From: Escherichia phage LF82-4 | Length of the DNA: 64,000 bases | Sequence record: PV660448 | Direction: 5' to 3' (one strand) | Part shown: positions 1-64,000 of the stretch, in pieces | Layout: each line of letters begins with the position of its first letter | Numbering within the stretch: position 1 is the first letter of the stretch | Position numbers and translations under genes: made by a program | The notes under the pieces: model-generated | What the model saw: the letters and a program-made list of their open reading frames with translations, nothing else | Databases searched by the model: none | Told to the model about the DNA's origin: nothing

Positions 1-183
1 AGGAGCAGCAAAAATAGTTAAGCCTGATTGCAGCCCTGCATTCAGTGCACCACCTAGTGCGATATTCAACATCGGAATACGAGTAGGGACTTCATCACGA
101 TTATTAAACAGCTTAGACTTAGTCAAGTCTGCAGTCATTTTAGAAGTAGAAGCTTTAATCAGACGAGATTTTAAATCAGACAT
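1..183 (-). CDS. uvsX: UvsX recombinase, N-terminal fragment (gene continues beyond window start)
   Basis: ATG at 181-183 (minus); translation MSDLKSRLIKASTSKMTADLTKSKLFNN... matches T4 UvsX N-terminus as recalled; open to window edge. Confidence 0.85.
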   Translation of the reverse strand, partial: MSDLKSRLIKASTSKMTADLTKSKLFNNRDEVPTRIPMLNIALGGALNAGLQSGLTIFAAP

Positions 184-281
184 TGTATTTTTCCATAGGC
201 ATCATTATATTTTACTCATGTTTAAAAGATAAGATGATTATATACTAAGGGTTATACAGCATTTAAAACTTTAAATGGCTC

Positions 282-830
282 TTAACGAGCCCATTTGATG
301 ATTTCTGTAATCAAACCATTACGTTCGCTTGCATTAAATCCTATAACTTTGTTAGCACCATCATGATTAAGTAATTGATATGTTTGGATTTTGTTATGAA
401 TTGCAAACTCTTCAAAATGTGAAATGACTGTATTAAAACCGAATGAAGACAAAGTAATAAGGTCGTCTTCAAAACTTTCAGTCATTTCGTTACGTGTTAA
501 AATAATTGTGAACACATCATGGTTTTGGCAAAGACGAACATAGTCCTGTTCATAAACGTCAAGAACCGAGTCCGCATCTTGTCGAATACGCCCATAAACC
601 CAGTTACTAATATATCCACGGTCTAACAGATAAATCTTAGTAGGGTCTAAATAATTCAACATCGTTTCGAAACAGCCAACTTCATTTCGAGACTTAACAT
701 CGAAACGCCCATCAACTGTTCGTTTAGGGAAATCAATCTTTACATATCTTTCACTAATTTCCATTATGTCATTAATGAAAGTTGTTTTACCAGCATTATC
801 TGGGCCGTCTACTAAAATAATTTTAGCCAT
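282..830 (-). CDS. thymidylate-kinase-like P-loop kinase (occupies the locus where T4 has beta-gt)
   Basis: 182 aa; Walker A GPDNAGKTT near N-terminus and DRGY LID-like motif typical of dNMP/TMP kinases; ATG start; stop 1 nt after upstream gene. Confidence 0.6.
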   Translation of the reverse strand: MAKIILVDGPDNAGKTTFINDIMEISERYVKIDFPKRTVDGRFDVKSRNEVGCFETMLNYLDPTKIYLLDRGYISNWVYGRIRQDADSVLDVYEQDYVRLCQNHDVFTIILTRNEMTESFEDDLITLSSFGFNTVISHFEEFAIHNKIQTYQLLNHDGANKVIGFNASERNGLITEIIKWAR

Positions 831-831
831 T

Positions 832-1731
832 TTATTCCTCGATTACGACATCTTCGTATTTAGGTATATTATACGGTGAAGAAATTAAAGCATTAAAGTA
901 GATGAACTCACCAAGACCTGGATGGAATACTTCTTCAGGATTTTCGAAATATTGAATTTTCGGACGTCCTTTAAGAATTTGATAGTACTCAGTTTTAGTT
1001 GGTTTAAAAATTCGAATCAGCGCTTCTTCAGGATACTTATTTCTGTCGAAGCTATTATTTGGATCGGTTATATAAAGCGGTTGACCTAATTGAATTGCAC
1101 ATTCAACCACTTGTTCAAAACGATAACATGGGTCACTAATTCGAAATGGATGAAAAATACCATCTAGATGAATAGGAGCCAAATCACCTACAAGACGCTG
1201 CATGATGGAAGGACGTATAACTTTCTGAGTTACGATAATCTTATTACCATCTGCACCGGCGTTAACCAGCACTTCTTTTTGACGTTCATTCAACACGGTA
1301 GTTTGAAGTGAACGATTAACTGACAACATATCGGTTTTTAAGAATTCGTCAATATAAAAACGTGGTTTATTAGGGTCTGCCGTGATATTGAAATTGAATT
1401 CTACATCAAAAGCGCCGTCATATCCAGTGATATCTGTTATTAGAAAATCACAATCATAATAAGCAATTAATGAATCAACCACAAATTCATTTTCAGACCA
1501 GAAATATTTACGAGTGTTATACGCGTTATCTTTATACCATAATGGAACAAACTTAAATTCCGGGAAAAGACGTTCACATTCTTTAATATCAGATGCATTA
1601 CGTGGATATGTAATCACATCACCTGGATTAGCACGGTGCAAATGAAGTTGGAAGTTGCCATCCTTAAGGATAGCATACTGTCCAGTTTCATAAGACCGCA
1701 TACTCAAGATAGGTACGCGGAAAATAGCCAT
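832..1731 (-). CDS. hypothetical 299-aa protein; candidate DNA sugar transferase by position only
   Basis: ATG overlaps stop of gene 42 (TAATG coupling); sits between uvsX and 42 where T4 has beta-glucosyltransferase; no motif recognised by eye. Confidence 0.55.
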   Translation of the reverse strand: MAIFRVPILSMRSYETGQYAILKDGNFQLHLHRANPGDVITYPRNASDIKECERLFPEFKFVPLWYKDNAYNTRKYFWSENEFVVDSLIAYYDCDFLITDITGYDGAFDVEFNFNITADPNKPRFYIDEFLKTDMLSVNRSLQTTVLNERQKEVLVNAGADGNKIIVTQKVIRPSIMQRLVGDLAPIHLDGIFHPFRISDPCYRFEQVVECAIQLGQPLYITDPNNSFDRNKYPEEALIRIFKPTKTEYYQILKGRPKIQYFENPEEVFHPGLGEFIYFNALISSPYNIPKYEDVVIEE

Positions 1732-2447
1732 TAGTCAAGGAATCCTTTAACATAATCAAAATCACGTTCAAACACATGGGCACTTACCATGGTATGAGTA
1801 TAATCACCAACTTCTACACCACATTCGTTAGCGATATAATGAAGTAATTTTCCTTGGAGATAAAAATCCAACTGCATAACAACAGCACAGTTCTGAGAAC
1901 GCATATGACAGTGGGTATAAAGCTTACCGTCACGAATATAATAAGTCACTGAGTCAGTACATGGATATTCAAGTGTTTCGTCCGAATCAAGCAAAGCCTG
2001 ATCAGAACTTTCTAGAATTTGGAACACAACTCTTCGAGAGTTAGGTTTCTCTTTAAGTTCTTTTAGAAGAGCTGGTAATTGGGCCGCAATGCGAGGACCA
2101 TAGAAAGTGTTGAAGTTCGCCGGCAAAGCGTCTGATTTAGGTTTAGAAATAAATTTAGCGACATTAGGATATGCCTTAAACGCTTCTTCTGCATCAGTAC
2201 CACCAGAAATCATAAACTTCCAGAAGTCTTCGGCATATTCATAAGAGATGCGGTTAATACGTGGGTCGGTCATTTTGAATGATGATGGATTGTCAACAAC
2301 TACTGTCATGGACCCGATTTCATTACAACGTCCAATACGAGAATCAGTTACGAATTCAGGATTTTCTAAAATTTCACGATTGACTGCTTTAAATGCGGCT
2401 TGAAAATCTGCGGCTTTGATATATTTCATTGTGTTATGTTTTCCCAT
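1731..2447 (-). CDS. 42: dCMP hydroxymethylase (thymidylate synthase fold)
   Basis: 238 aa; TS-family pattern incl. catalytic-Cys region EYPCTDSV and RSQN...QLDFY segment; GAGGT RBS 5 nt before ATG; T4 synteny. Confidence 0.85.
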   Translation of the reverse strand: MGKHNTMKYIKAADFQAAFKAVNREILENPEFVTDSRIGRCNEIGSMTVVVDNPSSFKMTDPRINRISYEYAEDFWKFMISGGTDAEEAFKAYPNVAKFISKPKSDALPANFNTFYGPRIAAQLPALLKELKEKPNSRRVVFQILESSDQALLDSDETLEYPCTDSVTYYIRDGKLYTHCHMRSQNCAVVMQLDFYLQGKLLHYIANECGVEVGDYTHTMVSAHVFERDFDYVKGFLD

Positions 2448-2489
2448 GTTTACCTCAATACAATTTATTATATACTCAATTCGTAAAGC

Positions 2490-2729
2490 TTATTTGAATT
2501 TCTTGGCAATGTTGATATAACGTAAAGCTTCAGAATCTATACTTCCAAGAACACTATGAAGGAATGCATCAGTGTAGTATTCCAATTGAACAGGTTCTTT
2601 AATCACTTTAGCCGCTTTGGTTTCAAACAGGCCCATAAGGGCCTTTTTAAGAATTTGTTCGTTAGTGTTCAGTTTTATAGTCAAAATCTCTTCATTAAGT
2701 TGGTGGTTAAAAGTTTTTCTAGAAATCAT
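2490..2729 (-). CDS. hypothetical protein (79 aa)
   Basis: ATGA overlap with upstream 386-aa gene; no TM segment so not an Imm homologue. Confidence 0.5.
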   Translation of the reverse strand: MISRKTFNHQLNEEILTIKLNTNEQILKKALMGLFETKAAKVIKEPVQLEYYTDAFLHSVLGSIDSEALRYINIAKKFK

Positions 2730-3886
2730 TCCGGGTACCTCAAAGCGTCATCAGAGTTAGTTATATCAATAATAGATATAGAGTTTTCTGATAACCCATT
2801 TTTAGATAACTGACGTTTATAATATCTTTCACAATATGTACACGTCGTCCCGCAGATTTCATTAGCACAATCGAAATCTGGATGTCTGAACCACCTTTTT
2901 TCTAAAAAACCGTCTAACAATGAGGTTTCAATATTTACTGTATGTGAAAACTCAGTCTCATTTTCAAGAGTGAAAATAGTCTCTAAAGGCTTCCACAGTT
3001 CTAACAAATTACCTTCAAACTTTTCAGAAGCGTATGCTTCAAGAACTTTCAAAATGTAGTCTGTGCTACCTGTACGTCCTGAAACTTTGAATTGAGTGAT
3101 ACCAATATCATTATAAAGTTTCAAATCTTGAGGACGAACAAAACGAGTTCTCAACCAGTTAAATGGGTCTGTATCACGAGCTTTAATGCAGTGTTGCATT
3201 GGATATCCATTTAAGGATTTAGCATCATCAGCTGTAACATCAGTACTATGGAAAATATAGCAAGAGTCACGATAACTACAATGTGTTGTATACCCTTTAC
3301 CAGCATTAGAACAGAACTCATTTACAAGAACTTCAAATATTATATTGTTCTTATTGCAAAACTCTGCTGCACGCTTCAGGAAAGAAACTGAACGGTTCTT
3401 ATGAATTCCACAGCAGACCTTTTTGATATTGTATTGGTCATGTAAGTATTTTATTTGAGTTACAGCATCGACATGTAGAATTGTTGAAACTTCAATCTCA
3501 ATGTCTTTATTGACTTCACGAACAATTTCCATAACAACAGGGTTAGCGATAGTAATACGCCATACGCCTATTGACCAAAGATACTGAACATAATCCTGAA
3601 TAGCTTTCTTCTTCCACTCGACTAGTTCTCTTTTTGAACCAGGATTTATCGTGTTGAGTGTATAGTTAAAGCAAATACCTAATTCGTTACAACGTTTAAC
3701 GTAATCTTCTAACATCTTTTTGTCAACGTCAGGAAGCCTAAAATCAGGTCTGGCTGCTACAAAAGCCATTTCTCTTGTAGAGCCATATACTTCGTTTATC
3801 AAGCTATTAGGATAGGTTTTATTGAGCTCTACGATTTTATCAAGAAGAGCTAAATCAAAATTCGTTCCGATTTTAAAAGTATTCAT
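2726..3886 (-). CDS. hypothetical 386-aa enzyme; tentative resemblance to peptidase-U32 (RlhA/TrhP/UbiU-type) family
   Basis: ATG start; TIM-barrel-like N-terminal pattern and Cys cluster FCSNAGKGYTTHCSYRDSC plus C-terminal CANEICGTTCTYC; assignment by eye only. Confidence 0.55.
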   Translation of the reverse strand: MNTFKIGTNFDLALLDKIVELNKTYPNSLINEVYGSTREMAFVAARPDFRLPDVDKKMLEDYVKRCNELGICFNYTLNTINPGSKRELVEWKKKAIQDYVQYLWSIGVWRITIANPVVMEIVREVNKDIEIEVSTILHVDAVTQIKYLHDQYNIKKVCCGIHKNRSVSFLKRAAEFCNKNNIIFEVLVNEFCSNAGKGYTTHCSYRDSCYIFHSTDVTADDAKSLNGYPMQHCIKARDTDPFNWLRTRFVRPQDLKLYNDIGITQFKVSGRTGSTDYILKVLEAYASEKFEGNLLELWKPLETIFTLENETEFSHTVNIETSLLDGFLEKRWFRHPDFDCANEICGTTCTYCERYYKRQLSKNGLSENSISIIDITNSDDALRYPE

Positions 3887-3942
3887 TTTTTTGCATCTCG
3901 CGTTAATTGATGCGATGGTTTTTGCAGGTCTTACTTAAATTA

Positions 3943-4344
3943 TTATAGATTTGGTTTATATGATTTAAATGTTTCGAATTCGCCTTTATTCATAAGAGCT
4001 TTGAATTCGTCAGGACGCATAGCTTTGTCGTCGATAATCCAATCATATACTGGTTTATGTGTTAGCAAATTATGGTACTTCAAACCAATGTTTTCCAAGT
4101 TCTGAATCAGACTTGGGAGAATGTCAATTGCTATACGACCAGGACCTACCGACTTCATACCACGGGCAGTGTAAAGCGTTATGGTATGCCCTGCATCATA
4201 CAGAGCATTAATGGCAGACACCATTTCGACGTCTGGTTTGAAGTTCACGTAATCACGATTGTTATTCCACTCTGTTATACAATCATCGACATCAAAACAA
4301 AGATTAAGCATGTTTTCTACACGGTGCATTAGATTCGTTCCCAT
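3943..4344 (-). CDS. HAD-superfamily small phosphatase (KdsC-like)
   Basis: 133 aa; HAD motif I FDVDDCIT, motif II ITLYTARG, motif IV IIDD; alternative ATG at 4329 overlaps upstream stop (TAATG). Confidence 0.6.
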   Translation of the reverse strand: MGTNLMHRVENMLNLCFDVDDCITEWNNNRDYVNFKPDVEMVSAINALYDAGHTITLYTARGMKSVGPGRIAIDILPSLIQNLENIGLKYHNLLTHKPVYDWIIDDKAMRPDEFKALMNKGEFETFKSYKPNL

Positions 4345-6014
4345 TGATGAGTGATATCGCCACCGATTGGACGATAAGAAACACCAGTTTCTTTATCAGT
4401 TAGTACCCATTTACCAGGATTTTTTGTAATCAGAGTAGCCGTTACAGGTTCTGCTACGTCATAACTAATAGAGCCGTCTTGAAGTACACGGCCCATGTTA
4501 CGTAATTGCTTAGTCAGAAGTTCCATACCTTTATAATATGCGGCTACCGCTTTAAGTGGATTATTCTTGAAATAACCACCTAATGCAATCCAGATAATTG
4601 CCACCGCCAAATGATGATACTCGTTAAACGAACTCATCTTTCCATATTTGTAAATTAATGGATTGATGTTAATAGTCACATTACAAGTTGTTTCATCAAT
4701 AGTAAACTGTCCCCAGGTCGGATTAGCATTGAATTCATCATAACCTGAAACAGCATAAAGCACTTTAGCTTCATCATACAATTTTGGCCCGTAAATCTTG
4801 GTTTCGCCAAAATATCCACGAGGGTCGATAAACTTGACTTCGCCGTTATCAGTAATCATAGTATTACTGAAGTTCGGGTCACCATGAATAACAGAGTACT
4901 GTCCCTGAGAACGATTATGATAACGAATAAGGTGTTCTAAAGCTTGTTTCAGCATTGGCTTCAGACGTCCAATCTTAGTGTAGTTCACATGTGTGATTTT
5001 ACCAAATGAATCAATCAATGGTTGAATACTTTCACAACGATCAATAACTTTCGTATAGAATTCTTTAGTGAAATCACGACGAACAGTTTCAGGACTTACA
5101 AAATACGTGTCTGTGCTGAATTTCAGTGCATCTAAAATTGCATCAACAATTTGTGGACGAGCAAGACTTGATTTGGATTTAATATATTCAAATGCCGGCT
5201 TACCTTTAATGCGTTCCATTTCAAAGTTATTTTCATTAACAGAAACTAACTGAGGAACTGAATCTGATTTCACTTTCAAATACCACGAAATCTCATCTTT
5301 CTGAAGAGCTCGTCCCTGTTCGGTTAATGCGAATTTAGTTACAGTTTCTTCACCAATTTCAACTGCATTAAAACTACGATTAAGTTCACGAACTTCATGA
5401 GCTTTTTCAAGTTTAGGCATATCACCTAAATCAATTAGATTCATAAGCTCTGATTTATTGAATGCGCCGCTGTAAAGGAATTCTACGAAATCACGTCCTT
5501 TGCAGTATTCATGAATTTCCTCATCGGTAGAACCCATATAGAATTCCCAGTCTTTGAACTGATAAATTCCTACAACATTACCACCTGTTGAACCTACGTT
5601 AGTGATATTTTCACCGTCGAAATTATACCGACATTCGTCACCCTTAACATAGATTGCGTTAACATTCCAAGACCATGAACCAAAATCAGGAATAATATCA
5701 CACCAGTTAACAATTACATTATGGCCATCTAAATCTTTGTGTAATTTAGCAAGAGCATAAGCAGAACCATACGCTTCATCAACTGTACGAATAGTCACAT
5801 TGAACCCTTCTTGCTCACAATAAGCTCGAACAGTTTCAGCAAATTTTGAATGAACTACTACAATAATTTCATCTGCGCCAAGGTCAGAATAAATTGTATA
5901 CAAATTGCTCAGAATAGTGTCTTGTTTATAGTTAACAAGCACCTTAGGAATATGATGCGTTATTGGATACAAACGAGTTGCCAGTCCAGCACCAAGAATA
6001 ACAGCTTTTTTCAT
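4329..6014 (-). CDS. bifunctional sugar-1-phosphate nucleotidylyltransferase / APH-type sugar kinase
   Basis: 561 aa; N-terminal LGAGLATRL nucleotidyltransferase signature; C-terminal HGDPNFSN and IDPRGYFG kinase motifs (aminoglycoside/choline-kinase fold); GAGGA RBS. Confidence 0.7.
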   Translation of the reverse strand: MKKAVILGAGLATRLYPITHHIPKVLVNYKQDTILSNLYTIYSDLGADEIIVVVHSKFAETVRAYCEQEGFNVTIRTVDEAYGSAYALAKLHKDLDGHNVIVNWCDIIPDFGSWSWNVNAIYVKGDECRYNFDGENITNVGSTGGNVVGIYQFKDWEFYMGSTDEEIHEYCKGRDFVEFLYSGAFNKSELMNLIDLGDMPKLEKAHEVRELNRSFNAVEIGEETVTKFALTEQGRALQKDEISWYLKVKSDSVPQLVSVNENNFEMERIKGKPAFEYIKSKSSLARPQIVDAILDALKFSTDTYFVSPETVRRDFTKEFYTKVIDRCESIQPLIDSFGKITHVNYTKIGRLKPMLKQALEHLIRYHNRSQGQYSVIHGDPNFSNTMITDNGEVKFIDPRGYFGETKIYGPKLYDEAKVLYAVSGYDEFNANPTWGQFTIDETTCNVTININPLIYKYGKMSSFNEYHHLAVAIIWIALGGYFKNNPLKAVAAYYKGMELLTKQLRNMGRVLQDGSISYDVAEPVTATLITKNPGKWVLTDKETGVSYRPIGGDITHQWERI

Positions 6015-6055
6015 GTTGTGGTCCTCATTGGTAAGTAGGAGTATTGTACACTATT

Positions 6056-6199
6056 CTAGTTAAAGCATCCATACTTTGCTTGTAGTCCAATCATAATCCA
6101 TCCGATTATAAGAGTCGGAATCATTACTGGAGCCGTTAAGCTCCAGTAGATAGTCATGACAAGCATCAATAGTAAAAGTCCTATTGTTATTGCTTTCAT
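6056..6199 (-). CDS. small hydrophobic protein (47 aa), not in ORF track
   Basis: ATG overlaps stop of the SIS gene (ATGA); MKAITIGLLLLMLVMTIYWSL... two hydrophobic segments; fills gap 6015-6195. Confidence 0.35.
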   Translation of the reverse strand: MKAITIGLLLLMLVMTIYWSLTAPVMIPTLIIGWIMIGLQAKYGCFN

Positions 6200-6831
6200 T
6201 GCTCGCCTCGTAACATGGCACCTAGTGCACCGCCTGGATGGAACTTAAGGAAATCATTAGAGGTAAATCCACGTTCAGACGAAAGGTTGATAGCAAAAGT
6301 ATCGATAAGCGCTAACAATAATGTAGTGGACATGGTCGGAGCCAGAGAATTCTCATCAACCTCTACTGCGATGCCTGTACAGAAAGAGTAATCAAAAAGG
6401 GCTTCATTTTCTTGTGGAATGTCTGGGTTACAATGCAACAGAATCTGTTTGACGTTCGGTCGAATCATTTTAAGATGCTTAGCCACGCCTATCATTTCTT
6501 CAGTTTTACCAGAACGACTAATATGAATCAACACATCATTAGGCGCAATAAATCCTGCATCACCGTGAGAATAATGCCCAGTGTTCAAGTACATACTTGG
6601 GATACCGAGTGAAGCAAATGTCTCAGAAGCTTTAGTTGCAATATTAGCATTCTTACCAACACCTGTAATAATTACTCGGCTTTCATAATTACTAAGTCCA
6701 GGGCGTCGAAGAGTTTCTAGAATAGCATTATAACGAGCAGGGTTTTGACTAATTACTTTGGCCATAGCGGCCAAAGAAGAAGCTTGTTTTATGATTGCGT
6801 CAATAGCGATATTAATAGGAGTAGTTTTCAT
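6196..6831 (-). CDS. SIS-domain sugar-phosphate isomerase (KdsD/GutQ-type arabinose-5-phosphate isomerase-like, no CBS domains)
   Basis: 211 aa; motifs GVGKNANIA, HISRSGKTEE, APTMSTT, HPGGALG characteristic of API SIS domains. Confidence 0.75.
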   Translation of the reverse strand: MKTTPINIAIDAIIKQASSLAAMAKVISQNPARYNAILETLRRPGLSNYESRVIITGVGKNANIATKASETFASLGIPSMYLNTGHYSHGDAGFIAPNDVLIHISRSGKTEEMIGVAKHLKMIRPNVKQILLHCNPDIPQENEALFDYSFCTGIAVEVDENSLAPTMSTTLLLALIDTFAINLSSERGFTSNDFLKFHPGGALGAMLRGEQ

Positions 6832-6871
6832 ATTTCTCTCATTTAATTAGTTTACCGTCCATGGCATTATA

Positions 6872-9583
6872 TCAAAAATCGAACATATCGAAGAGAGATG
6901 CTTTCTTCTCGTAATCGAGTTTCGCTGCTGATGTGAATCCTTCAAGTGGTTTAATAAATGTCTTCTCAAGGAGAACAGTGTAGTCCATCCAATGAAGTAC
7001 GTCGTCTTTAATTAAATCTGTGATTTCAGTACCAGAAGGCCATGCGATACATTTATCACCGAATGGGTTTCCTTCACGTAAAGGCAGAACATATACTTTT
7101 TCACCTTCTACAACTTGTGGAGCATCAATATTACCTTTGATAGCTCGGTTATATGTCAGAATTCCACGAATATGGAACGGACATTTAGGACCAGGGAATC
7201 CACCAACGTCATATTTAGCAATGTTATTCGCAGAAGATACCGACGCGATGCTAATATAATTCAATTGACGGAATTCTTTTTCAAACTCTTTAAAATATTC
7301 TTGTAATGATTCTTCACCTTCTTGAAGCATACGGCGAATACATTCTTTAAGAGCTTTCTGTACTGCTTTAGGGGTCGAAGATTTCTGTGTTTCGAGACCC
7401 ATGATTTTGAGTTTAGGCTCAGCGTATCTGGTTCCTTCCATATCCCACACGTTTAATGCATAACGTTTCTTACCAGTCCAGAATCCGCCAATACCTTTAG
7501 AACCGAGTGGAGGACCAGCGATAGCTTCTCGGTCCATGAACATTAAGTGTTGTTTATTGTTCATGTATTCACACATTTCACGGAAACCTCTATCAATAGC
7601 CGGTTCCATACGTTCACGAGCGAACTTATCTAAGAAGTCTACCCAATGGTTGGTATCACGGAATTTAGATTCACCAACCTTATCAATAATTTTATCTGCA
7701 GATACGTAAATAGAGTCTGTATCACCATAAAGAACGAAAGCTTCACCTTCTGTACCACAAACTTCGTTCAGATATTCATTAACTTTACGTTCAATCCACT
7801 GTAAAGCCATTTGCCCGAATGTTGTGATTGCAGTAGCATTACGCAAATCATAATAACGGAACCAAACGTTTCCAAGTGCACCATAAAGTGAGTTGATGAG
7901 CAATTTACGGTTAATCTGTGCAGTCATACCTGCAACTTCAGTACGTTGAGCTCTAAACAACATTTCATTAAGAGATTTAGCAGACAACTTTTTAATCTTT
8001 TCTTTAATCTCGTCAGTGAAGTCAAAACGATAATCAACATCTAATGGTTCATCAACAGAAAGATTAGGATTATGTAAGGCTTCTTTAATTATTTCACCAT
8101 TACGTTGAGCTGCAAGCATGTAACCTTTATGTTCTTTACGTTGATTAAAGACCTTAGTGATTTCAGTTGGAACTACACCATCACGGTCTTTATAATACAT
8201 CATGCCGTTAGGAGAGCAACTGTACACATCTGAAGGACGTTCAGCGATTGCGTTAATATAATCATGCAGTGGAGCTACTTTAAACGTTCCTGCTATTGTT
8301 TCCGGGCTAATATTCACTTGGCGAATAATACTTGGATACAGGGATGTAAGGTCGAAACTCATTACATATTTGTATCGATTTGGAATAGGTTCCTTAACAA
8401 AAGCACCGGGATAAGGTTGAACCGGGTGAGAACGACCTTGTGGAATCACCTTGCTCTGCTCTTTAAGGCTATTAAAAATAATAGCATCCCATGTTTTAAT
8501 TGGGCTAAACACAGATTGAATCTGTATCTTAGCATAATAACCCATGTCCAAACTCAAGTTGATGAACTGACGCTTAGCATCAATTTGCAATACACGATAC
8601 ACGTCGATAATGTTATAAGAAATATACCGTTGGTGATTGCTTTCACGAAGCTTAGAAATAGGGCCGTCATATTTCAGTTTACCAACGTTCAATTCAAATT
8701 CTGAAATGTAATCCAGAGAATACGACGGTTGATTGGTAAAAGAGAATTTTTTGTAAAGGTCGATATAATCAAGAACAGAGATACCGAACAATGTAATGAT
8801 TTCACGAGAACCATACATGTTTTCGATAACTTTAACACGAGTTTTACGATGTGGTGATAAACGTTTCGCAGTAGATTCGCCAAAAATATTCTTGATTCGG
8901 TTATACACATATGGAATATCAAATGACTCAACGTTCCATCCAGTCAAAATGACAGGAGTTTTCTGTTGCCAGAAGTTGAGATATTCCATCAACAATTCTT
9001 TTTCGTTATCGAACGGCATATAAATGATTTTATCGATAATTTCAGATGGAACTTCATCACCGCCTTGTTCTTGAAGCTTAGCCGCAATTTCGATAGACCA
9101 TTCTTCTACATTACCATACGGAGAATTCAATAGATCAAATACGTAGAACCTGTCGTCAATTGAGTCATAATGGGTGATAGCATCAATCGGATGTTTTGCT
9201 TGTGACGGCTCAGGGAACCCATCCGGAGATGTTACTTCGATGTCGAAGTTAGCCACACGAATTTTTGTATGGTCGTATTTGATTTCATAGTTATAAGTGT
9301 CAGACAAATACGCCAATTTGAAATCGTCCATGCCGAGTGCTTCAAGTCCGATATCTTCCATGCGTTTAATCCATTGGGAGGCATCACGCATATTAGCGAA
9401 CAACTTACGAGTACACGGCTTACCGTAGATATCGAAATATTTCGTAGCCTGACTTTCTGGGCAATGAGCAAACAATGATGGTTTATATTCTACTTCACGA
9501 GTACATTCACGGCCATTAGAATCGATGTAACGTTCAAAAATTGAATCACCAATCTGTTCAACCGTTAAGTAAAATTCTTTCAT
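6872..9583 (-). CDS. 43: DNA polymerase (family B)
   Basis: 903 aa; N-terminus MKEFYLTVEQIGDSIFERYIDSNG... and exo/pol motifs (FDIEV, YGDTDS) match RB69 gp43 as recalled. Confidence 0.97.
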   Translation of the reverse strand: MKEFYLTVEQIGDSIFERYIDSNGRECTREVEYKPSLFAHCPESQATKYFDIYGKPCTRKLFANMRDASQWIKRMEDIGLEALGMDDFKLAYLSDTYNYEIKYDHTKIRVANFDIEVTSPDGFPEPSQAKHPIDAITHYDSIDDRFYVFDLLNSPYGNVEEWSIEIAAKLQEQGGDEVPSEIIDKIIYMPFDNEKELLMEYLNFWQQKTPVILTGWNVESFDIPYVYNRIKNIFGESTAKRLSPHRKTRVKVIENMYGSREIITLFGISVLDYIDLYKKFSFTNQPSYSLDYISEFELNVGKLKYDGPISKLRESNHQRYISYNIIDVYRVLQIDAKRQFINLSLDMGYYAKIQIQSVFSPIKTWDAIIFNSLKEQSKVIPQGRSHPVQPYPGAFVKEPIPNRYKYVMSFDLTSLYPSIIRQVNISPETIAGTFKVAPLHDYINAIAERPSDVYSCSPNGMMYYKDRDGVVPTEITKVFNQRKEHKGYMLAAQRNGEIIKEALHNPNLSVDEPLDVDYRFDFTDEIKEKIKKLSAKSLNEMLFRAQRTEVAGMTAQINRKLLINSLYGALGNVWFRYYDLRNATAITTFGQMALQWIERKVNEYLNEVCGTEGEAFVLYGDTDSIYVSADKIIDKVGESKFRDTNHWVDFLDKFARERMEPAIDRGFREMCEYMNNKQHLMFMDREAIAGPPLGSKGIGGFWTGKKRYALNVWDMEGTRYAEPKLKIMGLETQKSSTPKAVQKALKECIRRMLQEGEESLQEYFKEFEKEFRQLNYISIASVSSANNIAKYDVGGFPGPKCPFHIRGILTYNRAIKGNIDAPQVVEGEKVYVLPLREGNPFGDKCIAWPSGTEITDLIKDDVLHWMDYTVLLEKTFIKPLEGFTSAAKLDYEKKASLFDMFDF

Positions 9584-9630
9584 TTAATTTCCTTTAGACG
9601 AGTTATTGTCTTTTGTTTGTTGATGAACTT

Positions 9631-9636
9631 ATTATA
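9631..9636 (-). promoter_or_regulatory. TATAAT -10 element upstream of gene 43
   Basis: minus-strand TATAAT 48 nt upstream of gene 43 ATG, immediately after regA terminator hairpin. Confidence 0.35.
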
Positions 9637-9643
9637 CTCCAAA

Positions 9644-9659
9644 TGGGACCGAAGTCCCA
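9644..9659 (-). terminator. stem-loop with UUCG tetraloop after regA (terminator or regulatory hairpin)
   Basis: minus strand TGGGAC-UUCG-GUCCCA followed by UUUGG; 5 nt after regA stop. Confidence 0.45.
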
Positions 9660-9664
9660 TTGCT

Positions 9665-10033
9665 TTAATTACCAATTGTATATTTTGCTTTCAAAGTCCA
9701 GTCATCTTTCTGTTTAAAAGAGATAACACGGAAGTTATTAGTCAGGCCAAACAGATCTTCACGAGCAGAGTCTTCAATAACAATCAATCCCCAGTCTTCA
9801 AGCAACTGAGCAATCGAATCACGTCGCTGATAGTCTTCACCATCAATATCAACCTGACGTCCGTCCATACGCAGCATTTCTTTAAAGTGGACGATGTAGT
9901 ATTTACCTTGCTTTTGGAGGATATGACAGGACTGATAAAGGACTTTATCCTTGTTATTAGCGATGCCCATACGGGTCAGAGTCTCTTTGACTTTAAGAAA
10001 ATCTTCGGGGTTCTTCAATTTAATTTCAATCAT
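9665..10033 (-). CDS. regA: translational repressor RegA
   Basis: 122 aa from ATG at 10033 (MIEIKLKNPEDFLKVKETLTRMGIANNKDKVLYQSCHIL...); close match to T4 RegA as recalled; upstream ATG at 10042 also possible. Confidence 0.9.
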   Translation of the reverse strand: MIEIKLKNPEDFLKVKETLTRMGIANNKDKVLYQSCHILQKQGKYYIVHFKEMLRMDGRQVDIDGEDYQRRDSIAQLLEDWGLIVIEDSAREDLFGLTNNFRVISFKQKDDWTLKAKYTIGN

Positions 10034-10035
10034 TT

Positions 10036-10599
10036 TTACCATTCCAATGCTAATTTTTTAAATTGTTTTTGTTCTTTCACATTTTTTGTAACTTCTTTGA
10101 GAAACTCATCAGTGACCATGGCCTTCAGTTCTTTAAGGACTATTGGCAACTTGTTATTTTTTTCAAGGAGCCGCTTATACTCGGTAGCATCATTCATGTT
10201 GATTGTGTAATGTTTCATCAACAGTTTGATAACTAGTAACTCTGAAGTGTCTTCGACTAGTTTAGCCCATTTAGAGAATCGACGACCACGCGGAATTGCC
10301 GCCATCATATAGTTGAAGTGCGCTTCATCACTTAATTCAGAACCGACTAAGTTCATCATGTAAACGGCTGGCATACATTCTGGGAACTGGGATAATGAGT
10401 TCTCAACCATAAATTTTGAGTAGTCGACCTGAGCAATTGACATAGATTTCTTTTCATTAATAGCATTAATGATTTTAAAGAATTCATTCTCAGGTTTTTC
10501 TTTAAACATATCAGCACATTTTTGAATCGCATCAGCGTCATTAGACTTCCATGCAATTTGGTGCTCGTTAAGTTGGACGTCATCATCAAATAAGTTCAT
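10036..10599 (-). CDS. 62: clamp loader small subunit
   Basis: 187 aa, same length as T4 gp62; position between 44 and regA. Confidence 0.85.
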
Positions 10600-10600
10600 A

Positions 10601-11563
10601 TTATTTCCAAGTCAGTTCGCAGGTCAGTTGAAGAAGCATATACATAACATGTAATTCAATATTACTTGCTAATCCATGAAACTTATTATTTTCGCCTGCA
10701 ATTTCATAAAGCGAAATAATACTTTTACCTGGTGCAACTTTGTCATAACATTCAGAAACTAATTTATCGATGAACCATGAATAATCAGCGGCATATTTTG
10801 GAGCTAATGCACGAAGTTGTTTGATATCTTTATTTTTCATTGCTTCTATGACATCATCCACCGTGCCACGATCATTTGTTACAATCGACAAAATACCTGC
10901 ATCAAGAACACCTTTAGACGAGTACTGGTCTAATTGACCAATTGTACGACGAAAGTCCGGGAAGTTCTTTTTAACCAGAGCTGCAACAACTTTCATATCA
11001 GCGATTTCGATATTTTCATTCTTACAGATTTCAACCATACGATGAATCATTTTCTTCATCATCGATATTTTATCTTCTTCGGTTGGACGTCCGAATTCGA
11101 TAACTCGACAACGACTACGTAACGGTTCGATAATTCCATCGATGTTGTTGGCAGTAATAATAATAGAACAGTTACTAGAGAATTCTTCCATGAATGTACG
11201 AAGGTGCCGTTGTGATTCAGCAAGGCCACTACGGTCAAATTCATCAATAACAATAACTTTAGGCTTGCCTTCCATTGAGACTGAACGAGCGAATGCAGTT
11301 AACGGGCCACGCACAAAATCAATCTTACAATCAGAACCGTTGACGAACATCATTTCGGCATTGATATCATTACATAATGCTTTTGCTACGGTTGTTTTAC
11401 CTGTACCAGGAGAAGGAGAGTGCAAAATAATATGAGGAAGTTTTCCTTTAGATACTAAAGACTTGAATGTTTCATGGTCATACGCAGGCAGAATACATTC
11501 GTCAATGGAAGAAGGACGATATTTCTGTTCTAGAATGTGTTCTTTGGAATTGATAGTAATCAT
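10601..11563 (-). CDS. 44: clamp loader ATPase subunit (AAA+)
   Basis: 320 aa; Walker [11 protein letters not shown], Walker [12 protein letters not shown] motif; T4 synteny. Confidence 0.95.
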
Positions 11564-11589
11564 GTAATTTTCCTCATTATCATTAAACT

Positions 11590-11605
11590 GGAGGATTTCT
11601 CCTCC
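11590..11605 (-). promoter_or_regulatory. stem-loop with GAAA tetraloop in 45-44 intergenic region
   Basis: minus strand GGAGGA-GAAA-UCCUCC, about 26 nt upstream of gene 44 ATG. Confidence 0.4.
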
Positions 11606-11638
11606 ATAATCGTACTACATTAAACGTAAAGCTTTGAC

Positions 11639-12325
11639 TTAGAAGTCGTGAGTAGAATCGGCTTCCATTGCAATAACATAACTTACTTGAGAGCTTTCAA
11701 ACTTGGCTGCAACTTTATCACCAGCTCCCCACAACATTACTTTATAGTTACCTGGCTGGATTTTCATATTAGCCATATTGATTACGAAGTTAAAGTTGTT
11801 AGAACCATCATAATCGGTAAGAGTCAAAGAATACTTAGGACGAGTTAGACCAGAATCTTCAACTTTATTATAGCCATTGATAACAATTTTACCATCTTTA
11901 TTTGTAATAGCAATTGTATCAATCTGAAGACCACGTGAAACTCGAAGCAATTGTTGAAGGTCTTCAGCTTTAATTTCAGTAATCACAGAAGCCACTGGGA
12001 ATTGAATTGGCTTATTAGGAAAAACAATGGTGCTCTTGTCGGCAGCAGGCCAATAAACTGTGGAACGTGTGTCCGCAATTTTAATATTGCCATCAGTGTG
12101 CATTGAAATTTCAGCATCGTCAGACACTAGACTCAAAATGCTTAAGAAGCTATTCAAATCATAAAGTGCTACGTCAAAATCAATTTCATCAGAGATATTT
12201 GCTTCCGCATAAGTGGTGCCATTAACTGCACGAGTCATAATAAATTTACCTTGACTCAGCAGAATGCCGGAGTTAATAGAGGCAAAGTTTTTCAGAATAG
12301 CGATAGTATCTTTAGACAGTTTCAT
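11639..12325 (-). CDS. 45: sliding clamp
   Basis: 228 aa from ATG at 12325 (MKLSKDTIAILKNFASINSG...), AAGGAAA RBS; track start at 12340 is TTG. Confidence 0.95.
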   Translation of the reverse strand: MKLSKDTIAILKNFASINSGILLSQGKFIMTRAVNGTTYAEANISDEIDFDVALYDLNSFLSILSLVSDDAEISMHTDGNIKIADTRSTVYWPAADKSTIVFPNKPIQFPVASVITEIKAEDLQQLLRVSRGLQIDTIAITNKDGKIVINGYNKVEDSGLTRPKYSLTLTDYDGSNNFNFVINMANMKIQPGNYKVMLWGAGDKVAAKFESSQVSYVIAMEADSTHDF

Positions 12326-12367
12326 TTTATTTCCTTTCAAGACAATTCAAAGTTTATAACAAATTTA

Positions 12368-12784
12368 TTATGCAGCAACCATCTGCTTTTTAATAGCTTC
12401 AGGCAGTGATTCAATATATTCTGGAATTTTAGAAGCAACAATTTCGCCAGCTGCAATTAATTGTTCATCGGCATCAACGCAGTAGAAATCTTCCAGGCGC
12501 TCAGAACCATCTTTATCAAGAACGATTTTTCCACCTGCTTCAATAGAATCTTTAAAGTGCTTACGCATCAGATGAATCCACATATCAGATACATCGTTAT
12601 CAATAAAACCATAAATCATAAAACGAGTTTCTTGTGGCAAAGATTGAAGCTTTTTAGCACTTGCGTCATCACAATGCAGGACCCATGCTTTACGAACACG
12701 ATTATGGTTATGCGGGTTAGCGTCAGTACGGATAGAAGTAACTTTCAGATCAGCAGCAGTGAAACCTTTAGCAGTAGTAAACAT
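12368..12784 (-). CDS. rpbA: RNA polymerase binding protein RpbA (by synteny)
   Basis: 138 aa between 45 and 46 as in T4. Confidence 0.65.
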   Translation of the reverse strand: MFTTAKGFTAADLKVTSIRTDANPHNHNRVRKAWVLHCDDASAKKLQSLPQETRFMIYGFIDNDVSDMWIHLMRKHFKDSIEAGGKIVLDKDGSERLEDFYCVDADEQLIAAGEIVASKIPEYIESLPEAIKKQMVAA

Positions 12785-12796
12785 ATTATTTCTCTC

Positions 12797-12997
12797 TTAT
12801 TCGTAGAAGTCAGTAACTGTCCATGCGGAATTGCGATTAGACATTATTTTATTATACTCATCTTTAAAAGCAGATTTGAGCATTTGTTCAGTAACAATAT
12901 GTTCTTCACCTGAAAACGTATTGGTCAAAACATATTTTTTAATTTCAGGGACAACAAGAAGATGTTGTCCGGTTGAATACTCCATGTTGTTCTCCAT
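12797..12997 (-). CDS. hypothetical protein (45.2-like)
   Basis: 66 aa; position as T4 45.2. Confidence 0.55.
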   Translation of the reverse strand: MENNMEYSTGQHLLVVPEIKKYVLTNTFSGEEHIVTEQMLKSAFKDEYNKIMSNRNSAWTVTDFYE

Positions 12998-13004
12998 TTA
13001 ATTT

Positions 13005-13027
13005 GATGTGGTCATTATAACCACATC
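13005..13027 (-). promoter_or_regulatory. stem-loop with TATAAT in loop (PeSL-like) upstream of 45.2-like gene
   Basis: minus strand GAUGUGGU-UAUAAUG-ACCACAUC, 8 nt before ATG at 12997. Confidence 0.4.
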
Positions 13028-13039
13028 GTGTTAAAGCGT

Positions 13040-14728
13040 TTATGAAACAGTCATTACAGTAAATCGTCCAACTTTACTCATCTGAAGATGTTGTCCATAA
13101 CGTTGAGGGTCATGGTCTCGATGAGAGATAATGAACACGTTAGTATTTTGTAAACTTCCAAGAATGGTATCTATAGCCTTAACAGCTTCAGAATCTACAG
13201 CGCCGTCAAAAACCTCATCAAGAATCAACGTGTTGATTTTAACACCAGAAACTTTTTCAGCAATATCTCGCCATGTAAACAACAATGCGATATCGATACG
13301 TGCCTTTTCACCTTGACTAAATGAAGCATAACTAAAATCTTCACGACCACGTGATTTTATAGATTCATTGAATTCTTCGTCAATAGAAAACACATAATCA
13401 GCTTCCATGATTTTAAGGTAATGGTTAATCTGCTTGTTGAACAGAGGCACATATTTTTTAATGATAGCACCTTTAATACCAGAATCTTTTAACATATCTG
13501 TTATAATACCACGATGGTATTTTTCAAGAACGTTATCCGATTTTGTTTTAATGATTTTATCAAGTTCTTTTTGAAGCAAAGCTATCTCATCGGCATGGTC
13601 GATAAATTCCGCCGAGGCTTGTTCTATTGCAGCTTTAACTTTCTTAGCTTTATCAATAGTGGCAATCATTGCTTGTTTCTTGGTACGAATATCAGATGCA
13701 AGGTCCTGTTTAGTCTTAACATTAGCTCTATATTCGTCCACTAGGACACTCAGATTATCTCTGTGACAGGTAAGTTGCTCGAATGAGTGATTACATTCAT
13801 GAAGCTTATCGGTAATCTTAGAGACAATAGGATCACCCTGGTGCAACTGTGATGCACAAGTAGGACATGTGCCACCGTCATGATACATCTTAATAACTTT
13901 GTTGTATGAGTCGATTTTAGATTTAATCAAGAATGCTTCTTGTCCTATCTTGTTGAATGCCTCAGTAGGGTCTTCATCAAGAACGATATTAAGTAGTCGC
14001 TCATTAGCTTCTTCGATTTCCGCTTTTAATGAACGAGCTTCTTTGGCTAGGTCGTCATACATATTCTGTAGACGCGCTACATTATCACCAGATAATTTCT
14101 TTTGACGTTCGATATTCTCGTTATAAATCTTAATTTGTTGGATAACACCATCTTTCTTAGCATCGAGAACTTGTCCCTGGGAATTAAGTTCTCGAACTTG
14201 AGACTTATTGATTTTATCCATTTCAGCGAGTGTGCCGACTTCTAAAAGGTCTTCGACAAGTTTTCTACGAGCAGGGGTGCTAAGAGCCATGAAAGGGGTA
14301 TACCCTGCCGTCCCAAGCACAACGATCTGTTTAAAAGACGCGTATGACATTCCGATGCTACGTTCAAATTCTTCTTGGAAGTCACGACTGCTGGCAGATT
14401 CATCGAGACGAACACCGTCAACGGAGATTTCGAAAATATTGGGCTTTTGGCCTCGTTTAATGAAGTATTTTTTATCATCGAATTCCATCCAAAGCTCAAC
14501 TAAGAGCTCTTTCTTGTTCGTGCTATTAATGATTTGTCCTTTCTTAACATCACGAAATGGTTTACCGAAAAGTCCGAAAGTAATGGCTTCTAACATCGTA
14601 GATTTACCACCGCCATTTTTACCAGTGATTAATGTCTTTTGGACTTTATCTAATTGGATATCAATAGGATTCCCACCTACCGACATGATGTTTTGATAAC
14701 GAACACGATTTAATTTAAATGATTTCAT
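13040..14728 (-). CDS. 46: recombination nuclease subunit (Rad50/SbcC-like)
   Basis: 562 aa; Walker A GKNGGGKST, zinc hook CPTC, signature/Walker B near C-terminus; T4 synteny. Confidence 0.95.
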   Translation of the reverse strand: MKSFKLNRVRYQNIMSVGGNPIDIQLDKVQKTLITGKNGGGKSTMLEAITFGLFGKPFRDVKKGQIINSTNKKELLVELWMEFDDKKYFIKRGQKPNIFEISVDGVRLDESASSRDFQEEFERSIGMSYASFKQIVVLGTAGYTPFMALSTPARRKLVEDLLEVGTLAEMDKINKSQVRELNSQGQVLDAKKDGVIQQIKIYNENIERQKKLSGDNVARLQNMYDDLAKEARSLKAEIEEANERLLNIVLDEDPTEAFNKIGQEAFLIKSKIDSYNKVIKMYHDGGTCPTCASQLHQGDPIVSKITDKLHECNHSFEQLTCHRDNLSVLVDEYRANVKTKQDLASDIRTKKQAMIATIDKAKKVKAAIEQASAEFIDHADEIALLQKELDKIIKTKSDNVLEKYHRGIITDMLKDSGIKGAIIKKYVPLFNKQINHYLKIMEADYVFSIDEEFNESIKSRGREDFSYASFSQGEKARIDIALLFTWRDIAEKVSGVKINTLILDEVFDGAVDSEAVKAIDTILGSLQNTNVFIISHRDHDPQRYGQHLQMSKVGRFTVMTVS

Positions 14729-14973
14729 ATGTATTCTCTTCGAATGAAGTCCTCTACATATTTTAACATGTCATCCCTATCAGCAAAATATTCATCTAGT
14801 TCTGCATACATAACAACACCTGGTGCGTACTCACAGGTAACATACATTGTTCCAAAGAAACGAGGAGTTGATTCCTCGTAATTCTCAGTCCATTCAACGA
14901 TACCAATATAACCGTCACCAATACTAAATTCGTGACGATGGATTTCATAGTCAGTCTTCGTCATTATACGCAT
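14725..14973 (-). CDS. hypothetical protein (46.1-like)
   Basis: 82 aa, overlaps gene 46 start by 4 nt. Confidence 0.55.
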   Translation of the reverse strand: MRIMTKTDYEIHRHEFSIGDGYIGIVEWTENYEESTPRFFGTMYVTCEYAPGVVMYAELDEYFADRDDMLKYVEDFIRREYI

Positions 14974-15208
14974 CCTCGATACATGCTTCAGCCATTTTAA
15001 GAATAGAGCCAGGAGTATCGTTGTCCATTATATTAAAGCTAAATTCAATAGCCCAGTCGGTACAGACATGAACGGCTTTAACTTCATTGCCTTCAACACG
15101 TAATGGCTCAATCCAATACTTGATAGTGTTCTCGAATCCATCATCATCTTTAACGTCTATTTCAACTTCAAGCCCGAGCCCAGCATTGTTAAATTCATCT
15201 AAAGTCAT
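14951..15208 (-). CDS. hypothetical protein (46.2-like)
   Basis: 85 aa between 47 and 46. Confidence 0.55.
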   Translation of the reverse strand: MTLDEFNNAGLGLEVEIDVKDDDGFENTIKYWIEPLRVEGNEVKAVHVCTDWAIEFSFNIMDNDTPGSILKMAEACIEDAYNDED

Positions 15209-16224
15209 TGTGTTGCCTCAATATAAAGTTCGTTAGAATATTTGACCAGCGCTTCTCTGTCTTCGTCTGAGATATCTGGAATCGCGTCAATATATTCTTT
15301 AATGATATCTTGAAGTGATTTAATCTCGATTTCCTGGTCGTCATCAGATTCAACACTGTTATCAACTTTAGAAACCATACGAAGAGAGTGAACTACTTTT
15401 TCAAGTTCAGATTCAAACTTAGTCAACTCTGAATCAATTTCTGATACTATAACACGTACGGCTAGATTAGTATAATCAGAATAATTAATTTTGCCTTTAA
15501 ACGGATAAGTGATTCGTCGATGCCATGTTGTTTCATTAGGAATAAATTCCATACGTTCAACATCAGTGTCAAATACCCAGAATCCACGTGGGTCGTTCTC
15601 GTCACCTGCAGTAAGGGTCCATGGTGTCCCAATATATTTGACGTTAGCAGCTTCAGAGATTGTGTGGAAGTGGCCAGACCAGACTTGTTTATAGGTCTTT
15701 AAGAAATCAGGTTCAAGCCCATGAGACTTCATTCCTTTATAGAAATAAAAGCCGTTCAGTTCCCAATGACCAACACAATACGCAGCAGAAGAAGTCTTGA
15801 TGTGCTCTAAGATTTCACCTGTATTTTCTTCACACATCCATGGAATTAAATCAATCAGACACCCATCGAAATCAACAGTCGTAGGTTTATCATAAATAAC
15901 AACATTTTTACGATGAGACAAAAGCTCTTGGGTTGTATTAGGGTATAAAGTTGTCTTATAAAAAAGGTCGTGGTTACCCAAAATAGTGTTAACGGTTATT
16001 CCAGCGTTTTCAGCCATATCAAATAATTCACGAGTAAACTCCATACAACGTTGTGTTGTGTGAGCTCGTACATCAAATACGTCCCCGTACTGTATCCATG
16101 TTGTTATTCCATTTTTAACAGAATAATCCACCATTTGTTTGAATCCATGACGTTGGATGTTTTGAATCCACTCATCATCCTTTTTTACACCTAAGTGCAA
16201 ATCGCCTACGTTAAGAATTTTCAT
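15205..16224 (-). CDS. 47: recombination nuclease subunit (Mre11/SbcD-like)
   Basis: 339 aa from ATG at 16224 (MKILNVGDLHLG...), AAGGTG RBS; phosphoesterase motifs GDLH, GNHD, GHWH. Confidence 0.93.
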   Translation of the reverse strand: MKILNVGDLHLGVKKDDEWIQNIQRHGFKQMVDYSVKNGITTWIQYGDVFDVRAHTTQRCMEFTRELFDMAENAGITVNTILGNHDLFYKTTLYPNTTQELLSHRKNVVIYDKPTTVDFDGCLIDLIPWMCEENTGEILEHIKTSSAAYCVGHWELNGFYFYKGMKSHGLEPDFLKTYKQVWSGHFHTISEAANVKYIGTPWTLTAGDENDPRGFWVFDTDVERMEFIPNETTWHRRITYPFKGKINYSDYTNLAVRVIVSEIDSELTKFESELEKVVHSLRMVSKVDNSVESDDDQEIEIKSLQDIIKEYIDAIPDISDEDREALVKYSNELYIEATQ

Positions 16225-17038
16225 ATTGCACCTTAAATTTACCATAAATTATACTGTGATAACTTAAATCAGGAAAACCTTCTGCGACGGCTAAAGGTCT
16301 AAACTTCTTAGGACTTATTCTACCACATTTTACCCAAAGAGCATATAGTGCTTCATAATATTCAAATAATGGTCCTTTACGAGCTTCAGAAACAGCTTTA
16401 CGCACTTTGTCCTTTATTGACGGGTCTAAATTTCTAAGGGTTTCACTAATTTTGTTTCGATGGGTTTCATTAATAAGATTTCCTTTAAGCCAGCCTTCGG
16501 GTTCAGTCCCTGGGACAAACATTTTCTTTTCTTTGCCATTATTATACCATTTGCGGCCTTTATTGTGACTAGAGGCTTTATATTCAGGAGAACGACCTTT
16601 TACATTACCTTCAGGTATATAAGGTAGAAAACTTTGTTCTAACGTTTCAGGGTTGTATGAGTGTATATGGCCTTTACCATTATGTGAGCCGTACAATGGG
16701 TGCTCTTCTTTTGGAAGTGATAATCCGAAAAATCCTTTAGGAGCAGCAATTGCTTTATTCATATACATCGGGTTATTGGCAGCATCCACCTTTAGTTGGA
16801 GTAAACGTTCAGCTTTTGTCGCTTCTTCTCTCGTGGCGTGTTCACTTACAATACATGAATCAAAAAGGTGTGGATTCATTTTTAGTTCAGAATTGTAAAT
16901 TTCCTTATATGCTTTTGATAAAACCGTTCCGTGATATCCAGCTTTATGCTTTGCAATACTTGTAGAACCTATATAAAACGGTGGAAGTTTGTCACCATCA
17001 TAAATCGTAAAATATACTATGTACATGTTATTCTCCAT
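16211..17038 (-). CDS. GIY-YIG homing endonuclease (Seg-like), free-standing
   Basis: 275 aa; GIY-YIG variant YIVYF...FYIGST, conserved R/E/N, NUMOD3-like HNKGRKWYNNG repeat; 3' end overlaps gene 47 start by 14 nt; locus where T4 has alpha-gt. Confidence 0.8.
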   Translation of the reverse strand: MENNMYIVYFTIYDGDKLPPFYIGSTSIAKHKAGYHGTVLSKAYKEIYNSELKMNPHLFDSCIVSEHATREEATKAERLLQLKVDAANNPMYMNKAIAAPKGFFGLSLPKEEHPLYGSHNGKGHIHSYNPETLEQSFLPYIPEGNVKGRSPEYKASSHNKGRKWYNNGKEKKMFVPGTEPEGWLKGNLINETHRNKISETLRNLDPSIKDKVRKAVSEARKGPLFEYYEALYALWVKCGRISPKKFRPLAVAEGFPDLSYHSIIYGKFKVQYENS

Positions 17039-17053
17039 TTTGTATAGAAATTA

Positions 17054-17082
17054 CTATATCATAGTTTATACTGTTTGTAAAC
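17054..17082 (-). promoter_or_regulatory. early-type promoter (GTTTAC -35, TATAGT-like -10) just upstream of the homing endonuclease gene
   Basis: minus strand GTTTAC...GATATAGT, ending 8-15 nt before ATG at 17038; no obvious RBS in the resulting leader. Confidence 0.35.
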
Positions 17083-17096
17083 CCTAGAAACGGAAA

Positions 17097-17116
17097 AGGA
17101 ACTCCGAAGAGTTCCT
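17097..17116 (-). terminator. hairpin with UUCG loop followed by U-rich tract
   Basis: minus strand AGGAACUC-UUCG-GAGUUCCU then UUUCC. Confidence 0.4.
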
Positions 17117-17288
17117 ATCCACATAGTACACCGTACAGAGGCTCATTTGAACTTTTAAATCGAATGGGCTTGTACGTAATAGTTCCTTCGGCTTTAGCTT
17201 TATCATAAGACTCTTTAAAACGTCTCATTCTTTCTGCTTTGCCTTTACGGATTTTATCGAAATTTTCAGAAGTCGGGATGTTCGTCAT
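17115..17288 (-). CDS. small hypothetical protein (57 aa), not in ORF track
   Basis: ATG at 17288 with GAGAGGTG RBS; MTNIPTSENFDKIRKGKAERMRRF...; fills 290-nt gap. Confidence 0.3.
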   Translation of the reverse strand: MTNIPTSENFDKIRKGKAERMRRFKESYDKAKAEGTITYKPIRFKSSNEPLYGVLCG

Positions 17289-17327
17289 GCATAAGCACCT
17301 CTCAGAAAATGCCTAAATCGATTTCTC

Positions 17328-17549
17328 TCATCGTTTCCACCATTTCTTAACTTGAAATGAATCGACCCACACGAGTTGTTTTGGGTCTGCCTTTACAATA
17401 GGCGGACAAATTTCTGTAATAGAACCGTCGTGATATTCCTTTTCGGAAATTTTAACACAAAGAGGACCTCCCAATTTAAGGGAGAACCCTGCGTTCAGCT
17501 TCAGACGTTTAAACTTTGTTTGAACTAGCGCCATTAATGATGTCCTCAA
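17328..17549 (-). CDS. hypothetical protein (73 aa)
   Basis: track ORF; start uncertain (overlaps upstream ORF by 41 nt). Confidence 0.45.
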   Translation of the reverse strand: MRTSLMALVQTKFKRLKLNAGFSLKLGGPLCVKISEKEYHDGSITEICPPIVKADPKQLVWVDSFQVKKWWKR

Positions 17550-17832
17550 TAGCCTGACGAGTAGTAATCCACTGGATTTTAATTAACTTGTCATTGTATG
17601 GTTGTCGTAGAATATCCCGAGATTTCTTAATAGCATATTCGTAAGCTTCGAAGTTGTTTTGAATTGCTGCTTCTTGAGCATGTGCATAAAGACGGTTTAG
17701 TTCAAAACGATTCTTTTTAAGAATCTTTTCGGATTTTTTACGTGCTTCAGCTTCATTTTTCTTTTGGATTTCTTGTAGCATTTTAGCTACTGCATCTTCT
17801 GCTTCTTTATTTTCAATAATCTCGGTAGTCAT
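17509..17832 (-). CDS. hypothetical protein (107 aa), charged/helical
   Basis: ATG start 2 nt after upstream stop. Confidence 0.6.
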   Translation of the reverse strand: MTTEIIENKEAEDAVAKMLQEIQKKNEAEARKKSEKILKKNRFELNRLYAHAQEAAIQNNFEAYEYAIKKSRDILRQPYNDKLIKIQWITTRQAIEDIINGASSNKV

Positions 17833-17833
17833 A

Positions 17834-18049
17834 TTATCTCATTAAATTAAAATAAAAACGTCCATCCTCTTCAATACAGAACTCGTACTCAACTGGAGTC
17901 CCATTTATTGAAAATGACACGTCATGTGGGTTCAAAGGGTCGATGTCAAAATTAATTTTAAATTCACGACCCAACAGTTTTACCAAATAAGGGATTGCTT
18001 CGTCAAAAGGTTCTTCTAAGTAGTTAGAGATGTCAATTGTCATCCTCAT
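17834..18049 (-). CDS. hypothetical protein (55.x-like)
   Basis: in-frame ATGs at 18127, 18049 and 18043; start ambiguous; overlaps gene 55 3' end. Confidence 0.4.
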
Positions 18050-18608
18050 ATAAAAAATCCAAACTAGGCGAATCGCTAACAACTTCCTTCTTTTCAGCCC
18101 CAGGAGCTTTATAAGCGGATTCTTCATAATGCGTCATTTTATCGTAGATGTCTTGAATAAACGTTTCATCTACCAACGCTACCATATCATCGTCATGACT
18201 GTCGTAGACATTATGAACGAAGTAACTATATTTCTTTGCAACTTCCTTACGTTCTTTTTTGATACGTTGGACAAAAGCATTAAAACAAGCTCGAGTTATG
18301 TATGCATGTGGGTTATTGTACTTAGTTTCGTCGAAATTATGAAGTCCCTTAATAGAGGCTTCAATCCCATCTGCAATCATCTCCTGCTTCCAAGACTGGG
18401 TATATCCTGAAAAGTTGAAACGTTTGGACAGGCCTTCGGCGATAAGCATAATTGCTAAACCGATGGTATCATTCTGACGAATAATTTTGTTTGGGTCTTT
18501 ATTATTTAAGAGCTCCTTTTTCCACTCGATTATAGCGGCGAGAAGCTCTTTATTATTCACATAGTTATTTTTAGGTTTTTGTTCAGTCATAAGTACCTCT
18601 TGGCTCAA
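18033..18608 (-). CDS. 55: late-transcription sigma factor
   Basis: 191 aa; N-terminus ...[21 protein letters not shown]... resembles T4 gp55 as recalled; synteny. Confidence 0.93.
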
Positions 18609-18612
18609 TTCA

Positions 18613-18646
18613 TAGGTCTATTATATCATAATATTTAGAGACCTAT
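18613..18646 (-). promoter_or_regulatory. promoter-early stem-loop (8-bp inverted repeat ATAGGTCT/AGACCTAT enclosing TATAAT) upstream of gene 55
   Basis: read directly; ends about 5 nt upstream of gene 55 ATG region. Confidence 0.4.
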
Positions 18647-18662
18647 CTTAAAGCACGAGATA

Positions 18663-18932
18663 CTATCGGAGCAAACAATAAGCCTGGAATACTTTTTCCA
18701 TTAAACGTTTGAACTCATGGATATCGATATAAAGCTCGGTTAATCCAGCTCCATAAAGAAAATCTAAAAAGTTCTCATGTGTTTCGTTATAGTCGCCTTC
18801 GTTTAATTGAGATACATGAGTTTCCCAAAAACCGACACCTTTAACAAATGGAAAATACGTAACTTTCATAAAGTTGTCGACGTAAAATTCGCCCAGCTTT
18901 TCTTCAGTTATACTGATTCGAGTTAATTTCAT
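18663..18932 (-). CDS. hypothetical protein (89 aa)
   Basis: track ORF in densely packed minus-strand array. Confidence 0.55.
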   Translation of the reverse strand: MKLTRISITEEKLGEFYVDNFMKVTYFPFVKGVGFWETHVSQLNEGDYNETHENFLDFLYGAGLTELYIDIHEFKRLMEKVFQAYCLLR

Positions 18933-19156
18933 TCTAGTTCCTTTGCTGCAAATAAGGCAGCATCCAATGAATCAAATTGGTCAACGAAATCAATATTCAA
19001 CGCATCGTCAACCGTAGCATATAACCACCATTGTTTGAATTCGTATTCTAGAATAAATCCAGGACCTTCAATCTGAGGAAGACCTAGGCTATTTGTACCA
19101 ACTTCGTAACCAGCTAGACGCAGGTCATTAATCAAAGTTTCTGTTAATACGCTCAT
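18929..19156 (-). CDS. hypothetical protein (75 aa)
   Basis: 4-nt overlaps with both neighbours. Confidence 0.55.
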   Translation of the reverse strand: MSVLTETLINDLRLAGYEVGTNSLGLPQIEGPGFILEYEFKQWWLYATVDDALNIDFVDQFDSLDAALFAAKELE

Positions 19157-19485
19157 TTTGCCGCCTTAACAATTTTCAGGTCAACGAATTTTTTCTTACG
19201 TTGATTTTTCATACGACGGATAGTCTTTTCAGAGATTTCATGTTTCTGATAAGCTTTAGATTCAACACCAAATGCAGCAACGTCAAATTCAGAAAGAATA
19301 TATTGTACTAGAATTTCACGAATAGAATTACGTCCAATTTTCTGGTCGTGTTTTTGCATGATTTCATAAAGACGGAATTCCCACGCGTCAAGAACTTGAG
19401 GAGTAACAATACCACCTTTTTCTAGAAGACTAACAACTTTATCGAAAGCGAAAGAGTTCACTACGTTTTTGATTTTAGTAGACAT
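19153..19485 (-). CDS. hypothetical protein (110 aa)
   Basis: ATG at 19485 with GAGGAAAA RBS; track start at 19524 lies inside the upstream promoter cassette. Confidence 0.55.
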   Translation of the reverse strand: MSTKIKNVVNSFAFDKVVSLLEKGGIVTPQVLDAWEFRLYEIMQKHDQKIGRNSIREILVQYILSEFDVAAFGVESKAYQKHEISEKTIRRMKNQRKKKFVDLKIVKAAK

Positions 19486-19503
19486 ATTATTTTCCTCTGT
19501 TAT

Positions 19504-19548
19504 TTTATTATCCAACGAGAGCATTATACTCTGCTCTCAAGAGTTTGT
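19504..19548 (-). repeat. 45-bp promoter cassette, copy A (identical to 49445-49489)
   Basis: tttattatccaacgagagcattatactctgctctcaagagtttgt; contains 7-bp inverted repeat GAGAGCA/TGCTCTC around TATAAT. Confidence 0.8.
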
Positions 19549-19551
19549 GCG

Positions 19552-19791
19552 TTATTTCGTGATAAGATAATGTAAATAGTTTGCTTGACGAACACTGATA
19601 TCAACACCCATATCAAAGATACCTTTATAGAACGGGTATTTGTTTTCAGTAGAATCTAGACTAAAAGCCTTTCCGCCACAACTAACGGTAATAGCATCAG
19701 TTAAAGTGTCATATACAAACTTAATAGTTGAGCCGTTCACTACAACTTCAAGACGTTTTTTCGATGTAATAATGTCTAATTCTTGTTCCAT
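19552..19791 (-). CDS. hypothetical protein (79 aa)
   Basis: track ORF. Confidence 0.55.
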   Translation of the reverse strand: MEQELDIITSKKRLEVVVNGSTIKFVYDTLTDAITVSCGGKAFSLDSTENKYPFYKGIFDMGVDISVRQANYLHYLITK

Positions 19792-19808
19792 GATATTCTC
19801 CTCAAATT

Positions 19809-19835
19809 GGTAGGAAGAAGTGTTATCTTCCTACC
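19809..19835 (-). promoter_or_regulatory. 10-bp inverted repeat hairpin GGTAGGAAGA/TCTTCCTACC between genes
   Basis: read directly; 18 nt upstream of ATG at 19791. Confidence 0.4.
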
Positions 19836-19846
19836 ATCATAAACTA

Positions 19847-20047
19847 TTAACCGAACTTTTTAGCGCCTTTCCAGCCTTCGTACATAATTGCGCAAGTCAA
19901 TAGCACAGCATGTTGGCATTCTTTGTATTTGTAAATCCAGAACCAGCGTAAAAAGTCTTCATCCTCAACACCGTTGAGTTTCATATTGGCAAAGAATTCG
20001 GCACGTTCTTCACGAAGCTTTTGCGATAACATAGATTCAGGATTCAT
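19847..20047 (-). CDS. hypothetical protein (66 aa)
   Basis: ATG at 20047 overlapping upstream stop (ATGA); track start 20059 is GTG. Confidence 0.5.
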   Translation of the reverse strand: MNPESMLSQKLREERAEFFANMKLNGVEDEDFLRWFWIYKYKECQHAVLLTCAIMYEGWKGAKKFG

Positions 20048-20178
20048 TTTGTATTCCACGCCCCATTTTCATCGATGAACTTAATCCAGTCATTTACAGA
20101 CCATTTAGTTGTATCACCCTTTGGATTAACATTTAAAGTATATAATCCTTGCTTAAAAAGCATTCGTTTGATATTCAT
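20044..20178 (-). CDS. small hypothetical protein (44 aa)
   Basis: ATG at 20178 with GAGGAAA RBS, 7 nt after upstream stop; longer track ORF overlaps neighbour by 86 nt. Confidence 0.4.
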   Translation of the reverse strand: MNIKRMLFKQGLYTLNVNPKGDTTKWSVNDWIKFIDENGAWNTK

Positions 20179-20185
20179 AATTTCC

Positions 20186-20479
20186 TCAACTGTAACGATA
20201 ACATTCGTTAGCTTTACGTTTGGCTTCAGTATGAGAAGTATTATAATCATACTCTTCTTTACTGTAAACATCTTTTTTCAACTTACGAACTTCTTTGCGG
20301 AGTTGTCGATTCATTTCATTCTTGACTTCAGAATCAACACCTTTCATACGTTTCCATTTATCTGAGCGGAAGATGTTTTCAACCATGTCTTTGTGGCTAA
20401 CACCGTCAGGAGCTTTACGCTTACCAAAATAGTCGTAATCGCGAACTTTCAAATCTTTACGACGATATGTTTTACCCAT
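20186..20479 (-). CDS. lysine/arginine-rich basic protein (97 aa)
   Basis: ATG at 20479 with GAGGT RBS; MGKTYRRKDLKVRDYDYFGKRK... Confidence 0.5.
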   Translation of the reverse strand: MGKTYRRKDLKVRDYDYFGKRKAPDGVSHKDMVENIFRSDKWKRMKGVDSEVKNEMNRQLRKEVRKLKKDVYSKEEYDYNTSHTEAKRKANECYRYS

Positions 20480-20486
20480 AAGTACC

Positions 20487-20735
20487 TCAGAGGTTGATTG
20501 ATACAATGCGTTTGATAAAATTCACTTCACTTACTGAAAGGTCTTTAAGTCCGATTGATTCTAAACGCTGAGTAAGCGTCAACATCGGGATATAGTCCCA
20601 ATGAGTTTTATTTGCTTGATAAGTACGGACGCCATTAGCAATTTCAACATGTAAATCGGAAATGGTAATGAATACCGGATGCTCGTCATTAACTTTAAGG
20701 GTTAGAACAACCTTCTTTGAATCTAAACTAATCAT
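20487..20735 (-). CDS. hypothetical protein (82 aa)
   Basis: ATGA overlap with upstream gene. Confidence 0.55.
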   Translation of the reverse strand: MISLDSKKVVLTLKVNDEHPVFITISDLHVEIANGVRTYQANKTHWDYIPMLTLTQRLESIGLKDLSVSEVNFIKRIVSINL

Positions 20736-20914
20736 GGCTTAATTTCCTTCGCAATTGAACAGAAGATACTACGGTCACAAAGCATTTCACCAATTTCTGG
20801 GTATTTGATTGAACGGTACCAAACATCCAGGCTTGAAACTCTGGTTATCTGTACTGCATTACCGTTGACAGAATAGTACTGGTCAACCTTAATTTCTTTA
20901 TCTTCAATTGTCAT
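20732..20914 (-). CDS. hypothetical protein (60 aa)
   Basis: ATG at 20914 with GAGGAAA RBS; longer track ORF starts further upstream. Confidence 0.45.
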   Translation of the reverse strand: MTIEDKEIKVDQYYSVNGNAVQITRVSSLDVWYRSIKYPEIGEMLCDRSIFCSIAKEIKP

Positions 20915-21064
20915 TTTGTTTTCCTCTATAGCAGATGGTTTAATCTTAACATATCTATCGAGGATGTAAACTGTTTTATGAAAATATTTTTGATTTGAGA
21001 GGGGCACAAGGAGATAGTGAAGTGAAGATTCCAATGGATTATATTAGAAATGAGATAAAGAAGA

Positions 21065-21079
21065 CCAGGCGGCACCTGG
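21065..21079 (-). terminator. GC-rich hairpin followed by U-rich tract, after nrdH-like gene
   Basis: minus strand CCAGG-UGCCG-CCUGG then UCUUCUUUAUCUC. Confidence 0.45.
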
Positions 21080-21403
21080 TCAATCTTCTATGATATCAGA
21101 GTCGTATCCTAATGAAATCAAGGACTTTTTAAACTCTGCAATATTCTTTTGTTTCTTATCATTTAAAAATATGACAGGATAACGAATATTAAGTGAAGTG
21201 AATCCTGCACGTTTAGCAAGAGATACGATTAAAGGACGGTCATATTCAATCTTACCATTATTAGTGAGGACTTTATAAAATGTATAAGGAGCATTGAGCT
21301 CCTTTAAAAGTTTTGTAACAGTATAACATCCTGGACAACGTCCAACTTCTTCAGGGATGCCATAAATTTCAATCTTGTTCTTTAAGTTCGAGTTTTGTTC
21401 CAC
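21080..21403 (-). CDS. glutaredoxin-like protein (NrdH-like), start codon unresolved
   Basis: CPGC redox motif in IEIYGIPEEVGRCPGCYTV; no in-frame ATG near domain start; candidate GTG at 21403 with AAGGAA upstream; overlaps upstream ORF. Confidence 0.5.
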   Translation of the reverse strand: MEQNSNLKNKIEIYGIPEEVGRCPGCYTVTKLLKELNAPYTFYKVLTNNGKIEYDRPLIVSLAKRAGFTSLNIRYPVIFLNDKKQKNIAEFKKSLISLGYDSDIIED

Positions 21404-21686
21404 GAGAAATAATTCCTTGGTAAGCCCAATAAGGAGGATTAACCGAATCCTCACCCGAGTTTTCTTCAGGAAAATAAACCTGGATAACGAAGCCGGATTC
21501 ATCAAATGTAAAATAAACTGTAGGCAGTTCACCTAACAATTCGGCACGAGCATTAATTTCTTCGAGGTCTTGTTCACGTCCAGCCCAAAAACTAGGATTT
21601 AGATTACATTCGTAAAAATAATAGTCATTACCGAACATATCAAACCCCTTCCAACTCTCTACCACGTACCGCTCAAAACTAATCAT
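21369..21686 (-). CDS. hypothetical protein (105 aa)
   Basis: track ORF. Confidence 0.5.
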   Translation of the reverse strand: MISFERYVVESWKGFDMFGNDYYFYECNLNPSFWAGREQDLEEINARAELLGELPTVYFTFDESGFVIQVYFPEENSGEDSVNPPYWAYQGIISRGTKLELKEQD

Positions 21687-21688
21687 AA

Positions 21689-21904
21689 TTAAGCCTTTTT
21701 ATCAAGAACAGAATTCAGTTTGTTAGTAATTTTATCCAGACGCTCATTGAACTCATTAGAAGATAAGCCCTTTTCTGGAGAAATTAAACTAATCACGAAA
21801 AATACACCAGTAAAAGGAATAAGAAAAATAGCTCCAACTGCCATAAACAGAAAGAATGTTACAGTTGTAAGAAAATCAGCTAAACCTTTACGAAATTTAT
21901 ACAT
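21689..21904 (-). CDS. small membrane protein (71 aa)
   Basis: hydrophobic segment FLTTVTFFLFMAVGAIFLIPFTGVFFVISLI. Confidence 0.55.
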   Translation of the reverse strand: MYKFRKGLADFLTTVTFFLFMAVGAIFLIPFTGVFFVISLISPEKGLSSNEFNERLDKITNKLNSVLDKKA

Positions 21905-21912
21905 ATTTACCC

Positions 21913-22023
21913 TTAATTAATTAACCAAGCGTTGATAAGCAAACCATATTGCGAATAAAATTCTGGGCCAAAATGAAAAATCATATCATTTATAGTATCC
22001 ATAATATAATTCAATTTAATCAT
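21913..22023 (-). CDS. small hypothetical protein (36 aa)
   Basis: ATG at 22023, 2 nt after nrdG stop; longer track ORF overlaps nrdG by 119 nt. Confidence 0.3.
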   Translation of the reverse strand: MIKLNYIMDTINDMIFHFGPEFYSQYGLLINAWLIN

Positions 22024-22486
22024 GTTTCCACACCCCATCGGTATTTGACCAAAGTCGCTGATTATCTGATCCTCGCCACAGCTTTTTGGTCGGAAGATTT
22101 TTCTCATACTTCCCATCAATAATAACATCAACATATTTAAGCATTTTTAGTTGTTTAATATCTTCAAACTTATATCCTGTCCACAACCAAATGCTTTTAT
22201 TGGGATAAAGATTTTTAATAGTTTGAACCACAGAGTGAATCACATCTCGGTTATCAGGATAGAGAGGGTCACCTCCGGTTATAGTCAATCCTTCTATATA
22301 ATCATTATTCAAACATTCAATTAATTGTTCTAGTGTTTCACCAGTGAATGGAATACCATTTCTAGCATTCCATGTTGATTTATTATAACACCCTTCGCAT
22401 TTATGCAAACAACCTGTGACGAAAAGAACGACCCTACAACCAGGGCCATTCACAAAATCGCAAGGATAAAATCTATCATAATTCAT
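22016..22486 (-). CDS. nrdG: anaerobic ribonucleotide reductase activating protein (radical SAM)
   Basis: 156 aa; Cys cluster CLHKCEGCYN; 4-nt overlap with nrdD. Confidence 0.9.
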   Translation of the reverse strand: MNYDRFYPCDFVNGPGCRVVLFVTGCLHKCEGCYNKSTWNARNGIPFTGETLEQLIECLNNDYIEGLTITGGDPLYPDNRDVIHSVVQTIKNLYPNKSIWLWTGYKFEDIKQLKMLKYVDVIIDGKYEKNLPTKKLWRGSDNQRLWSNTDGVWKHD

Positions 22487-24300
22487 TGGTGTTTAACCCT
22501 ATGCATGATTTCTTTATTTTTGCCGAGATTAAATCCACGTTCGTTCGGGTTCCCCAAATAACCGCACGTTCTTCTTATGGTGTTCATCTTTTTAGGATCA
22601 GTTTCTCCACAAACTGAACAAACAAATCCATTTTCAGTAGGAGTCATCTCATGGGTACTTCCACACGTAAAACATTTATCTACTGGCATGTTAACACCAA
22701 AATAATCTAAATGTTGTGCAGCATAATCCCACACGGCCTCAAGACCTTTTAAGTTATTTTTCATATCAGGAAGTTCAACATAAGAAATGTGACCACCTGT
22801 CGCAATGAAATGATATGGCGCTTCACGAGAAATCTTTTCAAACGGAGTAATATTTTCTTCTACTGAAACATGGAAACTATTAGTGTACCAGCCTTTATCA
22901 GTAACATCCTTTACACTTCCATATTTTTCTGTATCAAGTTTACAGAAGCGATAACAAAGGTTTTCAGCAGGAGTAGAATACAAGCTAAAAGCAAATCCGG
23001 TTCTTTCAGTCCACTGTTTAAGACGAGCATTCATTTTAGTTAAAATTTCTTGCCCAATATCACGACCGACAAGAATATTCAATTCGTGAATACCAATGTA
23101 TCCTAAAGACACTGAACTTCTACCGTTTTTAAATAACTCAATTATGTCGTCATCAGGTTTAAGACGAACCCCGAATGCACCTTCTTGGTAAAGAATAGGA
23201 GCAACAGTCGCTTTAACACCCTTTAAAGAACTAATTCTACACATCAAGGCTTCAAAACACAGATCCATTCGTTCATTAAATAATTCGATAAATTTCTGTT
23301 CATTGAACTGTGTTCCAATATAAGAATCTAATGCGATACGAGGAAGATTCAGTGTTACAACACCAAGATTATTACGTCCATCAAGAATTTCATTACCAGT
23401 CGAATCTTTCCATACGCTCAAGAAACTACGGCAGCCCATTGGAGAAACTGGAACTGAAGAACCGGTAATAGCTTTATTATTCTTAACAGAAATAATGTCA
23501 GGATACATTCTTTTGCTTGCACATTCTAACGCAAGTTGTTTAATATCATAGTTCGGATCATCTTTATAAAGATTAACACCTTCTTCAACAAACATAACAA
23601 GTTTAGGAAAAATAGGAGTTATTCCATCACGACCAAGACCTTTAATCCGATTTTTCAGAATTGCCTTCTGAATCATTCGTTCAGTCCAATCGGTTCCCGT
23701 ACCAAATGTAATTGTTACAAAAGGCGTTTGTCCGTTTGAACTAAAGAGAGTATTTACTTCATATTCATAAGCTTGGAACGCATCGTATACGTCTTTTTCT
23801 GTTTTAGATTGGGCATAATTCAACGCATCAGCGATTTGCCATTTTTCTGCATCCTCAATATGTTTTGCATAGGTGCGTTTAACATAAGGAGAAAGAACTT
23901 TATCGACATTCGCAAATGTAGTTCCGCCATACTGATGTGAAGCAACTTGTGCAGTAATTTGTGCCATAATTGCAGTAGCAACACCAATCGATTTAGGCGT
24001 TTCAATTTGAGCATTGCCTAATTTAAATCCATTCTCAAGCATCCCCTTTAAATCGACTAAACAGCAATTAGTAAATGGAAGAGCAGGAGAATAATCAATA
24101 TCATGCATATGAATGATTCCGCTTTCATGCGCATTCATAATAAAAGACGGGACCATATTTTTGGCAATGTGCTTAGACACAATACCAGCCATAAGGTCCC
24201 GTTGAGTTGGAAAAACACGAGAATCTTTATTAGCATTCTCGTTCAAAAGATCTTTATTAGTTTTATAAATTAATCCTTCAATTTCTTTTTCAATTTTCAT
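22483..24300 (-). CDS. nrdD: anaerobic ribonucleoside-triphosphate reductase (glycyl radical enzyme), uninterrupted
   Basis: 605 aa; C-terminal glycyl-radical motif RRTCGYLG and Zn-ribbon CFTCGS...CSVCG; single continuous ORF (no intron). Confidence 0.95.
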   Translation of the reverse strand: MKIEKEIEGLIYKTNKDLLNENANKDSRVFPTQRDLMAGIVSKHIAKNMVPSFIMNAHESGIIHMHDIDYSPALPFTNCCLVDLKGMLENGFKLGNAQIETPKSIGVATAIMAQITAQVASHQYGGTTFANVDKVLSPYVKRTYAKHIEDAEKWQIADALNYAQSKTEKDVYDAFQAYEYEVNTLFSSNGQTPFVTITFGTGTDWTERMIQKAILKNRIKGLGRDGITPIFPKLVMFVEEGVNLYKDDPNYDIKQLALECASKRMYPDIISVKNNKAITGSSVPVSPMGCRSFLSVWKDSTGNEILDGRNNLGVVTLNLPRIALDSYIGTQFNEQKFIELFNERMDLCFEALMCRISSLKGVKATVAPILYQEGAFGVRLKPDDDIIELFKNGRSSVSLGYIGIHELNILVGRDIGQEILTKMNARLKQWTERTGFAFSLYSTPAENLCYRFCKLDTEKYGSVKDVTDKGWYTNSFHVSVEENITPFEKISREAPYHFIATGGHISYVELPDMKNNLKGLEAVWDYAAQHLDYFGVNMPVDKCFTCGSTHEMTPTENGFVCSVCGETDPKKMNTIRRTCGYLGNPNERGFNLGKNKEIMHRVKHQ

Positions 24301-24770
24301 TTTAAACTCTTTCTAAGCTGCTTTTTGAATGAAGCTATTAATTGTGTTTTAGTATCAGATTCATTATATTCAAATCCTCTTTGAAGCATCTCGGTCATCA
24401 TTTCCTCTTTACCTAGTCTTGAGAACTCTTTAGTTTTGTCTGGAACAAAATTAGGATGGATATTATTATCAGAATAATCTTGTTTCAAATAAGCAAGAAG
24501 AGCTTCAAGCCATTCGAGGTAGTCGACATCACGTCCTTTAAGACCGGAACGGTTGAACTTATGCTTCATTTGACCTTCTGCTGCGTTGCACAGATTACAG
24601 AGTAATCCACGAACTCTACCGGCTTTTGGCCCGTTTAATTCATGGTCGTGGTCAAGATGGTTACCTTGAACATCAGGGTCTAATTCACGGTGGCAAATAG
24701 GACACTTACCATTCTGTGCATCATAAAATTTTTGTTTTTCTTCTTTATATTTTGCGCCTGATAATAACAT
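24297..24770 (-). CDS. 49: endonuclease VII (Holliday junction resolvase)
   Basis: 157 aa; Zn-binding CPICHREL and HLDHDHE...LLCNLCN motifs. Confidence 0.9.
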   Translation of the reverse strand: MLLSGAKYKEEKQKFYDAQNGKCPICHRELDPDVQGNHLDHDHELNGPKAGRVRGLLCNLCNAAEGQMKHKFNRSGLKGRDVDYLEWLEALLAYLKQDYSDNNIHPNFVPDKTKEFSRLGKEEMMTEMLQRGFEYNESDTKTQLIASFKKQLRKSLK

Positions 24771-24805
24771 GATAAACCCTTACCTTAAATAGATAAGGGT
24801 ATTTA

Positions 24806-25231
24806 TTAACTTAAACGTCTTTCTAAATATTCAATGTATTCTGCGGCTGCTTGCATCAGGTTACCTTCATAGCCGTCGTTATTTTCTTGTCCAGCTAATT
24901 TAGCTAATGCATAAGAAATTCGTTCACCTTCGAATTCACCAAGTTTACTACCTAGCACATCAGCAATATCAGCCGAATCAATTTCTTCGAGTTCATCTAT
25001 TGAATGGGATTCCCAGAAGCACCAAAGAGAAGTATCACGGTCATAGATGCAAAGTTTCTCACCTGTGTTCAACATCACTTCGATAATGCCATGGTCGCCA
25101 TAACCATCTTCGGTAGTAGTACCAATTACCTTGAGGATTGTTCCTTTCTTTAATTCAGGAAACTTGACTTGTAGTTCTTCGTCTTCTTTAACAATCTTGA
25201 ACCATTTACCGCGAGTTTCAGAAATATTCAT
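24806..25231 (-). CDS. hypothetical acidic protein (142 aa)
   Basis: ATG at 25231; alternative ATG at 25369 would add a 46-aa extension. Confidence 0.5.
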   Translation of the reverse strand: MNISETRGKWFKIVKEDEELQVKFPELKKGTILKVIGTTTEDGYGDHGIIEVMLNTGEKLCIYDRDTSLWCFWESHSIDELEEIDSADIADVLGSKLGEFEGERISYALAKLAGQENNDGYEGNLMQAAAEYIEYLERRLS

Positions 25232-25232
25232 A

Positions 25233-25403
25233 TCAATATTCTCTATAAAAGTTACGATGAGAACGTTTAGCTTTGCGAAGCTGACGTTTAGTAGGACGAA
25301 CTGTAAATAGTTGTCCAGAGAAAAAATTCGAATCGGTTTTAATAAGCAAATACCAATCATGCTTGCCATTTTTTAATAAACGGTACAATAATTTAACTTG
25401 CAT
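25233..25403 (-). CDS. small basic protein (56 aa)
   Basis: ATG at 25403 with GGAAGAG RBS; track start is TTG. Confidence 0.35.
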   Translation of the reverse strand: MQVKLLYRLLKNGKHDWYLLIKTDSNFFSGQLFTVRPTKRQLRKAKRSHRNFYREY

Positions 25404-25531
25404 AATAATCTCTTCCCATTTCCATATCAATTAATTCATTTATTGAAGGTTCATCATAACATGGTTCTTCGTCGTTGTAAACCGTTTCGACGTCTGGCTC
25501 GACAGTCTCCCATCGAGCAGAATACCACGGT

Positions 25532-25867
25532 TTAACCCCGGAGTTTATTGAGCTCTTCATAATCAATCCAGGATTCTAGCCCTGACGGCAGGTCACATTC
25601 AATGTTCCACAGAAGCTCTTCAATGGCTTGCAGGCGATTATATTCTTCAACAGTAATAGTAACCATTGTTTCAGGCTTTTTAACCATCATGTCATTCATC
25701 AGAATGTACAGATCTTCACAAACAGCCGGGTCGTCCCATGTCCATATTTCAGCATCTCGAACCAATGAAGTCGGAATAGAATTTAAAACTTCAAGCTTAG
25801 TAGGAGCGTCAGGACCGAGAAGAGTTGCTACAAATTTATATGCTTTGGCGAAATCAATATCGTTCAT
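25532..25867 (-). CDS. hypothetical protein (111 aa)
   Basis: track ORF. Confidence 0.55.
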   Translation of the reverse strand: MNDIDFAKAYKFVATLLGPDAPTKLEVLNSIPTSLVRDAEIWTWDDPAVCEDLYILMNDMMVKKPETMVTITVEEYNRLQAIEELLWNIECDLPSGLESWIDYEELNKLRG

Positions 25868-25885
25868 TTAAAATATTCTCGCAGT

Positions 25886-26182
25886 TTATTGTTCTACCCA
25901 GGCACAGGAAACTTCGAAATCAGGACCACCGTATTCCCAGTGATATTCACCAACAGGAATCCAGTCACCGTGCTCGTTTTCTTCGTAGTCTTCAGGTTCA
26001 AGACCAACGAATCGCCATTGAACACCTATGATTCGATTACCCATTAATATACGAAATTCACCCCATGGATTATCGATAGCATATTGGATATCGTTCTTAG
26101 CACGAGAACACATTTCTTGATATAACAAAGCTTCTAATTCGCCCTGATCATAAGGGCCCGGGAAAGTTAAATCAATACTCAT
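25886..26182 (-). CDS. hypothetical protein (98 aa)
   Basis: 4-nt overlap with nrdC. Confidence 0.55.
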   Translation of the reverse strand: MSIDLTFPGPYDQGELEALLYQEMCSRAKNDIQYAIDNPWGEFRILMGNRIIGVQWRFVGLEPEDYEENEHGDWIPVGEYHWEYGGPDFEVSCAWVEQ

Positions 26183-26442
26183 TTAAAATATTCTCGCAGT
26201 TGGTCAAATCCACCAATATGACTTCCATCAGGAGCAAATACTTGAGGCATAGTCAATCCAACTTGTGATTCACGTCCTAGTTTATTCAGAAGCTCGTCAA
26301 TTTTTTCTTCATCAAATACACCTTTCTCTGGCATAACATTAATGAATTCGAATGGCTGTTTCTTAACAGTCAGCAATCGTTTCGCATTATCACAATAAAT
26401 GCATTTATGAATAGTAGAGTCATACCCGTACACTTTAAACAT
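26179..26442 (-). CDS. nrdC: glutaredoxin/thioredoxin (NrdC)
   Basis: 87 aa from ATG 26442 (MFKVYGYDSTIHKCIYCDNAKRLL...); CIYC redox motif; matches T4 NrdC as recalled. Confidence 0.9.
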   Translation of the reverse strand: MFKVYGYDSTIHKCIYCDNAKRLLTVKKQPFEFINVMPEKGVFDEEKIDELLNKLGRESQVGLTMPQVFAPDGSHIGGFDQLREYFK

Positions 26443-26848
26443 TATTTTTCCTTTCATCGATTAAATATGCAATGCCAAATACAATACATGTAATAAAACC
26501 TGTGATACAGATAGAAACCAACAACACTGTACCAAAGAACCAAATCAAGTTATCTTTAGTAGTTTGTTTGATATCCATCTCACGAATTTCTATAGCTATC
26601 GTATCACCTTTATTCAGAAGCGTATAAAACGACGGTGATACACGCCTGTCAAAAACTCGTCCTTGCTCATCTTTATAGACTGCAATAAATTCTAATTTAG
26701 AATATTTTCCTGTAGATTGGCCTGAGATTAATTCCACTACCTCCACAGGAATTACTTTAGTTTCCATGTAAGTATTCTGACTGTTCCAAATGAATGGAAT
26801 AACGGCAAAAACTAAAGCTGCGATAAAACAACGAAGGCTATATCTCAT
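26435..26848 (-). CDS. membrane protein (137 aa)
   Basis: N-terminal and C-terminal hydrophobic helices. Confidence 0.55.
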   Translation of the reverse strand: MRYSLRCFIAALVFAVIPFIWNSQNTYMETKVIPVEVVELISGQSTGKYSKLEFIAVYKDEQGRVFDRRVSPSFYTLLNKGDTIAIEIREMDIKQTTKDNLIWFFGTVLLVSICITGFITCIVFGIAYLIDERKNNV

Positions 26849-27153
26849 TATAATATTCTCTCAAATTTGTGGAAGCATTTACGGCATTTCAATTTCAAGT
26901 TATCAGTGGTCCAGTTAACCAGTTGGACTTGGATAGTTCCACATTCCGGGCATGGATGTTTTGCTGCTGATTTGGCAGCATTTTCACGTCGTTCAACCAT
27001 TTTCATTATTTCGTTCCATGCTGGAGGAACGAACTCTTCTTCACCGTGGATTTTATCTCGCTGAACAAATTCAATCTTTGAACTATCGTCAATAAACTTA
27101 ACCAAGCCATGATTAGTGCTCATATCAATATCCTCTAAAAGACGTAGTTTCAT
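26848..27153 (-). CDS. zinc-ribbon protein (101 aa)
   Basis: CPECG...CRKC four-Cys motif. Confidence 0.55.
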   Translation of the reverse strand: MKLRLLEDIDMSTNHGLVKFIDDSSKIEFVQRDKIHGEEEFVPPAWNEIMKMVERRENAAKSAAKHPCPECGTIQVQLVNWTTDNLKLKCRKCFHKFERIL

Positions 27154-28103
27154 TATAACACCTCAATGGCATTTCGTAAACCGTCCGCTTTCGCATTCAG
27201 AGCTTTTAACGATTTAGTCTGTTCTTTAATCTGGGCTTCGACTTCTTTCAGACGAGATTTGAGATATTCACGTTCTTCGCTCAAGTTGTCAACTTTTTCT
27301 ACTTTAGGTTCTTTAATAGTCTTAAGTTTATACTCGTTAGGGTTCTTCAGCTTAATTCGGGTGCGAGAACTGTATAACATTGAACCGTTATCTTCGGATT
27401 CGTCGAACGTTTCAACAACATCCATAGTCTCTAACAATGTAATAAGTTTATAAGACAATGAACGAACGGTTTTGTTATGCTTATTAATTTCTTCAGCTTT
27501 CATGGTACCGAGATTACGTGAGTAGTAATAAGGAACCTGGATATCAATTGATAATGATGCGTTACCATTACCGGTCGGTTTGAATACTGCAGTAACCCAA
27601 TCTTTAACATGAACTTTATTTGTACGACCATCACCGCCCGTGAATAATTTACGAGAATGTTTAAAAAGCATATTCACTTGGTTATTGAATTCACAAGCAA
27701 ATTTATCAGCGAATTTAGTTTCAGGAATGGTAGATAACCAATCAGCCAAATGAGTCTTTTTAACATCATTAATAATAGTGAATTCAACCAAATCAGTTTT
27801 AGATGTCACAGATTTAATAAAGCTCGGTTTCATAAAGTTTTTAATGTTATCGCGAGCTACAGTAGAAGATAATAAACGAGAACGTTTGAACCATTGAAGC
27901 AGTGTCCCTAATGAATGAGAATACGCATTCTGAGTATCTTTACAGATATGATTTTCTTGACCTGTGTATGTACCAAAATCGCGAAGAATACCACTTACTA
28001 CATCTCGGTGTGGAACATCAAATCCTAGTGCACCAACAGCGCGCTGGGCACGAACGTTAGCGATAAGACCGGCAAAGTATTCAATGTAATGTGAACGTGT
28101 CAT
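27153..28103 (-). CDS. hypothetical 316-aa protein with C-terminal coiled coil
   Basis: own promoter cassette at 28127-28161; heptad-like C-terminus LKSRLKEVEAQIKEQTKSLKALNAKADGL. Confidence 0.6.
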   Translation of the reverse strand: MTRSHYIEYFAGLIANVRAQRAVGALGFDVPHRDVVSGILRDFGTYTGQENHICKDTQNAYSHSLGTLLQWFKRSRLLSSTVARDNIKNFMKPSFIKSVTSKTDLVEFTIINDVKKTHLADWLSTIPETKFADKFACEFNNQVNMLFKHSRKLFTGGDGRTNKVHVKDWVTAVFKPTGNGNASLSIDIQVPYYYSRNLGTMKAEEINKHNKTVRSLSYKLITLLETMDVVETFDESEDNGSMLYSSRTRIKLKNPNEYKLKTIKEPKVEKVDNLSEEREYLKSRLKEVEAQIKEQTKSLKALNAKADGLRNAIEVL

Positions 28104-28126
28104 AATATTTTCCTCTCGTTAAGATA

Positions 28127-28161
28127 GATTTATTATACTCCAACCATCCTTGGTTGTAAAC
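28127..28161 (-). promoter_or_regulatory. early promoter cassette (GTTTAC -35, 18-nt spacer with CAACC/GGTTG inverted repeat, TATAAT -10), copy 1
   Basis: minus strand GTTTACAACCAAGGATGGTTGGAGTATAATAAAT; 32-bp core identical to 29147-29181. Confidence 0.6.
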
Positions 28162-28165
28162 CGTT

Positions 28166-29125
28166 TTATGATTTTAATGCATTCATTGCATTAAAAAGTT
28201 TAGAGTACTGCAACTGGAGATTCGTTACAACACTTTGAGCATCACGAAGCTTAGCTTGTGCTTTGTCAAGTTCAACGGACAGTTGGTCTGCAGTAGCCTT
28301 GATTTGGTTGTAATGATAATCTTCGGCCGGAAGAAGGTCATTAGAAACATTTAGTTTTACTGCCGACAGTTTGCACACATTTGGCAAACCTTTAAACATA
28401 CCGGGTTGTGTCGGAGAATATGCGCTTAGAACCTCTGCATTACCGACTGGTGTTGCTGTAATATTGCCTTCAAACAATGCATTTTCCTTTTTAAGATTTT
28501 GATAGTATTCAGAGTCTTTGTGCCACCATGGCGCAGGAACCTTTTTACCAATAGATACACGAGCCTGGATAGCGATATGGCCCTTATTCTTGATAGGGTC
28601 GATAATATTAAGCTCACGAGAATAAATTGCTTTAATTTGGTGAATATTATCACCTAACACTTCCAACGCTTGGTGGAATACACGAGCAACGTTATCGTTC
28701 TTAGGTTTATATGTAAGAGTGAACTCGTTCTCACTGATAACCATGATTTCTAACTTATCGTAAGTATATTTCAAATGTTTCATGTTAATTGCTTGAGGAC
28801 GAATACGAGAAGCAATGGCCATCAGATTGTTAAGGTTATTTCGGAACTGTTTAGCGAAATATTGTCCTTCACCGCCGATACAAAAATTACGAAGTTTCTG
28901 TTTGGCTAATAAACGGCTGAACTCACCATTTTTAATGAACTCTTTAACGGGTGTGTTAGTAATGCATTCAAATTGAGTAAACATACGAGAATTAATCCCA
29001 TAATATGAACAGATTTCCTCAATCTCTTCAGGAGTCTTTACAGGCATACGGATAGGATTAGGTCCTGGAGTATATGCGTTCGAGGTAAATTCTTTGATAA
29101 GTTCTCTACGTGTAATAAAAGCCAT
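28166..29125 (-). CDS. hypothetical 319-aa protein with C-terminal coiled coil
   Basis: own promoter cassette at 29147-29181. Confidence 0.6.
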   Translation of the reverse strand: MAFITRRELIKEFTSNAYTPGPNPIRMPVKTPEEIEEICSYYGINSRMFTQFECITNTPVKEFIKNGEFSRLLAKQKLRNFCIGGEGQYFAKQFRNNLNNLMAIASRIRPQAINMKHLKYTYDKLEIMVISENEFTLTYKPKNDNVARVFHQALEVLGDNIHQIKAIYSRELNIIDPIKNKGHIAIQARVSIGKKVPAPWWHKDSEYYQNLKKENALFEGNITATPVGNAEVLSAYSPTQPGMFKGLPNVCKLSAVKLNVSNDLLPAEDYHYNQIKATADQLSVELDKAQAKLRDAQSVVTNLQLQYSKLFNAMNALKS

Positions 29126-29146
29126 TTTATATTCCTCATGTTGAAA

Positions 29147-29181
29147 AATTTATTATACTCCAACCATCCTTGGTTGTACAT
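29147..29181 (-). promoter_or_regulatory. early promoter cassette, copy 2 (-35 variant TGTACA)
   Basis: atttattatactccaaccatccttggttgta shared with copy 1. Confidence 0.6.
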
Positions 29182-30176
29182 CATTCCTTAAGAAGTTTTA
29201 CTACTTGAATAAGATTAGCTCGTTCTGTTTTATTTTTACCGTTTAAGCCTGCTAATCGTGAGATTTCATCGTCAGTCTGTTGAATAGTTACATTAAGTTC
29301 GTTAATCAAAGCTTCAAAGTATTTGATTTGCTCAGCATGTTTTGATTCAAATTTCTGAACCGGAATAACGTCTTGGTTCAGTCCATCAATAAGGTCTTTA
29401 AGAGCATCTTCTTGGTTGATATCATATTCAACTTCCTTTATTTCTTCAACGAGCTCGTCTTTATATCTAACGTCTTTTAGTCCTGGTGCTGGTCCTGAAA
29501 TCTCTTCTTTAAGAGTACAAACATACCCAATACGGTATCCAATGCCGTCTCGCTTGATATCAACTTCGTCGATAAATCCACAATGTTTAAGTCCAGAGCC
29601 GATTATGTCAAAATATCCTTGACGACGTCCTTCAAACGTTACACGAACTACTAAGACAGTTTTGCCACCGACCTTTTGAAGCTCACATTTATAAAAGTCC
29701 GTTGAACCTGAATAACGTGGATGAGTTTTAAAGTTCATCTGACGATCTAGGCCCATTTGTAAACGTGCTGTTACGGCCATAAAACGTGTTTGGTTCTCGT
29801 TAAGATGAGCAACAATCCATTTCAAAGGCATTTTACACTGTTCACGACCGAACAAATCAGTACGTCCTAGATTACGCAGGATGTTGTTAGAGTTAATCAT
29901 CGACAGAACGTTAAGTTTATTCAACGCGCTGAAGATTCCGTCAGCCATTGATTTTCCATAACCTTTACACGCTTTAATAAGTGCTCGCGGCAGATTAGTA
30001 TAGATTTCAGACGGCATATGAAAATCAAATTTACTAGTCAGTAATTGATGAACTTGGATAGCAATTTGCTCATAATTAAGTGCTCTGCGATCGTTATGGT
30101 CTTTAAACCACACTTTAATCTGTGAAGCACATAAACCGTTAATTTCATGTTTTACCGCATCAGATGTAATGCTCAT
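29181..30176 (-). CDS. hypothetical 331-aa protein with C-terminal coiled coil
   Basis: track ORF; promoter 30213-30236. Confidence 0.6.
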   Translation of the reverse strand: MSITSDAVKHEINGLCASQIKVWFKDHNDRRALNYEQIAIQVHQLLTSKFDFHMPSEIYTNLPRALIKACKGYGKSMADGIFSALNKLNVLSMINSNNILRNLGRTDLFGREQCKMPLKWIVAHLNENQTRFMAVTARLQMGLDRQMNFKTHPRYSGSTDFYKCELQKVGGKTVLVVRVTFEGRRQGYFDIIGSGLKHCGFIDEVDIKRDGIGYRIGYVCTLKEEISGPAPGLKDVRYKDELVEEIKEVEYDINQEDALKDLIDGLNQDVIPVQKFESKHAEQIKYFEALINELNVTIQQTDDEISRLAGLNGKNKTERANLIQVVKLLKE

Positions 30177-30212
30177 AACTATTTCCTCAGATTGAATTGG
30201 AACTCAAAACCA

Positions 30213-30236
30213 TTATAACCCGTCCTTGGGTAAAGC
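30213..30236 (-). promoter_or_regulatory. early-type promoter (CTTTAC -35, CCAAGGA spacer motif, TATAAT -10)
   Basis: minus strand CTTTACCCAAGGACGGGTTATAATGG. Confidence 0.45.
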
Positions 30237-30238
30237 GT

Positions 30239-30766
30239 TTATGCGTGAACCGTCTTTAAACGTTCTTCAAATTTCCGAAGAGTACTAATACGTTCTGCTT
30301 TCTGTTTTGTATAGTTTGCAATACGTTCTGAAGTGAGAGCGTATCGTTCGTTTACTGTTTCTTTCATGAAGTCAGGGATTTCACGAGAAGCTTTAATTTC
30401 ATCAAACTTGTCGAGTACTGCCTGGTCTTCAGCGATTAAATTTTCGTACATCTCGATATCTTTCTTGATAAACTCGATATCTTCCTGGGTTACTTTGGAT
30501 AAACGAGACGCTTTATCCTTTTTGTACTGCTCGTTAGTTTCACGAGACCAGAATAATGTACGTTTTTTGTTAGTGTTTTTGTAGACTTCCACAATTCCAA
30601 CTGAATCGATGATAACAATCCAATTCCAGCGAGATTTGAAAATCTGACCTCCGTCCACGGTAATCTCGTTATCATAAGCAACGTCATTAAAGAACTTGCT
30701 CTGTGCTTCAGATTTAAATTTACCGTCGTTATAATTTACCAGGTTGAAAATATCTTTAGCGTTCAT
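30239..30766 (-). CDS. hypothetical protein (175 aa)
   Basis: track ORF with ATG. Confidence 0.6.
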   Translation of the reverse strand: MNAKDIFNLVNYNDGKFKSEAQSKFFNDVAYDNEITVDGGQIFKSRWNWIVIIDSVGIVEVYKNTNKKRTLFWSRETNEQYKKDKASRLSKVTQEDIEFIKKDIEMYENLIAEDQAVLDKFDEIKASREIPDFMKETVNERYALTSERIANYTKQKAERISTLRKFEERLKTVHA

Positions 30767-30785
30767 GTTTTACCTCCAGTAGTTG

Positions 30786-30822
30786 ATAGGTCTATAATAA
30801 CACAACCATAGACCTTGTAAAC
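30786..30822 (-). promoter_or_regulatory. promoter-early stem-loop, family ttgataggtctataataaca
   Basis: GTTTAC -35; inverted repeat AGGTCTAT/ATAGACCT around TATTAT. Confidence 0.5.
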
Positions 30823-30824
30823 AA

Positions 30825-31112
30825 CTAAAAGAAACTTTTTTCAGTATTTTTTCCACTGAACCAAACCGACTTCGGGGTTTTCTGTAACTTTTCAGATTTA
30901 AGTTTCTCTTCCTGTTCTTTCTTATATACACTCTTGTCGTACTGGAGCATCTCTATGGCATTCTTTTGCAAACGATCTAAGGTAATTAAGGCTTTAGTTT
31001 TTCCTTTCAAGGAAGAGTCCTGGCGAACCTCCTCGCTATATTGCATTGTAGAACTAACCATACGATGAGCATAGAGTTCGACTGCGGCTTTAATTTTTTG
31101 CATAAAATCCAT
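30825..31112 (-). CDS. hypothetical protein (95 aa)
   Basis: track ORF; an alternative overlapping ORF 31007-31213 exists. Confidence 0.45.
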   Translation of the reverse strand: MDFMQKIKAAVELYAHRMVSSTMQYSEEVRQDSSLKGKTKALITLDRLQKNAIEMLQYDKSVYKKEQEEKLKSEKLQKTPKSVWFSGKNTEKSFF

Positions 31113-31250
31113 AACATATCCTCTTTGATTTGTACATCATTATTTTTAAATATTTCTATGCCCTCAGTAGGTTCCTGGTGTCCTTCTTTGAGGTAAGCCA
31201 TATGATTATTCATCTTTATGGCTTTTGTTACCTCAGGACTTCCTGTAAGC

Positions 31251-32231
31251 TTATTTCAGTAAAGTTACTTCAGAGATTTCCTCCCAACCATCTTTATCAG
31301 TTGAAATAAAATCTGCCACATAAAGAGCCGTACGTAATGATACATTGCGAAGACGAGACACGTTAGCCTTCATCCAGGACAATGCTTTGTACGTTTCAGC
31401 ATTAGTCAAGCCACGTTTCTGCATCATGTCAGTAGATAATATTACATCTTCAACTCGAACCATAATCTCTTCATTAGAGTGTACTCCAAGGTCGAGATAC
31501 ACTGAACGAGATACTAAAGCTTGAAGGTGCGGAGCAAGTTTCGAACCGCGTTCTAACTCTTTATCGATATCAACGTTTGTAATGAAAACAATAGTACCTT
31601 CAAACTCAAATTCTTTATCGATACCCTTATCATCAAGATAAGATGATGCAGTGCTCCAGCAAACTTTGCGTTTATCATCAGTATCTAATGCTGCTTTAAG
31701 AAGGTTCAAGATATCTATATCCGAGAATACATCAACATCGTCGATTAAGAGAACGCTGTCTGCATCACGGTTGAGCCAAAGTTGTTCGTAAAGGCCAATA
31801 CCAGAGATTTTACCATTAATGCTTTTGTATTTGATGAAACCATTATCATTAGCATTATTAAGCGCTTTATCCAGAGAATACGTCTTACCAATACCAGCTG
31901 CACCTGAAATAATGAGTGAACGAATTTTGCCATCGATAATGCCATTCGTCATCATGTTCATTACTTTAAAGCGTTTGTTGATACGAGTTTTCATATCTTC
32001 AGTGCTTTCAACAACTGCAACTGGTGTCGTCTCAACTCCTTCCATTACGATGTCTGATTTGAAGACCCATACTCCACGTTCAGAACCATCAATCATAACG
32101 AAAATTTTACCGTCACCTAAGTGGGAACATTCAGGATTAAGCTTTGCTGGGAACCATGTCTTTGTGGCAACATAAGAACCGGAGATTTCATTATTACGAT
32201 AGATACCTTTTTTGATTTGAACGTTGAACAT
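31251..32231 (-). CDS. P-loop ATPase (AAA-like)
   Basis: 326 aa from ATG 32231 (GGAG RBS); Walker A GAAGIGKT, Walker B LLIDDVD. Confidence 0.6.
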   Translation of the reverse strand: MFNVQIKKGIYRNNEISGSYVATKTWFPAKLNPECSHLGDGKIFVMIDGSERGVWVFKSDIVMEGVETTPVAVVESTEDMKTRINKRFKVMNMMTNGIIDGKIRSLIISGAAGIGKTYSLDKALNNANDNGFIKYKSINGKISGIGLYEQLWLNRDADSVLLIDDVDVFSDIDILNLLKAALDTDDKRKVCWSTASSYLDDKGIDKEFEFEGTIVFITNVDIDKELERGSKLAPHLQALVSRSVYLDLGVHSNEEIMVRVEDVILSTDMMQKRGLTNAETYKALSWMKANVSRLRNVSLRTALYVADFISTDKDGWEEISEVTLLK

Positions 32232-32261
32232 TTTATTCTCCAAATTTACTCATTTCGTTTT

Positions 32262-32299
32262 GATAGGTCTATAATAACATATCCTAAAAACATGTACAC
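32262..32299 (-). promoter_or_regulatory. promoter-early stem-loop, family ttgataggtctataataaca (GTGTAC -35 variant)
   Basis: 20-bp core identical to 30784-30803. Confidence 0.45.
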
Positions 32300-32329
32300 T
32301 ACTTTTTAAAAATATTTTGACCCCCTAAA

Positions 32330-32343
32330 GGGCCCGAAGGCCC
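32330..32343 (-). terminator. GC hairpin with UUCG loop after 329-aa gene
   Basis: minus strand GGGCC-UUCG-GGCCC followed by UUUAGGGGG; 3 nt after stop. Confidence 0.4.
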
Positions 32344-32346
32344 TTA

Positions 32347-33336
32347 TCATTTATAGTATGAATTGTGGTTTTCTAAGTAGACTTGCTCAAGGAAGTCATC
32401 CCAGAAACTCATATCTACTTTTTGCTGCATACCATTCTTGGCAGCTTGTTCTGACGCATGTTCAACTTGGTCAACGATATCTTCTAGGAATTCTTGTACA
32501 GTTTTAAACGTATGTTTACCAAGCTTAACATCGAGAATAAATGGAGCATCCTGAAGCGGGTAAACCAGGTCGCCGGTTTTGTAAATTTCTAAGAGCTGAA
32601 GTCCACCACGGCATGCGTGACTCAATGCTTTCCAATCAATGCCTTCATTGGCTTCTGCCTTACGAGCACGTTCACCGTAGTTCTCTTCAAGTTTAACCAG
32701 GATGGCATTGAACTCTTTGTTAGTTAACGTATCTTGGAATTTACGGTCTAACAGACTATAGAATGTTTGCTTACCTGTTTTCTCGTTTTCAGTTTCAACC
32801 CATGAAGCAAATTCACCTATAGGCAAAACATTCTTCATATGTGATAAACGAATTACTGCACCGTTATCAAAGTATTGTCCCCATTCATTAGAACGTTTAA
32901 GGGCTTGACGAAGAACAGCCAGCCGAGAACCCTTGACACCGTATTTAGAAGCTTGCTTACGGACATACCCTAAATAAGATTTCATGTTAGTGGTATAGAA
33001 ACGAGACCTGTTATCTTGAATATACTTCCATACATCAGGCAAATCAGATTTAACTACTAGACTTTGTGGAGTGTGAAGCATATCTAATGCGACGGTTTCA
33101 CCATCCGCAGCTAGTTTAAAGAAATATTTGAGACTATATAACTCATGGTCTACGTCGTCTTTTGTGTTCTTAGAAGATGTGTTATTCGTGTTCTTGCTCA
33201 TATGTTCTTTAACGTTACCGGTCAAGATATCACGAGCATGAGGGACATAAATTTCTTTAAAATCGACGTCAGACTCAGGAGTAGACGTTCCATAAAGGTG
33301 GCTACCAAAGTAGCCTTTCATAATTGTTTTCATCAT
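32347..33336 (-). CDS. predicted nucleotidyltransferase (Pol-beta fold) with C-terminal domain of unknown function
   Basis: 329 aa; N-terminal GS-x13-DVD motif (FGSHLYGTSTPESDVDF) typical of the Pol-beta nucleotidyltransferase superfamily. Confidence 0.6.
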   Translation of the reverse strand: MMKTIMKGYFGSHLYGTSTPESDVDFKEIYVPHARDILTGNVKEHMSKNTNNTSSKNTKDDVDHELYSLKYFFKLAADGETVALDMLHTPQSLVVKSDLPDVWKYIQDNRSRFYTTNMKSYLGYVRKQASKYGVKGSRLAVLRQALKRSNEWGQYFDNGAVIRLSHMKNVLPIGEFASWVETENEKTGKQTFYSLLDRKFQDTLTNKEFNAILVKLEENYGERARKAEANEGIDWKALSHACRGGLQLLEIYKTGDLVYPLQDAPFILDVKLGKHTFKTVQEFLEDIVDQVEHASEQAAKNGMQQKVDMSFWDDFLEQVYLENHNSYYK

Positions 33337-33806
33337 TTAGCCTTATATTCAAGAGTAGGACAGACTTTTTCTTTATGAGCTTTAAGGTATTCACCTATTA
33401 ATGATTTCTTACGTTCAATAGGCTCAAGTCCATTTTTAATTCGTTCTTGGTTTTGTGCAATGAGCTCAATTTCTTTATAATATTTTCTGTCGTTATATTT
33501 GTCTAACAACCAAGACGGACCAATTACCAACCCGGTAGCAATAAAAGCCATGACTGCTACAATTAAAATGCCTACACCAATTGAGGCTGGAACTAATGTC
33601 CATAGACTGCTAAAAACAAAGAATTTAGTTAAAATTTCCTGGCCAATGATTGTGACTGCTGCTAAAATCGCAAATCCAATAATTGAAGCAGCCAATACCG
33701 GGATTAACGTTTTCCAAAAATAAGCACACAACGTTTTAGGACGATTCCATGTACTATTGAATGCAGCATAAATTTTATAGTGCCAAGAGTTTTCATTGAT
33801 AATCAT
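33333..33806 (-). CDS. polytopic membrane protein (157 aa)
   Basis: three hydrophobic helices. Confidence 0.55.
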   Translation of the reverse strand: MIINENSWHYKIYAAFNSTWNRPKTLCAYFWKTLIPVLAASIIGFAILAAVTIIGQEILTKFFVFSSLWTLVPASIGVGILIVAVMAFIATGLVIGPSWLLDKYNDRKYYKEIELIAQNQERIKNGLEPIERKKSLIGEYLKAHKEKVCPTLEYKAK

Positions 33807-33815
33807 AATAATTCC

Positions 33816-34352
33816 TTATTTCAAAGTCGGGATAATAGAATCAAGATAAGCTTTAAGAGCAACTGCTTCGTCTTTGGTAAACGTAGTAATATGTGAACGT
33901 AAATCATCAATTTGACGAATAGTTACGACATCACCATCTTCATAAGAATTCCGTACATCCAACGTCGTGGTATAGTTTAGAGCTACCGGATTAATAATAA
34001 AAGCACCACGTCCTTTACCCCATTGAAGTTTAGCCTTTTCGGGTGTTTCAGGTGTTTCAGAATTCAAGAATTCTTTAACCTTATCAACGAATGTTTTCCA
34101 ATTATCAATAGAAAGACACATATCTTCAGTTTCGATATTAGCACCACGTTCCCCACGATAAAAACGAACTTGTAGCTCATTGCCAATACTAGTTACGCTA
34201 TTAAATCCTGAAGGAGCATAAGATAAAATCTCTTCCAATTCCATAGGAAGAATAGTAATACTATCATCTTCTTGAGTGAAAAGATAGGTATTACCGAGTT
34301 TTTCGATAGTCAAGTCACCGAACATTTCAGTTGTTTCAATTACAGTTTTCAT
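33816..34352 (-). CDS. hypothetical protein (178 aa)
   Basis: ATG at 34352; track start 34364 is TTG. Confidence 0.55.
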   Translation of the reverse strand: MKTVIETTEMFGDLTIEKLGNTYLFTQEDDSITILPMELEEILSYAPSGFNSVTSIGNELQVRFYRGERGANIETEDMCLSIDNWKTFVDKVKEFLNSETPETPEKAKLQWGKGRGAFIINPVALNYTTTLDVRNSYEDGDVVTIRQIDDLRSHITTFTKDEAVALKAYLDSIIPTLK

Positions 34353-34353
34353 A

Positions 34354-34533
34354 TTATTCACCAATTAAAGTTTCAACAAAATTCACCAAATCATTCTGAC
34401 GAGCATCAACTTGCTTTTCATAGAAGTCTCCGCTATCATTTACTGCGTGATAAGCTACATCATTTAAATCAGTATCGGCTTCACGCAAGTCATGGATAAG
34501 GTCCATCAATTTATTAGCTTGTTCACGGGTCAT
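34354..34533 (-). CDS. small protein (59 aa), not in ORF track; paralogue of 34912-35091
   Basis: MTREQANKLMDLIHDL...; stop overlaps next ATG; N-terminus similar to MTRKEKISKLMFLIEEY of the other small gene. Confidence 0.4.
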   Translation of the reverse strand: MTREQANKLMDLIHDLREADTDLNDVAYHAVNDSGDFYEKQVDARQNDLVNFVETLIGE

Positions 34534-34640
34534 TTTACCATACTCGTTTCAATAAGATTCACTATGCCGTTTACCATGTTATAAGTAAACATCGGATAAT
34601 TGTATTGTACTACAACATAAGCGATAAGCAAAAGTTTCAT
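34530..34640 (-). CDS. hydrophobic peptide (36 aa), not in ORF track
   Basis: ATG at 34640 with GGAG RBS; TGA overlaps downstream ATG. Confidence 0.25.
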   Translation of the reverse strand: MKLLLIAYVVVQYNYPMFTYNMVNGIVNLIETSMVK

Positions 34641-34659
34641 TTTGTTCTCCGTTCGTTTT

Positions 34660-34698
34660 GGTAGGACTACTATAACATAGTCCTACCAAGATGTAAAC
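34660..34698 (-). promoter_or_regulatory. promoter-early stem-loop, family taggactactataacatagtcct
   Basis: GTTTAC -35; 9-bp inverted repeat GTAGGACTA/TAGTCCTAC around TATAGT-like -10. Confidence 0.5.
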
Positions 34699-34931
34699 TA
34701 CCGATTGTGTTTTAAATGTTGATAAAGTTCTTCAACTTGTTTAGGGTCCAAAACAATTAGGTCATTTTCTTGGCGAAGATAAAGCCATCCCTTATCCCCA
34801 GGACCATTTTTACAAAACATCGCCACCATATCATCATCTTCAGCGCTTTCAGGTAAAAGTTCAAGCACACCGTCTTCAGATTTTCCAGTATAATCGTAAA
34901 GCATAATATCCTCACATAATCTCGTTAACAT
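34698..34931 (-). CDS. hypothetical protein (77 aa)
   Basis: track ORF. Confidence 0.5.
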   Translation of the reverse strand: MLTRLCEDIMLYDYTGKSEDGVLELLPESAEDDDMVAMFCKNGPGDKGWLYLRQENDLIVLDPKQVEELYQHLKHNR

Positions 34932-35091
34932 ACATTTGCAATTCGGTGTGAGCGTCGGCCATCTTTTTCATAGCTCTGTTAATGTCGATGTCTCCATCTT
35001 CGCAACCATGAGCATTTTCCCAATCAGATACCGCATTAGCGTACTCTTCAATCAAAAACATCAACTTAGAAATCTTTTCTTTACGTGTCAT
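34912..35091 (-). CDS. small protein (59 aa), paralogue of 34354-34533
   Basis: ATG at 35091 directly after SD-bearing inverted-repeat arm. Confidence 0.45.
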   Translation of the reverse strand: MTRKEKISKLMFLIEEYANAVSDWENAHGCEDGDIDINRAMKKMADAHTELQMYVNEIM

Positions 35092-35095
35092 AACG

Positions 35096-35147
35096 TTCTC
35101 CTCTAGTAAGTAAGGTCTACTATAACACAACCTGAGGAGAAGTAAAC
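35096..35147 (-). promoter_or_regulatory. promoter-early stem-loop with SD in 3' arm (8-bp inverted repeat TTCTCCTC/GAGGAGAA flanking TATAGT)
   Basis: minus strand GTTTAC TTCTCCTCAGGTTGTGT TATAGT ...CTAGAGGAGAACGTT ATG. Confidence 0.55.
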
Positions 35148-35155
35148 TGCTAAAT

Positions 35156-35186
35156 GCAAAAAAGCCCCAACCTTTCGGAAGGGGCT
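35156..35186 (-). terminator. intrinsic terminator, copy 1 of 3 identical hairpins
   Basis: minus strand AGCCCCUUCCGAAAGGUUGGGGCU followed by UUUUUUG; 5 nt after stop of 35191-35748. Confidence 0.6.
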
Positions 35187-35190
35187 TTGA

Positions 35191-35748
35191 TTAGTTTTTG
35201 TAATATCGTAAAGGGTTGATATGGAATGAAAGCATTGCGCGTGGAATAGGACGTCTCAAAAGACTCTTAAGTTTCCAACCACAGTAAACACGCAGATAAA
35301 ATGTAATACCACCAACCTTAAGATAAGGTATAGCAGCGAATAATCCCCATGCAGACTCGTTCCAAACTAAAAGATATCCATGATGTGCTGGGTCAGGAGA
35401 TCCTGATTTAGTTTCGGCGTTGCCTTTATAGTGCCATTTTGATGAAGCTTCGCGACCTAAAACATGATACGAAAAATTATATGCTTTGTTGCGCCATAAC
35501 CAAGCTACGCGTTGAGCATATTTACCTATAACAGGAATTTTACGTATTTTAGACCAACGTTCAACATGGCCACGGTCACCATCGATAGGATTATCGTAAG
35601 TCATCATCCAGTCAAAGCCATAAGGTAGTTTACCGGTTTTTTCACTATGGAATGGAACTACAAATGGTGCTAGAATAATTGCTAAAATCGCTGCGATCCA
35701 ATCTATAGGAACAAGAACAACCCAACTTACATATTTTAAAAATTTCAT
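35191..35748 (-). CDS. membrane-anchored protein (185 aa), late-promoter driven
   Basis: N-terminal TM helix; TATAAATA late promoter 25 nt upstream; AGAGAGGA RBS. Confidence 0.6.
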   Translation of the reverse strand: MKFLKYVSWVVLVPIDWIAAILAIILAPFVVPFHSEKTGKLPYGFDWMMTYDNPIDGDRGHVERWSKIRKIPVIGKYAQRVAWLWRNKAYNFSYHVLGREASSKWHYKGNAETKSGSPDPAHHGYLLVWNESAWGLFAAIPYLKVGGITFYLRVYCGWKLKSLLRRPIPRAMLSFHINPLRYYKN

Positions 35749-35772
35749 ATATCCTCTCTTAGTTTACAAGGA

Positions 35773-35780
35773 TATTTATA
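35773..35780 (-). promoter_or_regulatory. late promoter TATAAATA
   Basis: exact T4 late consensus on minus strand, 25 nt upstream of ATG at 35748. Confidence 0.6.
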
Positions 35781-35809
35781 CAAAAAGCCCCAACCTTTCG
35801 GAAGGGGCT
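35781..35809 (-). terminator. intrinsic terminator, copy 2 of 3 identical hairpins
   Basis: same 24-bp hairpin plus U-tract, 7 nt after rI stop. Confidence 0.6.
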
Positions 35810-35815
35810 AGTAAA

Positions 35816-36118
35816 TTAGATAGATGTAGGCTCTAATTTTATTTTCATGAACTCGGCAAATTGTCTGGCGGTTTTTATGCCTTGTTCATGACATTCAAAT
35901 GCATCATCACAGGGGCTATTTTTGTAATGCTTTGCCATATACTTATAGAATTTTTCAGAGTTCTCGACATTTTGAATTTCAAACAAAGTATATACGTTTT
36001 TAATCCCTGATTCCATAAAGTTATCAAAGTATGGGTCAATATGTGCAGTACCAACGATAGGAGTTGTTGCTGCAAAAAACCCCAGCATCGCCATGACAGC
36101 TATCGCTCTTAAGGCCAT
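35816..36118 (-). CDS. rI: lysis inhibition regulator (periplasmic, signal-anchored)
   Basis: 100 aa; MALRAIAVMAMLGFFAATTPIVG signal; ...DPYFDNFMESGIKNVYTLFE... resembles T4 RI as recalled. Confidence 0.85.
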   Translation of the reverse strand: MALRAIAVMAMLGFFAATTPIVGTAHIDPYFDNFMESGIKNVYTLFEIQNVENSEKFYKYMAKHYKNSPCDDAFECHEQGIKTARQFAEFMKIKLEPTSI

Positions 36119-36130
36119 ATAGGCCTCCTG

Positions 36131-36343
36131 TTAATTTTGGCCAGTATTTATTTTTCGCCTTTGGACGGCCTTAACATCTGTGAGGTATTTTTCCAGCTTG
36201 CGCTTGCGTGTATAATCAGCTTTAGAACCAGTTTGACGGATATCCTCGTTTAAATGAGAAATAGAATGTCCTAATTCTCTTCGGATTTCATCCAATTGGG
36301 TTACAGTAAGATTACGAAGTTGTCTTTCGTTTAATTGCTGCAT
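36131..36343 (-). CDS. hypothetical protein (rI.1-like)
   Basis: 70 aa; late promoter TATAAATA at 36368-36375. Confidence 0.55.
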
Positions 36344-36367
36344 ATATACCTCTTGGTTAGATATTAG

Positions 36368-36375
36368 TATTTATA
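36368..36375 (-). promoter_or_regulatory. late promoter TATAAATA (inside 3' end of tk)
   Basis: exact late consensus on minus strand, 25 nt upstream of ATG at 36343. Confidence 0.55.
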
Positions 36376-36952
36376 ACAACCCTGTCAAATCATTCCAATG
36401 CTTCCGGCATAATGACACATATCTATCGGTATCACCAATTTCAATTTGACTGCCATCTGTAATTGGAAGTCCGTCTTCCGTGACTCTAGCTACCATTGTG
36501 GCCTTTTTACCACAATGACAGACACCTTTAAGTTCAACAAGCTTATCGGCAATAGCCATTAATGCTTGAGAACCTTCAAATAGATTACCTTTAAAATCTG
36601 TTCGTAGTCCATATGCCATTACCGGCACATTGTATACGTCAACAATACGACTAAGTTGATACACCTTTTCAGTAGTTAAGAACTGAGCTTCGTCAACAAA
36701 TACGCAGTGAATATCCTTTTGTGCTGCAGCCCATTTATAGAATTCAAAGATATCCATGTCTTTTGTAATTATATTGGCATCCTGACGAATACCAATACGA
36801 GAGACTATTTCACCTTTTGAATTACGAGTATCAATAGCCGGTTTAAGAACTAATACACCCATGCCACGTTCTTTATAGTTATGTGCGGCAGTAAGTAATG
36901 AAGCAGACTTACCAGCGTTCATAGCGGCATAGGTAAAAATTAAACTAGCCAT
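36371..36952 (-). CDS. tk: thymidine kinase
   Basis: 193 aa; P-loop NAGKSASLL, C-terminal Zn motif CHCG...C; T4 synteny. Confidence 0.93.
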   Translation of the reverse strand: MASLIFTYAAMNAGKSASLLTAAHNYKERGMGVLVLKPAIDTRNSKGEIVSRIGIRQDANIITKDMDIFEFYKWAAAQKDIHCVFVDEAQFLTTEKVYQLSRIVDVYNVPVMAYGLRTDFKGNLFEGSQALMAIADKLVELKGVCHCGKKATMVARVTEDGLPITDGSQIEIGDTDRYVSLCRKHWNDLTGLL

Positions 36953-37142
36953 AAGAGTCCTTAGTTAAATTTTCTAAATATGTTTCTAAATCATTTTCAG
37001 CTTTATTGATAGATTTTACTAATTCGTAGTATGTTTCGGCATCTCCATATTCAGAAGATATTTCAAAAGACAAATCCTTTTCTAAACTAATAATTTCACC
37101 AACTAAAAATAATATTTCGTTCTTTTGTTCGCGAGTAATCAT
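36945..37142 (-). CDS. hypothetical protein (tk.x-like)
   Basis: 65 aa. Confidence 0.5.
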   Translation of the reverse strand: MITREQKNEILFLVGEIISLEKDLSFEISSEYGDAETYYELVKSINKAENDLETYLENLTKDSYG

Positions 37143-37330
37143 AATGAATTTATATAATCAATAAGTTCTTGCTCTTTATCGTCAAAATCTTTACACAGTT
37201 CTTCGTATTCGTCAGTATTAAAAGGACCGCATTCATTACAAACTTTTTCCAATTCGCTATTTTTATCCATAACTTCGTGGATAAGAGAAAAGAGTTTGTC
37301 TTTTTGTTCTTTACTTAAACTCATAACCAT
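37139..37330 (-). CDS. hypothetical protein (tk.x-like)
   Basis: 63 aa; N-terminal region similar to previous ORF (possible duplication). Confidence 0.5.
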   Translation of the reverse strand: MVMSLSKEQKDKLFSLIHEVMDKNSELEKVCNECGPFNTDEYEELCKDFDDKEQELIDYINSL

Positions 37331-37548
37331 GTCACCTTTAAACAGTATTCTTCTACATGCTGTTTACGACCTTTCTTATCAATAAAGGTATATTCAACGA
37401 ATGTTCCAATGTAGTCTTTATCGACATCATGTGGACTATTAATTGGACATTTAGTACGACAAATGCGTTCCCATTGACGAATAATTACTGCTTTATTTTT
37501 AGGATCAAACGGATGTGGGTAATGCACATTCATAATAATGGTTCCCAA
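37321..37548 (-). CDS. hypothetical protein (75 aa)
   Basis: track ORF. Confidence 0.5.
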   Translation of the reverse strand: MGTIIMNVHYPHPFDPKNKAVIIRQWERICRTKCPINSPHDVDKDYIGTFVEYTFIDKKGRKQHVEEYCLKVTWL

Positions 37549-38027
37549 TCAACAATCACAATTTCTAGTTTAGTGGAATATGTATCAAGAATTTCTTCAA
37601 TGATATCCCAGTTTCCACCACCTATACCTGCACCAATTCTTGGCATGTAAATCACAGGCTTTGCTATCTTATTCTTTCCGAATTTATTTAATTCTATTAT
37701 ACAATTCATTAAAGCAGAGTACTCAAAATTAGGTCCGGGCTCAAACTGTGTATAAAGATTAAAGCAATAAGCTTTATGGGTCTTAAAATATTTTTCATAA
37801 ACCGAATAGGAACCGAGTTTAGACTCGTCTCCGAATTCGGTTTGAAGTTTATCGGCTTCTAAAATTTTTGGATAAGCCTTTGCTAATTGTCCTGCTACAC
37901 CAGCGCCCATTGTATGAAAACAATTGCACCCATGAGCAATATTATTACCTTTAGAAAACAGGGCGACAATATCGCCCTTGATATAGTTTTTAATCACTTG
38001 CTGCAAGTCCTCTAGTATAAGAGTCAA
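37530..38027 (-). CDS. macro-domain protein (ADP-ribose binding/hydrolase fold)
   Basis: motifs NNIAHGCNCFHTMGAGVAG and IGAGIGGGNW resemble macro-domain signatures; start is non-ATG (TTG at 38027 or GTG at 37997 with GAGGA RBS). Confidence 0.6.
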   Translation of the reverse strand: MTLILEDLQQVIKNYIKGDIVALFSKGNNIAHGCNCFHTMGAGVAGQLAKAYPKILEADKLQTEFGDESKLGSYSVYEKYFKTHKAYCFNLYTQFEPGPNFEYSALMNCIIELNKFGKNKIAKPVIYMPRIGAGIGGGNWDIIEEILDTYSTKLEIVIVDWEPLL

Positions 38028-38337
38028 CTAGACGGTCCACCATAGAATTGCATGCTGCCTTATCTTTAGGTTCCGCCACCGAGCATTCTAATATTTGCCA
38101 TTTTTTATAGTATCTTTTAATTAAGGTAGACGCCTTGAACCTACTAGACGCCCCATCTTTTTCTCCGTCTTTATATGCATATAACAATTTTTGTGAAAAA
38201 TCTACTTTACACTCTTGACTTTTACCACAATAATCAGACGCCGTTCTGTTTGTATACTCCGTTACATCAGTATATGTAGTATTAGCAAGAGCGTTAAATG
38301 AAACCAAGCCAACTATTAAAGCCAACATTTTGGTCAT
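37990..38337 (-). CDS. secreted protein with signal peptide (115 aa)
   Basis: MTKMLALIVGLVSFNALA signal. Confidence 0.55.
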   Translation of the reverse strand: MTKMLALIVGLVSFNALANTTYTDVTEYTNRTASDYCGKSQECKVDFSQKLLYAYKDGEKDGASSRFKASTLIKRYYKKWQILECSVAEPKDKAACNSMVDRLVDSYTRGLAASD

Positions 38338-38876
38338 TCTTTTATTTCCAGTAGTTTATTTGATTTAAGGTAATTAGCCTTTTCTAGGACTTCAGAAGCA
38401 TATTTACTTCCAGCACTTGTCTTCCATCCAGCATTATATGAGGATATGGCTTTCCTTATATCCCCGTTATGTATATTTAACCAATAAGAAAATTCGATAT
38501 AAGCCCATCTTGCTGAATTAGACCGCTTAGATAGCATTTTCTTAATTTGGGCATCAGTCATATTATAACCAAGCTGGTTAATTCTTGCCCTCATTGTTGG
38601 TAGATAATTTTGGAACATTCCATACGCATGGTGACCTTTCTTATCTTTAAGATTAATACCGGCAGATGATTCCTGCCATAGTATTGCGGCCATTATGTAT
38701 CCAAGTCCTTTCTTATGCATATTTTCATGCGTTTTAAATTTTCCATCCTTAGAAAACTGTTCCCCAAACTGATAAGCATAATTCAAGTTATCGAGTTGGA
38801 CATTACTAAAAGTATGCTCGGAGCTATGTGCTGATAACGAAAGAGCAAATAGACCAGCGAGTAGTGCTTTTCTCAT
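38334..38876 (-). CDS. periplasmic lytic-transglycosylase-like protein (SLT domain)
   Basis: signal peptide; ILWQESS catalytic-Glu motif, GMFQ and SYNAG motifs. Confidence 0.6.
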   Translation of the reverse strand: MRKALLAGLFALSLSAHSSEHTFSNVQLDNLNYAYQFGEQFSKDGKFKTHENMHKKGLGYIMAAILWQESSAGINLKDKKGHHAYGMFQNYLPTMRARINQLGYNMTDAQIKKMLSKRSNSARWAYIEFSYWLNIHNGDIRKAISSYNAGWKTSAGSKYASEVLEKANYLKSNKLLEIKE

Positions 38877-38884
38877 GTTTACCT

Positions 38885-39343
38885 CTAGATTTTAATCACT
38901 GCTTTAGAAGCTTTTCCTGGTAGTCGTTTACTGTTAATAATAGCCATTCTGCATTGAAGAGTCTTCATTTTGAATGCTGGATTTTCGCGACAAACTGTAA
39001 GTCCTAACCAAAGATTTCCATCAGTTATTTCTAAACGGCCTGGGCGATATTCGACACCTTCGACAAAATCTTCATCAACATCTGGACGTGCCGGCATTGA
39101 TAAAAATTCTGCAACTTCTTTAGCATGATTTTTTACTTTATGAAATAATTCAAAAACGTAATTCTCATCTATTTCTCTCTGGATGGCACGATCTAAGAGA
39201 TGTTGAGAATACTTGATATGAAAGCCTGGTAGTCCAAGAGACTTTGCAGCATCTTTTATACCGGCATTTATTTTGCGGAACTCCGTTTCAAAGATTCGAC
39301 GGAGTTTATTACGGCGGATAAAAACTTCCGAATTGATAGTCAT
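38885..39343 (-). CDS. regB: endoribonuclease RegB
   Basis: 152 aa from ATG 39343 (MTINSEVFIRRNKLRR...); matches T4 RegB as recalled; track start is TTG. Confidence 0.85.
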   Translation of the reverse strand: MTINSEVFIRRNKLRRIFETEFRKINAGIKDAAKSLGLPGFHIKYSQHLLDRAIQREIDENYVFELFHKVKNHAKEVAEFLSMPARPDVDEDFVEGVEYRPGRLEITDGNLWLGLTVCRENPAFKMKTLQCRMAIINSKRLPGKASKAVIKI

Positions 39344-39350
39344 TTTGATT

Positions 39351-39400
39351 TCTCCTCTAGTTGACAAGTCTATAGTAACACAACTAGAGGAGAAGTAAAC
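39351..39400 (-). promoter_or_regulatory. promoter-early stem-loop with SD in 3' arm (10-bp inverted repeat TCTCCTCTAG/CTAGAGGAGA) upstream of regB
   Basis: minus strand GTTTAC TTCTCCTCTAGTTGTGT TACTAT ...CTAGAGGAGAAATCAAA ATG. Confidence 0.55.
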
Positions 39401-39699
39401 TACTCTTTGAAAGGAATTAACTTTTTAACTGCTTTAGATACTTCGTCACGAACCTGATGGAAGTTCTTGAGCTGTTCAAGGCGTTGTTCGTAATACGCAA
39501 TCTCATCTTCTTCAAGACAATCGTCAGCGTCTTCTTTCAGATATGCCTTGTACTCATTAAAGAGGGCCCATAGGCGGTTCTCAAAGTCATCAAGGCTTTG
39601 AATTTTCTTGTGCTTCGGAACAAGGCCAAAAGGATTGCTTTCAGTTATGCGTCTAGATGCTTCATAATGAGTTCCAAAGCCTGATAGGATTTGAGCCAT
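39400..39699 (-). CDS. hypothetical protein (vs.3-like position)
   Basis: 99 aa; ATG start. Confidence 0.55.
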
Positions 39700-39965
39700 T
39701 AGTATTTTTCCTCAGGTCGAAATACTGCACGACAGGCCCACATGCTGGCTTCTTTTAGATGTTGCTTAGCATACTTAAGAGCCTGTACTGCATCCATATC
39801 TTCTTTGGTTTGTTGCTCTGTTTCATTTTCTTTCAAGATATATGCTTCTTCAATCAGAGCATCAAACAACAATCCAAGACGGACTTCTGCATCTTTAATA
39901 GCGTTCACTTTACCGATTTTATCGTCGGTATGCGGCTTGTAGCCTTTGATGTCTTCAATCGACAT
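39699..39965 (-). CDS. hypothetical protein (88 aa; position of T4 vs.4)
   Basis: ATG at 39965; longer track ORF N-terminus is an out-of-context extension. Confidence 0.5.
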
Positions 39966-40179
39966 AAGGAATTTCCTCATCGGTGACAAGGTCATATTCG
40001 ACCAATTGGATAGGCTCGTTAATACCATATCCACGTACAGTGATATCGGTTGTCGGATATTTTCCAGTAATATCACCCATTCTAAATGCTTCAGTGAATG
40101 ATTGCTCACCTGAGCAACTAAACCAGGCGGCAAAACATTTTAAAACATCTTCAGACCCTTCTATAATCAATTTAGCCAT
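39955..40179 (-). CDS. hypothetical protein (74 aa)
   Basis: ATG start; 1-nt overlap with GrcA-like stop. Confidence 0.5.
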   Translation of the reverse strand: MAKLIIEGSEDVLKCFAAWFSCSGEQSFTEAFRMGDITGKYPTTDITVRGYGINEPIQLVEYDLVTDEEIPYVD

Positions 40180-40541
40180 TATAGACTCTCAGTAAAGGTA
40201 CGAGCGATAACGTCGCGCTGCTGTTCCGGAGTCAGAGAGTTAAAGCGAACTGCATAACCGGATACACGAATGGTCAGCTGAGGATATTTTTCCGGATGCT
40301 TAACTGCATCTTCCAGAGTTTCACGACGCAGAACGTTAACGTTCAGGTGTTGACCACCTTCAATTTTAACTTTAGGTTGATGTTCAATTTCAATTTCACG
40401 GGCATGTAAACCGTAGAAAATTTCCGGGTCTACAATAGCGTCTTCTTTAAAAGTCTTAGAGACGATAATCCGGGCTTGAGTACCATCTTCAAAATAAATA
40501 GTGCCTTTATGTACACCTTCAAGAATTTGATATGCTTTCAT
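40179..40541 (-). CDS. autonomous glycyl radical cofactor (GrcA/YfiD-like)
   Basis: 120 aa; C-terminal ~60 aa (…[59 protein letters not shown]) match E. coli GrcA as recalled incl. glycyl-radical site RVSGYAV; 3' half visibly GC-richer. Confidence 0.8.
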
Positions 40542-40547
40542 ATAACC

Positions 40548-40856
40548 TCAATTAGAAAATAAATTTATCCAAGTTTTTTCTTTAATCAAAAATGGGTCGG
40601 AATTAAACGCCATTAAACTTTGAGTGATTAATCCCTTAAACGGCCCATCAATAAATTCCATTTTGAAATGCGGAATACTAGTCATCAACCGTGCATTAGG
40701 AGCAGTACAAAGAACCTGCTGCCCCGCGAAAGGACCTTTAGTCAAACTGTATCGTTTAGGTTTAAAATGGTAAATCTCATAATTTTCTACAAGAGCCCTT
40801 TTATTGCATACTGGGCTGTTATAACAATATTCAAAAACTTCAATAGTGGTCATCAT
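40548..40856 (-). CDS. hypothetical protein (102 aa)
   Basis: track ORF. Confidence 0.5.
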   Translation of the reverse strand: MMTTIEVFEYCYNSPVCNKRALVENYEIYHFKPKRYSLTKGPFAGQQVLCTAPNARLMTSIPHFKMEFIDGPFKGLITQSLMAFNSDPFLIKEKTWINLFSN

Positions 40857-41392
40857 TGCATTCCAATCACAAAAAATTGAGGACGAGCATTACCGCCGAT
40901 GCAATATTTGCTTTTGCAACAGTGTTGGACTGTTTTAATATGGACATTGTAAATCTTATCCATATCAGGAGCTTTAATAGGCTCGTCAATTATGTACAGA
41001 ATACGAGAAAGCGTTAATCCACGGAATTTAGAACCTTCATTGCCAATAAAACTACGGACAGAATCGGTAAATAAACGGAATCGAATATCATCGCTAGAAT
41101 AACGAGAAAATTCTTTTTTAATGTTGCCAGCAGAAATTTTAGCATAGGCTGAAGTATTAGAAAGAACAATAACTGTTCCACCATCATACAGCCAATTAGC
41201 AGCAAAGTTAGTCACAGCAATTGATTTACCTGATTGTCGGCCGCCGTCTAAACGAAGTGTACAGTACTGCTTGAGTACGTCTTCAAACGGTGGGATATAA
41301 CCGTTCTTACAAATTTCTTCTACTCTAGCATCAGAATGGTGTGTAAAAGCATTCATCAGGGATAGATAAGGTCCAGTTAAAAATGTTCTCAT
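40853..41392 (-). CDS. hypothetical protein (179 aa) with P-loop-like GGRQSGKS
   Basis: ATG start; Walker-A-like motif. Confidence 0.55.
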   Translation of the reverse strand: MRTFLTGPYLSLMNAFTHHSDARVEEICKNGYIPPFEDVLKQYCTLRLDGGRQSGKSIAVTNFAANWLYDGGTVIVLSNTSAYAKISAGNIKKEFSRYSSDDIRFRLFTDSVRSFIGNEGSKFRGLTLSRILYIIDEPIKAPDMDKIYNVHIKTVQHCCKSKYCIGGNARPQFFVIGMQ

Positions 41393-41452
41393 TTAGTTTC
41401 TCTTTTAGGTTGGGCCATTCCGTGGCGCATGAATTGTCCATTTCTGTATTTA

Positions 41453-41503
41453 CCCCTCTAAGTAATTATGAATATACTATCACAATTCTAGGAGAAAGTA
41501 AAC
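41453..41503 (-). promoter_or_regulatory. promoter-early stem-loop with SD-like 3' arm
   Basis: minus strand GTTTAC TTTCTCCTAGAATTGTG ATAGTA ...CTTAGAGGGG. Confidence 0.4.
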
Positions 41504-41505
41504 TG

Positions 41506-41808
41506 TTATTTACCTTTAATTACTTTAGCTGCTTCGATAGCCGCTTGCTGAAGGTCATCCATAGACATACCGAATTTAGAAGCAAAGTTATCAATTTTCT
41601 TTTCGACAGCATTCAAAGGCTTGGCCTGTTTACCTTCATTAGCGCCAGGAAGAGCGAGAATACGCTCTTTGTCAATATAAAGGCTTACAAGTTTCTTACG
41701 GTCTTTATCGGACAAATCATGAAATGAATGGGCCTTTTTATTTATAGCGGCTTCTAATTTACCTGCACTCACTCGCGCTTCAGTAATAAATTCTTGATAT
41801 GTTTTCAT
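41506..41808 (-). CDS. internal head protein (capsid-targeting sequence)
   Basis: N-terminus MKTYQEFITEARV... = T4 IP capsid-targeting signal. Confidence 0.75.
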   Translation of the reverse strand: MKTYQEFITEARVSAGKLEAAINKKAHSFHDLSDKDRKKLVSLYIDKERILALPGANEGKQAKPLNAVEKKIDNFASKFGMSMDDLQQAAIEAAKVIKGK

Positions 41809-41839
41809 TTTTTGTTTCCTTGTTTGTTTTGATAGAGTA

Positions 41840-41869
41840 ATTATACCATATTAATACTTAAGCGTAAAC
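41840..41869 (-). promoter_or_regulatory. early promoter (GTTTAC -35, TATAAT -10)
   Basis: minus strand GTTTACGCTTAAGTATTAATATGGTATAAT; upstream of IP gene 41506-41808. Confidence 0.5.
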
Positions 41870-41872
41870 AAT

Positions 41873-42133
41873 TTAAGCTTTACCGCCAGAAATAATTCCG
41901 AAGTTGTTAAAATCGTATCCAATATCGTCAACATCTACTTTAGGATTTACTACAACATAAGCAATTTCACTACGTTTTGCATAGGTGTTGATTTCTTTAC
42001 CATCGCCACCTAAGAAAGAATACCCATTACGTTTTAATGAGCCAAAGTCTTCGGCATCACCAATGAAAGCTTTAACTTTAAATTTAGGACCTTTGGCATC
42101 TGCTTCAATGATAAATTCTTGATACATTTTCAT
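41873..42133 (-). CDS. internal head protein (capsid-targeting sequence)
   Basis: N-terminus MKMYQEFIIEADAKG. Confidence 0.7.
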   Translation of the reverse strand: MKMYQEFIIEADAKGPKFKVKAFIGDAEDFGSLKRNGYSFLGGDGKEINTYAKRSEIAYVVVNPKVDVDDIGYDFNNFGIISGGKA

Positions 42134-42139
42134 TTTTCC

Positions 42140-42553
42140 TTAGTAAATTGATTTACCATAGTATTTGTACCAAGTAGGACGTTGAGCAATTTTTTCATCT
42201 AAGCGTGCTTGACTTATCGCAACGGACGCTTCGGACGGGACATAATTATTACGAAATTCGGCAGGGATGTCGGAAATATCCTGGACTGTCGTGTCCTTGA
42301 TTTTGAAACCACGTTTCAAGCATTCAGCGATTAGCTCGATTTGTCGTAAACGTAAAAATTCAAGTTTGTCGTAAAAGAATGTTACGTGACCTGTGCCTAA
42401 GATAAATGTTGGAGAGATTTTAAAATCCTTTACACGTTTACCGTTTTGGACATGTTTACGGACTGCACTAAATACGCGTGGTAATTCACGATACTCAGCC
42501 ATAAGATGTTGATCGGTCAGTTCAGAAACAAGTGTTAAATTGATACGAGTCAT
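42140..42553 (-). CDS. denV: endonuclease V (pyrimidine dimer DNA glycosylase)
   Basis: 137 aa from ATG 42553 ([28 protein letters not shown]...); matches T4 DenV as recalled. Confidence 0.93.
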
Positions 42554-42556
42554 AAT

Positions 42557-42610
42557 TTCCTCCAAGTAGTTGATGAATGTATAGTATCAAAACCCTTGGA
42601 GGAAGTAAAC
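42557..42610 (-). promoter_or_regulatory. promoter-early stem-loop with SD in 3' arm (10-bp inverted repeat TTCCTCCAAG/CTTGGAGGAA) upstream of denV
   Basis: minus strand GTTTAC TTCCTCCAAGGGTTTTG ATACTATA ...CTTGGAGGAAATT ATG. Confidence 0.55.
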
Positions 42611-42611
42611 A

Positions 42612-42893
42612 CTATTTTTCTGAAGCGCCTGAAATATATTTTTCAAGACGTTGTTTCATCAGCGAGCCGTTCTTAGCGATTTCTTCCGGTTTATCGCACA
42701 TACGTAACAAGGCTTCAAGCTTAGCGATATCGCTGGTACGTTCAAATTTGCGAGTATCTATCTTACTAGCAAGTTCAGAAATACGTGCTAATAGACTTTC
42801 GGCTTCAACCAAAGCTGCACCTAGCTTAGTTGCAAATGTGTCAGTAGCTTCGTTAAGAATAGATTCTGATAAAAATTCACTATATGTTTTCAT
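42612..42893 (-). CDS. internal head protein (capsid-targeting sequence)
   Basis: ATG at 42893 gives [13 protein letters not shown]...; overlaps e stop (ATGA). Confidence 0.7.
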
Positions 42894-43378
42894 ATATACG
42901 CTTTCCAAGTTCCTGTTTTAAATGTTGAGATTACGCGTTTCGCGCGATTAGGTGTCTGACGATACCATTTAGATTGGGCGAGATTTACTGCCGCTTCATC
43001 CCAACGTTTCTGTTGAAGCATACGAAGAGAATTAGTAAAACCAGCAACGCCTGCTACACCCATTTGGAAGACCATATTGACCAATGCACATCGACGAACC
43101 GCGTCTAAAGAATCATATACCGGTTTAAGTTTAGCATTACCCAAGATTCCGCGAACGGCTTTATCGACGTCTTCGTTAAATAGCTTTTCAGCCTCATCAA
43201 GGGTAATTGTACCGTTGCATTTACGACCGATCATTCTGTCAAGTTCAGCTTTAGCTACGGCTAAAGACGGGTTCTTTGTTACTAAATGGCCTATGCCAAT
43301 CGTCCAAAAGCCTTCAGTGTCTTTGTATAAAGTCAGTCTAAGACCTTCGTCATTACGAAGCATTTCAAATATATTCAT
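42890..43378 (-). CDS. e: lysozyme (endolysin)
   Basis: 162 aa from ATG 43378 ([32 protein letters not shown]...); matches T4 lysozyme as recalled; track start is GTG inside upstream hairpin. Confidence 0.95.
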
Positions 43379-43380
43379 AA

Positions 43381-43404
43381 TACCTCCCACGTTTATAGGA
43401 GGTA
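43381..43404 (-). promoter_or_regulatory. stem-loop sequestering the lysozyme Shine-Dalgarno (7-bp stem UACCUCC/GGAGGUA, loop UAUAAACGUG)
   Basis: read directly; SD GGAGG is the 3' arm, 4 nt before ATG; loop carries TATAAA late-promoter-like element. Confidence 0.6.
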
Positions 43405-43412
43405 TTTATTAC

Positions 43413-43871
43413 TTATAGGATGGTAGTGAGCACCTTGTATAACGATTTGCCCATTACATATTCCCATTGAGAAGGTTTAATTAAAGCGAATGCATCAAAT
43501 TCAGGAATCTGTCGTCCGTCTGGGAATGTATGATAGGAATTACAAACACTGTTTCTGAATTGCTCATGCTCTACAGGGATGGTATATAGGAACAGATGAA
43601 TATTCTTATTGTCTGAGTAATGATGTTCACCTAGGTCTTTCAGGAAGGCAGGGTCATATTGTGTAAACCCAGTTTCTTCTTCGCATTCACGAATAGCGGC
43701 TTCAATAGGAGATTCGCCAGGTTCGACACGGCCTTTAGGAATATCCCACCGATGAGCTAATGCACCTTTAGGACGAGAACCAGTTACACGACCCATGAAT
43801 AATTCTTTATTTTCGGTAAGGAAAATAATACCGGCAGATAGTTCTTTCACTTTATTTTTCTTACTCATCAT
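43413..43871 (-). CDS. nudE: Nudix hydrolase
   Basis: Nudix box GRVEPGESPIEAAIRECEEETGF. Confidence 0.85.
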   Translation of the reverse strand: MMSKKNKVKELSAGIIFLTENKELFMGRVTGSRPKGALAHRWDIPKGRVEPGESPIEAAIRECEEETGFTQYDPAFLKDLGEHHYSDNKNIHLFLYTIPVEHEQFRNSVCNSYHTFPDGRQIPEFDAFALIKPSQWEYVMGKSLYKVLTTIL

Positions 43872-44097
43872 CTCGGTCCCATGATTTGGCCATTAATTCA
43901 GACATAAATTCTTCAATGCGCGTTTCTTTAGATGGACTTTCACTATTAGAGACCGCAAGTTTGTAATCTGCAATAGGACGGAACAAATCAAGGTCCATAT
44001 TAAGATCGTCTTTGATTTGTTCTTCAGATACGTCTTTATCATACGTATACAAATAACTATCACCCGATTCTGATTTAACGTAAATTGCTATGCTCAT
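43861..44097 (-). CDS. hypothetical acidic protein (78 aa)
   Basis: track ORF. Confidence 0.5.
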   Translation of the reverse strand: MSIAIYVKSESGDSYLYTYDKDVSEEQIKDDLNMDLDLFRPIADYKLAVSNSESPSKETRIEEFMSELMAKSWDRDDE

Positions 44098-44492
44098 CTC
44101 AAATTCCTACATTCGGTAATAAAACGTTCAACTTCATTATTCTTGGCCTTTATCTTGTCTTTACGTTCCTGTAAACTACTTTTAACAAGATTAATAATGA
44201 TGCCTATAGTACCTCCACCAATAATACCACCAATAATACTTACGATAGTAGATGCTAATAATATAGCGATAATATCTGGTATGGCAAAGGCACTTACTTT
44301 AGTACTAAAAAACCATACCGACGGTACAAATATAATCCATCCTGTTATCCATTGGCACTTATTGAAAAACTTTTCAAGCTCAGCTTGAGTTGTTCTTATT
44401 ACTTCATCGATAGGTTGATATCCATTAATGTATCTGTTCACGATAATACCTGCTGGCTGGTCGATTTTAAATTCTTGACAAATACGTTTCAC
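44094..44492 (-). CDS. membrane protein (132 aa)
   Basis: two TM helices incl. glycine-zipper IIGGIIGGGTIGIII. Confidence 0.55.
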   Translation of the reverse strand: MKRICQEFKIDQPAGIIVNRYINGYQPIDEVIRTTQAELEKFFNKCQWITGWIIFVPSVWFFSTKVSAFAIPDIIAILLASTIVSIIGGIIGGGTIGIIINLVKSSLQERKDKIKAKNNEVERFITECRNLR

Positions 44493-44573
44493 TAAGTAGG
44501 ATGGACATCCTGTCCAATCTACTGAATAGTACGAAATACCTTCATTACTTAGACCAATATGTTTTGTTAATCA

Positions 44574-45260
44574 TTACCAGCCTTCCATAGGGAATTCCAG
44601 ATAAACTTGAGCATTGACACGAATTTCATTGGTAATCTTTTTAACTCGGTCTGTATTACGAGATACACGTCCGAACCAACGCCATCCATTACTAATTGCA
44701 CGAGAACCAGTGTGCCATGTTTGCCAATCAAACTGAAGAAGAGTACGGTCCGGAGCTTCCCATTTCTCTAGTTCACCTTTTTCAATTTTTTCGAGGACTT
44801 CTTTGTGCCATTGGCGATAGATAAGTTCGCCATCAGGAATCTGACTGAACTCTGCAGTTCCTGTTGCAAAATGAGTAGGACACACGTCAGCGTTAACAAG
44901 ACCAAGAATATGTTCAGAATGGTAACGAGGGTTATCATAGTCAGGTTGTCCTGCAGTAATAAAGTGTTGGCCGACTGGAATATCAGGGCGAGGAACATCG
45001 TCATGGTGATATCCAGGAATAGCAGGATACCAACCAGGCATCAGCATATGAACCCGAGAATCAAATACAACATGTTGATTAGTCCAATCAATTGGGAGAT
45101 TGGCAATAAAGCTACGAGTAATAGGACCGCCGTTATCCCAAGCAAAACTCAAATCACAGTTAAAGAACATTGGTTCATTTTTGATTTGGTCATTTTGTAC
45201 GTTATGAGCAAAACCACCTACTGCGCGAGCTTGACTATTAAACACTTTAGAACTATTCAT
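44574..45260 (-). CDS. hypothetical protein (228 aa)
   Basis: ATG start; His/Asp-rich segment YHHDDVPRP (possible metal site), no firm family. Confidence 0.55.
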   Translation of the reverse strand: MNSSKVFNSQARAVGGFAHNVQNDQIKNEPMFFNCDLSFAWDNGGPITRSFIANLPIDWTNQHVVFDSRVHMLMPGWYPAIPGYHHDDVPRPDIPVGQHFITAGQPDYDNPRYHSEHILGLVNADVCPTHFATGTAEFSQIPDGELIYRQWHKEVLEKIEKGELEKWEAPDRTLLQFDWQTWHTGSRAISNGWRWFGRVSRNTDRVKKITNEIRVNAQVYLEFPMEGW

Positions 45261-45261
45261 A

Positions 45262-45567
45262 TTATTTTCCTCGACATTCTTTAATGAAATTTTCTAGATT
45301 GGTAGATTCAATAGCTTTTTTACGAGCTTCTGCATGTTCTTCTTCAGACAATTTACATTTATAATTAACCCAGACGTTATGGTCAAAACTAGTCGTGGCA
45401 TATAATAACAATGCTCCAACGAATAGCAAAAACGGCGATAAGAATACAAAACCAGGAACACCATCCATATCGTAAGCCTTTTGTAATACTGCAACAGAAA
45501 GGGCTGCGTAAAAAGGTGATGCAAATATTGTTAAAAGACCAATTCGGTTGGTTTCGCCTAATTTCAT
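45262..45567 (-). CDS. membrane protein (101 aa)
   Basis: two hydrophobic helices; GAGGAGAAT RBS. Confidence 0.55.
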   Translation of the reverse strand: MKLGETNRIGLLTIFASPFYAALSVAVLQKAYDMDGVPGFVFLSPFLLFVGALLLYATTSFDHNVWVNYKCKLSEEEHAEARKKAIESTNLENFIKECRGK

Positions 45568-45588
45568 AATATTCTCCTCATGTTTTTA

Positions 45589-45626
45589 ATAGGACTACTA
45601 TAACATAGTCCTATAATTGTGTAAAC
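45589..45626 (-). promoter_or_regulatory. promoter-early stem-loop, family taggactactataacatagtcct
   Basis: GTTTAC -35; inverted repeat ATAGGACT/AGTCCTAT. Confidence 0.5.
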
Positions 45627-45638
45627 AGTTTTGTGAAG

Positions 45639-46595
45639 TTATTTGAAAGGTTTTACCATATGGAAATTTTGTTTGAAACGTTTGACGTAATCATTTTTGC
45701 CGAGCTTATGATACATAGCCACTACTTCATAATAGTTCTCGTATGCGTACTCACGGAACCATCCGGAGGTGATGCTTGTACAGACTTTTTCCAATGCCAT
45801 CATAAAACTGGCTTCAGGGTTAATTTTAAAGTTATTAGGAATCTGAGAACGTTCTAATGCTAATACACATGATTCTTCGTATACACCGGCCAATTTGACC
45901 ATTTCTGGTAATGATTCGAACTTCTCGCGTGAGGTCATGACTTCAGAACCATCTTTCATATAAAATGTATACGCTGGACGGTCTGTTAGTGCAATGGCTT
46001 CATGAATAGTATCATGGTCATATGTATAGATGTCATCTTTAAAGAACGCACTTTTAGAAGTGTCAAGAACCGGGTGAGCATAGTTCAAAGTTTCTTTCTG
46101 GCGTTTCAACATAATTTCAGTAAGTTCATCGTTCAGTGTAACACCTTTACCACGAAGATACTGAATATGGTTCATAGTCTTTAAAAAGAATGGATTATTT
46201 TTCTTGAAACGATGAGACATCTTAATTGCAAGACATATCTCAGGAGTTGCCCAGTAAAACCCAGTCAAACGGTCTTTAGTCAAATTTTTCTTGGCGTATT
46301 TTAAAAGGTCATAAGAAGATGTGAAATCTTCAGGAGTGAGTTCACCGACTAATTCACGGACATTAGTGATTGCCGGAACAATATATGCTTCAAAATGAGT
46401 TTCACGTCCATTATGGAAGCATTTGAAAACTTGGACATCAGGGTTATCTTGGTGAACATATACACCCATCATTTGATTTTTGAATACATTCCAAGAACCT
46501 TGGTCCGCAATAAAGTCCCAATCACTATTTTTGATAGCGCTAGAATCAATAAGGCCATGGTAGTGAAGTGCACGAGAACCAATAACTAACATCAT
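45639..46595 (-). CDS. hypothetical protein (318 aa)
   Basis: track ORF; N-terminal GSRALHYHG...SDWDF weakly nucleotidyltransferase-like. Confidence 0.55.
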   Translation of the reverse strand: MMLVIGSRALHYHGLIDSSAIKNSDWDFIADQGSWNVFKNQMMGVYVHQDNPDVQVFKCFHNGRETHFEAYIVPAITNVRELVGELTPEDFTSSYDLLKYAKKNLTKDRLTGFYWATPEICLAIKMSHRFKKNNPFFLKTMNHIQYLRGKGVTLNDELTEIMLKRQKETLNYAHPVLDTSKSAFFKDDIYTYDHDTIHEAIALTDRPAYTFYMKDGSEVMTSREKFESLPEMVKLAGVYEESCVLALERSQIPNNFKINPEASFMMALEKVCTSITSGWFREYAYENYYEVVAMYHKLGKNDYVKRFKQNFHMVKPFK

Positions 46596-46620
46596 AATAT
46601 TTTCCTCGAATTTAGATTAC

Positions 46621-46872
46621 TTAAATTTCGCGACATGCGATATTATATTCATCCCAGAGGTCGTCATGTGAAGCCTCTACCAATGGAACGATTGTACCAT
46701 TTATATCTTCATTATAAGGGCAAATTGTACAGTGCGCATCTTCGAATCGGATGCCTTTGTGTTCAGATTTTTTATAACGCATATCGAATATCTTTGCAAA
46801 CTTTTCACGAGTAATAGTTTTAGCAACTACTTCGGTTCCTATACTTTCGTAATAAACCATTGTTGTCTCCAT
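46621..46872 (-). CDS. hypothetical protein (83 aa)
   Basis: track ORF. Confidence 0.5.
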   Translation of the reverse strand: METTMVYYESIGTEVVAKTITREKFAKIFDMRYKKSEHKGIRFEDAHCTICPYNEDINGTIVPLVEASHDDLWDEYNIACREI

Positions 46873-46880
46873 TTAATTTG

Positions 46881-46918
46881 ATAGGACTACTATAACATAG
46901 CCCTATCTTGTTGTAAAC
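46881..46918 (-). promoter_or_regulatory. promoter-early stem-loop, family taggactactataacatagtcct (one arm mismatch)
   Basis: GTTTAC -35; gataggactactataacatagccctatc. Confidence 0.45.
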
Positions 46919-46922
46919 TGTT

Positions 46923-47120
46923 TTAGCAAGAATAACTAGATGATACCCAGCCTTGAACAGTGATACTATTGTGGGATAATGAGATCGCGTCCTGGAGATT
47001 CAGACCTGCATTATCTTCAATCCACAATGTAACTTCTTCACGCTCTTCGGTTGCAATCTGGAACAGGTTTTCTAGAGCAGCTACGGCCGTACGTACAGCA
47101 CAATCTAATTCACGAGACAT
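46923..47120 (-). CDS. small protein with conserved C-terminal W-V-S-S-S-x-x-C motif (paralogue 1)
   Basis: ends ...QGWVSSSYSC. Confidence 0.5.
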   Translation of the reverse strand: MSRELDCAVRTAVAALENLFQIATEEREEVTLWIEDNAGLNLQDAISLSHNSITVQGWVSSSYSC

Positions 47121-47129
47121 ATGATTTCC

Positions 47130-47402
47130 TTAACAAGTGTGAGAAGATGCAACCCAACCACCAGTTTCGAGGCTCAGGTTGTAGTCGTATTGGTAAACGT
47201 CAGCCCATTCGGCATAACCGTTTTTTGTACAACGTTCAAGATCGGCTTTAAGATGTCCGGGTGAATGATAGGTTCCACCCATACCATAAGCTGGGTACAA
47301 GTTGAATGTTGTGTTTTGTTTATCAGCAATTTCTTTGGCAGCCTCAATAGCTGCATAGATTTTTGCTACAGCTTCAGCCAGTTCGGTTTGTTCTTTAGAC
47401 AT
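47130..47402 (-). CDS. small protein with conserved C-terminal W-V-[AS]-S-S-x-x-C motif (paralogue 2)
   Basis: ends ...GGWVASSHTC. Confidence 0.55.
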   Translation of the reverse strand: MSKEQTELAEAVAKIYAAIEAAKEIADKQNTTFNLYPAYGMGGTYHSPGHLKADLERCTKNGYAEWADVYQYDYNLSLETGGWVASSHTC

Positions 47403-47411
47403 AATGATTCC

Positions 47412-47717
47412 TTAGCACAACGCAGAAGATGAAACCCAAGCACCTTCAGTAATAACGTATCCATTACCTTCACGCTTAACATCGCCGCCATTATTTTCAA
47501 TTTCATCTTTCATCCACTGGGATACGATTTCACCCTTAGGATAATAAGTACGACCGCTACCATAATCACCTACAGAAAATGATACGGCATATTGGTCTGC
47601 GATCTTTGTTGCTTCTTCTTCGATACGTTCAGCTTGATTCAGAAGTTTATAAATTGCATCTGAAGCGGATTTGGCATCATTAAACTCTGGTACTTTAATT
47701 TCAATAATCTTACTCAT
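47412..47717 (-). CDS. small protein with conserved C-terminal W-V-S-S-S-x-x-C motif (paralogue 3)
   Basis: ends ...GAWVSSSALC. Confidence 0.55.
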   Translation of the reverse strand: MSKIIEIKVPEFNDAKSASDAIYKLLNQAERIEEEATKIADQYAVSFSVGDYGSGRTYYPKGEIVSQWMKDEIENNGGDVKREGNGYVITEGAWVSSSALC

Positions 47718-47776
47718 TTTCTACATTCCTTAATAAAGTTTTCGATTGTTTCATTTTCACGTTTAGCTAGGAGTTC

Positions 47777-47806
47777 ATTATAACTAATCATTTGAGAAGC
47801 GTAAAC
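47777..47806 (-). promoter_or_regulatory. early promoter (GTTTAC -35, TATAAT -10)
   Basis: minus strand GTTTACGCTTCTCAAATGATTAGTTATAAT. Confidence 0.5.
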
Positions 47807-47815
47807 AGCATAAAT

Positions 47816-48208
47816 TCAGTTAAGGCTTTTGCATCTTATTTCCTTAACGAATTCCATAGCTTCTTCATATTCATACTTTTTAACAGCTTCATCATACTGA
47901 GCTTGGGCTTTTGCGCACTGAACTTTCCATTCTCTTAATCGGGCTCTGTGATGACGGCCTTGGTACCAATATCCCATCCAGTTAATAGGCATTAATAAAA
48001 ATGGTACAATAAGTGGTGCGACGAACATTAATGAAAATGCTGCATCAGACGATATAACTTCACTAGAATCTAAAACGGCTCCTATAATCATAAAGATTAA
48101 AAATGCTAAAGCTAAAATAGGGCCAAATAGTACTTCATTTGGGATTAATTTACGCTTGTATTCATACGCCCAGGGCTTACTTGGCATGTACAGGGTTGGC
48201 TTTGACAT
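47816..48208 (-). CDS. membrane protein (130 aa)
   Basis: ATG at 48208; two TM helices; track start is TTG. Confidence 0.5.
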   Translation of the reverse strand: MSKPTLYMPSKPWAYEYKRKLIPNEVLFGPILALAFLIFMIIGAVLDSSEVISSDAAFSLMFVAPLIVPFLLMPINWMGYWYQGRHHRARLREWKVQCAKAQAQYDEAVKKYEYEEAMEFVKEIRCKSLN

Positions 48209-48779
48209 ATTCTCTACATTCCATAATAAATTGCTCAAGGATTAAATTGTTAGTGAAATTAGGACTAACAACCATAGTTTCATAAAGCGCATCAATAGCA
48301 CTTAAAGCATCAACTCTCTTAAGCAAAGGCTTGCCTTCATACATAGTTTCAGAATCGACGATTAACGTAAAGTAGTATTTTTTATTATCGACTAGAACTT
48401 CTGTATCGATATAAAACATATTAGACCTCAGAAGCTTATCTCTAAAACCATAATAATCTTCAGAGCGTTCGCTGATATATTCCCATTCAGTGTTTAAACA
48501 ACAAACAGACCACGTAGGAGCAACGAAATCAGTGAATCTAATATCATAGTCTGCAACTAGTTTAGCAATAGCTCCGATATCATGAATCATAATACCTGGG
48601 GCTAATAAAGATTTTCTGCTATGGCTAGCCGTTTTCTCAGTGGTTTCATAAGAAGACGACCAATACCATTTACGTCCGGTTGCAACATATCGTAATGAAT
48701 CAACTAAAGACGTAGGTGGATTTACCTTATCTCGGAACTCTTCGAACATTGAGTCAATATCATTATTTTGGTTTCGCAT
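48177..48779 (-). CDS. hypothetical protein (200 aa)
   Basis: ATG at 48779 with AAGGAG RBS; track start is TTG. Confidence 0.55.
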   Translation of the reverse strand: MRNQNNDIDSMFEEFRDKVNPPTSLVDSLRYVATGRKWYWSSSYETTEKTASHSRKSLLAPGIMIHDIGAIAKLVADYDIRFTDFVAPTWSVCCLNTEWEYISERSEDYYGFRDKLLRSNMFYIDTEVLVDNKKYYFTLIVDSETMYEGKPLLKRVDALSAIDALYETMVVSPNFTNNLILEQFIMECREYVKANPVHAK

Positions 48780-48802
48780 GTTAACTCCTTTATTATCCAA
48801 AA

Positions 48803-48820
48803 GGAGGACCGGAGTCCTCC
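48803..48820 (-). terminator. hairpin (7-bp GC-rich stem) followed by UUUUGG
   Basis: minus strand GGAGGAC-UCCG-GUCCUCC UUUUGG, after stop at 48829. Confidence 0.5.
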
Positions 48821-48828
48821 GTATTATT

Positions 48829-49422
48829 TTATTTCAAAGAGTTAATATATTCTTGTACATCAGCAGAAGTGGTTTCGACACCGGCTGGAGTGCCATTGAA
48901 CGTTTCAACACGAGTCAGAGTGTCTTCGATATCAACCTTAGTCAGTGCAGCGATTTCAATCACATCATCAGCCGTAGAGATACCAAGGGCATTGGCTGCT
49001 CGAGTTTCACGAATGTATTCGAGTTTGATTGCCAGGTTCTGACGAGCATCATCAAGTTCAACCACCTTACGAGCAATTTCAATTCGCATAGCGGCATACC
49101 CATCAGCTTTTGTATTAAGTTGTTCGGCAGTTCGACGATACAGAAGACCAAGCTTAGCATGCATGGTAACATCTTGTCCTTCAGCCAGGAGCTTACGAAT
49201 TTCACGTTCCTTAGAAGCGGCTTGCTTGTTCTTTTCATTAACAAGTTCGCGAATACGTTTTTCTTCATTAATAGATTTAACAGAAGCCGTTTTTAGTTCT
49301 TTGATTTGGGTAATCAACTTATCTGCAGCTGCGTTATACTGTTCTTCGACAGTCAGATTTTTAGCCATAGCAGTACCCAGTTTAGTGCGGATGAATTCAA
49401 CAAGTTTCTTCAGTGTGTTCAT
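48829..49422 (-). CDS. hypothetical coiled-coil protein (197 aa)
   Basis: ATG at 49422; track start is TTG. Confidence 0.55.
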
Positions 49423-49444
49423 ATTATTACCTTTCAATTGGTGG

Positions 49445-49489
49445 TTTATTATCCAACGAGAGCATTATACTCTGCTCTCAAGAGTTTGT
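49445..49489 (-). repeat. 45-bp promoter cassette, copy B (identical to 19504-19548)
   Basis: minus strand TTTACA -35 ... TATAAT -10 embedded in GAGAGCA/TGCTCTC stem-loop. Confidence 0.8.
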
Positions 49490-49492
49490 AAA

Positions 49493-49720
49493 TTATTTTT
49501 TAATCAAATTGACATAAAACTTGGCATCTTCGGGGTGCATGCCTTCGCAGTATTCTTCAACCATGAACTTCTTAACAGCTTCATAAGGACCACTCAGATT
49601 AAGCTCAGTTGTCCAGAACTTGGAATCTTGTACTGAATCGATACGAACTTCAGGGTGACGGTTGCGAATAACTTCTTCTGTGTATTCATAATCAACGACA
49701 TCAATACTAACTTTAGCCAT
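49493..49720 (-). CDS. hypothetical protein (75 aa)
   Basis: track ORF; GAGGAAAA RBS. Confidence 0.55.
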   Translation of the reverse strand: MAKVSIDVVDYEYTEEVIRNRHPEVRIDSVQDSKFWTTELNLSGPYEAVKKFMVEEYCEGMHPEDAKFYVNLIKK

Positions 49721-49766
49721 TTTGTTTTCCTCTTGATTTGATGTGATTACTATAACATAAACTTAC

Positions 49767-49931
49767 TTAGATGTAAACTATTTCAACATCACCTTTAGCT
49801 GCTTTATAACCTTCGGCCCAAGATACAACAGAGTTTTTATCTGAGGATTCAAATTCAGGCATTGGACTTTCACCAATATTCACACAGTATGTTTCTTCAT
49901 TTTCATCGAACCAAATAATTAAAGTAGTCAT
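49767..49931 (-). CDS. small acidic protein (54 aa), not in ORF track
   Basis: ATG at 49931 with GGAG RBS; fills 280-nt gap. Confidence 0.35.
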   Translation of the reverse strand: MTTLIIWFDENEETYCVNIGESPMPEFESSDKNSVVSWAEGYKAAKGDVEIVYI

Positions 49932-49950
49932 TTTGTTTACTCCACTGTAG

Positions 49951-49990
49951 TTGATAAGTCTATAGTATCACCATCCTTGGTGCTTGTACA
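49951..49990 (-). promoter_or_regulatory. promoter-early stem-loop, family ttgataagtctatagtatca
   Basis: TGTACA -35, CCAAGGATGG spacer motif, TACTAT -10. Confidence 0.45.
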
Positions 49991-49999
49991 TCATTATTT

Positions 50000-50305
50000 T
50001 TAATTTTTCCAACTTAACAACTTGTAGTGTCCTTCATTCGTACGAGGTTTATCCCAATAGATATTAATAAACGATGTCTCACCAATAGAAGTCGGCGGTT
50101 TTTTCTCTACAGTAAGACCTTCGCTTTCTAACCACTCAATGACTTTTGTAGATAAAGCTAAAGAAACATGTAATGGACAACGACAGTATTTTTCACCTTT
50201 AGCTGAAGACTCGTACATCATTTCTAAAATACGTTTTTGCACTTTTTTAAAAATAGTTTCAGCAGATTCTTCAGATTTTTTATTCAGTTCAGTGTAAAGA
50301 CTCAT
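50000..50305 (-). CDS. hypothetical protein (101 aa)
   Basis: track ORF with ATG. Confidence 0.55.
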   Translation of the reverse strand: MSLYTELNKKSEESAETIFKKVQKRILEMMYESSAKGEKYCRCPLHVSLALSTKVIEWLESEGLTVEKKPPTSIGETSFINIYWDKPRTNEGHYKLLSWKN

Positions 50306-50322
50306 AATATTCTCCTCTGCGG

Positions 50323-50362
50323 TTGATAAGTCTATAGTATCATGTCCTTAGAAGAAGTAAAC
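50323..50362 (-). promoter_or_regulatory. promoter-early stem-loop, family ttgataagtctatagtatca
   Basis: GTTTAC -35; 20-bp core identical to 49951-49970. Confidence 0.45.
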
Positions 50363-50392
50363 AACTTTTTAAACTTTTTCTGCCCTAGATAC

Positions 50393-50421
50393 CAAAAAGC
50401 CCCAACCTTTCGGAAGGGGCT
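50393..50421 (-). terminator. intrinsic terminator, copy 3 of 3 identical hairpins
   Basis: same 24-bp hairpin AGCCCCUUCCGAAAGGUUGGGGCU plus U-tract. Confidence 0.55.
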
Positions 50422-50462
50422 AAGCCTTGCGGCAACCTTGTCGGGGTTTCCACCTACTAGGT

Positions 50463-50554
50463 AAGTGTTTGTACGAAACGCCGGGATTCGAACCCGGTTA
50501 TTAAGCAGTTGACGCTACTCAATATTTTTAAAAGGCCATATCTCGACCATATCC
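50463..50554 (-). ncRNA. tRNA-like structured RNA candidate (acceptor stem plus canonical T-arm, non-canonical interior)
   Basis: minus strand 7-bp acceptor pairing CGGAACG/CGUUUCG and T-arm CCGGG-UUCGAAU-CCCGG; no canonical D/anticodon arms found by hand; lies in 330-nt ORF-free gap. Confidence 0.3.
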
Positions 50555-50732
50555 GAACGTTCCGTCAAAAACGCTACTCGGCTTACGGCAAAGATATTTC
50601 CTCGAATCGATAATTCTGTGCGCCGTTTCTGCTGTGATGTAAGGGGATATTAACGAATCATAAAGATTTATTAAGACCAGTCCTTACTCAGGGAACATCA
50701 GTCCGACGACTTACCGGTAGCGACCCGGCTTC

Positions 50733-51077
50733 TTATTTTGGCATATCATCAATTTGCTCTCGACGCCGACGCCATAGATTAATCGCTTCATAAACACATT
50801 CAGCATTTGGTATATGGCGACAATAGTATAGTGATTCGCGTTTCTGGAACCGATGTTGCAATGGGATTTCGTTTAAAAGGTCTTTACGGTCAAAGTATTC
50901 AAAACTAGTTAACCCGGAACGGTTTTTAAGAAACTTCCAATGGCCAAATTCATTTTGGAAATAAACGTAATCAGCGTGTTGATATAATGAATTAATCAAC
51001 CGGTCGGAAATAACTGTATCCTGTTCGTTAAAATAAAACGTTAAATCATGAACTACCAGATAAATATTGCCTTTCAT
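50733..51077 (-). CDS. hypothetical protein (114 aa)
   Basis: ATG start; 8 nt after HEG stop. Confidence 0.55.
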   Translation of the reverse strand: MKGNIYLVVHDLTFYFNEQDTVISDRLINSLYQHADYVYFQNEFGHWKFLKNRSGLTSFEYFDRKDLLNEIPLQHRFQKRESLYYCRHIPNAECVYEAINLWRRRREQIDDMPK

Positions 51078-51084
51078 ATTTTCC

Positions 51085-51753
51085 TCACTTAAATTTTAGT
51101 TTATAGCCTTTAATCCAACCTTCCGGAATAGGATCGGTTTTCTTAATTTTCTTAGATTTCTTTTCTTCTAATGAATGAATCCACATAGTACCAAACTGGG
51201 AATTTTTCTCGCCTTGTTGGTGTTTGTTCCTGGCGTGGGTATCTTTCATTTTAGCAATAGTTTCGGAAGTATGATTTTTATTTAAAAACGACTTAGTGCT
51301 AGAGAATTTTTCTCTGTATTCAGGTAAAGTCCACAGATGCTTTAATTTCTCTGAACCCATTTTACGATATTTTTCTTGAAGCACTTCATCAGAATCAAAT
51401 CTCTCTTTAAAAGCTTTGGCTCCTTTAATAGAGGCTTCTTTCTTTTTATAATTAAATTCGTAAGTATTTAAATGGTCCCAACCACCTTCGCCACCAAGTT
51501 TTAAATTATATACGTCAGAACGATTCAAAAATTCTTCGTTTACGATATTTTTCTCGGCTTCAAACATCTGCTCTTTAGTGTCAAAGAATTCTAAAATTTC
51601 TTTATTAAAATTTTCTATACCATACTTGTCTTGGGCTCTTTTTAATAATTTACCAGAACCCATATATCCATCATCTAAATTTTCGGTAGAATGAGCGCCT
51701 ATATAGATTTTATTATTAATTTTATTTGTTATTTTATAAGTGTAATGGAACAT
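51085..51753 (-). CDS. GIY-YIG homing endonuclease (SegB-like) in tRNA region
   Basis: 222 aa; GIY-YIG YTYKITNKINNKIYIGAH, NUMOD3-like repeats KNHTSETIAKMK and GEKNSQFGTMW. Confidence 0.8.
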   Translation of the reverse strand: MFHYTYKITNKINNKIYIGAHSTENLDDGYMGSGKLLKRAQDKYGIENFNKEILEFFDTKEQMFEAEKNIVNEEFLNRSDVYNLKLGGEGGWDHLNTYEFNYKKKEASIKGAKAFKERFDSDEVLQEKYRKMGSEKLKHLWTLPEYREKFSSTKSFLNKNHTSETIAKMKDTHARNKHQQGEKNSQFGTMWIHSLEEKKSKKIKKTDPIPEGWIKGYKLKFK

Positions 51754-51794
51754 AAATATCTCCTATTTCTAAGAGTATTTATGTTCCCAAAATA

Positions 51795-51866
51795 TGGCCC
51801 TGGCTGGTTTCGATCCAGCTACCTATCAGTTATGAGCTGACAGCTCTCCCATTGAGCTACAGGGCC
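51795..51866 (-). tRNA. tRNA with anticodon CAU (Met or Ile2-type)
   Basis: 72 nt cloverleaf folded by hand: acceptor GGCCCUG/CAGGGCC, D-arm GCUC/GAGC, anticodon stem GUCAG/CUGAU with loop CUCAUAA, T-arm GCUGG/CCAGC; no encoded CCA. Confidence 0.8.
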
Positions 51867-51960
51867 TTAATAACTTTCTATTATGAAAGGCACTTTAGAG
51901 CACCTTTGGTAATAGAGGGTAGATTAATAATAACACATAATTCTTAAAGCAAATTACGTT

Positions 51961-52251
51961 TTACCATACCATATTAATGTAATTATACTCAATACATTCA
52001 AGATTTAAAGGATTCTTGAAAATATCATATTCAAGAGGACCTTTTTCTGTTTCAATAAAGAAATCAAAGTTCACACTATTAAATTTGCGGTCTTCCCAAA
52101 GTAATTTAACCTGTGAAGATGAACGGTCGACGTAAACCTTTTCAACTTCAAAGTGGGTCAAAATACCATAGTAATCGACTAGTGCTTTAGCTGCACGTTG
52201 ATCGCTTTCATATCCATTCTCAACGGATTTTACCTTAGCATAAAGAATCAT
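51961..52251 (-). CDS. hypothetical protein (96 aa)
   Basis: track ORF. Confidence 0.55.
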   Translation of the reverse strand: MILYAKVKSVENGYESDQRAAKALVDYYGILTHFEVEKVYVDRSSSQVKLLWEDRKFNSVNFDFFIETEKGPLEYDIFKNPLNLECIEYNYINMVW

Positions 52252-52610
52252 GAATGTTCCACCACTTCAAAGGTGTGAGCATCAACAATATGATACCAGT
52301 CAAAATTTTCTTCTGCGTTTTTATAAATTTCGCGAAGAGCCTCAACAGTTTTTCCTGTAGCAACAAGGTCGTCAATACCACCAAGAGGATAACAGTCATA
52401 ACCAGCAAACAGAAGGAAATTAATAGTTTCTGTAGGTTCTGGATGCAAAACACCATTATCATCTACCACTTCAAAGAAAGTGTAAGAAGGAGTACAAGTT
52501 TTAATCCAAGCCCATGCTTGAGCTGCTGAATCAAATGGTCTGCGTATCAAACGACAATCAGGGTCTTTAGAAGGATTTGCTTCAAAATCCGCATATACGT
52601 GATATTTCAT
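52248..52610 (-). CDS. hypothetical protein (120 aa)
   Basis: ATG at 52610 with AAGGTGAG RBS; track start is TTG. Confidence 0.55.
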   Translation of the reverse strand: MKYHVYADFEANPSKDPDCRLIRRPFDSAAQAWAWIKTCTPSYTFFEVVDDNGVLHPEPTETINFLLFAGYDCYPLGGIDDLVATGKTVEALREIYKNAEENFDWYHIVDAHTFEVVEHS

Positions 52611-52611
52611 T

Positions 52612-52797
52612 TTACTCACCTTTTGCAATTTTATCCATAACGATAGCGATTAAGCCGATTAGAAATGCTACTACCAATGAGATAGAATTTTCTGTTGTTG
52701 TCAGTAGTCCACAAATGAATCCTACAAACATCGAAAAACTAAAAGCCATTGAAGCAATTACTACAGCAACATTACGAATCAGTTCAGCGCGTTTCAT
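52612..52797 (-). CDS. small membrane protein (61 aa)
   Basis: two hydrophobic helices. Confidence 0.5.
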   Translation of the reverse strand: MKRAELIRNVAVVIASMAFSFSMFVGFICGLLTTTENSISLVVAFLIGLIAIVMDKIAKGE

Positions 52798-52816
52798 TTT
52801 ATTCTCCTCAGTAGTT

Positions 52817-52855
52817 GATAGGGTAATAGTATCACTACCCTATCTAAAAGTAAAC
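52817..52855 (-). promoter_or_regulatory. promoter-early stem-loop (9-bp inverted repeat GATAGGGTA/TACCCTATC)
   Basis: GTTTAC -35 at 52850-52855. Confidence 0.5.
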
Positions 52856-52866
52856 GGTTTTATAAA

Positions 52867-53175
52867 CTATTTTATTCCGCGTGATGCAATCGTATTCTGC
52901 CGTTTAACACCAGTTTGTTTAAAGTCATGACTGTCGATTTGATCGGTGCGAGCAACTCCGAATGATGATTTAATCTTAGCTTTAGATCCTTTAGTTATAG
53001 AAATAAACATCTCGGAAGACCCTTTCTTAAAGTCTGATGCAGATACTTCAACACCGTTCTTAGCAAGTGACCTCAGAATTGCATCCGCGTACTCATCATC
53101 AAGACTCGCTTGAGTATTAATAACAAATGTCTTTGGTGCAGCCGCTTCATTGATAAATTCTTTATAGGTTTTCAT
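52867..53175 (-). CDS. internal head protein (capsid-targeting sequence)
   Basis: N-terminus MKTYKEFINEAAAP. Confidence 0.7.
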   Translation of the reverse strand: MKTYKEFINEAAAPKTFVINTQASLDDEYADAILRSLAKNGVEVSASDFKKGSSEMFISITKGSKAKIKSSFGVARTDQIDSHDFKQTGVKRQNTIASRGIK

Positions 53176-53197
53176 TTTATTTTCCTAATTAATTTTG

Positions 53198-53235
53198 ATA
53201 GGACTACTATAACATAGTCCTATTAGCATGTAAAC
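53198..53235 (-). promoter_or_regulatory. promoter-early stem-loop, family taggactactataacatagtcct
   Basis: GTTTAC -35; inverted repeat ATAGGACT/AGTCCTAT. Confidence 0.5.
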
Positions 53236-53238
53236 TAC

Positions 53239-53526
53239 TTACAGAAGGGTTTTTGCAATAATTTTAAGCTGAGCTACAGAAATATGCTTAGCTTTAAACA
53301 GTGCAGTCTCTTCAGCCGGAGAGATAACAATAGTAGCGCCATCTTTCTTAGCAGACCATCCATCCCCTAAGTAAACAGTACCTTTTACTTCTTCGCCATC
53401 AACCAGACTAATCATTGGTTTACCCTCACGTCCTTTATTTGCTTTAATAACTTCGGAAGTAAGGGTCGCTTCGGTCAGAGTAGAAACGTTAGCATCAGGT
53501 GATATAAATTCTTTATAGGTTTTCAT
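53239..53526 (-). CDS. internal head protein (capsid-targeting sequence)
   Basis: N-terminus MKTYKEFISPDANV. Confidence 0.7.
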   Translation of the reverse strand: MKTYKEFISPDANVSTLTEATLTSEVIKANKGREGKPMISLVDGEEVKGTVYLGDGWSAKKDGATIVISPAEETALFKAKHISVAQLKIIAKTLL

Positions 53527-53554
53527 TTTATTTCCTTGAGGTTGTTTATTTTAT

Positions 53555-53590
53555 AGGATGATAGTAACACACCATCATCCTTATGTAAAC
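53555..53590 (-). promoter_or_regulatory. promoter-early stem-loop (8-bp inverted repeat AGGATGAT/ATCATCCT)
   Basis: GTTTAC -35 at 53585-53590. Confidence 0.5.
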
Positions 53591-53603
53591 TGTTTTGTGA
53601 AAA

Positions 53604-54289
<686 letters not shown>

Positions 54290-54293
54290 TTTA

Positions 54294-55028
54294 TTACCTT
54301 AAGATTTTTTCAATTTTAGAATAAAGCTCTTCTAACGAGCCGTCGTTTGTAATAACTAAGTCGCCTTCTTCAATAGGCAACCCAGCTTCTGTAATATGTT
54401 TATCAGTGGATTCCGTACCAGAGCGAACCACATGAATAACTGTAGCACCCATCGCTCTAGCGGTTTCCATTTCATGGACTTGTCGTGTATCGGTCACAAC
54501 GTAGTAATCGAAATCACTTCCAATATAATCCATATAGTTTAATGCAAAAAGCTTAACCCAATACATACGGTCAAATAAATTAACGACAACATCCGTACCG
54601 AGGGCTTGCATAAGACGGCGGATCGACCATGTGTCGTTGATATTATTTATAGCTTCACGCAGGGCTTCATATGGTTTAATATCTAGATATGAATATCCAC
54701 CTTCTAACGATGATAATACTTTAACATTATTAATTGGTAAATATTGACTTTGCAAATAAATTAGCGCTTCTTCCAATAATTCAATAACATCCAACTTATT
54801 GAGATTTAATGGTGTTTCACGGTCGTATCCAATGCCTTCAAAGTATTCGTATTTCAACTCTGTGAATACATCAGGATTTTCAGCATGTCTACGTCCCCAG
54901 GCTATTGCTAGAGCGTCTTTAATTGGATATGCTAATTGGTATTTTACGGATTTAAAGTTTGAATTGATGTAATCAGCAGTAGTGTCTTTACCACTACGTT
55001 TGATGCCACTTAAAAAGATTAGCTCCAT
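54294..55028 (-). CDS. 1: deoxynucleoside monophosphate kinase
   Basis: 244 aa; MELIFLSGIKRSGKDTTADYI... matches T4 gp1 as recalled. Confidence 0.93.
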   Translation of the reverse strand: MELIFLSGIKRSGKDTTADYINSNFKSVKYQLAYPIKDALAIAWGRRHAENPDVFTELKYEYFEGIGYDRETPLNLNKLDVIELLEEALIYLQSQYLPINNVKVLSSLEGGYSYLDIKPYEALREAINNINDTWSIRRLMQALGTDVVVNLFDRMYWVKLFALNYMDYIGSDFDYYVVTDTRQVHEMETARAMGATVIHVVRSGTESTDKHITEAGLPIEEGDLVITNDGSLEELYSKIEKILR

Positions 55029-55081
55029 AGGTTTTCCTCATATAATTTATAAGTGATTATAACATACGGAGCTAGAAGCGA

Positions 55082-55666
55082 TTAACGCAAGGAAGGGTGT
55101 CTAGAAATGGATTTAGATTCGGCTGCTTGACGAGGCTGTTGAGATACAATGACTTCGCCGTCTTTTTCTATCGTCATATACGCGTAGTGAATAGTTGCTA
55201 CGCACGTAACGGCAGGATCAGAATCTTCAGTGTAACTAAATTCAATTTCGCTCAAATCAGAAATCCATGGTTTATAGAAATTTGCCGTCAAAACGACTTC
55301 AGTCTTATTGTTGTTTAAAATGTGCAAAGTAACAAACTCAGGACCATCGGCATGGGCTGTATTATGACCGGTTATATAGTTATTAGTGCTGAGCATCCAT
55401 TTATACATGTTCATCCAGGACGTCATGTCTTCATCAACTATAAATCGTACAATAAAAGGGTCATATTCAAATGTAGTGCCTGCGCGCATTGCACGTCCTA
55501 ACCCCATTGTGCCTGTCACAGTTTCAACAACAGGAATTCTCACACCTGGCAATGGTGCCGTTTGGGCATTGAGCACAAAACCTGAAGTTCGTGTACTATC
55601 TGGGATATCCACAACAAAGTTTGTTATATTTGTTTGGTTAAAAATCTGTCTCGTTGGACGAGTCAT
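55082..55666 (-). CDS. 3: tail completion / sheath stabiliser protein (by synteny)
   Basis: 194 aa from ATG 55666 with GAGGTG RBS; position between 1 and 2. Confidence 0.75.
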   Translation of the reverse strand: MTRPTRQIFNQTNITNFVVDIPDSTRTSGFVLNAQTAPLPGVRIPVVETVTGTMGLGRAMRAGTTFEYDPFIVRFIVDEDMTSWMNMYKWMLSTNNYITGHNTAHADGPEFVTLHILNNNKTEVVLTANFYKPWISDLSEIEFSYTEDSDPAVTCVATIHYAYMTIEKDGEVIVSQQPRQAAESKSISRHPSLR

Positions 55667-55768
55667 AAGCACCTCAAAAACGCTTTAATAAAAATACAGT
55701 ATAATGGTTTTAGGTCTCTTCCATTAATCCGGTTCAACAGAATATCAGAAGAACGGAAGAGAATAGAA

Positions 55769-56590
55769 TTAAGATTTCCAAACAGTATTCGCAGAGAAAC
55801 GTTTTCCTTTTGACATAAATTGCTGAGTAGGTAACATGATTATGTTAGCCCAGTCTTTAGGAGCGATTTCTGTTATTGTTCCTCTAATGTGGCCTGGCAG
55901 GTATGCTTTAATCATTTTGTCAGCACCTTGAAATCCTTTCACCTTGCTCCAGTCTATCTTCAACTTTGTGTTATTAGTAATAGTAGTTGTGCTAGCATAT
56001 TGCTTCAGCAATTCTTCAAGAAACTGTTGACGTGCTTTAGGTGGGATATAGTGCAAGTTTAACCCGTACATCAAATTATGTTTACCTAATCCTAAATAAA
56101 TAATCAAAGGATATCGGTCCCAGTATGGCAGAGTATCTTTATGTTTAGCATCATACACGTAAGTATAAATTTTGCCTGGTGTAGGCTTGACTACTTTGTG
56201 ACCTTTTACACTTTTCTTAATTGTTTCAACAAACCACTTAGATGATTTGTTGTTTACTGCTGCGCCTTCATTTCTAATCTTTTCTCGTATTGAACTGCGA
56301 AACGAGTTTATCATCAGAAGTTGTCGTTCTTGCTTATTGAGTTTATTTTTAGGTTTGGATTCAAGCGTTTCAATTTTCTGTGCAGTCTTAATAGATGATG
56401 CATATCTAGACATTGCAGATGTAAACGACGAGTATTTTATTCCTTTTGATTCTGCAAATGCTTTTGCAGTGATTCCTTTCTCTTTAGCTTTCTTGTATTC
56501 TAATCCTATCTCAATCCATTTTCTTTCATTCATAGACTGAGCAATCTTAGGGGCTTGTACGCCTTCAGATATAATTTGGAATATGCTCAT
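55769..56590 (-). CDS. 2: DNA end protector protein
   Basis: 273 aa; [10 protein letters not shown]..., GLNLHYIPP and [22 protein letters not shown] match T4 gp2 as recalled. Confidence 0.93.
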
Positions 56591-56592
56591 AA

Positions 56593-57042
56593 TTACCCCT
56601 TGTATCCGAGTTTCCTAAGTCCGTCTTCGGTTAGAACTCGAAATTTTATATTTCTCTTTTCTGCGACAGCAGAAGCAGCTTTCCATTTGTCGCAGTTCAC
56701 AGACCAGGTGTATATTTCATTCATATAACGTTTCTTTGCTGCGGTCGTAAGATTTGCAGGCTTAATAGGTGGTTGAGTTTCTTTCTTTGGTTTTATTTCT
56801 ACAAAGAACTCTTGACCTGATGCATCTTTCATCCATATGTCCATATAGTATCGACGTTTCTTACCTTCAGCATTACAAAAATATGGAATTACGGCTGTTT
56901 CACTACCCCATGCAATAATTTCCGGATTTTTATCCAACCATTCGAAAAAGAATTTTTCCCAGTTTGAACGATACGTTATTTTGGTATGGTCTCCACGGTA
57001 TTTTTTTAAATTTTTTGGGACCCATTTACCAGAGTAGGCCAT
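56593..57042 (-). CDS. 4: head completion protein
   Basis: 149 aa; synteny and N-terminus resemble T4 gp4. Confidence 0.88.
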
Positions 57043-57053
57043 GTTGTCCTCCT

Positions 57054-57061
57054 TATAAATA
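57054..57061 (+). promoter_or_regulatory. late promoter TATAAATA for gene 53 operon
   Basis: exact late consensus on plus strand 43 nt upstream of gene 53 ATG. Confidence 0.6.
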
Positions 57062-57068
57062 GTATTAT

Positions 57069-57076
57069 TATTTATA
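57069..57076 (-). promoter_or_regulatory. late promoter TATAAATA for gene 4 (divergent)
   Basis: exact late consensus on minus strand 27 nt upstream of gene 4 ATG; AGGAGGA RBS in leader. Confidence 0.55.
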
Positions 57077-57103
57077 CCAATTTAATATTGGAAGGAGACT
57101 ATT

Positions 57104-57679
57104 TTGTTATTTACATTCTTCGACCCAATAGGATATAGTGCTAAAACAGTTGATAAGAATGCACCTACTATTCCTATGACAGACATATTTCGTAACTATA
57201 AAGAGTACTTTAAACGTGTTGCTGCCAATTATAGATTACGTTCTTATTACATTAAAGGCTCTCCACGTCCTGAAGAACTAGCAAACATAATTTATGGCAA
57301 CCCTCAATTATACTGGGTCCTTTTGATGTGTAATGATAACTATGATCCGTATTATGGTTGGATTACATCTCAGGAAGCAGCGTATCAAGCGTCTATTCAG
57401 AAATATGCAAATGCTGGCGGAGACCAAATTCTTTACCATATTAACGAGAATCGTGAGAAATTTTACAATTTAGTTTCATACCCAGACGAGCCTTTAGTGT
57501 GGTATGATAAAGGTGATGAAGCTCGTAAGTATCCGCAATATAAAGGACCTTTAGCTGCAGTAGATACTTATGAAGCGGCAATATTAGATAATGAAAAACT
57601 TCGTAAAATAAAAATTGTTGCAAAAGAAGATATAAACTCGTTTATTACTGATTTGATTCGTGAGATGGAGATTGCATAA
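57104..57679 (+). CDS. 53: baseplate wedge protein
   Basis: 191 aa; MLFTFFDPIGYSAKTV... matches T4 gp53 as recalled. Confidence 0.93.
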   Translation: MLFTFFDPIGYSAKTVDKNAPTIPMTDIFRNYKEYFKRVAANYRLRSYYIKGSPRPEELANIIYGNPQLYWVLLMCNDNYDPYYGWITSQEAAYQASIQKYANAGGDQILYHINENREKFYNLVSYPDEPLVWYDKGDEARKYPQYKGPLAAVDTYEAAILDNEKLRKIKIVAKEDINSFITDLIREMEIA

Positions 57680-59412
57680 TGGAAATGATTAGCAGTAGCC
57701 TTAATTGGTTCGTGGGTGTTGTTGAGGACAGAATGGACCCATTAAAACAAGGGCGAGTTCGAGTTCGAGTCGTTGGTCTTCATCCAGCACAGAGAGCACA
57801 AGGTGATGTACAAGGTATTCCTACAGAAAAACTTCCGTGGATGACTGTTATTCAACCTATTACGTCTGCATCAATTTCAGGTATTGGTGGTTCTGTTACA
57901 GGTCCTGTTGAAGGAACTCGAGTATATGGTCATTTCTTAGACAAATGGAAAACAAACGGGATTGTACTTGGTACATACGGCGGAATCGTACGTGAAAAGC
58001 CTAATAGACTTGAAGGTTTTTCAGACCCGACTGGCCAATATCCGCGACGTTTAGGTAATGATACGAACGTATTAAACCAAGGTGGTGAAGCTGGTTATTA
58101 TTCAAACTCTAACGTAATTCAAGATAACAACTTGGATTATGGTATAAACCCAGATGATACAGATTTGGCAAATATTCCAGAAGATGATGACCCTAATTTT
58201 ACAATAACAGAAATGTTACGTCGTGACGAAGGACTTCGTGATAAAGTGTATTGGGACCATCTAGGGTATCCTACAGTAGGTATTGGACACCTTATCGTAA
58301 TGGAAAAGACCCGAGATATGTCTCGAATTAATAAATTGTTATCTGACCAAGTAGGGCGTGAAGTAACAGGAAATCCAGGGACTATTACATTAGAAGAAGC
58401 AACAGCGTTATTTGAGAAAGACCTTGCTAAGATGCAGAAAGATATTCGTTCTAATTCTAAAGTAGGTCCTGTTTATGCCAAAATGAATAGGTCTCGCCAA
58501 ATGGCATTAGAAAACATGTGCTTCCAAATGGGTGTTGGCGGTGTAGCAAAATTCAATACTATGCTTAAAGCAATGGCCGCAGGCGATTGGAAAACTGCAT
58601 ACAAATCTGGGCGTGATTCGTTATGGTTCCAACAGACTAAAGGACGTGCTTCACGCGTAACAACAATTATTTTAACTGGTAACATGGAATCATACGGTGT
58701 TCCTGTTAAAACACCACCTTCGCCTGGTGTTGGTGCCGATTTAGTTACTAGAAATACAGATCCAGAAGATCCGGCTAGTCCTCCTGTTCCATTAGATTCA
58801 CGTATCCTTTTTAAAGAACCGGAATCAAGTTATCGTGGTGAATACCCGTATGTTCATGCTATGGAAACAGAAAGCGGACATATCCAAGAGTTTGACGACA
58901 CTCCAGGTAATGAACGTTATCGCTTAGTTCATCCGACAGGGTCATATGAGGAAGTTTCTCCATCCGGTCGTCGTACTCGTAAAACTGTAGAAGACCTTTT
59001 TGACATCACTAATGGCGATGGGAACTTCTTGATTTCTGGTGATAAACTTGTTAACGTTGGTGCTAATGAAATATATTATAACATGGCAGACCGCCTCCAT
59101 CAAATAGATGGCAGCGACACAATCTTTATTCGTGGTAACCAAACTAAAACTGTTGAAGGCGATGGAACTCTTTACGTTAAGGGCAATATCAAAATAGTTG
59201 TTGACGGAAATGCAGATATTCTTGTTAAAGGTGATGCTAAGACTCAAGTTGAAGGGAATCATGACTATACTGTCAATGGTAATGTTAAATGGACTGTCAA
59301 TGGTAATGTTGATATGACTGTTGCTGGCAATTGGTCTGAGACAATGACTACAATGAGCTCAATAGCTTCAGGACAATATACTGTTGACGGATCTCGTATT
59401 GATATTGGGTAA
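57679..59412 (+). CDS. 5: baseplate hub/central spike with lysozyme domain
   Basis: 577 aa; N-terminal OB domain, central T4-lysozyme-like domain (...ITEMLRRDEGLRDKVYWDHLGYPTVGIGHL...), C-terminal VxGxxxxx beta-helix repeats. Confidence 0.95.
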   Translation: MEMISSSLNWFVGVVEDRMDPLKQGRVRVRVVGLHPAQRAQGDVQGIPTEKLPWMTVIQPITSASISGIGGSVTGPVEGTRVYGHFLDKWKTNGIVLGTYGGIVREKPNRLEGFSDPTGQYPRRLGNDTNVLNQGGEAGYYSNSNVIQDNNLDYGINPDDTDLANIPEDDDPNFTITEMLRRDEGLRDKVYWDHLGYPTVGIGHLIVMEKTRDMSRINKLLSDQVGREVTGNPGTITLEEATALFEKDLAKMQKDIRSNSKVGPVYAKMNRSRQMALENMCFQMGVGGVAKFNTMLKAMAAGDWKTAYKSGRDSLWFQQTKGRASRVTTIILTGNMESYGVPVKTPPSPGVGADLVTRNTDPEDPASPPVPLDSRILFKEPESSYRGEYPYVHAMETESGHIQEFDDTPGNERYRLVHPTGSYEEVSPSGRRTRKTVEDLFDITNGDGNFLISGDKLVNVGANEIYYNMADRLHQIDGSDTIFIRGNQTKTVEGDGTLYVKGNIKIVVDGNADILVKGDAKTQVEGNHDYTVNGNVKWTVNGNVDMTVAGNWSETMTTMSSIASGQYTVDGSRIDIG

Positions 59413-59415
59413 TAT

Positions 59416-59931
59416 ATGGCACAAATACTTCCTTTAAATACCGACTTAGGAGAAGACATGGAAGTGGCGTCTATTGACGTCCTTTTTACTCCTCAGCTAG
59501 AAACGTCCGAAACTTTAGTGTCAATAAATATAACAGATTATGAACCGACACAAGGCATTACGGTAGATGGTAATCGTTTATATGGAACATATGAAAGTGT
59601 GTTTAGCTTTTCTTCGGATGCATTGAAATATCGATTAAATGATGATTTTAAAACTGCATCTTCATGGGATGATTTACCGAAAGATGAATCCGCACAGTTA
59701 TATTTGTGGAGAGCTCCTCAGAATCTTCGTAAAGTGTTTAGTTATACGGTTGAAATGATTTATAACTACCAAGAAGAAAGTTCATCAGGCGGCACAAGAA
59801 GTGACTCTGGTGCAGAACCTCCACCGGCTCCAGTACAAAAAACTCTTACTAAGGTTTATACAAAAACTATAGTAGGAAATTGGAGCAAATGGGCACAACA
59901 ATTACGAAACTATGTTTATATGAGGCCATAA
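59416..59931 (+). CDS. baseplate-associated protein 5.1 (by synteny)
   Basis: 171 aa between 5 and 5.4. Confidence 0.7.
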
Positions 59932-59933
59932 AA

Positions 59934-60227
59934 ATGTCTGGCTTAAGTTACGACCAGTGCGTTACAACAGGTCATGAAGCATGGCCTCCTACGGTAATTA
60001 ACGCTTCTCAATCTAAAGTATTCACCGGTGGTATTCCTGTTCTTGTAGCAGGAGACCAAATAACACCTCATACAGAAATTAAAAAACCATACGAGACTCA
60101 TGGTGGTGTTACTGAACCTCGTACATCTAAAGTATATGTCACCGGTAAAAAGGCCGTTCAAATGGCTGACCCAATTTCATGCGGGGATACTGTTTCTCAG
60201 GCCTCGTCAAAAGTCTTTATCAAATAG
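59934..60227 (+). CDS. 5.4: PAAR-repeat spike tip protein
   Basis: 97 aa from ATG 59934 ([21 protein letters not shown]...); matches T4 gp5.4 as recalled. Confidence 0.9.
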
Positions 60228-60235
60228 GAATTAAA

Positions 60236-62206
60236 ATGGCAAACACTCCTGTAAATTATCAATTAACCCGAACAGCGAATGCTATTCCCGAGATTTTTAT
60301 CGGGGGCACATTTGCCGAAATCAAACAAAACATTATCGAATGGCTCAATGGACAGAACGAATTTCTTGATTATGATTTTGAAGGTTCGCGTTTAAACGTA
60401 TTGTGCGACCTTTTAGCATATAATACTCTTTATATCCAACAGTTCAGTAATAGTGCGGTGTATGAAAGCTTTATGCGCACTGCAAACTTGCGTAGCTCTG
60501 TTGTACAAGCGGCTCAAGATAACGGATACCTGCCTGCATCTAAATCGGCAGCACAAACAGAAATTATGCTCACATGTACGGATGCGTTAAATAGAAACTA
60601 TATCACTATTCCGCGTGGTACTCGTTTCCTGGCGTATGCTAAAGGTACTTCTGTTAACCCGTATAACTTTGTTTCCACCGAAGACGTCATTGTAGTTAAA
60701 GACAAAAATAATCAATATTTCCCACGTCTTAGGTTAGCTCAGGGACGTATTGTTCGTACTGAATTAACATTTGATAAATTAAAACCTATCATTATTCGTG
60801 ATAAGAACATTGACCGTAATTTGGTTAAATTGTATGTTGACGGAGCAGAATGGATTAACTGGACTCGCAAATCGATGGTTCATGCTGGTTCTACTTCAAC
60901 CATTTATTATATGCGAGAAACTGTTGACGGGAACACTGAATTTTATTTTGGTGAAGGTGAAATCTCTATTAACACATCAGAAGGTGCTTTAACATCTAAC
61001 TACGTTGGCGGCCTTAAACCTGTCCAGGGTTCTAAAATCGTAATTGAATATATTTCTACTAATGGTGCTGAAGCAAATGGTGCAGTAGGATTCTCTTATG
61101 CTGATACATTAGCTAATATCACAGTTATTGGAATTAATGAAAACCCAAGTAATAACCCTGACTTCGTTGGTGCGGATGGCGGTGGCGACCCTGAAGATAT
61201 TGAACGTATCCGTGAATTAGGTACAATTAAACGCGAAACTCAACAACGATGTGTGACTGCGACAGATTACGACACATTCGTCTCTGAACGATTTGGTTCT
61301 ATTATTCAAGCGGTTCAGACATTTACGGATTCATCTAAGCCTGGGTACGCATTTATTGCTGCTAAACCTAAGTCTGGGTTATATTTGACTTCCGTCCAAC
61401 GAGACGATATTAAAAATTATCTTAATGAGTATAACTTAGGGACGATAACTCCTGTTGTTATTTCTCCTGATTATTTGTTTATTAAAATGAATATTCGCGT
61501 TACGTATGCATTGAACAAATTACAGGAATCTGAACAATGGTTAGAAGGCCAAATTATTAATAAAATCGACCGGTATTATATTGAAGACGTGGAAATTTTT
61601 AACTCGTCATTCGCAAAATCTAAAATGCTAACGTATGTCGATGACGCAGATATTTCTATCATTGGTTCGTCTGCGACTATTCAAATGGTTCGCGAGGTAC
61701 AGAACTTCTACAAAACACCTGAAACAGGTATTAAATACAATAACCAGATTAAAGATAGAACATTAGAATCTAACGTGTTTTCATTTGATAGTTTACGCGT
61801 TGACCCTGAAACGGAAGCTACTATTAAATACGACGTTCGCATTGTAGGTTCAGATAGAAATGACCGTGGCATTGGACAAGTTATCATTGGCCCGTTTGCA
61901 GATGGCGACGTTATAGAAAATGCTTATATTCAACCATATACTGGTGACGATTTTAATAAACTTCATGTTACGGACGGAAGAAACAAATATTACTCTATAG
62001 GTGAAGTAAATTATCCTGCTGATTCAATTTATTGGAATATAGCTAAAATTGATTTAACTTCTGATAGGTTTGAAGTTCAAACTATTGAACTCTATTCAGA
62101 CCCAGCTGATGATGTTATCTTTACTAAAGACGGGTCATTAATTGTATTTGAAAATGACTTACGTCCGCAATATTTAACCATAGATTTGGAGCCTATTTCA
62201 CAATGA
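60236..62206 (+). CDS. 6: baseplate wedge protein
   Basis: 656 aa from ATG 60236 (MANTPVNYQLTRTANAIPEIFIGG...); track start further upstream is non-ATG. Confidence 0.93.
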   Translation: MANTPVNYQLTRTANAIPEIFIGGTFAEIKQNIIEWLNGQNEFLDYDFEGSRLNVLCDLLAYNTLYIQQFSNSAVYESFMRTANLRSSVVQAAQDNGYLPASKSAAQTEIMLTCTDALNRNYITIPRGTRFLAYAKGTSVNPYNFVSTEDVIVVKDKNNQYFPRLRLAQGRIVRTELTFDKLKPIIIRDKNIDRNLVKLYVDGAEWINWTRKSMVHAGSTSTIYYMRETVDGNTEFYFGEGEISINTSEGALTSNYVGGLKPVQGSKIVIEYISTNGAEANGAVGFSYADTLANITVIGINENPSNNPDFVGADGGGDPEDIERIRELGTIKRETQQRCVTATDYDTFVSERFGSIIQAVQTFTDSSKPGYAFIAAKPKSGLYLTSVQRDDIKNYLNEYNLGTITPVVISPDYLFIKMNIRVTYALNKLQESEQWLEGQIINKIDRYYIEDVEIFNSSFAKSKMLTYVDDADISIIGSSATIQMVREVQNFYKTPETGIKYNNQIKDRTLESNVFSFDSLRVDPETEATIKYDVRIVGSDRNDRGIGQVIIGPFADGDVIENAYIQPYTGDDFNKLHVTDGRNKYYSIGEVNYPADSIYWNIAKIDLTSDRFEVQTIELYSDPADDVIFTKDGSLIVFENDLRPQYLTIDLEPISQ

Positions 62207-64000
62207 CAGTAAAAGCGCCAGCAGTCACGAGTCTCAGATTATCTAAATTGTCCGCAAACCAAGTTCAAATTCGCTGGGATGAGGTTGGCGCTAATTTCTA
62301 CTATTTTGTGGAAATAGCTGAGACCAAAACAGCTAACGGGGAAGCAATTCCCCGTAATAGCTATAGATGGACTAATTTAGGATATACCGCTGATAACAAT
62401 TTCTTTGAGTCTGGTTTAAATTCATTAACAACATATATGATGCGTGTGGCTACAGCAGCGGAGGGATTTGAGCAGTCTGATTGGAGATACACCGAAGAGT
62501 TTGAAACATTTGAAATAAACGCTTACACATTCCAACATATGATTGAAATGCAATTAGCTAACGAGTTTATTTCTGAAAAATTTACAAAAAATAATACAAG
62601 CTACGTTGATTTTAATAATGACACGATCATGGCAGCACTGATGAGCGAGTCGTTCCAATTTAGTCCTGCATACACCGATGTGTCATCGATTAGAAATTTT
62701 ATAATTGGTGAAAATCAGTATCATGAAATCCAGGGGCATATCCAGGATGTATGTAAAGATATAAATCGAGTATATCTAATGGAATCTGAAGGAATTCTTT
62801 ACCTTTTTGAAAGATTCCAACCTATTGTAAAAGTGTCTAATGATAAAGGCCAAACATGGAAAGCGGTTAAATTGCTTAATGACCGTGTAGGATATCCACT
62901 TTCACGAACCGTATATTACCAATCAGAATATACGACGTATTTGCTCGGCTATGATAAGATTTTTTACGGGCGTAAATCATCCGATATTCGTTGGTCTGCT
63001 GATGATGTTCGTTTCAGTTCACAAGACGTAACATTTGCTAAAATCGGGGACCAATTAAATTTAGGTTTTGATGTAGAGATTTTCGGTACATACGCGTCAT
63101 TACCAGGAAACGTATCACGTATTGCAGAAGCTATTACTTGTAATGATGACTATGTTTATATTGCGGCCAGAGATAAAGTTCGCTTCGTTAAAACCAGTAA
63201 CGCTCCTATTGATTCAGATCCATTATCTCCGACCTATTCCGAACGGTTGTTTGAACCTGAGATGTTTACAATAACAGGCAACCCTAAAGCAGTTTGTTAT
63301 AAAATGGATTCTGTTGGTGGAAGAATATTCGCTCTTATTATTGGTGAAGTCGAAAACGTTAATGACGACCCAAGAACAAAGCCTATTTTGGATTCTGTTG
63401 ATAAAGGTGTATACGTTTTAGACCATGACGCTGGAACATTTAAAAGGATATTTGGTAATACTGAAGAAGAACGCCGTCGTATAGAACCGGCTTTCACCAA
63501 TATGTCTACTGACGGTGTTGAGCTTTATATCTCTTCTAGTAATTTTAAATTTTTAGAATCTGATATTGTTGACGACCCGGAAACGCAATCTAAGTATGGA
63601 CTTTTAGGAGCGGTTAAGTATGAATATCCTAGAGAATGGCTCGCAGATAAACATTACCATATGATGATTTTCGCATCAAACGAAGAAAGTAATTGGGAAA
63701 CTTTTTCACCAACTCCTATGCAGTATTATGCAGAACCTTTCTTTAGTTATTCTAGAAAATCAGGCACACGTTCTTGGATTAATAACTCTGATAGAGCGGT
63801 AGTGATTTATTCTGATTTGCTTTACACAAAGGTAGTGGAAAGCTACCCTAGCACTTCACCTGATCGTAAAGTTCACGAATACTGGAATGATGGCGATTGT
63901 AAGATTGTTATGCCGAATATAGAATTCACTGGATTTAAAAAATACGCGTCTGGTATGTTGTTTTATAAATCATCAGGTGAAATAATTTCATATTATGATT
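62203..64000 (+). CDS. 7: baseplate wedge initiator, 5' part (continues beyond window end)
   Basis: ATG at 62203 overlapping gene 6 stop (ATGA); frame traced open to window end; MTVKAPAVTSLRLSKLSANQVQIRWDEVGANFYYFVEIAETK... matches T4 gp7 as recalled. Confidence 0.9.
   Translation, partial: MTVKAPAVTSLRLSKLSANQVQIRWDEVGANFYYFVEIAETKTANGEAIPRNSYRWTNLGYTADNNFFESGLNSLTTYMMRVATAAEGFEQSDWRYTEEFETFEINAYTFQHMIEMQLANEFISEKFTKNNTSYVDFNNDTIMAALMSESFQFSPAYTDVSSIRNFIIGENQYHEIQGHIQDVCKDINRVYLMESEGILYLFERFQPIVKVSNDKGQTWKAVKLLNDRVGYPLSRTVYYQSEYTTYLLGYDKIFYGRKSSDIRWSADDVRFSSQDVTFAKIGDQLNLGFDVEIFGTYASLPGNVSRIAEAITCNDDYVYIAARDKVRFVKTSNAPIDSDPLSPTYSERLFEPEMFTITGNPKAVCYKMDSVGGRIFALIIGEVENVNDDPRTKPILDSVDKGVYVLDHDAGTFKRIFGNTEEERRRIEPAFTNMSTDGVELYISSSNFKFLESDIVDDPETQSKYGLLGAVKYEYPREWLADKHYHMMIFASNEESNWETFSPTPMQYYAEPFFSYSRKSGTRSWINNSDRAVVIYSDLLYTKVVESYPSTSPDRKVHEYWNDGDCKIVMPNIEFTGFKKYASGMLFYKSSGEIISYYD

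Follow-up and report, generated by a model that had tools for sequence, protein, structure and literature searches.

Short early genes from the variable parts of a Mosigvirus genome, probably including diverged DUF7438 paralogues

The short minus-strand ORFs described here are very probably ordinary, already catalogued small early genes lying in variable regions of Mosigvirus, the two 59-aa genes among them being diverged paralogues of the DUF7438/phrog_653 family. The DNA analysed (64,000 nts of Escherichia phage LF82-4, record PV660448; hereafter the window) belongs to a Mosigvirus, an RB69-type relative of T4. It follows the T4-like gene order, with the DNA polymerase, genes 46/47, the late sigma factor, the anaerobic ribonucleotide reductase and the nrdC block, and this order continues through rI, tk, vs and regB onwards. 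Over 33800-35800 it shares 100% identity with Escherichia phage LF82-1 and with ten sibling isolates, and about 90% with other Mosigvirus members; elsewhere the window has indels relative to LF82-1, so the identity is not window-wide. The Mosigvirus and T4-like relatives used below were taken individually from GenBank phage records; a search for related loci in viral contigs returned a single locus, and a word-indexed homologue search returned close orthologues only.

Coding status and public annotation of the short ORFs

Six ORFs had been put forward as small genes, and all six are found on the minus strand, each with an ATG start: gene A (34354-34533, 59 aa), gene B (34530-34640, 36 aa), gene D (34912-35091, 59 aa) and three ORFs elsewhere in the window, of 47 aa (6056-6199), 57 aa (17115-17288) and 54 aa (49767-49931). 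The claim that each has a ribosome binding site is borne out to the extent that a Shine-Dalgarno-like sequence or an ATGA stop/start overlap is seen for every one of them. Between the two 59-aa genes, on the same strand, lies gene C (34698-34904), an annotated CDS for an acidic 68-aa protein (Pfam DUF7189, 98.3 bits; phrog_4844). Over its six frames the window contains 113 ATG-started ORFs of 36-59 aa compared to 129±11 in shuffled sequence; the presence of an ORF alone is thus no proof of coding, and independent evidence is needed.

Such evidence comes from sequence conservation and purifying selection, from family matches and from published proteomics of T4, which support the view that the six ORFs are genuine small protein-coding genes. 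Genes A, B, C and D are intact in seven other Mosigvirus genomes, with constant lengths except for gene C, which has 69 aa in one relative and is a divergent 71 aa in another. The pooled Nei-Gojobori dN/dS is 0.26 for gene A, 0.25 for gene B, 0.18 for gene C and 0.03 for gene D; 25 of the 28 variable sites in gene D are at third codon positions, and the amino-acid changes in gene A among relatives cluster in the turn of its predicted hairpin. PHROG matches (E between 1e-20 and 8e-36) exist for every named ORF, and a Pfam scan of seven proteins, the six named ORFs and gene C, put four of them above threshold.

Three of the ORFs are direct orthologues of T4 genes. The hydrophobic gene B product is 65% identical to T4 MobD.2 (phrog_3515, E 1e-20), the basic 57-aa protein is 76% identical to T4 a-gt.2 (Pfam DUF5486, 97.3 bits), and the strongly hydrophobic 47-aa protein, probably a membrane protein (phrog_3610, E 5.7e-26; matches in 314 phage records), is 52% identical to a 49-aa T4 ORF between imm and gene 42. 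The start of the 47-aa gene overlaps the stop of a sugar-isomerase gene (ATGA), whereas its T4 counterpart follows imm. The acidic 54-aa protein (phrog_5461, E 8e-36) is conserved at 80% identity or more in 275 phage records, T2 included.

The original prediction regarded these genes as missed, a claim that does not hold for the public records. LF82-1, whose GenBank record (PV648359) matches the window without a difference over the 34-kb cluster, has an annotated CDS for each of the six (XUL00405 for gene A), and they are annotated in most relatives too, the RB69-type records naming the two 59-aa genes "Tk.1" and "MobD.2a". It was the 60-aa cut-off in the first stage of the analysis, and no lack of knowledge, that produced the gap. 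Reference records do disagree on the very shortest genes, MobD.2 and the 49-aa ORF beside imm. Gene B is a CDS in LF82-1 and is absent from the annotation of Shf125875, which follows RB69. RefSeq NC_000866 gives no CDS for the T4 homologue of the 47-aa gene, yet UniProt lists it; the idea that the T4 49-aa ORF is a new gene was rejected, as an entry for it exists there ("5.6 kDa protein in Gp42-imm intergenic region").

Proteomics of infected cells, the check suggested in the original prediction, in effect exists for the T4 relatives of these genes (PMC9697503). That T4 time course places MobD.3 and MobD.4 in the early class for both RNA and protein, Tk.1 and Tk.2 in early RNA and middle protein, and a-gt.2 in early RNA and late protein, and it gives no protein class for MobD.2, MobD.2a or MobD.5 (PMC9697503 supplement). 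The transcript from the mobD.5 promoter is a known early T4 transcript (PMC1702504).

It is quite improbable that some of the shortest ORFs, and gene B in particular, are untranslated, their conserved sequence reflecting instead an RNA or regulatory role such as that of a translational-coupling leader to gene A. Gene B offers few substitutions to judge from, but over eight Mosigvirus sequences, the window included, none of these is at a second codon position (variable sites 5/0/5, dN/dS 0.25). Although ORFs this short arise by chance, and gene B is unannotated in Shf125875 and RB69-style records, it has a dedicated PHROG family, a good GGAG Shine-Dalgarno sequence six bases 5′ of the ATG and, at 65% amino-acid identity to T4 MobD.2, an invariant QYNYPMFTYN core. 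Shotgun proteomics routinely misses small hydrophobic peptides, which also counts against an untranslated gene B. A further point in favour of such a reading is that T4 MobD.2 lacks a protein class in the T4 proteome study (PMC9697503).

Relationship of the two 59-aa genes within the DUF7438 family

Genes A and D very probably share a common ancestor, to judge from their sequences. Both are well over the curated gathering cut-off of Pfam DUF7438 (PF24219; 25 bits, whole-protein score), with 56.7 bits for A and 61.0 bits for D, both match phrog_653 and phrog_4859, and both are predicted to fold into the same two-helix hairpin, in agreement with the proposal that they are paralogues. The Pfam matches cover the full length of the model (A residues 1-56 on model positions 1-57; D residues 4-58 on positions 3-57), and both proteins show the DUF7438 pattern of a stand-alone single domain of about 57-65 aa. 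The description of A and D as a pair proved incomplete, however, as they are half of a four-member family in the window. The other two members lie at 36945-37324 on the same strand: a tk.1-like gene (36945-37142, 65 aa; 54.2 bits; phrog_653, E 8e-22), which was also recovered by our own HMM, and a tk.2-like gene (37139-37324, 61 aa; 69.4 bits; phrog_653, E 4e-24). T4 Tk.1, Tk.2, MobD.3 and MobD.4 exceed the DUF7438 cut-off as well.

An HMM built from these four T4 proteins alone and run on 1259 six-frame segments of the window picked exactly four segments, namely the tk.1-like and tk.2-like genes (E about 1e-27), gene A (E 1.9e-10) and gene D (E 0.003), so that A and D rank third and fourth of 1259 and the next match has E = 1. 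When the family profile was compared with 1.84 billion representative proteins, only 15 clusters were found at E ≤0.001, all of them of about 60 aa or shorter fragments, except for one 586-aa repeat protein judged to be a false positive. By this comparison, the DUF7438 profile is evidently not promiscuous. A search with a distant DUF7438 member found 721 phage records, every one of them from phages of Enterobacteriaceae hosts, and the window members fit the occurrence of DUF7438 in T4-like (Tevenvirinae) phages.

Direct comparisons of A with D are weak, and their homology therefore rests on family profiles and intermediates. A BLASTP search of A against D gave no alignment and their global identity is 28%; profile-profile comparison of the two orthologue sets gave a collinear but only weakly significant match (P = 0.0056, 29% identity, hhalign probability 6.6%). 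The N-terminus they had been said to share, MTREQANKLMDLI compared to MTRKEKISKLMFLI, is a real resemblance, but its alignment requires a shift of one residue.

These weak direct comparisons, together with the proneness of helical proteins to spurious profile matches, are what could be said for a convergence of unrelated helical-hairpin peptides through shared heptad composition, with no common ancestry; we consider this quite unlikely. One curated Pfam model is matched over its whole length by both proteins, with scores more than double its cut-off, the intermediates Tk.1, Tk.2 and MobD.3 connect A with D, and generic coiled coils do not match the profile, given that only 15 clusters in 1.84 billion proteins do so. 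The two proteins also have in common their length, an N-terminal T-R/K-E motif and a genomic neighbourhood, in a lineage where duplication and recombination of copies can be demonstrated.

Paralogy of A and D is in keeping with the history of the family in T4 and its relatives. The T4 members resemble A and D in size (about 60 aa), in matching the same profile, in their predicted acidic two-helix hairpin and in early expression, and their genes lie in the same neighbourhood, between nrdC.11/mobD.1 and rI as well as just beyond tk. In contrast to the T4 members, A and D fall into their own PHROG sub-clusters, phrog_4859 for A (E 1.8e-31) and phrog_2758 for D (E 5.5e-35). T4 further differs in having no orthologue of gene A, and in carrying only a frameshifted counterpart of gene D, MobD.2a, besides the intact Tk.1, Tk.2, MobD.3 and MobD.4. 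The N-terminal 23 residues of T4 mobD.2a (70% identical to D) and its C-terminal 19 residues (47%) are in different frames; hence, on sequence grounds, T4 mobD.2a is a decayed gene, of which gene D is evidently the intact, full-length counterpart. Tequatrovirus Sf22 has at least five copies of the family, including an intact 57-aa version of mobD.2a and an orthologue of gene A. A natural fusion that joins the N-terminal helix of Tk.2 to the C-terminal helix of Tk.1 is present in the protein library, along with several truncated variants. The differences between Sf22 and T4, the frameshifted MobD.2a and the fusion indicate that DUF7438 copies have been gained, lost, recombined and decayed.

Promoters, hairpins and PeSL-type cassettes

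Genes A and D are served by T4-type early promoters which, with their stem-loops, resemble PeSL cassettes. PeSLs (promoter-early stem-loops) are found in T4-type phages on either side of variable genes, whose shuffling they have been proposed to mediate (Arbiol 2010, PMC2839356; Comeau 2014, PMC4122927), and their early promoter has the sigma-70-like consensus TTTACW-N17-TAYWAT (PMC4122927). Both promoters of the cluster, each with a TG extension and on the minus strand, fit this type: TTTACA-17-TATAGT (34669-34697) upstream of gene B and TTTACT-16-TATAGT (35119-35146) 5′ of gene D. Behind the cassettes there is a Shine-Dalgarno sequence (GGAG/GAGGAG) followed by an ATG.

According to the original prediction, a stem-loop promoter lies directly ahead of each of the two 59-aa genes, which is correct for gene D and only partly so for gene A. 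The latter is the second gene of a two-gene unit, coupled to gene B by an ATGA overlap between the stop of B and the start of A, and the promoter driving this unit lies upstream of gene B; in the T4 record U76612, -35 and -10 signals are annotated at the corresponding position before mobD.2. The promoter of gene D is annotated as a T4-like early promoter in SA79RD and occupies the same position as T4 "early promoter 57.9". Directly upstream of it is an intrinsic terminator hairpin (35161-35188, minus strand), AAAGCCCC...GGGGCUUU followed by UUUU, with a fold of -17.9 kcal/mol (z -4.0), which is annotated as a terminator in both SA79RD and T4. The stem-loop thus precedes the promoter before gene D, and from their sequences terminator and promoter together fit a PeSL-type cassette.

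A perfect 12-bp inverted repeat at 34658-34689 on the minus strand is predicted to form an RNA hairpin (-21 kcal/mol, z -4.35), with most of the -10 box of the B-A promoter in its 8-nt loop. The hairpin is conserved between T4-type phages and Mosigvirus, with four compensatory pairs and 99% of cells paired, and the tolerance of G-U pairs on the transcript strand points to an RNA structure. As in PeSLs, there is a promoter with an adjacent stem-loop, a Shine-Dalgarno sequence and an ATG, in a hyperplastic region beside insertions and deletions. Unlike in PeSLs, the stem-loop at 34658-34697 encloses the -10 box instead of preceding the promoter and is without a U-tract. We also considered a long-range pairing, TTCTCCTC/GAGGAGAA (35096-35141), that would hide the ribosome binding site of gene D in read-through transcripts; this candidate was dropped, with a z of -0.97 against shuffles and one relative that breaks a pair.

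The promoter-terminator cassette of gene D adjoins a 185-aa gene (DUF7338, 35191-35748). Shf125875 and SA79RD lack this gene, and the junction falls at the terminator stem, which is consistent with PeSL-mediated shuffling, and SA79RD carries extra ORFs between the two cassettes.

Predicted fold and possible roles of the DUF7438 proteins

The AlphaFold2 models, each from an alignment of only four sequences, predict helices at residues 3-29 and 34-58 for gene A (pLDDT 88.7) and at residues 3-27 and 33-58 for gene D (pLDDT 90.4). The DUF7438 members are strongly acidic, with a pI of 4.2-5.0 and a net charge of -4 to -10.5 (pI 4.28 and charge -9 for the gene A product). Foldseek searches of the PDB with the hairpin returned Rop, CnrX and Aqs1, all at E >0.5 and generic for helical hairpins, while among viral models only uncharacterised proteins of T4-like phages were matched. 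The family profile compared with all PDB sequences found no related solved structure, the best match (E 0.02) being a chemoreceptor coiled coil. ColE1 Rop/Rom and DMS3 Aqs1 are small dimers of helical hairpins, with a fold and size like those predicted here for the DUF7438 proteins, which share with Rop an antiparallel two-helix hairpin of about 60 aa; Aqs1, made early in infection by its phage, blocks proteins of the host. Neither has significant sequence or Foldseek similarity to DUF7438, and Rop binds RNA and is plasmid-borne.

The likeness to Rop raises the question of whether the DUF7438 proteins could be dimeric four-helix bundles that bind pairs of RNA hairpins, possibly the promoter-associated stem-loops of the phage itself, which we regard as highly improbable. 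Rop is the best structural match of the hairpin (TM 0.87, rmsd 1.0 Å) and conserved RNA hairpins do adjoin the DUF7438 genes, but the match has a Foldseek E of 0.6 with 13-16% identity in the structural alignment, Pfam searched at E up to 1 gives DUF7438 only and no Rop family, and proteins with a net charge of -5 to -10 are unlikely to bind RNA.

That gene A encodes a helicase loader, as stated in the GenBank records of LF82-1, Sf22 and RB3 and in the description of phrog_4859 (other records label it RB69 "Tk.1"), is extremely improbable, since Pfam at E up to 1 finds DUF7438 alone and no helicase-loader domain of the T4 gp59 or DnaC/DnaI type, NCBIfam returned nothing for this protein, the PDB-wide profile search found no helicase loader, its closest paralogues (phrog_653) are labelled "unknown function", and 59 aa with a net charge of -9 are hard to reconcile with single-stranded DNA binding. 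The gp59 helicase loader is a basic protein of 217 aa. From the sequence comparisons the label looks like a propagated annotation error, and we regard the RefSeq product name on T4 mobD.4 as a likewise unsupported propagated annotation. "Helicase loader" spreads through automated phage annotation and should not be trusted.

In the literature searched there was no mention of DUF7438 and no functional study of tk.1 or tk.2, and the few papers on mobD genes assign no function. A viable genome-reduced T4 has lost the nrdC.11-mobD.3 interval (PMC9825161), and the CRISPRi-ART guides examined for tk.1, tk.2, mobD.2, mobD.3, mobD.4 and a-gt.2 are labelled "Not Fit" (PMC11879866). Hence, the T4 relatives appear to be dispensable in the laboratory, and this dispensability, together with the turnover of copies, fits host-specific accessory roles.

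One possible mechanism, which we put forward tentatively, is that DUF7438 hairpins would be made in the first minutes of infection and would pair with other hairpins into a four-helix bundle, and that this bundle may bind and block or redirect a protein of the host or of its defences, and not nucleic acid. Nucleic-acid binding is unlikely because of the acidic charge, and both the dimerisation and the protein target are suggested by size, charge and timing only, so that together they make a possible rather than a probable account. On this view, copies would have been gained and lost, and have decayed and recombined, as the phages adapted to different hosts.

A bolder extension, which is rather unlikely, is that the hairpins act as a combinatorial set, in which pairing with themselves or with each other would yield four-helix bundles that differ in surface, so that each would neutralise its own defence or regulatory protein of the host, with the copy number tuned by shuffling at the promoter/stem-loop cassettes.

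As the genes and families are already in public annotation and databases, and T4 relatives have been seen as proteins, the ORFs add little beyond housekeeping. In summary, however, their early expression, dispensability and copy turnover make the members of this multi-copy family of acidic 60-aa hairpins reasonable candidates for host-takeover and anti-defence screens, and if the combinatorial reading were true, the best-studied group of phages would possess an anti-defence family that can be expanded.

Promoter and terminator cassettes beside the small genes

We identified, by eye in the sequence, further cassettes of the terminator-plus-early-promoter or promoter-only kind at window positions 17040-17114 and 49721-49766 (GTTTACA...TGATATAGT and GTTTACA...TGTTATAGT, respectively), which directly adjoin the 57-aa and the 54-aa ORFs. 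Since cassettes also flank these two ORFs, the small genes of the original prediction would tend to be located at cassettes of these kinds, as judged from the sequence. The 57-aa ORF, which is a-gt.2-like, and gene 47 flank a 275-aa homing-endonuclease gene (16211-17038; phrog_10820, E 4e-75, and phrog_314). This gene is missing from the otherwise near-identical phage LF82-1, and its absence explains why the coordinates of LF82-1 and the window are offset by 821 bp.

Next to rI lies a 185-aa DUF7338 gene (35191-35748), which is present in the window and in some Mosigvirus genomes and is missing from Shf125875 and SA79RD. The junction is located at the terminator stem-loop, as expected if the gene was gained or lost via the cassette.

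A conserved hairpin upstream of the MobD.2-like gene

A 12-bp stem-loop surrounds the promoter -10 box upstream of the MobD.2-like gene (34658-34689), and is also found in T4 (L009) and Sf22 (L008), being common to T4-type and Mosigvirus phages. Four of its base pairs are changed compensatorily between the T4-type and the Mosigvirus phages, and its transcript strand tolerates G-U pairs. The stem-loop has no U-tract; it may act as a 3′-end stabiliser, a weak terminator or a processing site. In Escherichia phage FL18, at the site homologous to window 34670-34677, the 8-nt hairpin loop is exactly inverted (CTATAACA, compared to TGTTATAG in the window), which abolishes the coding-strand -10 box; this change looks like a palindrome-mediated loop inversion.

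Small genes in the T4 annotation

The window ORF at 6056-6199 has a homologue in T4, a conserved and strongly hydrophobic 49-aa ORF on the minus strand (NC_000866, 26227-26376; 8228-8377 of T4 locus L010), which is likely a membrane protein. It takes up all of the 'intergenic' space that separates imm from gene 42, with its start overlapping the stop codon of imm. The RefSeq record carries no CDS for it, but it is listed in UniProt as an uncharacterised 5.6 kDa protein.

Several product names in the T4 RefSeq (L005) and LF82-1 (L001) annotations appear to stem from mistaken gene symbols or from propagated errors. T4 mobD.4 is named 'molybdopterin-guanine dinucleotide biosynthesis protein MobD', T4 rI.-1 is named 'starvation-inducible transcriptional regulator' and, in LF82-1, the 59-aa gene at 34354 is named 'helicase loader'.

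Decay and probable recombination of DUF7438 genes

The 38-aa T4 mobD.2a (L005, 7997-8178) is what a frameshift has left of a full-length DUF7438 gene, whose counterpart is intact in phage Sf22 and in the window (34912-35091). Proteins P0023, P0029, P0030 and P0033 of the protein library include a natural fusion, in which the N-terminal helix of Tk.2 is joined to the C-terminal helix of Tk.1, and several truncated DUF7438 members. Sequencing errors are an alternative explanation in some cases; the fusion and the truncated members indicate that adjacent DUF7438 paralogues probably recombine with their neighbours and often decay.

Follow-up and report, generated by a model that had tools for sequence, protein, structure and literature searches.

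Several genes of bacteriophage T4, namely e, soc, 49 and I-TevI, have a leader hairpin that is present only on transcripts initiated upstream and holds the Shine–Dalgarno sequence (SD) and/or the AUG in its 3′ arm; a promoter within the hairpin yields translated RNA without the 5′ arm (PMC3014915, PMC2988022). The hairpin of e lowers lysozyme synthesis approximately 100-fold (PMC3014915), and every known case was a late gene according to a 2010 review (PMC2988022). For the comparison made here, this T4 e-type group also counts I-TevII, I-TevIII, segB and Aeh1 mobE. Promoter–stem-loop cassettes (PeSLs) are likewise known in T4-type phages, including the T4/PST pair (PMC2839356, PMC4122927). In this study, we analysed a stretch of 64,000 nucleotides (the window) from Escherichia phage LF82-4 (PV660448), a T4-like, RB69-like Mosigvirus. 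The genes studied all lie on the minus strand, and the folding of their leaders suggests that translation is probably restricted to transcripts begun at the gene's own promoter.

At 35147, 39400 (regB) and 42610 (denV) the minus strand reads, in order, a −35 hexamer GTTTAC, arm 1, a −10 hexamer, the predicted start, arm 2, which is the SD, and the ATG. A sequence-only reading had claimed this layout for a 59-aa gene, regB and denV, and it can be read directly from the DNA; the promoter, arm and SD follow in the same order at 41503, with a composite stem. The promoters at the clean sites are of the early, σ70-type form GTTTAC-N17/18-TAnnnT. Judged by sequence, the −35 precedes arm 1, the −10 lies within the loop and the predicted +1 falls 3′ of arm 1, so that own-promoter transcripts should lack the 5′ arm, while the 3′ arm is located 2–10 nt downstream of that +1. 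Because each upstream ORF stops at the −35, any read-through RNA must include arm 1. Arms of 8–10 perfect base pairs had been proposed, which holds for the 8-nt arms of site 1 and the 10-nt arms of denV but understates the regB stem, with its 14 perfect base pairs.

Site 1 (35096–35147), the leader of the 59-aa gene (34912–35091), comprises the −35 GTTTAC (35147–35142), arm 1 TTCTCCTC (35141–35134), the −10 TATAGT (35124–35119), a predicted +1 at ~35112, arm 2/SD GAGGAGAA (35103–35096) and the ATG at 35091. Its hairpin has a predicted energy of −12.3 kcal/mol, and the probability that the SD is unpaired, P(SD unpaired), comes to 0.00 for the long leader versus 0.4–0.7 for the short one; compared with its own shuffles, the whole leader showed no extra stability (z only −0.94). 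Directly upstream of this promoter lies an intrinsic-terminator-like hairpin (GCCCC..GGGGC and then a T-run; 35150–35186, minus strand), one of three near-identical copies (35150, 35773 and 50385; repeat family D9). A degenerate paralogue of the cassette at 50303–50362 has the same terminator and promoter (families D5 and D9) and TTCTTCT as arm 1, and here SD occlusion is unreliable (P 0.33–0.72). In the regB leader (39350–39400) the −35 (39400–39395) overlaps the TAG stop of the upstream ORF and is followed by arm 1 TTCTCCTCTAGTTG (39394–39381), the −10 TACTAT (39377–39372), a predicted +1 at ~39365, arm 2 CAACTAGAGGAGAA (39363–39350) and the ATG at 39343. Its minimum free energy is −21.6 kcal/mol (z −3.77), with P(SD unpaired) 0.000 in the long and 0.65–0.68 in the short leader. 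The denV leader (42557–42610) consists of the −35 (42610–42605), arm 1 TTCCTCCAAG (42604–42595), the −10 TACTAT (42586–42581), a predicted +1 at ~42574, arm 2 CTTGGAGGAA (42566–42557) and the ATG at 42553. It folds to −19.4 kcal/mol (z −3.51), and P(SD unpaired) rises from 0.000 to 0.30–0.40, the short leader opening only moderately.

Three further leaders of this kind lie on the minus strand. The fourth site (41439–41503; −10 TAGTAT at 41479–41474), whose ATG at 41441 opens an ORF of only 36 aa, had been called less clean, and indeed an outer stem containing G-U pairs, GUUUACUU.CUC with GAGGGGUAAA, is stacked on an inner spacer/−10 stem. The outer stem joins the −35 hexamer plus UUUCUC (41503–41491) to GAGGGGUAAA (41458–41449); the minimum free energy is −17.1 (z −2.67), and P(unpaired) is 0.01–0.13 in the long versus 0.54 in the short leader. 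This cassette is similar to two promoters, that of ipIII in T4 and that of denV in lineage L035. The other two lie outside the range covered by the sequence-only reading. Before a 60-aa hypothetical gene (20912–20971), the −35 (20971–20966) is followed by arm 1 TCCTCGATAG (20964–20955), the −10 TAAGAT (20948–20943), arm 2 CTATAGAGGA with one mismatch (20931–20922) and the ATG at 20914, with P(SD unpaired) 0.00–0.13 long versus 0.6–0.9 short. Before an nrdC.8-like gene (30764–30834), arm 1 UUUCUUUUAGUUG is upstream of the −35 (30822–30817) and overlaps it, and arm 2 CAACUACUGGAGG, pairing through many G-U pairs, wraps an inner spacer/−10 stem; the corresponding probabilities are 0.02–0.03 and ~0.6.

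These values were obtained by partition-function folding with up to 250 nt of upstream and 100 nt of downstream context. Folding of long and short 5′ leaders, which the sequence-only reading had proposed as a check, predicted an SD that is paired in the former and more open in the latter: accessibility is ~0.00 in long leaders (0.00–0.02 in read-through RNA at 35147, 39400 and 42610) versus 0.3–0.7 in short ones, and is stable across the contexts tested. As a positive control of known kind, the leader hairpin of the lysozyme gene e (MNIFEMLR) in the window (ACCTCC../..GGAGGT; 43382–43410, minus strand), with a late-promoter-like AATAAATA within its 5′ part, gave 0.000 long versus ~0.6 short, and its stability does not exceed that of the early-gene stems. 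A likeness in logic to the T4 e and gene 49 hairpins had been proposed, and the gene e hairpin of the window is predicted to fold alike. The arrangement also exceeds chance expectation. GTTTACTTNNNC occurs five times against 0.77 expected, and of the 17 strict promoter–SD–ATG units of the window, 4 have a stem that contains the SD and reaches 7 or more net pairs; 300 spacer shuffles of those units gave 0.88 on average and never more than 3. At each clean site, SD occlusion is equalled by at most 1% of spacer shuffles. T4 has such stems in 10 of 31 strict early-promoter units versus 2.2 in shuffles.

Orthologues of regB and denV in dozens of T4-like phages retain the pairing with differing arm sequences. 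At least 11 distinct arm pairs occur among the regB orthologues, including TTTTCCTCTTGACTG/CAGTTAAGAGGAGAA of T4, with two G-U pairs, ATCTCCTTTTAGT/ACTAAAAGGAGAT and ATCCTCATTTG/CAAATGAGGAT. A regB SD pairs more strongly with its own arm than with the arms of other lineages (−16.1 versus −10.2 kcal/mol; 0 of 5000 permutations), its own arm being the best partner in 10 of 14 lineages, and the same is true of denV (−13.6 versus −9.4; 0 of 5000 permutations). In the regB alignment fitted to a model, paired cells make up 91%, double changes occur in 9 of the 14 pairs and the covariation score is 0.366, versus 0.111 for shuffled and 0.03–0.07 for slid alignments. Within stems of at least 8, G-U outnumbers A-C by 22 to 5, which points to the sense-strand RNA. 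Among the denV orthologues, arm 1 shifts between the spacer and the −10/+1 region, whereas arm 2 is always the SD. T4 itself has the same layout at regB, denV, modB, nrdC.8 and other genes, about one third of its early promoters, and at nrdC.8 the SD is occluded by an arm 1 different from that of the nrdC.8-like variant in the window. Overall, the feature is limited to roughly one in four to one in three early promoters, and regB pairing is weak or absent in some lineages (L235, L257, L259 and the Aeromonas phages), which indicates that the hairpin is dispensable. On this comparative evidence, the pairing is under selection at the RNA level. The claim that the SD is free in own-promoter RNA and occluded in read-through RNA agrees, as a prediction, with the context-robust folding, the gene e control, the regB and denV covariation and the G-U excess.

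We consider it fairly probable that these hairpins insulate early-gene translation, in cis, against read-through transcription, a logic akin to that of T4 e, soc, 49 and I-TevI and of IS10 but set at early promoters. The early promoter of the gene itself (GTTTAC, 17–18 nt, TAnnnT) would sit inside the hairpin, with the 5′ arm in the promoter spacer, or over the −10/+1 region in other phages, and the 3′ arm formed by the SD region. RNA from this promoter would start 3′ of the 5′ arm, leaving the SD single-stranded for translation right after infection, whereas RNA from upstream early or middle promoters would contain both arms and form a stem of −12 to −22 kcal/mol in which the SD is paired. 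The cistron would then be silent on long polycistronic transcripts that still carry the downstream genes, and expression of regB, denV and similar genes would track only their own immediate-early promoter and end at early-promoter shut-off. We infer the translational effect, as well as the existence and abundance of the read-through transcripts. A ribosome that terminates at the stop codon, 5–7 nt upstream of arm 1, might partly unfold the stem. The T4 regB promoter, the sole one of these to be so described, is a typical early promoter (PMC3014915).

The SD of regB is a known RegB site in T4 and its relatives, and the hairpin could instead serve as a shield, hiding the GGAG of the SD in long transcripts so that delayed-early and middle RNAs survive while short early RNAs are cut. 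RegB requires a single-stranded GGAG, secondary structure protects, and most GGAG-bearing middle transcripts are resistant (PMC3014915); 16 resistant T4 GGAG sites lie in stable structures (PMC1702504), and many SDs here are a GGAG followed by an A-rich tail. We nevertheless regard this reading as unlikely. The T4 denV GGAG is not cut by RegB even when unstructured, an AAUAAAA tail having had to be added (PMC1702504), yet the denV hairpin is conserved with covariation, which makes a connection with RegB unnecessary. The occluded SDs also include poor RegB motifs (GAGGAAAA at 20971 and GAGGAU in lineage L249), and protection from RegB would arise as a side effect of that stem and not from a different structure. 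Durand et al. observed in vivo RegB cleavage of modB RNA despite its structure (PMC1702504); such structures may not always form in vivo, or the molecules cut may equally be the short transcripts.

That the stems are PeSL-type terminators or attenuators within recombination cassettes for modular gene shuffling, their overlap with the SD being incidental, seems improbable, even though one RB49 stem-loop reduced lacZ expression as strongly as a strong terminator (PMC2839356, PMC4122927). The general PeSL description applies here, with a T4-type early promoter, stem-loop, SD and ATG repeated across early/hyperplastic regions, and spacer/−10 stems of PeSL type occur at many other promoters of the window; those at 34698, 45626, 46918 and 53235 match the described stem positions, which are upstream of the −35, over the −35, between the boxes, over the −10, and between the −10 and the start. 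All five lie upstream of the start site, whereas the 3′ arm here lies downstream of the predicted +1, and arm 2 is the SD even where arm 1 relocates. An intrinsic terminator (GC-rich stem, short loop, T-run) was rejected, the stems running into A-rich sequence and the ATG; none of the terminator-like sites called in the window falls at an SD hairpin, the loops are 17–24 nt and the stems, having no U-tract, are not intrinsic terminators. The promoters do form dispersed repeat families (D1–D5), and the site 4 cassette stands before different genes in different phages, which supports part of the suggestion of a reusable cassette. However, recombination requires sequence identity, whereas here pairing is kept while sequence varies; the arms are gene-specific and co-vary, so that conservation applies to the architecture and not to a single fixed mobile sequence. 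An origin in DNA or in chance, as a cruciform, a promoter-strength element or a by-product of consensus sequences, appears very improbable. Given the long consensus of T4 early promoters and the frequent use of GAGGAGAA as SD, a pyrimidine-rich spacer will often match that SD, and composition-keeping shuffles still partly pair the regB SD (mean P(unpaired) 0.08). The observed occlusion is almost never reached by shuffles, however, each regB SD tends to prefer its own lineage's arm, and G-U is tolerated far more than A-C, although the two would be alike to a DNA duplex or cruciform.

In T4, production of numerous early proteins halts abruptly while their cistrons continue to be transcribed, and GGAG sites that are identical are cleaved in early RNAs and not in middle ones. 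Returning to translational insulation, we tentatively raise the possibility that a large share of the early genes of T-even-type phages use their own promoter's spacer or −10 as an anti-SD, a genome-wide insulator that would leave them readable and RegB-cuttable only on their own immediate-early transcript; on delayed-early and middle read-through RNA the same sequence would be silent and would resist the nuclease. If true, this would help to explain both observations and offer a testable account of part of RegB's puzzling substrate choice. If the hairpins work as proposed, the timing of early-gene translation would be set by a promoter-built RNA device, beyond transcription and RegB cleavage, and PeSLs would gain a translational role unconsidered by their describers. 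The shared layout at regB, denV, modB, nrdC.8 and other T4 genes makes the proposal directly testable in the best-developed phage genetic system. The matter also bears on annotation and on engineering T4-like phages for therapy, since relocating a gene but not the spacer of its promoter, or adding a promoter upstream, would alter translation in non-obvious ways.

Among known systems, the 'fold-back inhibition' of IS10 and IS50, said to have been described by Davis, Simons & Kleckner (1985) and Schulz & Reznikoff (1991), reportedly pairs the transposase ribosome-binding site in external read-through RNA, while the element's own σ70 promoter is said to start inside the structure and yield translatable RNA. 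It reportedly concerns one gene in a transposable element and serves to avoid accidental activation; unlike the present leaders, it is not known to have a temporal programme or a dispersed family of units. RegB/S1 targets (GGAG plus an A-rich tail) resemble the 3′ arms here, which carry GGAG-type early-gene SDs; the RegB site, however, is a linear motif that needs a single strand, whereas the feature here is the pairing partner of that motif and is also present at SDs uncut by RegB. PeSL cassettes (Arbiol 2010; Comeau 2014) likewise combine an early promoter, AT-rich in its upstream region, with a stem-loop and a 3′ SD plus ATG, and are repeated over early regions before different genes in related phages. 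Their stem-loops, in five subclasses, have been read as terminators or recombination sites and translation was never discussed, whereas the 3′ arm here is the SD itself. With the T4 e-type hairpins, the present leaders share a promoter inside the hairpin and an SD predicted to be paired in RNA started upstream. The internal promoter of that group is late (TATAAATA, gp55), serves late genes and gives a 'late only' effect; here it is early and σ70-type, the genes (regB, denV) are early and one would expect an 'own immediate-early promoter only' effect. The mechanism known from textbooks (T4 lysozyme, soc, 49 and I-TevI) would extend from 'late only' to 'immediate-early only', in a form shared by about one quarter to one third of the early promoters.

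Annotation of the region was taken from PV660452.1 (Escherichia phage LF82-9; Straboviridae, Tevenvirinae, Mosigvirus, RB69-like), with which it shares 100% identity over 35000–43000. The leaders are given in reverse complement, since all genes of the region lie on the minus strand. Annotated nearby are tk, vs, an endoribonuclease (regB), internal head proteins, endonuclease V (denV) and nudE, and the region is the T4 tk–e early region. At each site the minus-strand sequence confirms the order −35, 5′ arm of the leader stem (arm 1), −10, 3′ arm containing the Shine–Dalgarno sequence (arm 2; SD) and ATG. In the leader of the 59-aa gene (site 1), GTTTAC (35147–35142) is followed by TTCTCCTC (35141–35134), TATAGT (35124–35119), GAGGAGAA (35103–35096) and the ATG at 35091. 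The regB leader consists of GTTTAC (39400–39395), TTCTCCTCTAGTTG (39394–39381), TACTAT (39377–39372), CAACTAGAGGAGAA (39363–39350) and the ATG at 39343, and the denV leader of GTTTAC (42610–42605), TTCCTCCAAG (42604–42595), TACTAT (42586–42581), CTTGGAGGAA (42566–42557) and the ATG at 42553. The stems had been given as 8–10 bp by the sequence-only reading; that of regB is longer, a perfect 14-bp stem. The minus-strand site at 41503 (site 4), which had been called less clean, is composite: its outer stem, which includes G–U pairs, is formed by the −35 hexamer and UUUCUC together with GAGGGGUAAA and encloses an inner spacer/−10 stem. If transcription is assumed to begin at the seventh base 3′ of the −10, which puts the predicted start at ∼35112 for site 1, ∼39365 for regB and ∼42574 for denV, arm 1 lies 5′ of the start and arm 2 within the 5′ UTR at every site. 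Stop codons of the upstream ORFs overlap or abut the −35 (TAG 39402–39400, TAG 42614–42612 and TAA 41508–41506, minus strand), so that read-through RNA must contain arm 1. As for translational coupling, a ribosome terminating at such a stop, 5–7 nt before arm 1, would open only 0–2 bp given the usual reach of the ribosome helicase.

Folding of read-through RNA with both arms (long leader) and of RNA begun at the cistron's own promoter, which lacks arm 1 (short leader), had been proposed as a check, and the partition function predicts an SD that is paired in the former and more open in the latter. The SD accessibility is 0.001–0.006 (long) and 0.41–0.72 (short) at site 1, 0.000 and 0.65–0.68 at regB, 0.000 and 0.30–0.40 at denV, 0.01–0.13 and 0.54 at site 4, and 0.01–0.13 and 0.63–0.90 at a further promoter at 20971. 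The amount of flanking RNA, up to 250 nt upstream plus 100 nt downstream, has no effect on these values. The folding energies of the long leaders are −21.6 kcal/mol for regB (z −3.8), −19.4 for denV (z −3.5), −17.1 for site 4 (z −2.7) and −15.3 for site 1 (z −0.9), and those of the short leaders are 0 to −2.5. A positive control is available in the window. The CDS at 42890–43378 (minus strand), a 'hypothetical protein' in PV660452, begins with MNIFEMLR and is thus the homologue of T4 lysozyme (gene e); its leader carries the classical SD-sequestering hairpin (43382–43410, minus strand), with the late-promoter-like AATAAATA in its 5′ part. In the same pipeline this hairpin gives predicted SD accessibilities of 0.000 (long) and ∼0.6 (short), and it is not more stable than the early-promoter stems. 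In T4 the e hairpin lowers lysozyme synthesis ∼100-fold (PMC3014915).

Such stems exceed chance expectation. The sequence GTTTACTTNNNC occurs five times compared with 0.77 expected. A promoter scan with GTTTAC-N16–19-TAnnnT followed by an SD and an ATG yields ∼21 minus-strand early-promoter units in the window; at 42610, 39400, 35147, 20971 and 30822 the SD has a predicted probability of being unpaired of ≤0.02 in the leader including the promoter region, an occlusion reached by at most one in 100 spacer shuffles per site. A stricter definition gives 17 units, four of which include the SD in a stem of seven or more net Watson–Crick pairs; in 300 shuffles of these units the number averages 0.88 and never exceeds 3. 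The complete T4 genome, scanned likewise (occluded: long ≤0.04, short ≥0.36), has predicted occluded SDs at denV, nrdC.8, regB, modB, e.8, nrdC.4, motB.2, 30.8 and nrdC.10 and at the alc and ndd.4 regions, with stems of at least seven pairs in 10 of 31 strict units versus 2.2 in shuffles; no promoter or stem-loop features are annotated in the T4 GenBank and RefSeq records. The SD-occluding stem is thus a feature of T-even-type early promoters that extends beyond this window, without being universal among them: the majority of early promoters in the window instead form a stem between the spacer and −10/+1 and leave the SD free. This other stem is near-identical among promoters and 8–10 bp in length (e.g. 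TAGGACTATG..TAGTCCTA), and is found on the minus strand at 34640–34701, 45567–45629, 46860–46921, 52797–52858, 53175–53238 and 53526–53593.

The regB and denV loci of orthologues were taken from IMG/VR. In at least 11 T4-like lineages the regB stem between the bases just 3′ of the −35 and the SD is kept while its sequences differ, from TTCTCCTCTAGTTG/CAACTAGAGGAGAA in RB69-like phages and TTTTCCTCTTGACTG/CAGTTAAGAGGAGAA in T4 (15 bp including two G–U pairs) to TTTCTCCTCTTTATG/CATAAAGAGGAGAAA, ATCTCCTTTTAGT/ACTAAAAGGAGAT, ATCTCCTGTAG/CTACAGGAGAT and TCTCCTGTAAG/CTTACAGGAGA in further lineages; where the SD core itself is altered, arm 1 has changed to match (ATCCTCATTTG/CAAATGAGGAT). In some regB lineages the pairing with the SD is slight or absent. 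The denV stem is likewise kept with differing arm sequences; arm 1 has shifted from the spacer to −10/+1 in some lineages (e.g. ATGTCCTCCTA/TAGGAGGACAT and GATGTCTTCC/GGAGGACATC) and arm 2 is the SD in all. In an alignment-free test, the promoter segment of each lineage was paired with its own 5′ UTR and with those of other lineages. Own pairing is stronger than cross pairing for both regB (−16.1 versus −10.2 kcal/mol) and denV (−13.6 versus −9.4 kcal/mol), with none of 5000 permutations as good in either case, and in 10 of 14 regB lineages no foreign arm pairs better than the lineage's own. When 20 regB leaders were aligned with MAFFT, they were out of register because loop lengths differ, and RNAalifold found no structure. 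A fit of 17 regB leaders to a covariance model was used instead; this alignment has 91.4% of cells paired (75.7% shuffled), both-sided changes at nine of 14 pairs and a covariation score of 0.366, compared with 0.111 for shuffled (0/500) and 0.03–0.07 for slid partners. Since the fitted alignment is biased towards the model, the permutation test is given more weight. G–U outnumbers A–C by 22 to 5 within stems of at least eight net pairs and by 31 to 12 within stems of at least seven, in a sample of related sequences retrieved in part by an IMG/VR pattern forcing the core TCTCC..GGAGAA; these biased matches were used only for extensions past the core and for this count. The excess is as predicted by selection on the sense-strand RNA, for which it is supportive rather than decisive, and would not be expected from a DNA cruciform or an antisense RNA.

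Stem-loops at T4-type early promoters have been described previously as PeSL (promoter-early stem-loop) cassettes, defined by five positions that all lie 5′ of the transcript start. They have been interpreted as sites of recombination and as terminators or attenuators, and the PeSL paper uses neither the word 'translation' nor the word 'ribosome' (PMC2839356, PMC4122927). The SD-free promoter stems match the published PeSL positions, and their cassettes are the dispersed repeat families D1/D2. As for termination, no T-run follows the SD-occluding stems, their loops are 17–24 nt long, they are absent from the terminator scan list, and that scan has no strong terminator between the denV and regB promoters. 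As for recombination, the promoter cassettes are indeed dispersed repeats (families D1–D5), and that of site 4 lies 5′ of ipIII in T4 and of denV in another phage, which partly upholds the idea of a reusable cassette; the arms, however, change in sequence and keep their complementarity, whereas a recombination role requires sequence identity. Rfam has no family at these leaders, and its only match in the window is one tRNA. This single tRNA gene (51795–51866, minus strand) has a MotA-box-like middle promoter upstream of it, at 51954 (TTTGCTTTAA N12 TATTAT).

A terminator hairpin whose plus-strand sequence is AAAAAGCCCCAACCTTTCGGAAGGGGCT is present in three near-identical copies (35150–35186, 35773–35809 and 50385–50421). 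Two lie directly upstream of the paralogous promoters 35147 and 50362, so that the stem of site 1 would be a second lock; the third adjoins the late-promoter TATAAATA at 35780 and flanks a 185-aa ORF (35191–35748). At four denV loci of 345–378 kb phage genomes (L040, L042, L047 and L048) the −35 TTGAC lies within a terminator-like hairpin, GGGTTGACTTCGGTCAGCCCTTTTT, ∼60–30 nt upstream of the ATG and with TATAAT directly after it, a terminator–promoter composite without SD pairing. The vs.8 homologue (179-aa ORF 40853–41392, minus strand) is 91% identical to T4 Vs.8 residues 41–219 and lacks the first 40 residues; what follows the site 4 promoter is instead a 36-aa ORF (41331–41441) in another frame and with no relation to T4 Vs.8. 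The record annotates two overlapping CDSs at 40853–41441, which may represent a recombination junction at the promoter cassette or a frameshift. The 5′ ends of small genes, including annotated internal head/virion protein genes, are also repeated (MKTYQEFI...; families D6–D8; 41779–41815, 42104–42140, 42864–42893, 53146–53182 and 53497–53533), probably representing the N-terminal capsid-targeting sequence that the T4 internal proteins have in common.

Translational insulation from read-through RNA is the best-supported explanation of the folding predictions and sequence comparisons. The cistron would be translated only from RNA begun at its own early promoter, and RNA reading through from early or middle promoters further upstream would leave it silent. 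In T4, early promoters are switched off within minutes (PMC3014915), so an immediate-early burst alone would be expected, which fits the statement that RegB production needs tight limits. RegB, the endoribonuclease that cuts GGAG, suggests another purpose, the shielding of paired GGAG in long RNAs. This is likely to be a side effect rather than the primary reason, because RegB does not cut the T4 denV GGAG even in unstructured RNA (PMC1702504) and yet the denV hairpin is conserved. A stable structure can form over the GGAG of modB RNA, which resists RegB in vitro and is nevertheless cut in vivo (Durand et al., 2006; PMC1702504). In T4 (NC_000866; −35 at 13186, ATG at 13130) the pairing partner of the modB SD is the −10/+1 region of the modB promoter itself (GATAGCTTC/GGAGGCTATC), and the molecules cut in vivo may be transcripts begun at this promoter, in which the 5′ arm is missing. 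More speculatively, insulation could entail Rho-dependent polarity in the untranslated cistron, which could resemble attenuation in transcriptional fusions.

The logic of these leaders is that of T4 e, soc, 49, I-TevI and several homing-endonuclease genes. The fold-back inhibition of outside transcripts in IS10/IS50 follows the same logic. The T4 genes so regulated 'are all late genes' according to a 2010 review of T4 mobile elements (PMC2988022), and a 2010 post-transcriptional review has late-promoter cases only (PMC3014915). The e-type cases involve late promoters, whereas the hairpin here encloses an early promoter. No description of early-promoter SD hairpins was found in the full-text-searchable literature, which does not cover the older T4 literature; relative to the former the early-promoter form is new, and prior notice may exist in the latter. 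Valerie et al. in 1986 reportedly noted possible stem-loops before T4 ipIII, ipII and denV. The early-promoter form is unsurprising in principle; it is widespread, well backed by covariation and directly testable in T4.

Follow-up and report, generated by a model that had tools for sequence, protein, structure and literature searches.

What does the reading frame at 37530..38027 (-) encode, from which codon is it translated, and what would a phage use the product for? The window, by which we mean the whole stretch of 64,000 nucleotides of Escherichia phage LF82-4 analysed here (PV660448), carries this frame together with the two motifs, ...NNIAHGCNCFHTMGAGVAG... and ...IGAGIGGGNW..., from which a sequence-only reading had proposed a macro-domain protein with a non-ATG start in the tk-regB region. 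Over positions 36300-39500, the DNA is 100% identical to that of Escherichia phage LF82-9 (Mosigvirus, RB69 group) and approximately 97% identical to that of many relatives, which identifies the window as Mosigvirus (RB69-like) on nucleotide comparison. The proposed location is correct, since the gene sits between tk (36371..36952) on one side and regB (about 38885..39343) on the other, as in T4 and RB69. The order rI.1, tk, three small genes, the gene of interest, vs, vs.1, regB is also the same in both of these phages. The upstream neighbour is vs (37990..38337 (-), annotated as valyl-tRNA synthetase modifier and placed by annotations and alignment to T4 Vs), and downstream lies a tk.3-like small gene (37321..37533 (-), as annotated in LF82-9), whose ATG overlaps the TGA of the gene of interest as ATGA.

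The encoded protein aligns with T4 Tk.4 (NP_049723) without gaps over 155/155 amino acids at 85% identity. This full-length identity, together with the conserved order regB-vs.1-vs-tk.4-tk.3...tk in LF82-9, RB69 and T4, places it in the T4 Tk.4 orthologous group, and the gene can be identified as the syntenic Mosigvirus ortholog of T4 tk.4 (adfM). It was already known under these names, although the initial reading had not recognised it as tk.4. With the limits annotated in LF82-9 and RB69, tk.4 extends over 37530..37997 (-), from a GTG start to a TGA stop (37532..37530), and encodes a 155-aa single-macrodomain protein. The RB69-group ortholog is intact, with all conserved residues present, and a tblastn search revealed relatives in 2793 phage records from many host genera.

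An origin in a bacterial toxin-antitoxin locus was considered and rejected: two homologs (P0107 and P0115) that carry the label of bacterial MAG proteins are located on short phage-like contigs without darT, with SLT, a T4 Rnl1-type ligase and a Dda-like helicase as phage-like neighbours. A contig with a Cetobacterium MAG label (L087, 69-3159) carries a Tk.4-family macro gene beside genes for a DUF4326 protein, a T4 Rnl1-type RNA ligase and a Dda/PIF1-like helicase, and looks like a phage fragment rather than a bacterial locus.

The macro-domain assignment was confirmed by profile search, with Pfam Macro (PF01661) matching at 28.1 bits (cut-off 22, E = 2.2e-6) over profile positions 2-117 of 118. 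The AlphaFold2 model, for which 76 homologs were used (pLDDT 95.4, pTM 0.91), contains six strands and five helices in a three-layer alpha/beta/alpha macro fold, with two conserved glycine-rich loops, HGCNCFHTMGAG and PRIGAGIGGGNW, which are predicted to bind ADP-ribose. The top Foldseek matches in the PDB, all with a probability of 1.00, were TARG1, Poa1p, BT1257 and the DarG macrodomains, and the nearest solved structures by sequence were BT1257, yeast Poa1p, SCO6735, human TARG1 and the DarG macrodomains. Profile and model identify the protein as a macrodomain, and these comparisons indicate that it is a stand-alone member of the ALC1/TARG1 class. Among the 76 homologs, G33, A35, D49, G62, N80, Y82, T83, Q84, P119, I121, G122 and G124 are invariant, whereas H22, G23, N25, C26, M30, G31 and W130 are near-invariant.

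The T4 ortholog suggests what such a domain may do for the phage. A study of 2006 already assigned the tk.4 orthologs to the A1pp (macro) domain proteins (PMC1524935), and the T2 Tk.4 protein has been detected in infected cells (10.64898/2026.06.19.733364). Previously, T4 and T2 without adfN, as well as T4 without both adfA and adfN, were found to be still resistant to DarTG2, and a further factor was predicted (PMC11825919). In a preprint of November 2025, a T4 transposon library was screened on a DarTG2 host with tk.4 as the sole gene to emerge, and a clean T4 tk.4 knockout was DarTG2-sensitive; the gene was renamed adfM (anti-DarT factor Macrodomain), and this evidence is genetic and concerns one DarTG2 system (10.1101/2025.11.20.689424). 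These results, obtained by others for T4 only, bear out the initial suggestion that the macrodomain could reverse the action of DarTG, and by analogy with its ortholog the window protein probably has the same role. T4 Tk.4 shares with it the site between vs and tk.3, the N-terminus, the invariant residues and a hairpin in the 5' coding region, and differs in having ATG in place of GTG as a start codon and K126 in place of G126 in the IG(G/K)GNW loop.

The proposed role is that of an orphan antitoxin, in which the stand-alone macrodomain most likely takes DarT2-added ADP-ribose off the thymidines of single-stranded phage DNA, and phage replication would then proceed in DarTG2-carrying hosts. 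The ligand would be bound through the two glycine-rich loops, H22...A35 and P119...W130. The protein itself is not a DarG. Its sole match in PADLOC and NCBIfam is the macrodomain part of DarG; full DarG (NCBIfam NF048014, cut-off 250 bits) scored 30.7 bits, with only model positions 4-146 of 338 matched, and no darT is present beside the gene, whose neighbours are vs and tk.3. The DarG macrodomains from T. aquaticus (5M31/5M3E) and M. tuberculosis (5M3I) share its fold and belong to its class (Foldseek E about 1e-7, TM about 0.75), DarG N22 is the equivalent of N25, and the biological target, judging from T4, would be the same. In contrast, DarG has a catalytic K80 where the Tk.4 ortholog has Gln84, as well as a C-terminal DarT-binding domain, which is missing from the Tk.4 ortholog, and there is no paired toxin gene.

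This domain architecture also bears on the possibility that DarT2 is neutralised mainly by stoichiometric binding or inhibition rather than by hydrolysis. The phage factors AdfA and AdfB act through DarT binding, and in vitro the catalytically dead SCO6735 Q85A is still a DarT inhibitor, with a stronger effect than DarG K80A or TARG1 K84A (PMC9411070). However, the match of the Tk.4 ortholog is limited to positions 4-146 of the DarG models of 329-338 positions, without the C-terminal DarT-binding domain, and no inhibition of DarT was seen with the isolated TaqDarG macrodomain carrying K80A (PMC5179494). Furthermore, the ADP-ribose-binding and active-site residues are all invariant family-wide, pointing to selection for catalysis. 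We therefore consider binding as the main mode of action highly unlikely and favour hydrolysis.

A phage-encoded stand-alone macrodomain countering DarTG2 has also been described under the same name in the chimallivirus PhiKZ. PhiKZ AdfM (gp104; L085, 12518-13006), an unrelated phage macrodomain, clears DNA in vitro of the ADP-ribose that DarT2 attaches and confers protection on the phage; the protein is made late and enters the phage nucleus by import (PMC13309987). This protein keeps the lysine (K78 in FPTKDNW) and matches the PADLOC DarG model with 133 bits, whereas the Tk.4 ortholog is Gln-type and scores 32.3 bits. Thus, the two proteins named AdfM in 2025-2026 belong to different sub-families, and the weakness of the Tk.4 match to the DarG models counts against the proposed role.

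The active site was delineated by conservation and by profile alignments. The first loop, H22-GCNCFHTMGAGV-A35 (37893..37934 (-)), is predicted to bind ADP-ribose on the basis of its conservation and of hhalign alignments to TARG1 and PhiKZ gp104. Its N25 (37923..37925) aligns with N23 of PhiKZ AdfM and with DarG N22, whose role has been described (PMC5179494). The second loop, P119-RIGAGIGGGN-W130 (37608..37643 (-)), which includes the invariant P119, I121, G122 and G124, is predicted to bind the diphosphate. An invariant strand end, N80-L-Y82-T83-Q84 (37746..37760 (-), with Q84 at 37746..37748), was located by conservation and by hhalign and hmmsearch alignments, and the invariance of Q84 among the 76 homologs extends to 36% identity. 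In the profile-profile alignment to human TARG1/OARD1, the top Foldseek match (hhalign probability 98.3%, 137 columns; TARG1 sequence checked against the PDB), Q84 aligns with the catalytic K84 and G126 with D125, so that the K84/D125 dyad of TARG1 is replaced by Q84/G126. In the hhalign alignment to PhiKZ gp104, Q84 falls on K78. The literature equates TaqDarG K80, a residue required for activity, with TARG1 K84 (PMC5179494); the equivalence of Q84 with DarG K80 rests on the alignments to TARG1 and PhiKZ gp104 combined with these published statements. Taken in this way, the correspondences indicate that the Tk.4 family is without the DarG/TARG1 catalytic lysine. TARG1 is also able to remove DarT-type dT-ADP-ribose (PMC8501950; PMC9411070).

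Glutamine at this position is found in two bacterial ALC1-like proteins, BT1257 from Bacteroides thetaiotaomicron and SCO6735 from Streptomyces coelicolor. Q84 aligns with the Gln of BT1257 in a common N-x-x-x-Q motif, and BT1257 is the best PDB match of the window protein (E = 2e-11 with the single sequence, 1.4e-17 with the family profile), with SCO6735 in seventh (E = 6.9e-5, single sequence) or eighth place (E = 9.9e-15, family profile). SCO6735 is a close structural homolog of BT1257, and its Gln85 sits at the lysine position, stated to be equivalent to K80/K84 (PMC9411070). The Q85A and Q85E substitutions abolished the hydrolysis of DarT-made dT-ADP-ribose, and SCO6735 rescues DarT toxicity without a lysine, for which the authors proposed a water-initiated mechanism (PMC9411070). 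Since Q84 falls on the Gln of BT1257 and Q85 of SCO6735 is needed for dT-ADP-ribose hydrolysis, Tk.4/AdfM probably works as a Gln-type hydrolase by analogy with these enzymes. Catalysis would most likely be of the SCO6735 type, lysine-independent and different from the catalytic-lysine route of DarG and TARG1, with the invariant Q84 and N25 positioning ADP-ribosyl-thymidine for attack by an activated water.

The likeness to these proteins is incomplete. SCO6735 and BT1257 are not phage-borne, whereas the Tk.4 family is, and identity amounts to about 25-30%. The loop following the Gln is 6 residues longer in BT1257 than in the Tk.4 family, where it has the length of the TARG1 loop; in SCO6735, the 'mobile loop' (about 5-6 residues longer) was linked by the authors to high DNA activity (PMC9411070). 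With this loop missing, Tk.4/AdfM is not a full member of the SCO6735/BT1257 subclass, and we go no further than to infer the SCO6735 mechanism for the phage protein. The absence of the canonical Lys and Asp also counts against the proposed role.

The same residues are relevant to a different function, that of a small-molecule hydrolase (ADP-ribose-1''-phosphate phosphatase or O-acetyl-ADP-ribose deacetylase) serving nucleotide or NAD-metabolite housekeeping and not defence evasion. The T4 RefSeq label for tk.4 is 'phosphatase; contains A1pp phosphatase motif', PHROG 335, which matches the window protein with E = 3.7e-66, is likewise named 'phosphatase', and several sources call homologs O-acetyl-ADP-ribose deacetylase. 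There is also similarity to yeast Poa1p (E about 6e-9), whose H23 and S30 align with H22 and T29 of Tk.4. However, the 'phosphatase' and A1pp labels are inherited from the domain name, the phenotype of the T4 knockout is specific to DarTG2 (10.1101/2025.11.20.689424), and the invariant NxYTQ motif fits the DNA-active SCO6735/BT1257 type, whereas Poa1p has Ser there in the HMMER alignment. ALC1-class dT-ADP-ribose hydrolases often cleave small substrates as well, and the two roles are compatible; housekeeping in place of anti-DarTG2 activity appears improbable.

T4-type phages carry three ADP-ribosyltransferases, and the macrodomain might instead reverse the ADP-ribosylation of protein or RNA, either by the phage's own Alt, ModA and ModB in tuning host take-over or by host defences such as CmdTAC. 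Alt and the Mod enzymes modify mainly arginine, which is an unusual macrodomain substrate, and we found nothing that links tk.4 to Alt or Mod, so that the reversal of the phage's own enzymes, which had been offered in the sequence-only reading as one of two options, is unsupported. Both TARG1 and SCO6735 are active on protein substrates too (PMC9411070), but CmdTAC is reported to block T-even phages robustly despite their tk.4 (PMC11618068), and among the reported conditions of the preprint a tk.4 phenotype was seen only with DarTG2 (10.1101/2025.11.20.689424). A role in protein or RNA de-modification is accordingly very improbable, and removal of DarT2-added ADP-ribose from DNA is the function that we prefer.

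The start codon was resolved by comparison with relatives. The initial reading had restricted the choice to GTG 37997 and TTG 38027, and our analysis identifies the true start as the GTG (37995..37997 (-)), which is homologous to the T4 tk.4 ATG, aligns with it codon for codon (MIKNYIKGDI vs MIVKYIKGDI) and is the start in the public annotations of LF82-9 and RB69. In the 50 relatives that align from residue 1 onwards, the start codon is ATG in 45/50 and GTG in 5/50, with an M-I-x-x opening in all. The TTG (38025..38027 (-)) was discarded as the conserved start because relatives carry a TAG between the two codons: L004 and L005 (97% identical) have an in-frame TAG two codons before the GTG, and in T4 an in-frame TAG immediately precedes the ATG. 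The extension from the TTG consists of vs coding sequence. The first in-frame ATG, Met30, is excluded as the start of the domain because it lies downstream of the near-invariant H22, G23 and N25; its use would remove the conserved strands beta1-beta2 together with H22 and N25. Given ATG in 45 of the 50 start-aligned relatives, the GTG seems to be a substitution peculiar to this lineage, at a site that otherwise carries ATG, and the notion of 'deliberately weak' expression finds no support in it.

The GAGGA noticed earlier upstream of the GTG is a Shine-Dalgarno-like element located at 38008..38012 (-), inside the 3' end of vs and 10 nt upstream of the GTG, which is a long spacing. In T4 and in most T4-like relatives, this position is likewise taken by (G)AGG(A/T), and the distance in T4 is similar. 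The start of tk.4 and the stop of vs (TAA, 37992..37990) overlap by 8 nt, GTGATTAA (37990..37997 (-)), whereas this junction is ATGA in T4 and TAAATG in other relatives. The overlap takes the place of the T4 ATGA because the C-terminus of Vs (37990-38012 (-), compared with L003 3887-3910) is read in another frame relative to tk.4 than in T4 (RGLAASD-stop vs RGLSTR-stop). Judging by this overlap, coupling of tk.4 translation to vs is plausible, and the protein, translated from GTG 37997, would probably be in part coupled to vs within the overlapping run regB-vs.1-vs-tk.4-...-tk.

Several observations were made on the upstream genes themselves. The N-terminus of Vs resembles a Sec signal peptide (MTKMLALIVGLVSFNALA followed by N), four Cys residues are conserved with T4 Vs, and vs.1 also begins in a signal-like manner (MRKALLAGLFALSLSAHS). 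The signal-like N-terminus and the Cys residues of Vs fit an exported protein better than the annotated cytoplasmic valyl-tRNA synthetase modifier. In the HIDEN-SEQ preprint, vs was conditionally important in minimal medium (10.1101/2025.11.20.689424).

A terminator scan revealed a hairpin within the 5' coding region of tk.4 at 37951..37978 (-), composed of a G+C-rich stem of 8 bp, AGGGCGAT-ATT-GTCGCCCT (37978..37960), and a T-rich tail, GTTTTCTAA, with a folding energy of about -13 kcal/mol. The stem occupies codons 7-13 and, together with the tail, the element spans codons 7-16, 20 nt after the GTG. The same hairpin is found in T4, in several T4-like clades (55-61% protein identity) and in distant phage contigs of 84-165 kb (L039-L042, 40-44% identity), and is absent from other clades. 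Compensatory changes were identified in two groups of relatives, namely AAG/CTG to AAA/TTR, both synonymous, in L018 and L022, and GGC/GCC to GGA/TCC in L040-L042. Across 33 sequences, the stem is paired in 75% of cells (28-68% in slid controls), and none of 500 shuffles reached its percentage paired or its covariation score. In 7/8 lineages tested, 0.2-4% of synonymous recodings folded as stably as the native sequence, and rare stem codons (AAG, GGC, GTC, GCC and CTG) are kept in 28/36 cases against 33/139 elsewhere in the gene, comparisons that are not independent of each other. The T-run is largely forced by conserved Leu-Phe residues. A 'terminator' is annotated at the same site in Yersinia phage fPS-65.

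These patterns identify the hairpin as a terminator-like element, maintained by the retention of rare codons and by compensatory changes. Possible roles are termination or attenuation of the regB-vs transcript, stabilisation of a 3' end and Hfq binding. Together with the GTG start, the hairpin could mean low expression in this lineage, a point against the proposed anti-DarTG2 role. An Rfam search of positions 37300-38500 gave nothing meaningful (MicX, 16 bits against a gathering score of 75), and a literature search for T4 terminators in the tk.4 region gave nothing specific. Sites with a terminator-like hairpin and T-run are about three times as frequent over positions 35000-41000 as in shuffled sequences (11 vs 3.5 +/- 2.0).

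No convincing sigma-70-type promoter was found just upstream of tk.4, and promoter-like matches at 35-41 kb are not commoner than in shuffles (17 vs 21.8). Inside tk.4, a MotA-box-like TGCTTTA is followed by a perfect TATAAT (37716..37696 (-)), and this pattern is enriched across the window (33 matches, 19.9 expected). The site was rejected as a T4 middle promoter, its spacer looking too short for what we take to be the consensus spacing of these promoters.

Overall, we assign a probability of roughly 0.78 to the reading that the window gene encodes the anti-DarTG2 orphan antitoxin of the RB69 group, a Gln-type macrodomain with a GTG start and partial coupling to vs. The significance of this gene is already in the literature for T4 and the increment is small, with the Gln84 active site and the conserved 5' hairpin seeming to be the only unreported points. 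Two tentative extensions, which we hold to be possible but less likely than not, are that the T4-type AdfM represents a third DarT2-reversing design, with the Gln site of SCO6735 and the short loop of DarG and TARG1, and that the 5' hairpin is a functional RNA element. In the first case, lysine-independent DNA de-ADP-ribosylation would be present in a phage accessory gene that ranks among the most widespread. In the second, an intragenic attenuator or terminator, or an Hfq/sRNA-binding 3' end, would close the regB-vs transcript and meter adfM expression, to which the GTG start in the RB69 lineage would add. T-even phages have a layered anti-DarTG repertoire, with AdfA and AdfN directed against DarTG1 and Tk.4/AdfM against DarTG2. 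Recognition of the gene helps to predict which DarTG2-positive E. coli, for example clinical isolates, therapeutic T4-like phages can infect; LF82 is the strain on which the identical phage was isolated.

Follow-up and report, generated by a model that had tools for sequence, protein, structure and literature searches.

The DNA analyzed here, a 64,000-nucleotide stretch of Escherichia phage LF82-4 (PV660448) that we refer to as the window, carries the gene vs.6 in a run of overlapping early genes (Table 1). The gene order of the window (vs.8-vs.7-vs.6-vs.5-vs.4-vs.3-regB) is that of T4 and of Shigella phage vB_SsoM_113. As in the other members of the T4 vs.6 group, the gene is flanked by vs.7 and vs.5 within the tk-vs-regB-denV early region, with the stop/start overlaps found in the annotations of LF82-1, vB_SsoM_113 and T4. 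Its nucleotide sequence does not differ from that of Escherichia phage LF82-1 (100% identity); it matched 1,523 phage records, in 925 of which at least 80% of its length was covered. The predicted protein shares 113 of 120 aligned residues (94%) with T4 Vs.6, which carries the RefSeq product name "autonomous glycyl radical cofactor GrcA" (NP_049730). Further, vs.6 is among the open reading frames kept in every T4-like genome compared (PMC1524935). A promoter and terminator scan around vs.6 returned hits at a frequency not above that in shuffled sequence. By sequence comparison, we assign the protein as the orthologue of T4 Vs.6 (Y06I), a gene that is already known, as is its function; the YfiD homologue that an earlier reading of the same DNA, made from the letters alone (the sequence-only reading), had attributed to T4 is this gene. 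The two proteins are encoded at the same position between vs.7 and vs.5, have the same length and, in T4 as well, have a C-terminal half whose DNA lies within 3 nt of E. coli grcA. They differ at seven amino acids, six of them in the N-terminal half and the other being R73H in T4. The N-terminal allele of the window is Mosigvirus-like (6 nt from Mosigvirus RPN187) and unlike that of T4 (20 nt; dS 0.44), and the last three codons differ from T4 too.

Table 1. Features of the vs.6 locus, in positions of the window
Feature	Position	Strand	Description
GAGG ribosome-binding site of vs.6	40546..40549	-	Read from the sequence; 4 nt 5' of the ATG; overlaps the TGA stop of vs.7
vs.6 coding sequence	40179..40541	-	ATG-to-TAA open reading frame, 120 aa; assigned as T4 Vs.6/Y06I orthologue
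Phage-type N-terminal half, codons 1-60	40362..40541	-	18/60 aa and 49% nt identity to E. coli grcA; GC 0.344, GC3 0.22
Probable host-derived patch, codons 61-117	40191..40361	-	169/171 nt identical to E. coli grcA; corresponds to YfiD residues 68-124, nearly the whole glycyl radical domain
GGT codon of Gly95	40257..40259	-	Glycyl radical site in RVSGYAV; read from the sequence
Phage-type 3' tail, GAG AGT CTA TAA	40179..40190	-	Contains Shine-Dalgarno-like GAGAG; overlaps the ATG of vs.5
vs.5 open reading frame	39955..40179	-	ATG at 40177-40179, overlapped by the TAA stop of vs.6

Gly_radical is the sole Pfam domain in Vs.6 (67.3 bits against a cut-off of 22.2), and a protein of 120 residues with this domain only is consistent with the stand-alone PFL-type glycyl radical proteins of ~14 kDa. 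Gly95, in the motif RVSGYAVRF, aligns to Gly102 of GrcA and Gly734 of PFL (6owr, 1cm5/1h16). The NCBIfam equivalog model for GrcA (TIGR04365), on which E. coli GrcA scores 233.9 bits, aligned to residues 18-120 of Vs.6 at 158.6 bits and did not reach its cut-off of 170 because the N-terminal half has diverged. Of the sequence-level GrcA traits examined, this cut-off is the only one that Vs.6 misses. The best PDB match was YfiD (6owr), identical to the C-terminal half at 60 of 60 residues, followed by the C-terminus of PFL. Foldseek also placed 6owr and PFL at the top of the matches to the Vs.6 model, in keeping with a PFL fold of the C-terminal domain. Vs.6 resembles E. coli GrcA/YfiD (P68066; NMR structure 6OWR) in its glycyl radical domain, its motif, its Pfam domain and its predicted two-part architecture. 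It is, however, 7 residues shorter, has a divergent N-terminal half, falls below the NCBIfam cut-off and is encoded in a phage operon of overlapping genes rather than at the host ung-grcA locus. To PflB (1H16, 2PFL) it stands as a spare part to the part that is replaced: residues 57-120 align to PFL residues 696-759 (E = 3e-26), but PflB is a 759-residue enzyme and its DNA was not the donor of the sequence described below.

Residues 61-127 of YfiD fold like residues 693-759 of PFL, and residues 1-60 aid binding and activation (PMC8683613). According to Wagner et al. (2001; cited in PMC8683613), PFL-AE installs the radical on both T4 Y06I and YfiD, which bind PFL cut by oxygen and return it to activity. 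By analogy with T4 Y06I, to which it is 94% identical, the Vs.6 of the window would be activated by PFL-AE and rescue PFL in the same way. The host activase PflA (PFL-AE) would put the radical on Gly95, and the C-terminal domain would substitute for the PFL glycyl radical domain that oxygen cuts off at Gly734. Such a repair would restore the conversion of pyruvate to acetyl-CoA and formate in microaerobic conditions, and a phage copy of the cofactor could keep it going after the shut-off of host expression. The window also contains nrdD (22483-24300) and nrdG (22016-22486), both on the minus strand and both noted in the sequence-only reading; together with vs.6, they may be regarded as the phage's equipment for growth at low oxygen.

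Codon alignment with E. coli grcA divides the protein in two, with 60 of 60 residues identical in the segment from 61 to 120 and only 18 of 60 in the segment from 1 to 60. The DNA of the C-terminal half is identical at 175 of 180 nt (97.2%), and all five differences (positions 81, 93, 174, 177 and 180) are synonymous. Two lie in the patch, CCG to CCT and ATC to ATT (G or C to T; window positions 40281 and 40269), and the remaining three are in the last three codons. Over the coding sequence 5' of codon 61, only 49% of the DNA is shared with E. coli grcA. A maximum chi-square test placed the breakpoint at aligned nt 178, at codon 60/61 (chi2 = 107.7; 0 of 2,000 permutations as high), with identities of 0.49 and 0.97 to its left and right, an abrupt change of the kind seen in mosaic genes. 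Base composition breaks at the same junction, as it does in such genes: GC is 0.344 in the N-terminal half, 0.483 in the C-terminal half and 0.485 in the patch, and GC3 rises from 0.22 to 0.38 between the halves. Across the 64 kb, 180-nt windows have a mean GC of 0.370 (sd 0.037), and 0.13% of them reach at least 0.483. Amino acid composition explains part of the GC difference, and the GC3 of E. coli's own C-terminal half is only 0.43.

Megablast of the 64 kb against 5,426 complete E. coli genomes returned one match per genome, in 5,426 of 5,426, running from 40171 or 40174 to 40363, and the locus matched was grcA in every match listed. The rest of the window had no megablast match in any of these genomes. 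The sequence-only reading had described the last ~60 residues, RVSGYAV included, as those of E. coli GrcA, the first ~60 as divergent, and the DNA at about 40180-40365 as richer in GC than the phage background. All three descriptions agree with the alignment, in which identity is far higher in the 3' half, and with the GC profile, which is not uniform across the gene. The identity and GC contrasts are both real and far beyond chance.

A GC-rich tract identical to the host could arise as an artifact if host DNA or reads contaminated the assembly and generated a false chimera. We count this explanation as refuted and its probability as negligible, for the same in-frame junction is present in the T4 reference and in hundreds of independently sequenced phages, the patch has phage-side synonymous changes and ends in a phage-type 3' tail, and neither the reading frame nor the overlap with vs.5 is disrupted. 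A second explanation dispenses with recombination. A single ancient capture of the whole host grcA could have been followed by drift of the N-terminal half, with purifying selection keeping the C-terminal half host-like. Consistent with it, the C-terminal protein sequence is nearly invariant across hosts and phages (40 invariant alignment columns), and the N-terminal half is truly homologous to that of the host. Selection on the protein does not hold synonymous sites in place, yet at residues conserved between phage and host the third positions match in 55 of 60 cases in the C-terminal half and in 9 of 17 in the N-terminal half (p = 8e-4). The different match rates indicate that the two halves of vs.6 are of different age. 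Serratia and Pectobacterium, which have the identical C-terminal protein sequence, differ from E. coli at 21-24 of 180 nt. Over the same 180 nt, identity to E. coli grcA is 98.9% in another Escherichia species, 98.3% in T4, 97.2% in the window phage, 92.8% in Citrobacter amalonaticus and 83.9% in Salmonella. Coliphages of other genera reach only 74.4% (Krischvirus) and 72.2% (T5-like) against E. coli, so that a shift toward the codon usage of E. coli is no explanation for the host-like half.

Phylogenetic placement of the two segments also argues against a single capture. In an NJ tree of the 171-nt patch with 75 taxa, Tequatrovirus, Mosigvirus and Escherichia formed a clade with 99% bootstrap support, in which the patch sits inside Escherichia; phage monophyly received 0%. 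Bootstrap resampling of nearest hosts returned Escherichia in 100% of replicates. The patches of five Tequatrovirus/Mosigvirus phages are 1-6 nt from E. coli and 14-18 nt from the nearest non-Escherichia host. The N-terminal half, in contrast to the patch, is nearest to other phages (6-47 nt, among Tevenvirinae genera), and such discordant placement of segments is a trait of mosaic genes of the psbA type. Together, the synonymous-site and phylogenetic results refute the ancient capture, which we hold to be extremely unlikely. Recombination with the host gene, the proposal of the sequence-only reading, is supported by the identity break, the synonymous sites, the 99% clade and the fact that the patch is the sole E. 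coli-like DNA in the window.

The divergent N-terminal half could have been a separately folded module found only in phages. We rejected this possibility, because AlphaFold gave the N-terminal half of E. coli GrcA the same beta topology at similarly high confidence: both are small beta domains, with pLDDT values of 90-92 in the phage protein and 85-90 in the host protein. BLASTP of the N-terminal halves alone aligned the phage sequence to GrcA with 35% identity over 40 residues (E = 2e-6). A Foldseek search of the N-terminal half against the PDB returned nothing significant, only KOW/SH3-like matches at E values of 0.1-0.5. From the BLASTP result, the NCBIfam alignment that begins at residue 18 and the AlphaFold models, we conclude that this half is a diverged homologue of the N-terminal half of GrcA and not a foreign module. 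What took place was thus a gene conversion of part of an existing homologue. The earlier description of vs.6 as a chimeric fusion is right about a mosaic with a host-identical half and needs correction on the fusion, as the exchange took place within one homologous gene. The C-terminal DNA of Slopekvirus, Karamvirus, Pseudotevenvirus, Krischvirus, Aeromonas phages and T5-like phages is 72-84% identical to that of any host, and these genera display how an unconverted phage homologue of grcA looks.

The limits of the patch can be placed within a few nucleotides. On the 5' side, the junction falls at the conserved GAAGGTGG, at codon 61, where similarity between phage and host starts. On the 3' side, the tail has three synonymous differences from the GAA AGC CTG of E. 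coli, and an identical 12-nt tail is present in Slopekvirus 05F and in Cronobacter phage leB. In phage pKp20, the annotation places the ribosome-binding site of the next gene downstream within the tail codons. We read the host tract as internal to vs.6, with the last three codons of phage type. Unconverted phage alleles share uninterrupted identity with E. coli grcA over 11-20 nt at most. Thus, the first conversion would have had little homology to work with, unless the ancestral allele was more host-like at the time.

Near-identity by itself has no direction, and two-way exchange between hosts and phages has been proposed for cyanophage psbA (PMC1484495). By that precedent, Escherichia and K. 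pneumoniae might have taken the 3' half of their grcA from T4-like phages. We judge this very unlikely, since the N part and the patch diverge alike across the host phylogeny. The host genes are not mosaic: E. coli and Salmonella are 84.6% identical in the N part and 83.0% in the patch, and K. pneumoniae and a Klebsiella MAG 90.5% and 90.6%, respectively. The composition of the patch is the host's own and yet is an outlier within the phage. In GC3 it fits the host N-terminal half (0.43 against 0.39 in E. coli; about 0.5-0.65 in Klebsiella-type hosts), whereas in the phages it stands at 0.38-0.63 against 0.17-0.25 in the N-terminal half. Furthermore, the patch matches one place in each of the 5,426 E. 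coli genomes, and the reverse route would require that two phage genera had each donated a sequence that by chance fitted the codon usage of the recipient. Given a patch that falls within Escherichia and host genes free of mosaicism, the transfer ran from host to phage, into an older and diverged phage homologue of grcA. The genes pflB and tdcE were considered as donors and rejected. A distant-mode blastn of vs.6 hit each E. coli genome at a median of 3 places, the best being grcA in every match listed, and in a plasmid search with K. pneumoniae grcA the matches to pflB and tdcE were only 71-83% identical.

A parallel patch is present in phages of Klebsiella. The vs.6 genes of Jiaodavirus have a GC3 of 0.23-0.25 in the N-terminal half and 0.58-0.63 in the C-terminal half, with the breakpoint at aligned nt 180, again at codon 60/61. 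Phages pKp20, 15882-3 and PSE-D1 match K. pneumoniae grcA exactly over the first 101-131 nt of the patch and differ from it at 5-7 of the 171 nt in all; from E. coli grcA they differ at 25-28 positions over the 180-nt C-terminal half. K. pneumoniae was the nearest host of the Jiaodavirus patches in 93-99% of bootstraps; the NJ clade of Jiaodavirus and K. pneumoniae had 36% bootstrap support with the divergent phages PKO111 and Ra_O-1 included. A 32-mer from pKp20 was found in 24 intact bacterial grcA genes of gut metagenomes, which encode the protein GRCA_KLEP7; the commonest of these alleles is 100% identical to an annotated K. pneumoniae grcA from a plasmid collection. Patches of different host origin thus share one 5' junction in the two phage genera. 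Escherichia-type and Klebsiella-type patches differ in their protein sequence at two residues only (E/L and K/E). Tracking of the host at the species level was not supported: phage Nispero, isolated on K. aerogenes, has a patch of K. pneumoniae type and not of K. aerogenes type. Compared with a host grcA set without K. oxytoca and R. ornithinolytica, the patches of Raoultella phage Ra_O-1 and K. oxytoca phage PKO111 lie 11 and 18 nt away from K. pneumoniae. Both share several variants with other Klebsiella/Raoultella alleles, a hint that their patches may have come from other donors.

The E. coli-type patch is not confined to the window phage, being present in about 490-630 Tequatrovirus/Mosigvirus records, T4 included. 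A search with grcA matched 486 phage records only over nt ~200-384, at 95-99.5% identity, and 146 more at 90-95%. Those of the listed matches that had 90-92% identity were longer alignments reaching into the divergent part. None of the 1,510 phage matches covered at least 80% of the host gene, that is, none was a full-length host-like grcA. The patch differs from that of E. coli by 3 nt in T4, 2 nt in Mosigvirus RPN187 and 1 nt in OES_C-2. Between the window phage and T4, dS is 0.72 in vs.8, 1.09 in vs.7, 0.97 in vs.1, 1.93 in regB and 0.44 in the N-terminal half of vs.6, and the patch has 2.0 synonymous differences in 43 synonymous sites (Fisher p = 0.002 against the N-terminal half). A patch that is nearly unchanged amid flanks with dS values of 0.72-1.93 must have moved horizontally after the lineages split. 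The sequence-only reading had called the recombination recent, and this holds in the sense that the patch is younger than the split of the phage lineages that carry it; its recency is relative only. The patch may have moved repeatedly from the host or from phage to phage, and the data do not separate the two.

T4-like phages recombine freely with each other. A single conversion from host to phage could, then, have been followed by spread of the patch through Tequatrovirus and Mosigvirus by recombination during co-infection, with no recurrent exchange with the host. The window itself, with its N-terminal half so much closer to RPN187 than to T4, indicates that vs.6 segments move between lineages, and all E. 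coli-type patches have the 5' junction in common. On the other hand, the phage patches are as close or closer to E. coli than to each other (1-6 nt, in a star-like pattern), and OES_C-2 equals E. coli over its first 173 nt. Their 3' ends vary (GAG AGC CTG, GAG AGC CTA, GAA AGT TTG and GAG AGT CTA), and Jiaodavirus obtained a separate patch from a different host. None of these points is decisive for the E. coli-type patch, and we regard one conversion with later spread as possible but doubtful.

We propose the following course of events for the conversion of vs.6 by host DNA. An ancestral T4-like phage already had a diverged homologue of grcA, as shown by the phage-type N-terminal half and by the genera whose C-terminal half is 72-84% identical to hosts. 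In the lineage of Tequatrovirus and Mosigvirus, codons 61-117 were replaced by chromosomal grcA sequence of Escherichia. The replacement is what the alignments record; homologous (homeologous) recombination with host DNA, and the enzymology that this entails, is the route we infer for it. The 5' limit of the tract is the end of phage-host similarity at GAAGGTGG, and the 3' limit is given by the last codons, which vs.5 constrains through its ribosome-binding site and start codon. A separate conversion, with K. pneumoniae grcA as donor, took place in the Klebsiella-infecting Jiaodavirus. We give a probability of about 0.88 to this main reading, in which vs.6 is a Y06I-type cofactor gene whose glycyl radical half was replaced from Escherichia grcA, with a parallel event in Jiaodavirus.

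[quoted passage not shown] By analogy, the evolutionary pattern in vs.6 is of this known kind: a host-derived metabolic gene in a T4-like phage, patchy in %G+C and built from segments that differ in ancestry. Unlike psbA and psbD, vs.6 has a patch that can be traced, at near-identity, to a named donor species; its junctions are placed within a few nucleotides, and parallel patches from two different hosts are present in two genera. We found no description of the DNA-level mosaic of vs.6 in the literature searched, which included neither Wagner et al. (2001) nor the T4 genome review of 2003, and an earlier description may exist. Annotators should be cautious with the 170 nt identical to the host, which may seed false host or prophage calls and mislead host prediction based on similarity.

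T4 is a virulent coliphage that degrades host DNA. The carriers of the vs.6 patch also differ from the psbA case in this respect, being virulent coliphages that degrade the DNA with which they would have recombined. How often does a virulent phage recombine with host DNA that is under degradation, and how much homology is the minimum needed? The finding raises these questions and a third, whether the host identity of the docking domain is selected or is a neutral by-product. One answer to the pattern as a whole, to which we give even odds, is that the glycyl radical segment evolves in concert with the host: recurrent conversion would reset ~100-170 nt to the grcA of the genus infected, and lineages that have drifted too far would lose the exchange. 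The resetting hosts would be Escherichia for Tequatrovirus and Mosigvirus and the K. pneumoniae complex for Jiaodavirus. Slopekvirus, Karamvirus, Krischvirus and the T5-like phages would be past the similarity threshold and drifting toward phage base composition.

The function of the gene adds nothing new, and it is the repeated conversion from host to phage that makes vs.6 of interest. The gene provides a clean, mapped case in which host chromosomal DNA has entered strictly virulent T4-like phages by homologous replacement within a gene. Should the glycyl radical segment indeed track the host chromosome through recurrent conversion, the patch would report naturally on recombination from host to T4-like phage and mark the host genus most recently infected.

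The Klebsiella-infecting Jiaodavirus phages carry a host-derived patch of their own in vs.6 (phage regions L005, L098, L099 and L136). Compared with a metagenome-derived K. pneumoniae grcA reference (L104:10255-10638), this patch differs at 5-7 of 171 nt, and its initial 101-131 nt are identical to the host gene. These phages share their 5' junction with vs.6 of the window, and their GC3 rises abruptly from 0.23-0.25 to 0.58-0.63. We also examined the final 183 nt of vs.6 in the Raoultella phage Ra_O-1 (L100) and the K. oxytoca phage PKO111 (L103). Five of the seven patch differences that separate Ra_O-1 from K. pneumoniae are also present in the allele of a Raoultella metagenome-derived genome. 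The PKO111 patch is 18 nt distant from K. pneumoniae and has variants in common with other Klebsiella/Raoultella alleles. Judging from these alleles, the Ra_O-1 and PKO111 patches could have come from species-level donors. In Escherichia phage vB_Eco_Some (OZ034686; L017:570-727), the host-derived patch contains a tandem duplication of ~79 nt, a length that is not a multiple of 3 and therefore shifts the frame of the Vs.6 C-terminus past ...ARTF; the duplication could be a true variant or an assembly error.

Other 180-nt windows in the phage are as GC-rich as the vs.6 patch, and none of these four regions matched E. coli by megablast. A tRNA gene was considered for the region near 50.4 kb and rejected, as the only tRNA found within 46-52 kb lies elsewhere.

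GC-rich 180-nt windows outside vs.6 and the tRNA gene of the 46-52 kb interval
Feature	Coordinates	GC
GC-rich region	14221-14450	0.47-0.49
GC-rich region	25451-25640	0.47-0.49
GC-rich region	48861-49050	0.47-0.49
GC-rich region	50381-50590	0.47-0.49
tRNA-Met	51795-51866	

Comparison of window positions 38334-41392 with the corresponding T4 region (L004, T4 60000-66000) revealed strong divergence in the genes flanking vs.6 (dS 0.7-1.9) and unequal lengths of vs.8, vs.7 and vs.5. The N-half allele of vs.6 differs by 6 nt from that of Mosigvirus RPN187 but by 20 nt from that of T4. The vs.6 neighbourhood is itself mosaic among T4-like phages. AlphaFold confidently predicts a small beta domain for the Vs.6 N-half (40362-40541; pLDDT 90-92), for which Foldseek returned only non-significant KOW/SH3-like resemblances (E 0.1-0.5). 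Residues 1-60 of E. coli GrcA are likewise modelled as a confident small beta domain (pLDDT 85-90), in contrast with the disorder of the same YfiD residues according to NMR.

Several database records have labelling problems. The protein P0007, annotated 'GrcA [Escherichia coli]', is a 118-aa phage-type Vs.6 on a 167,969-bp contig that is probably a T4-like phage genome deposited under E. coli. The plasmid collection PLSDB includes whole chromosomes or chromosome pieces (records with labelling issues: CP125156.1, NZ_CP093490.1 and LR134122.1), and a 1-nt insertion within an A-run of grcA in K. aerogenes NCTC10006 is probably a sequencing error.

In Aeromonas phage Ah1 (L014:1-981), the end of nrdG lies within an overlap with the vs.6 homologue, after which come nrdC and nrdH. 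Gene context physically links this homologue to the anaerobic ribonucleotide reductase genes, a linkage that vs.6 of T4 lacks.
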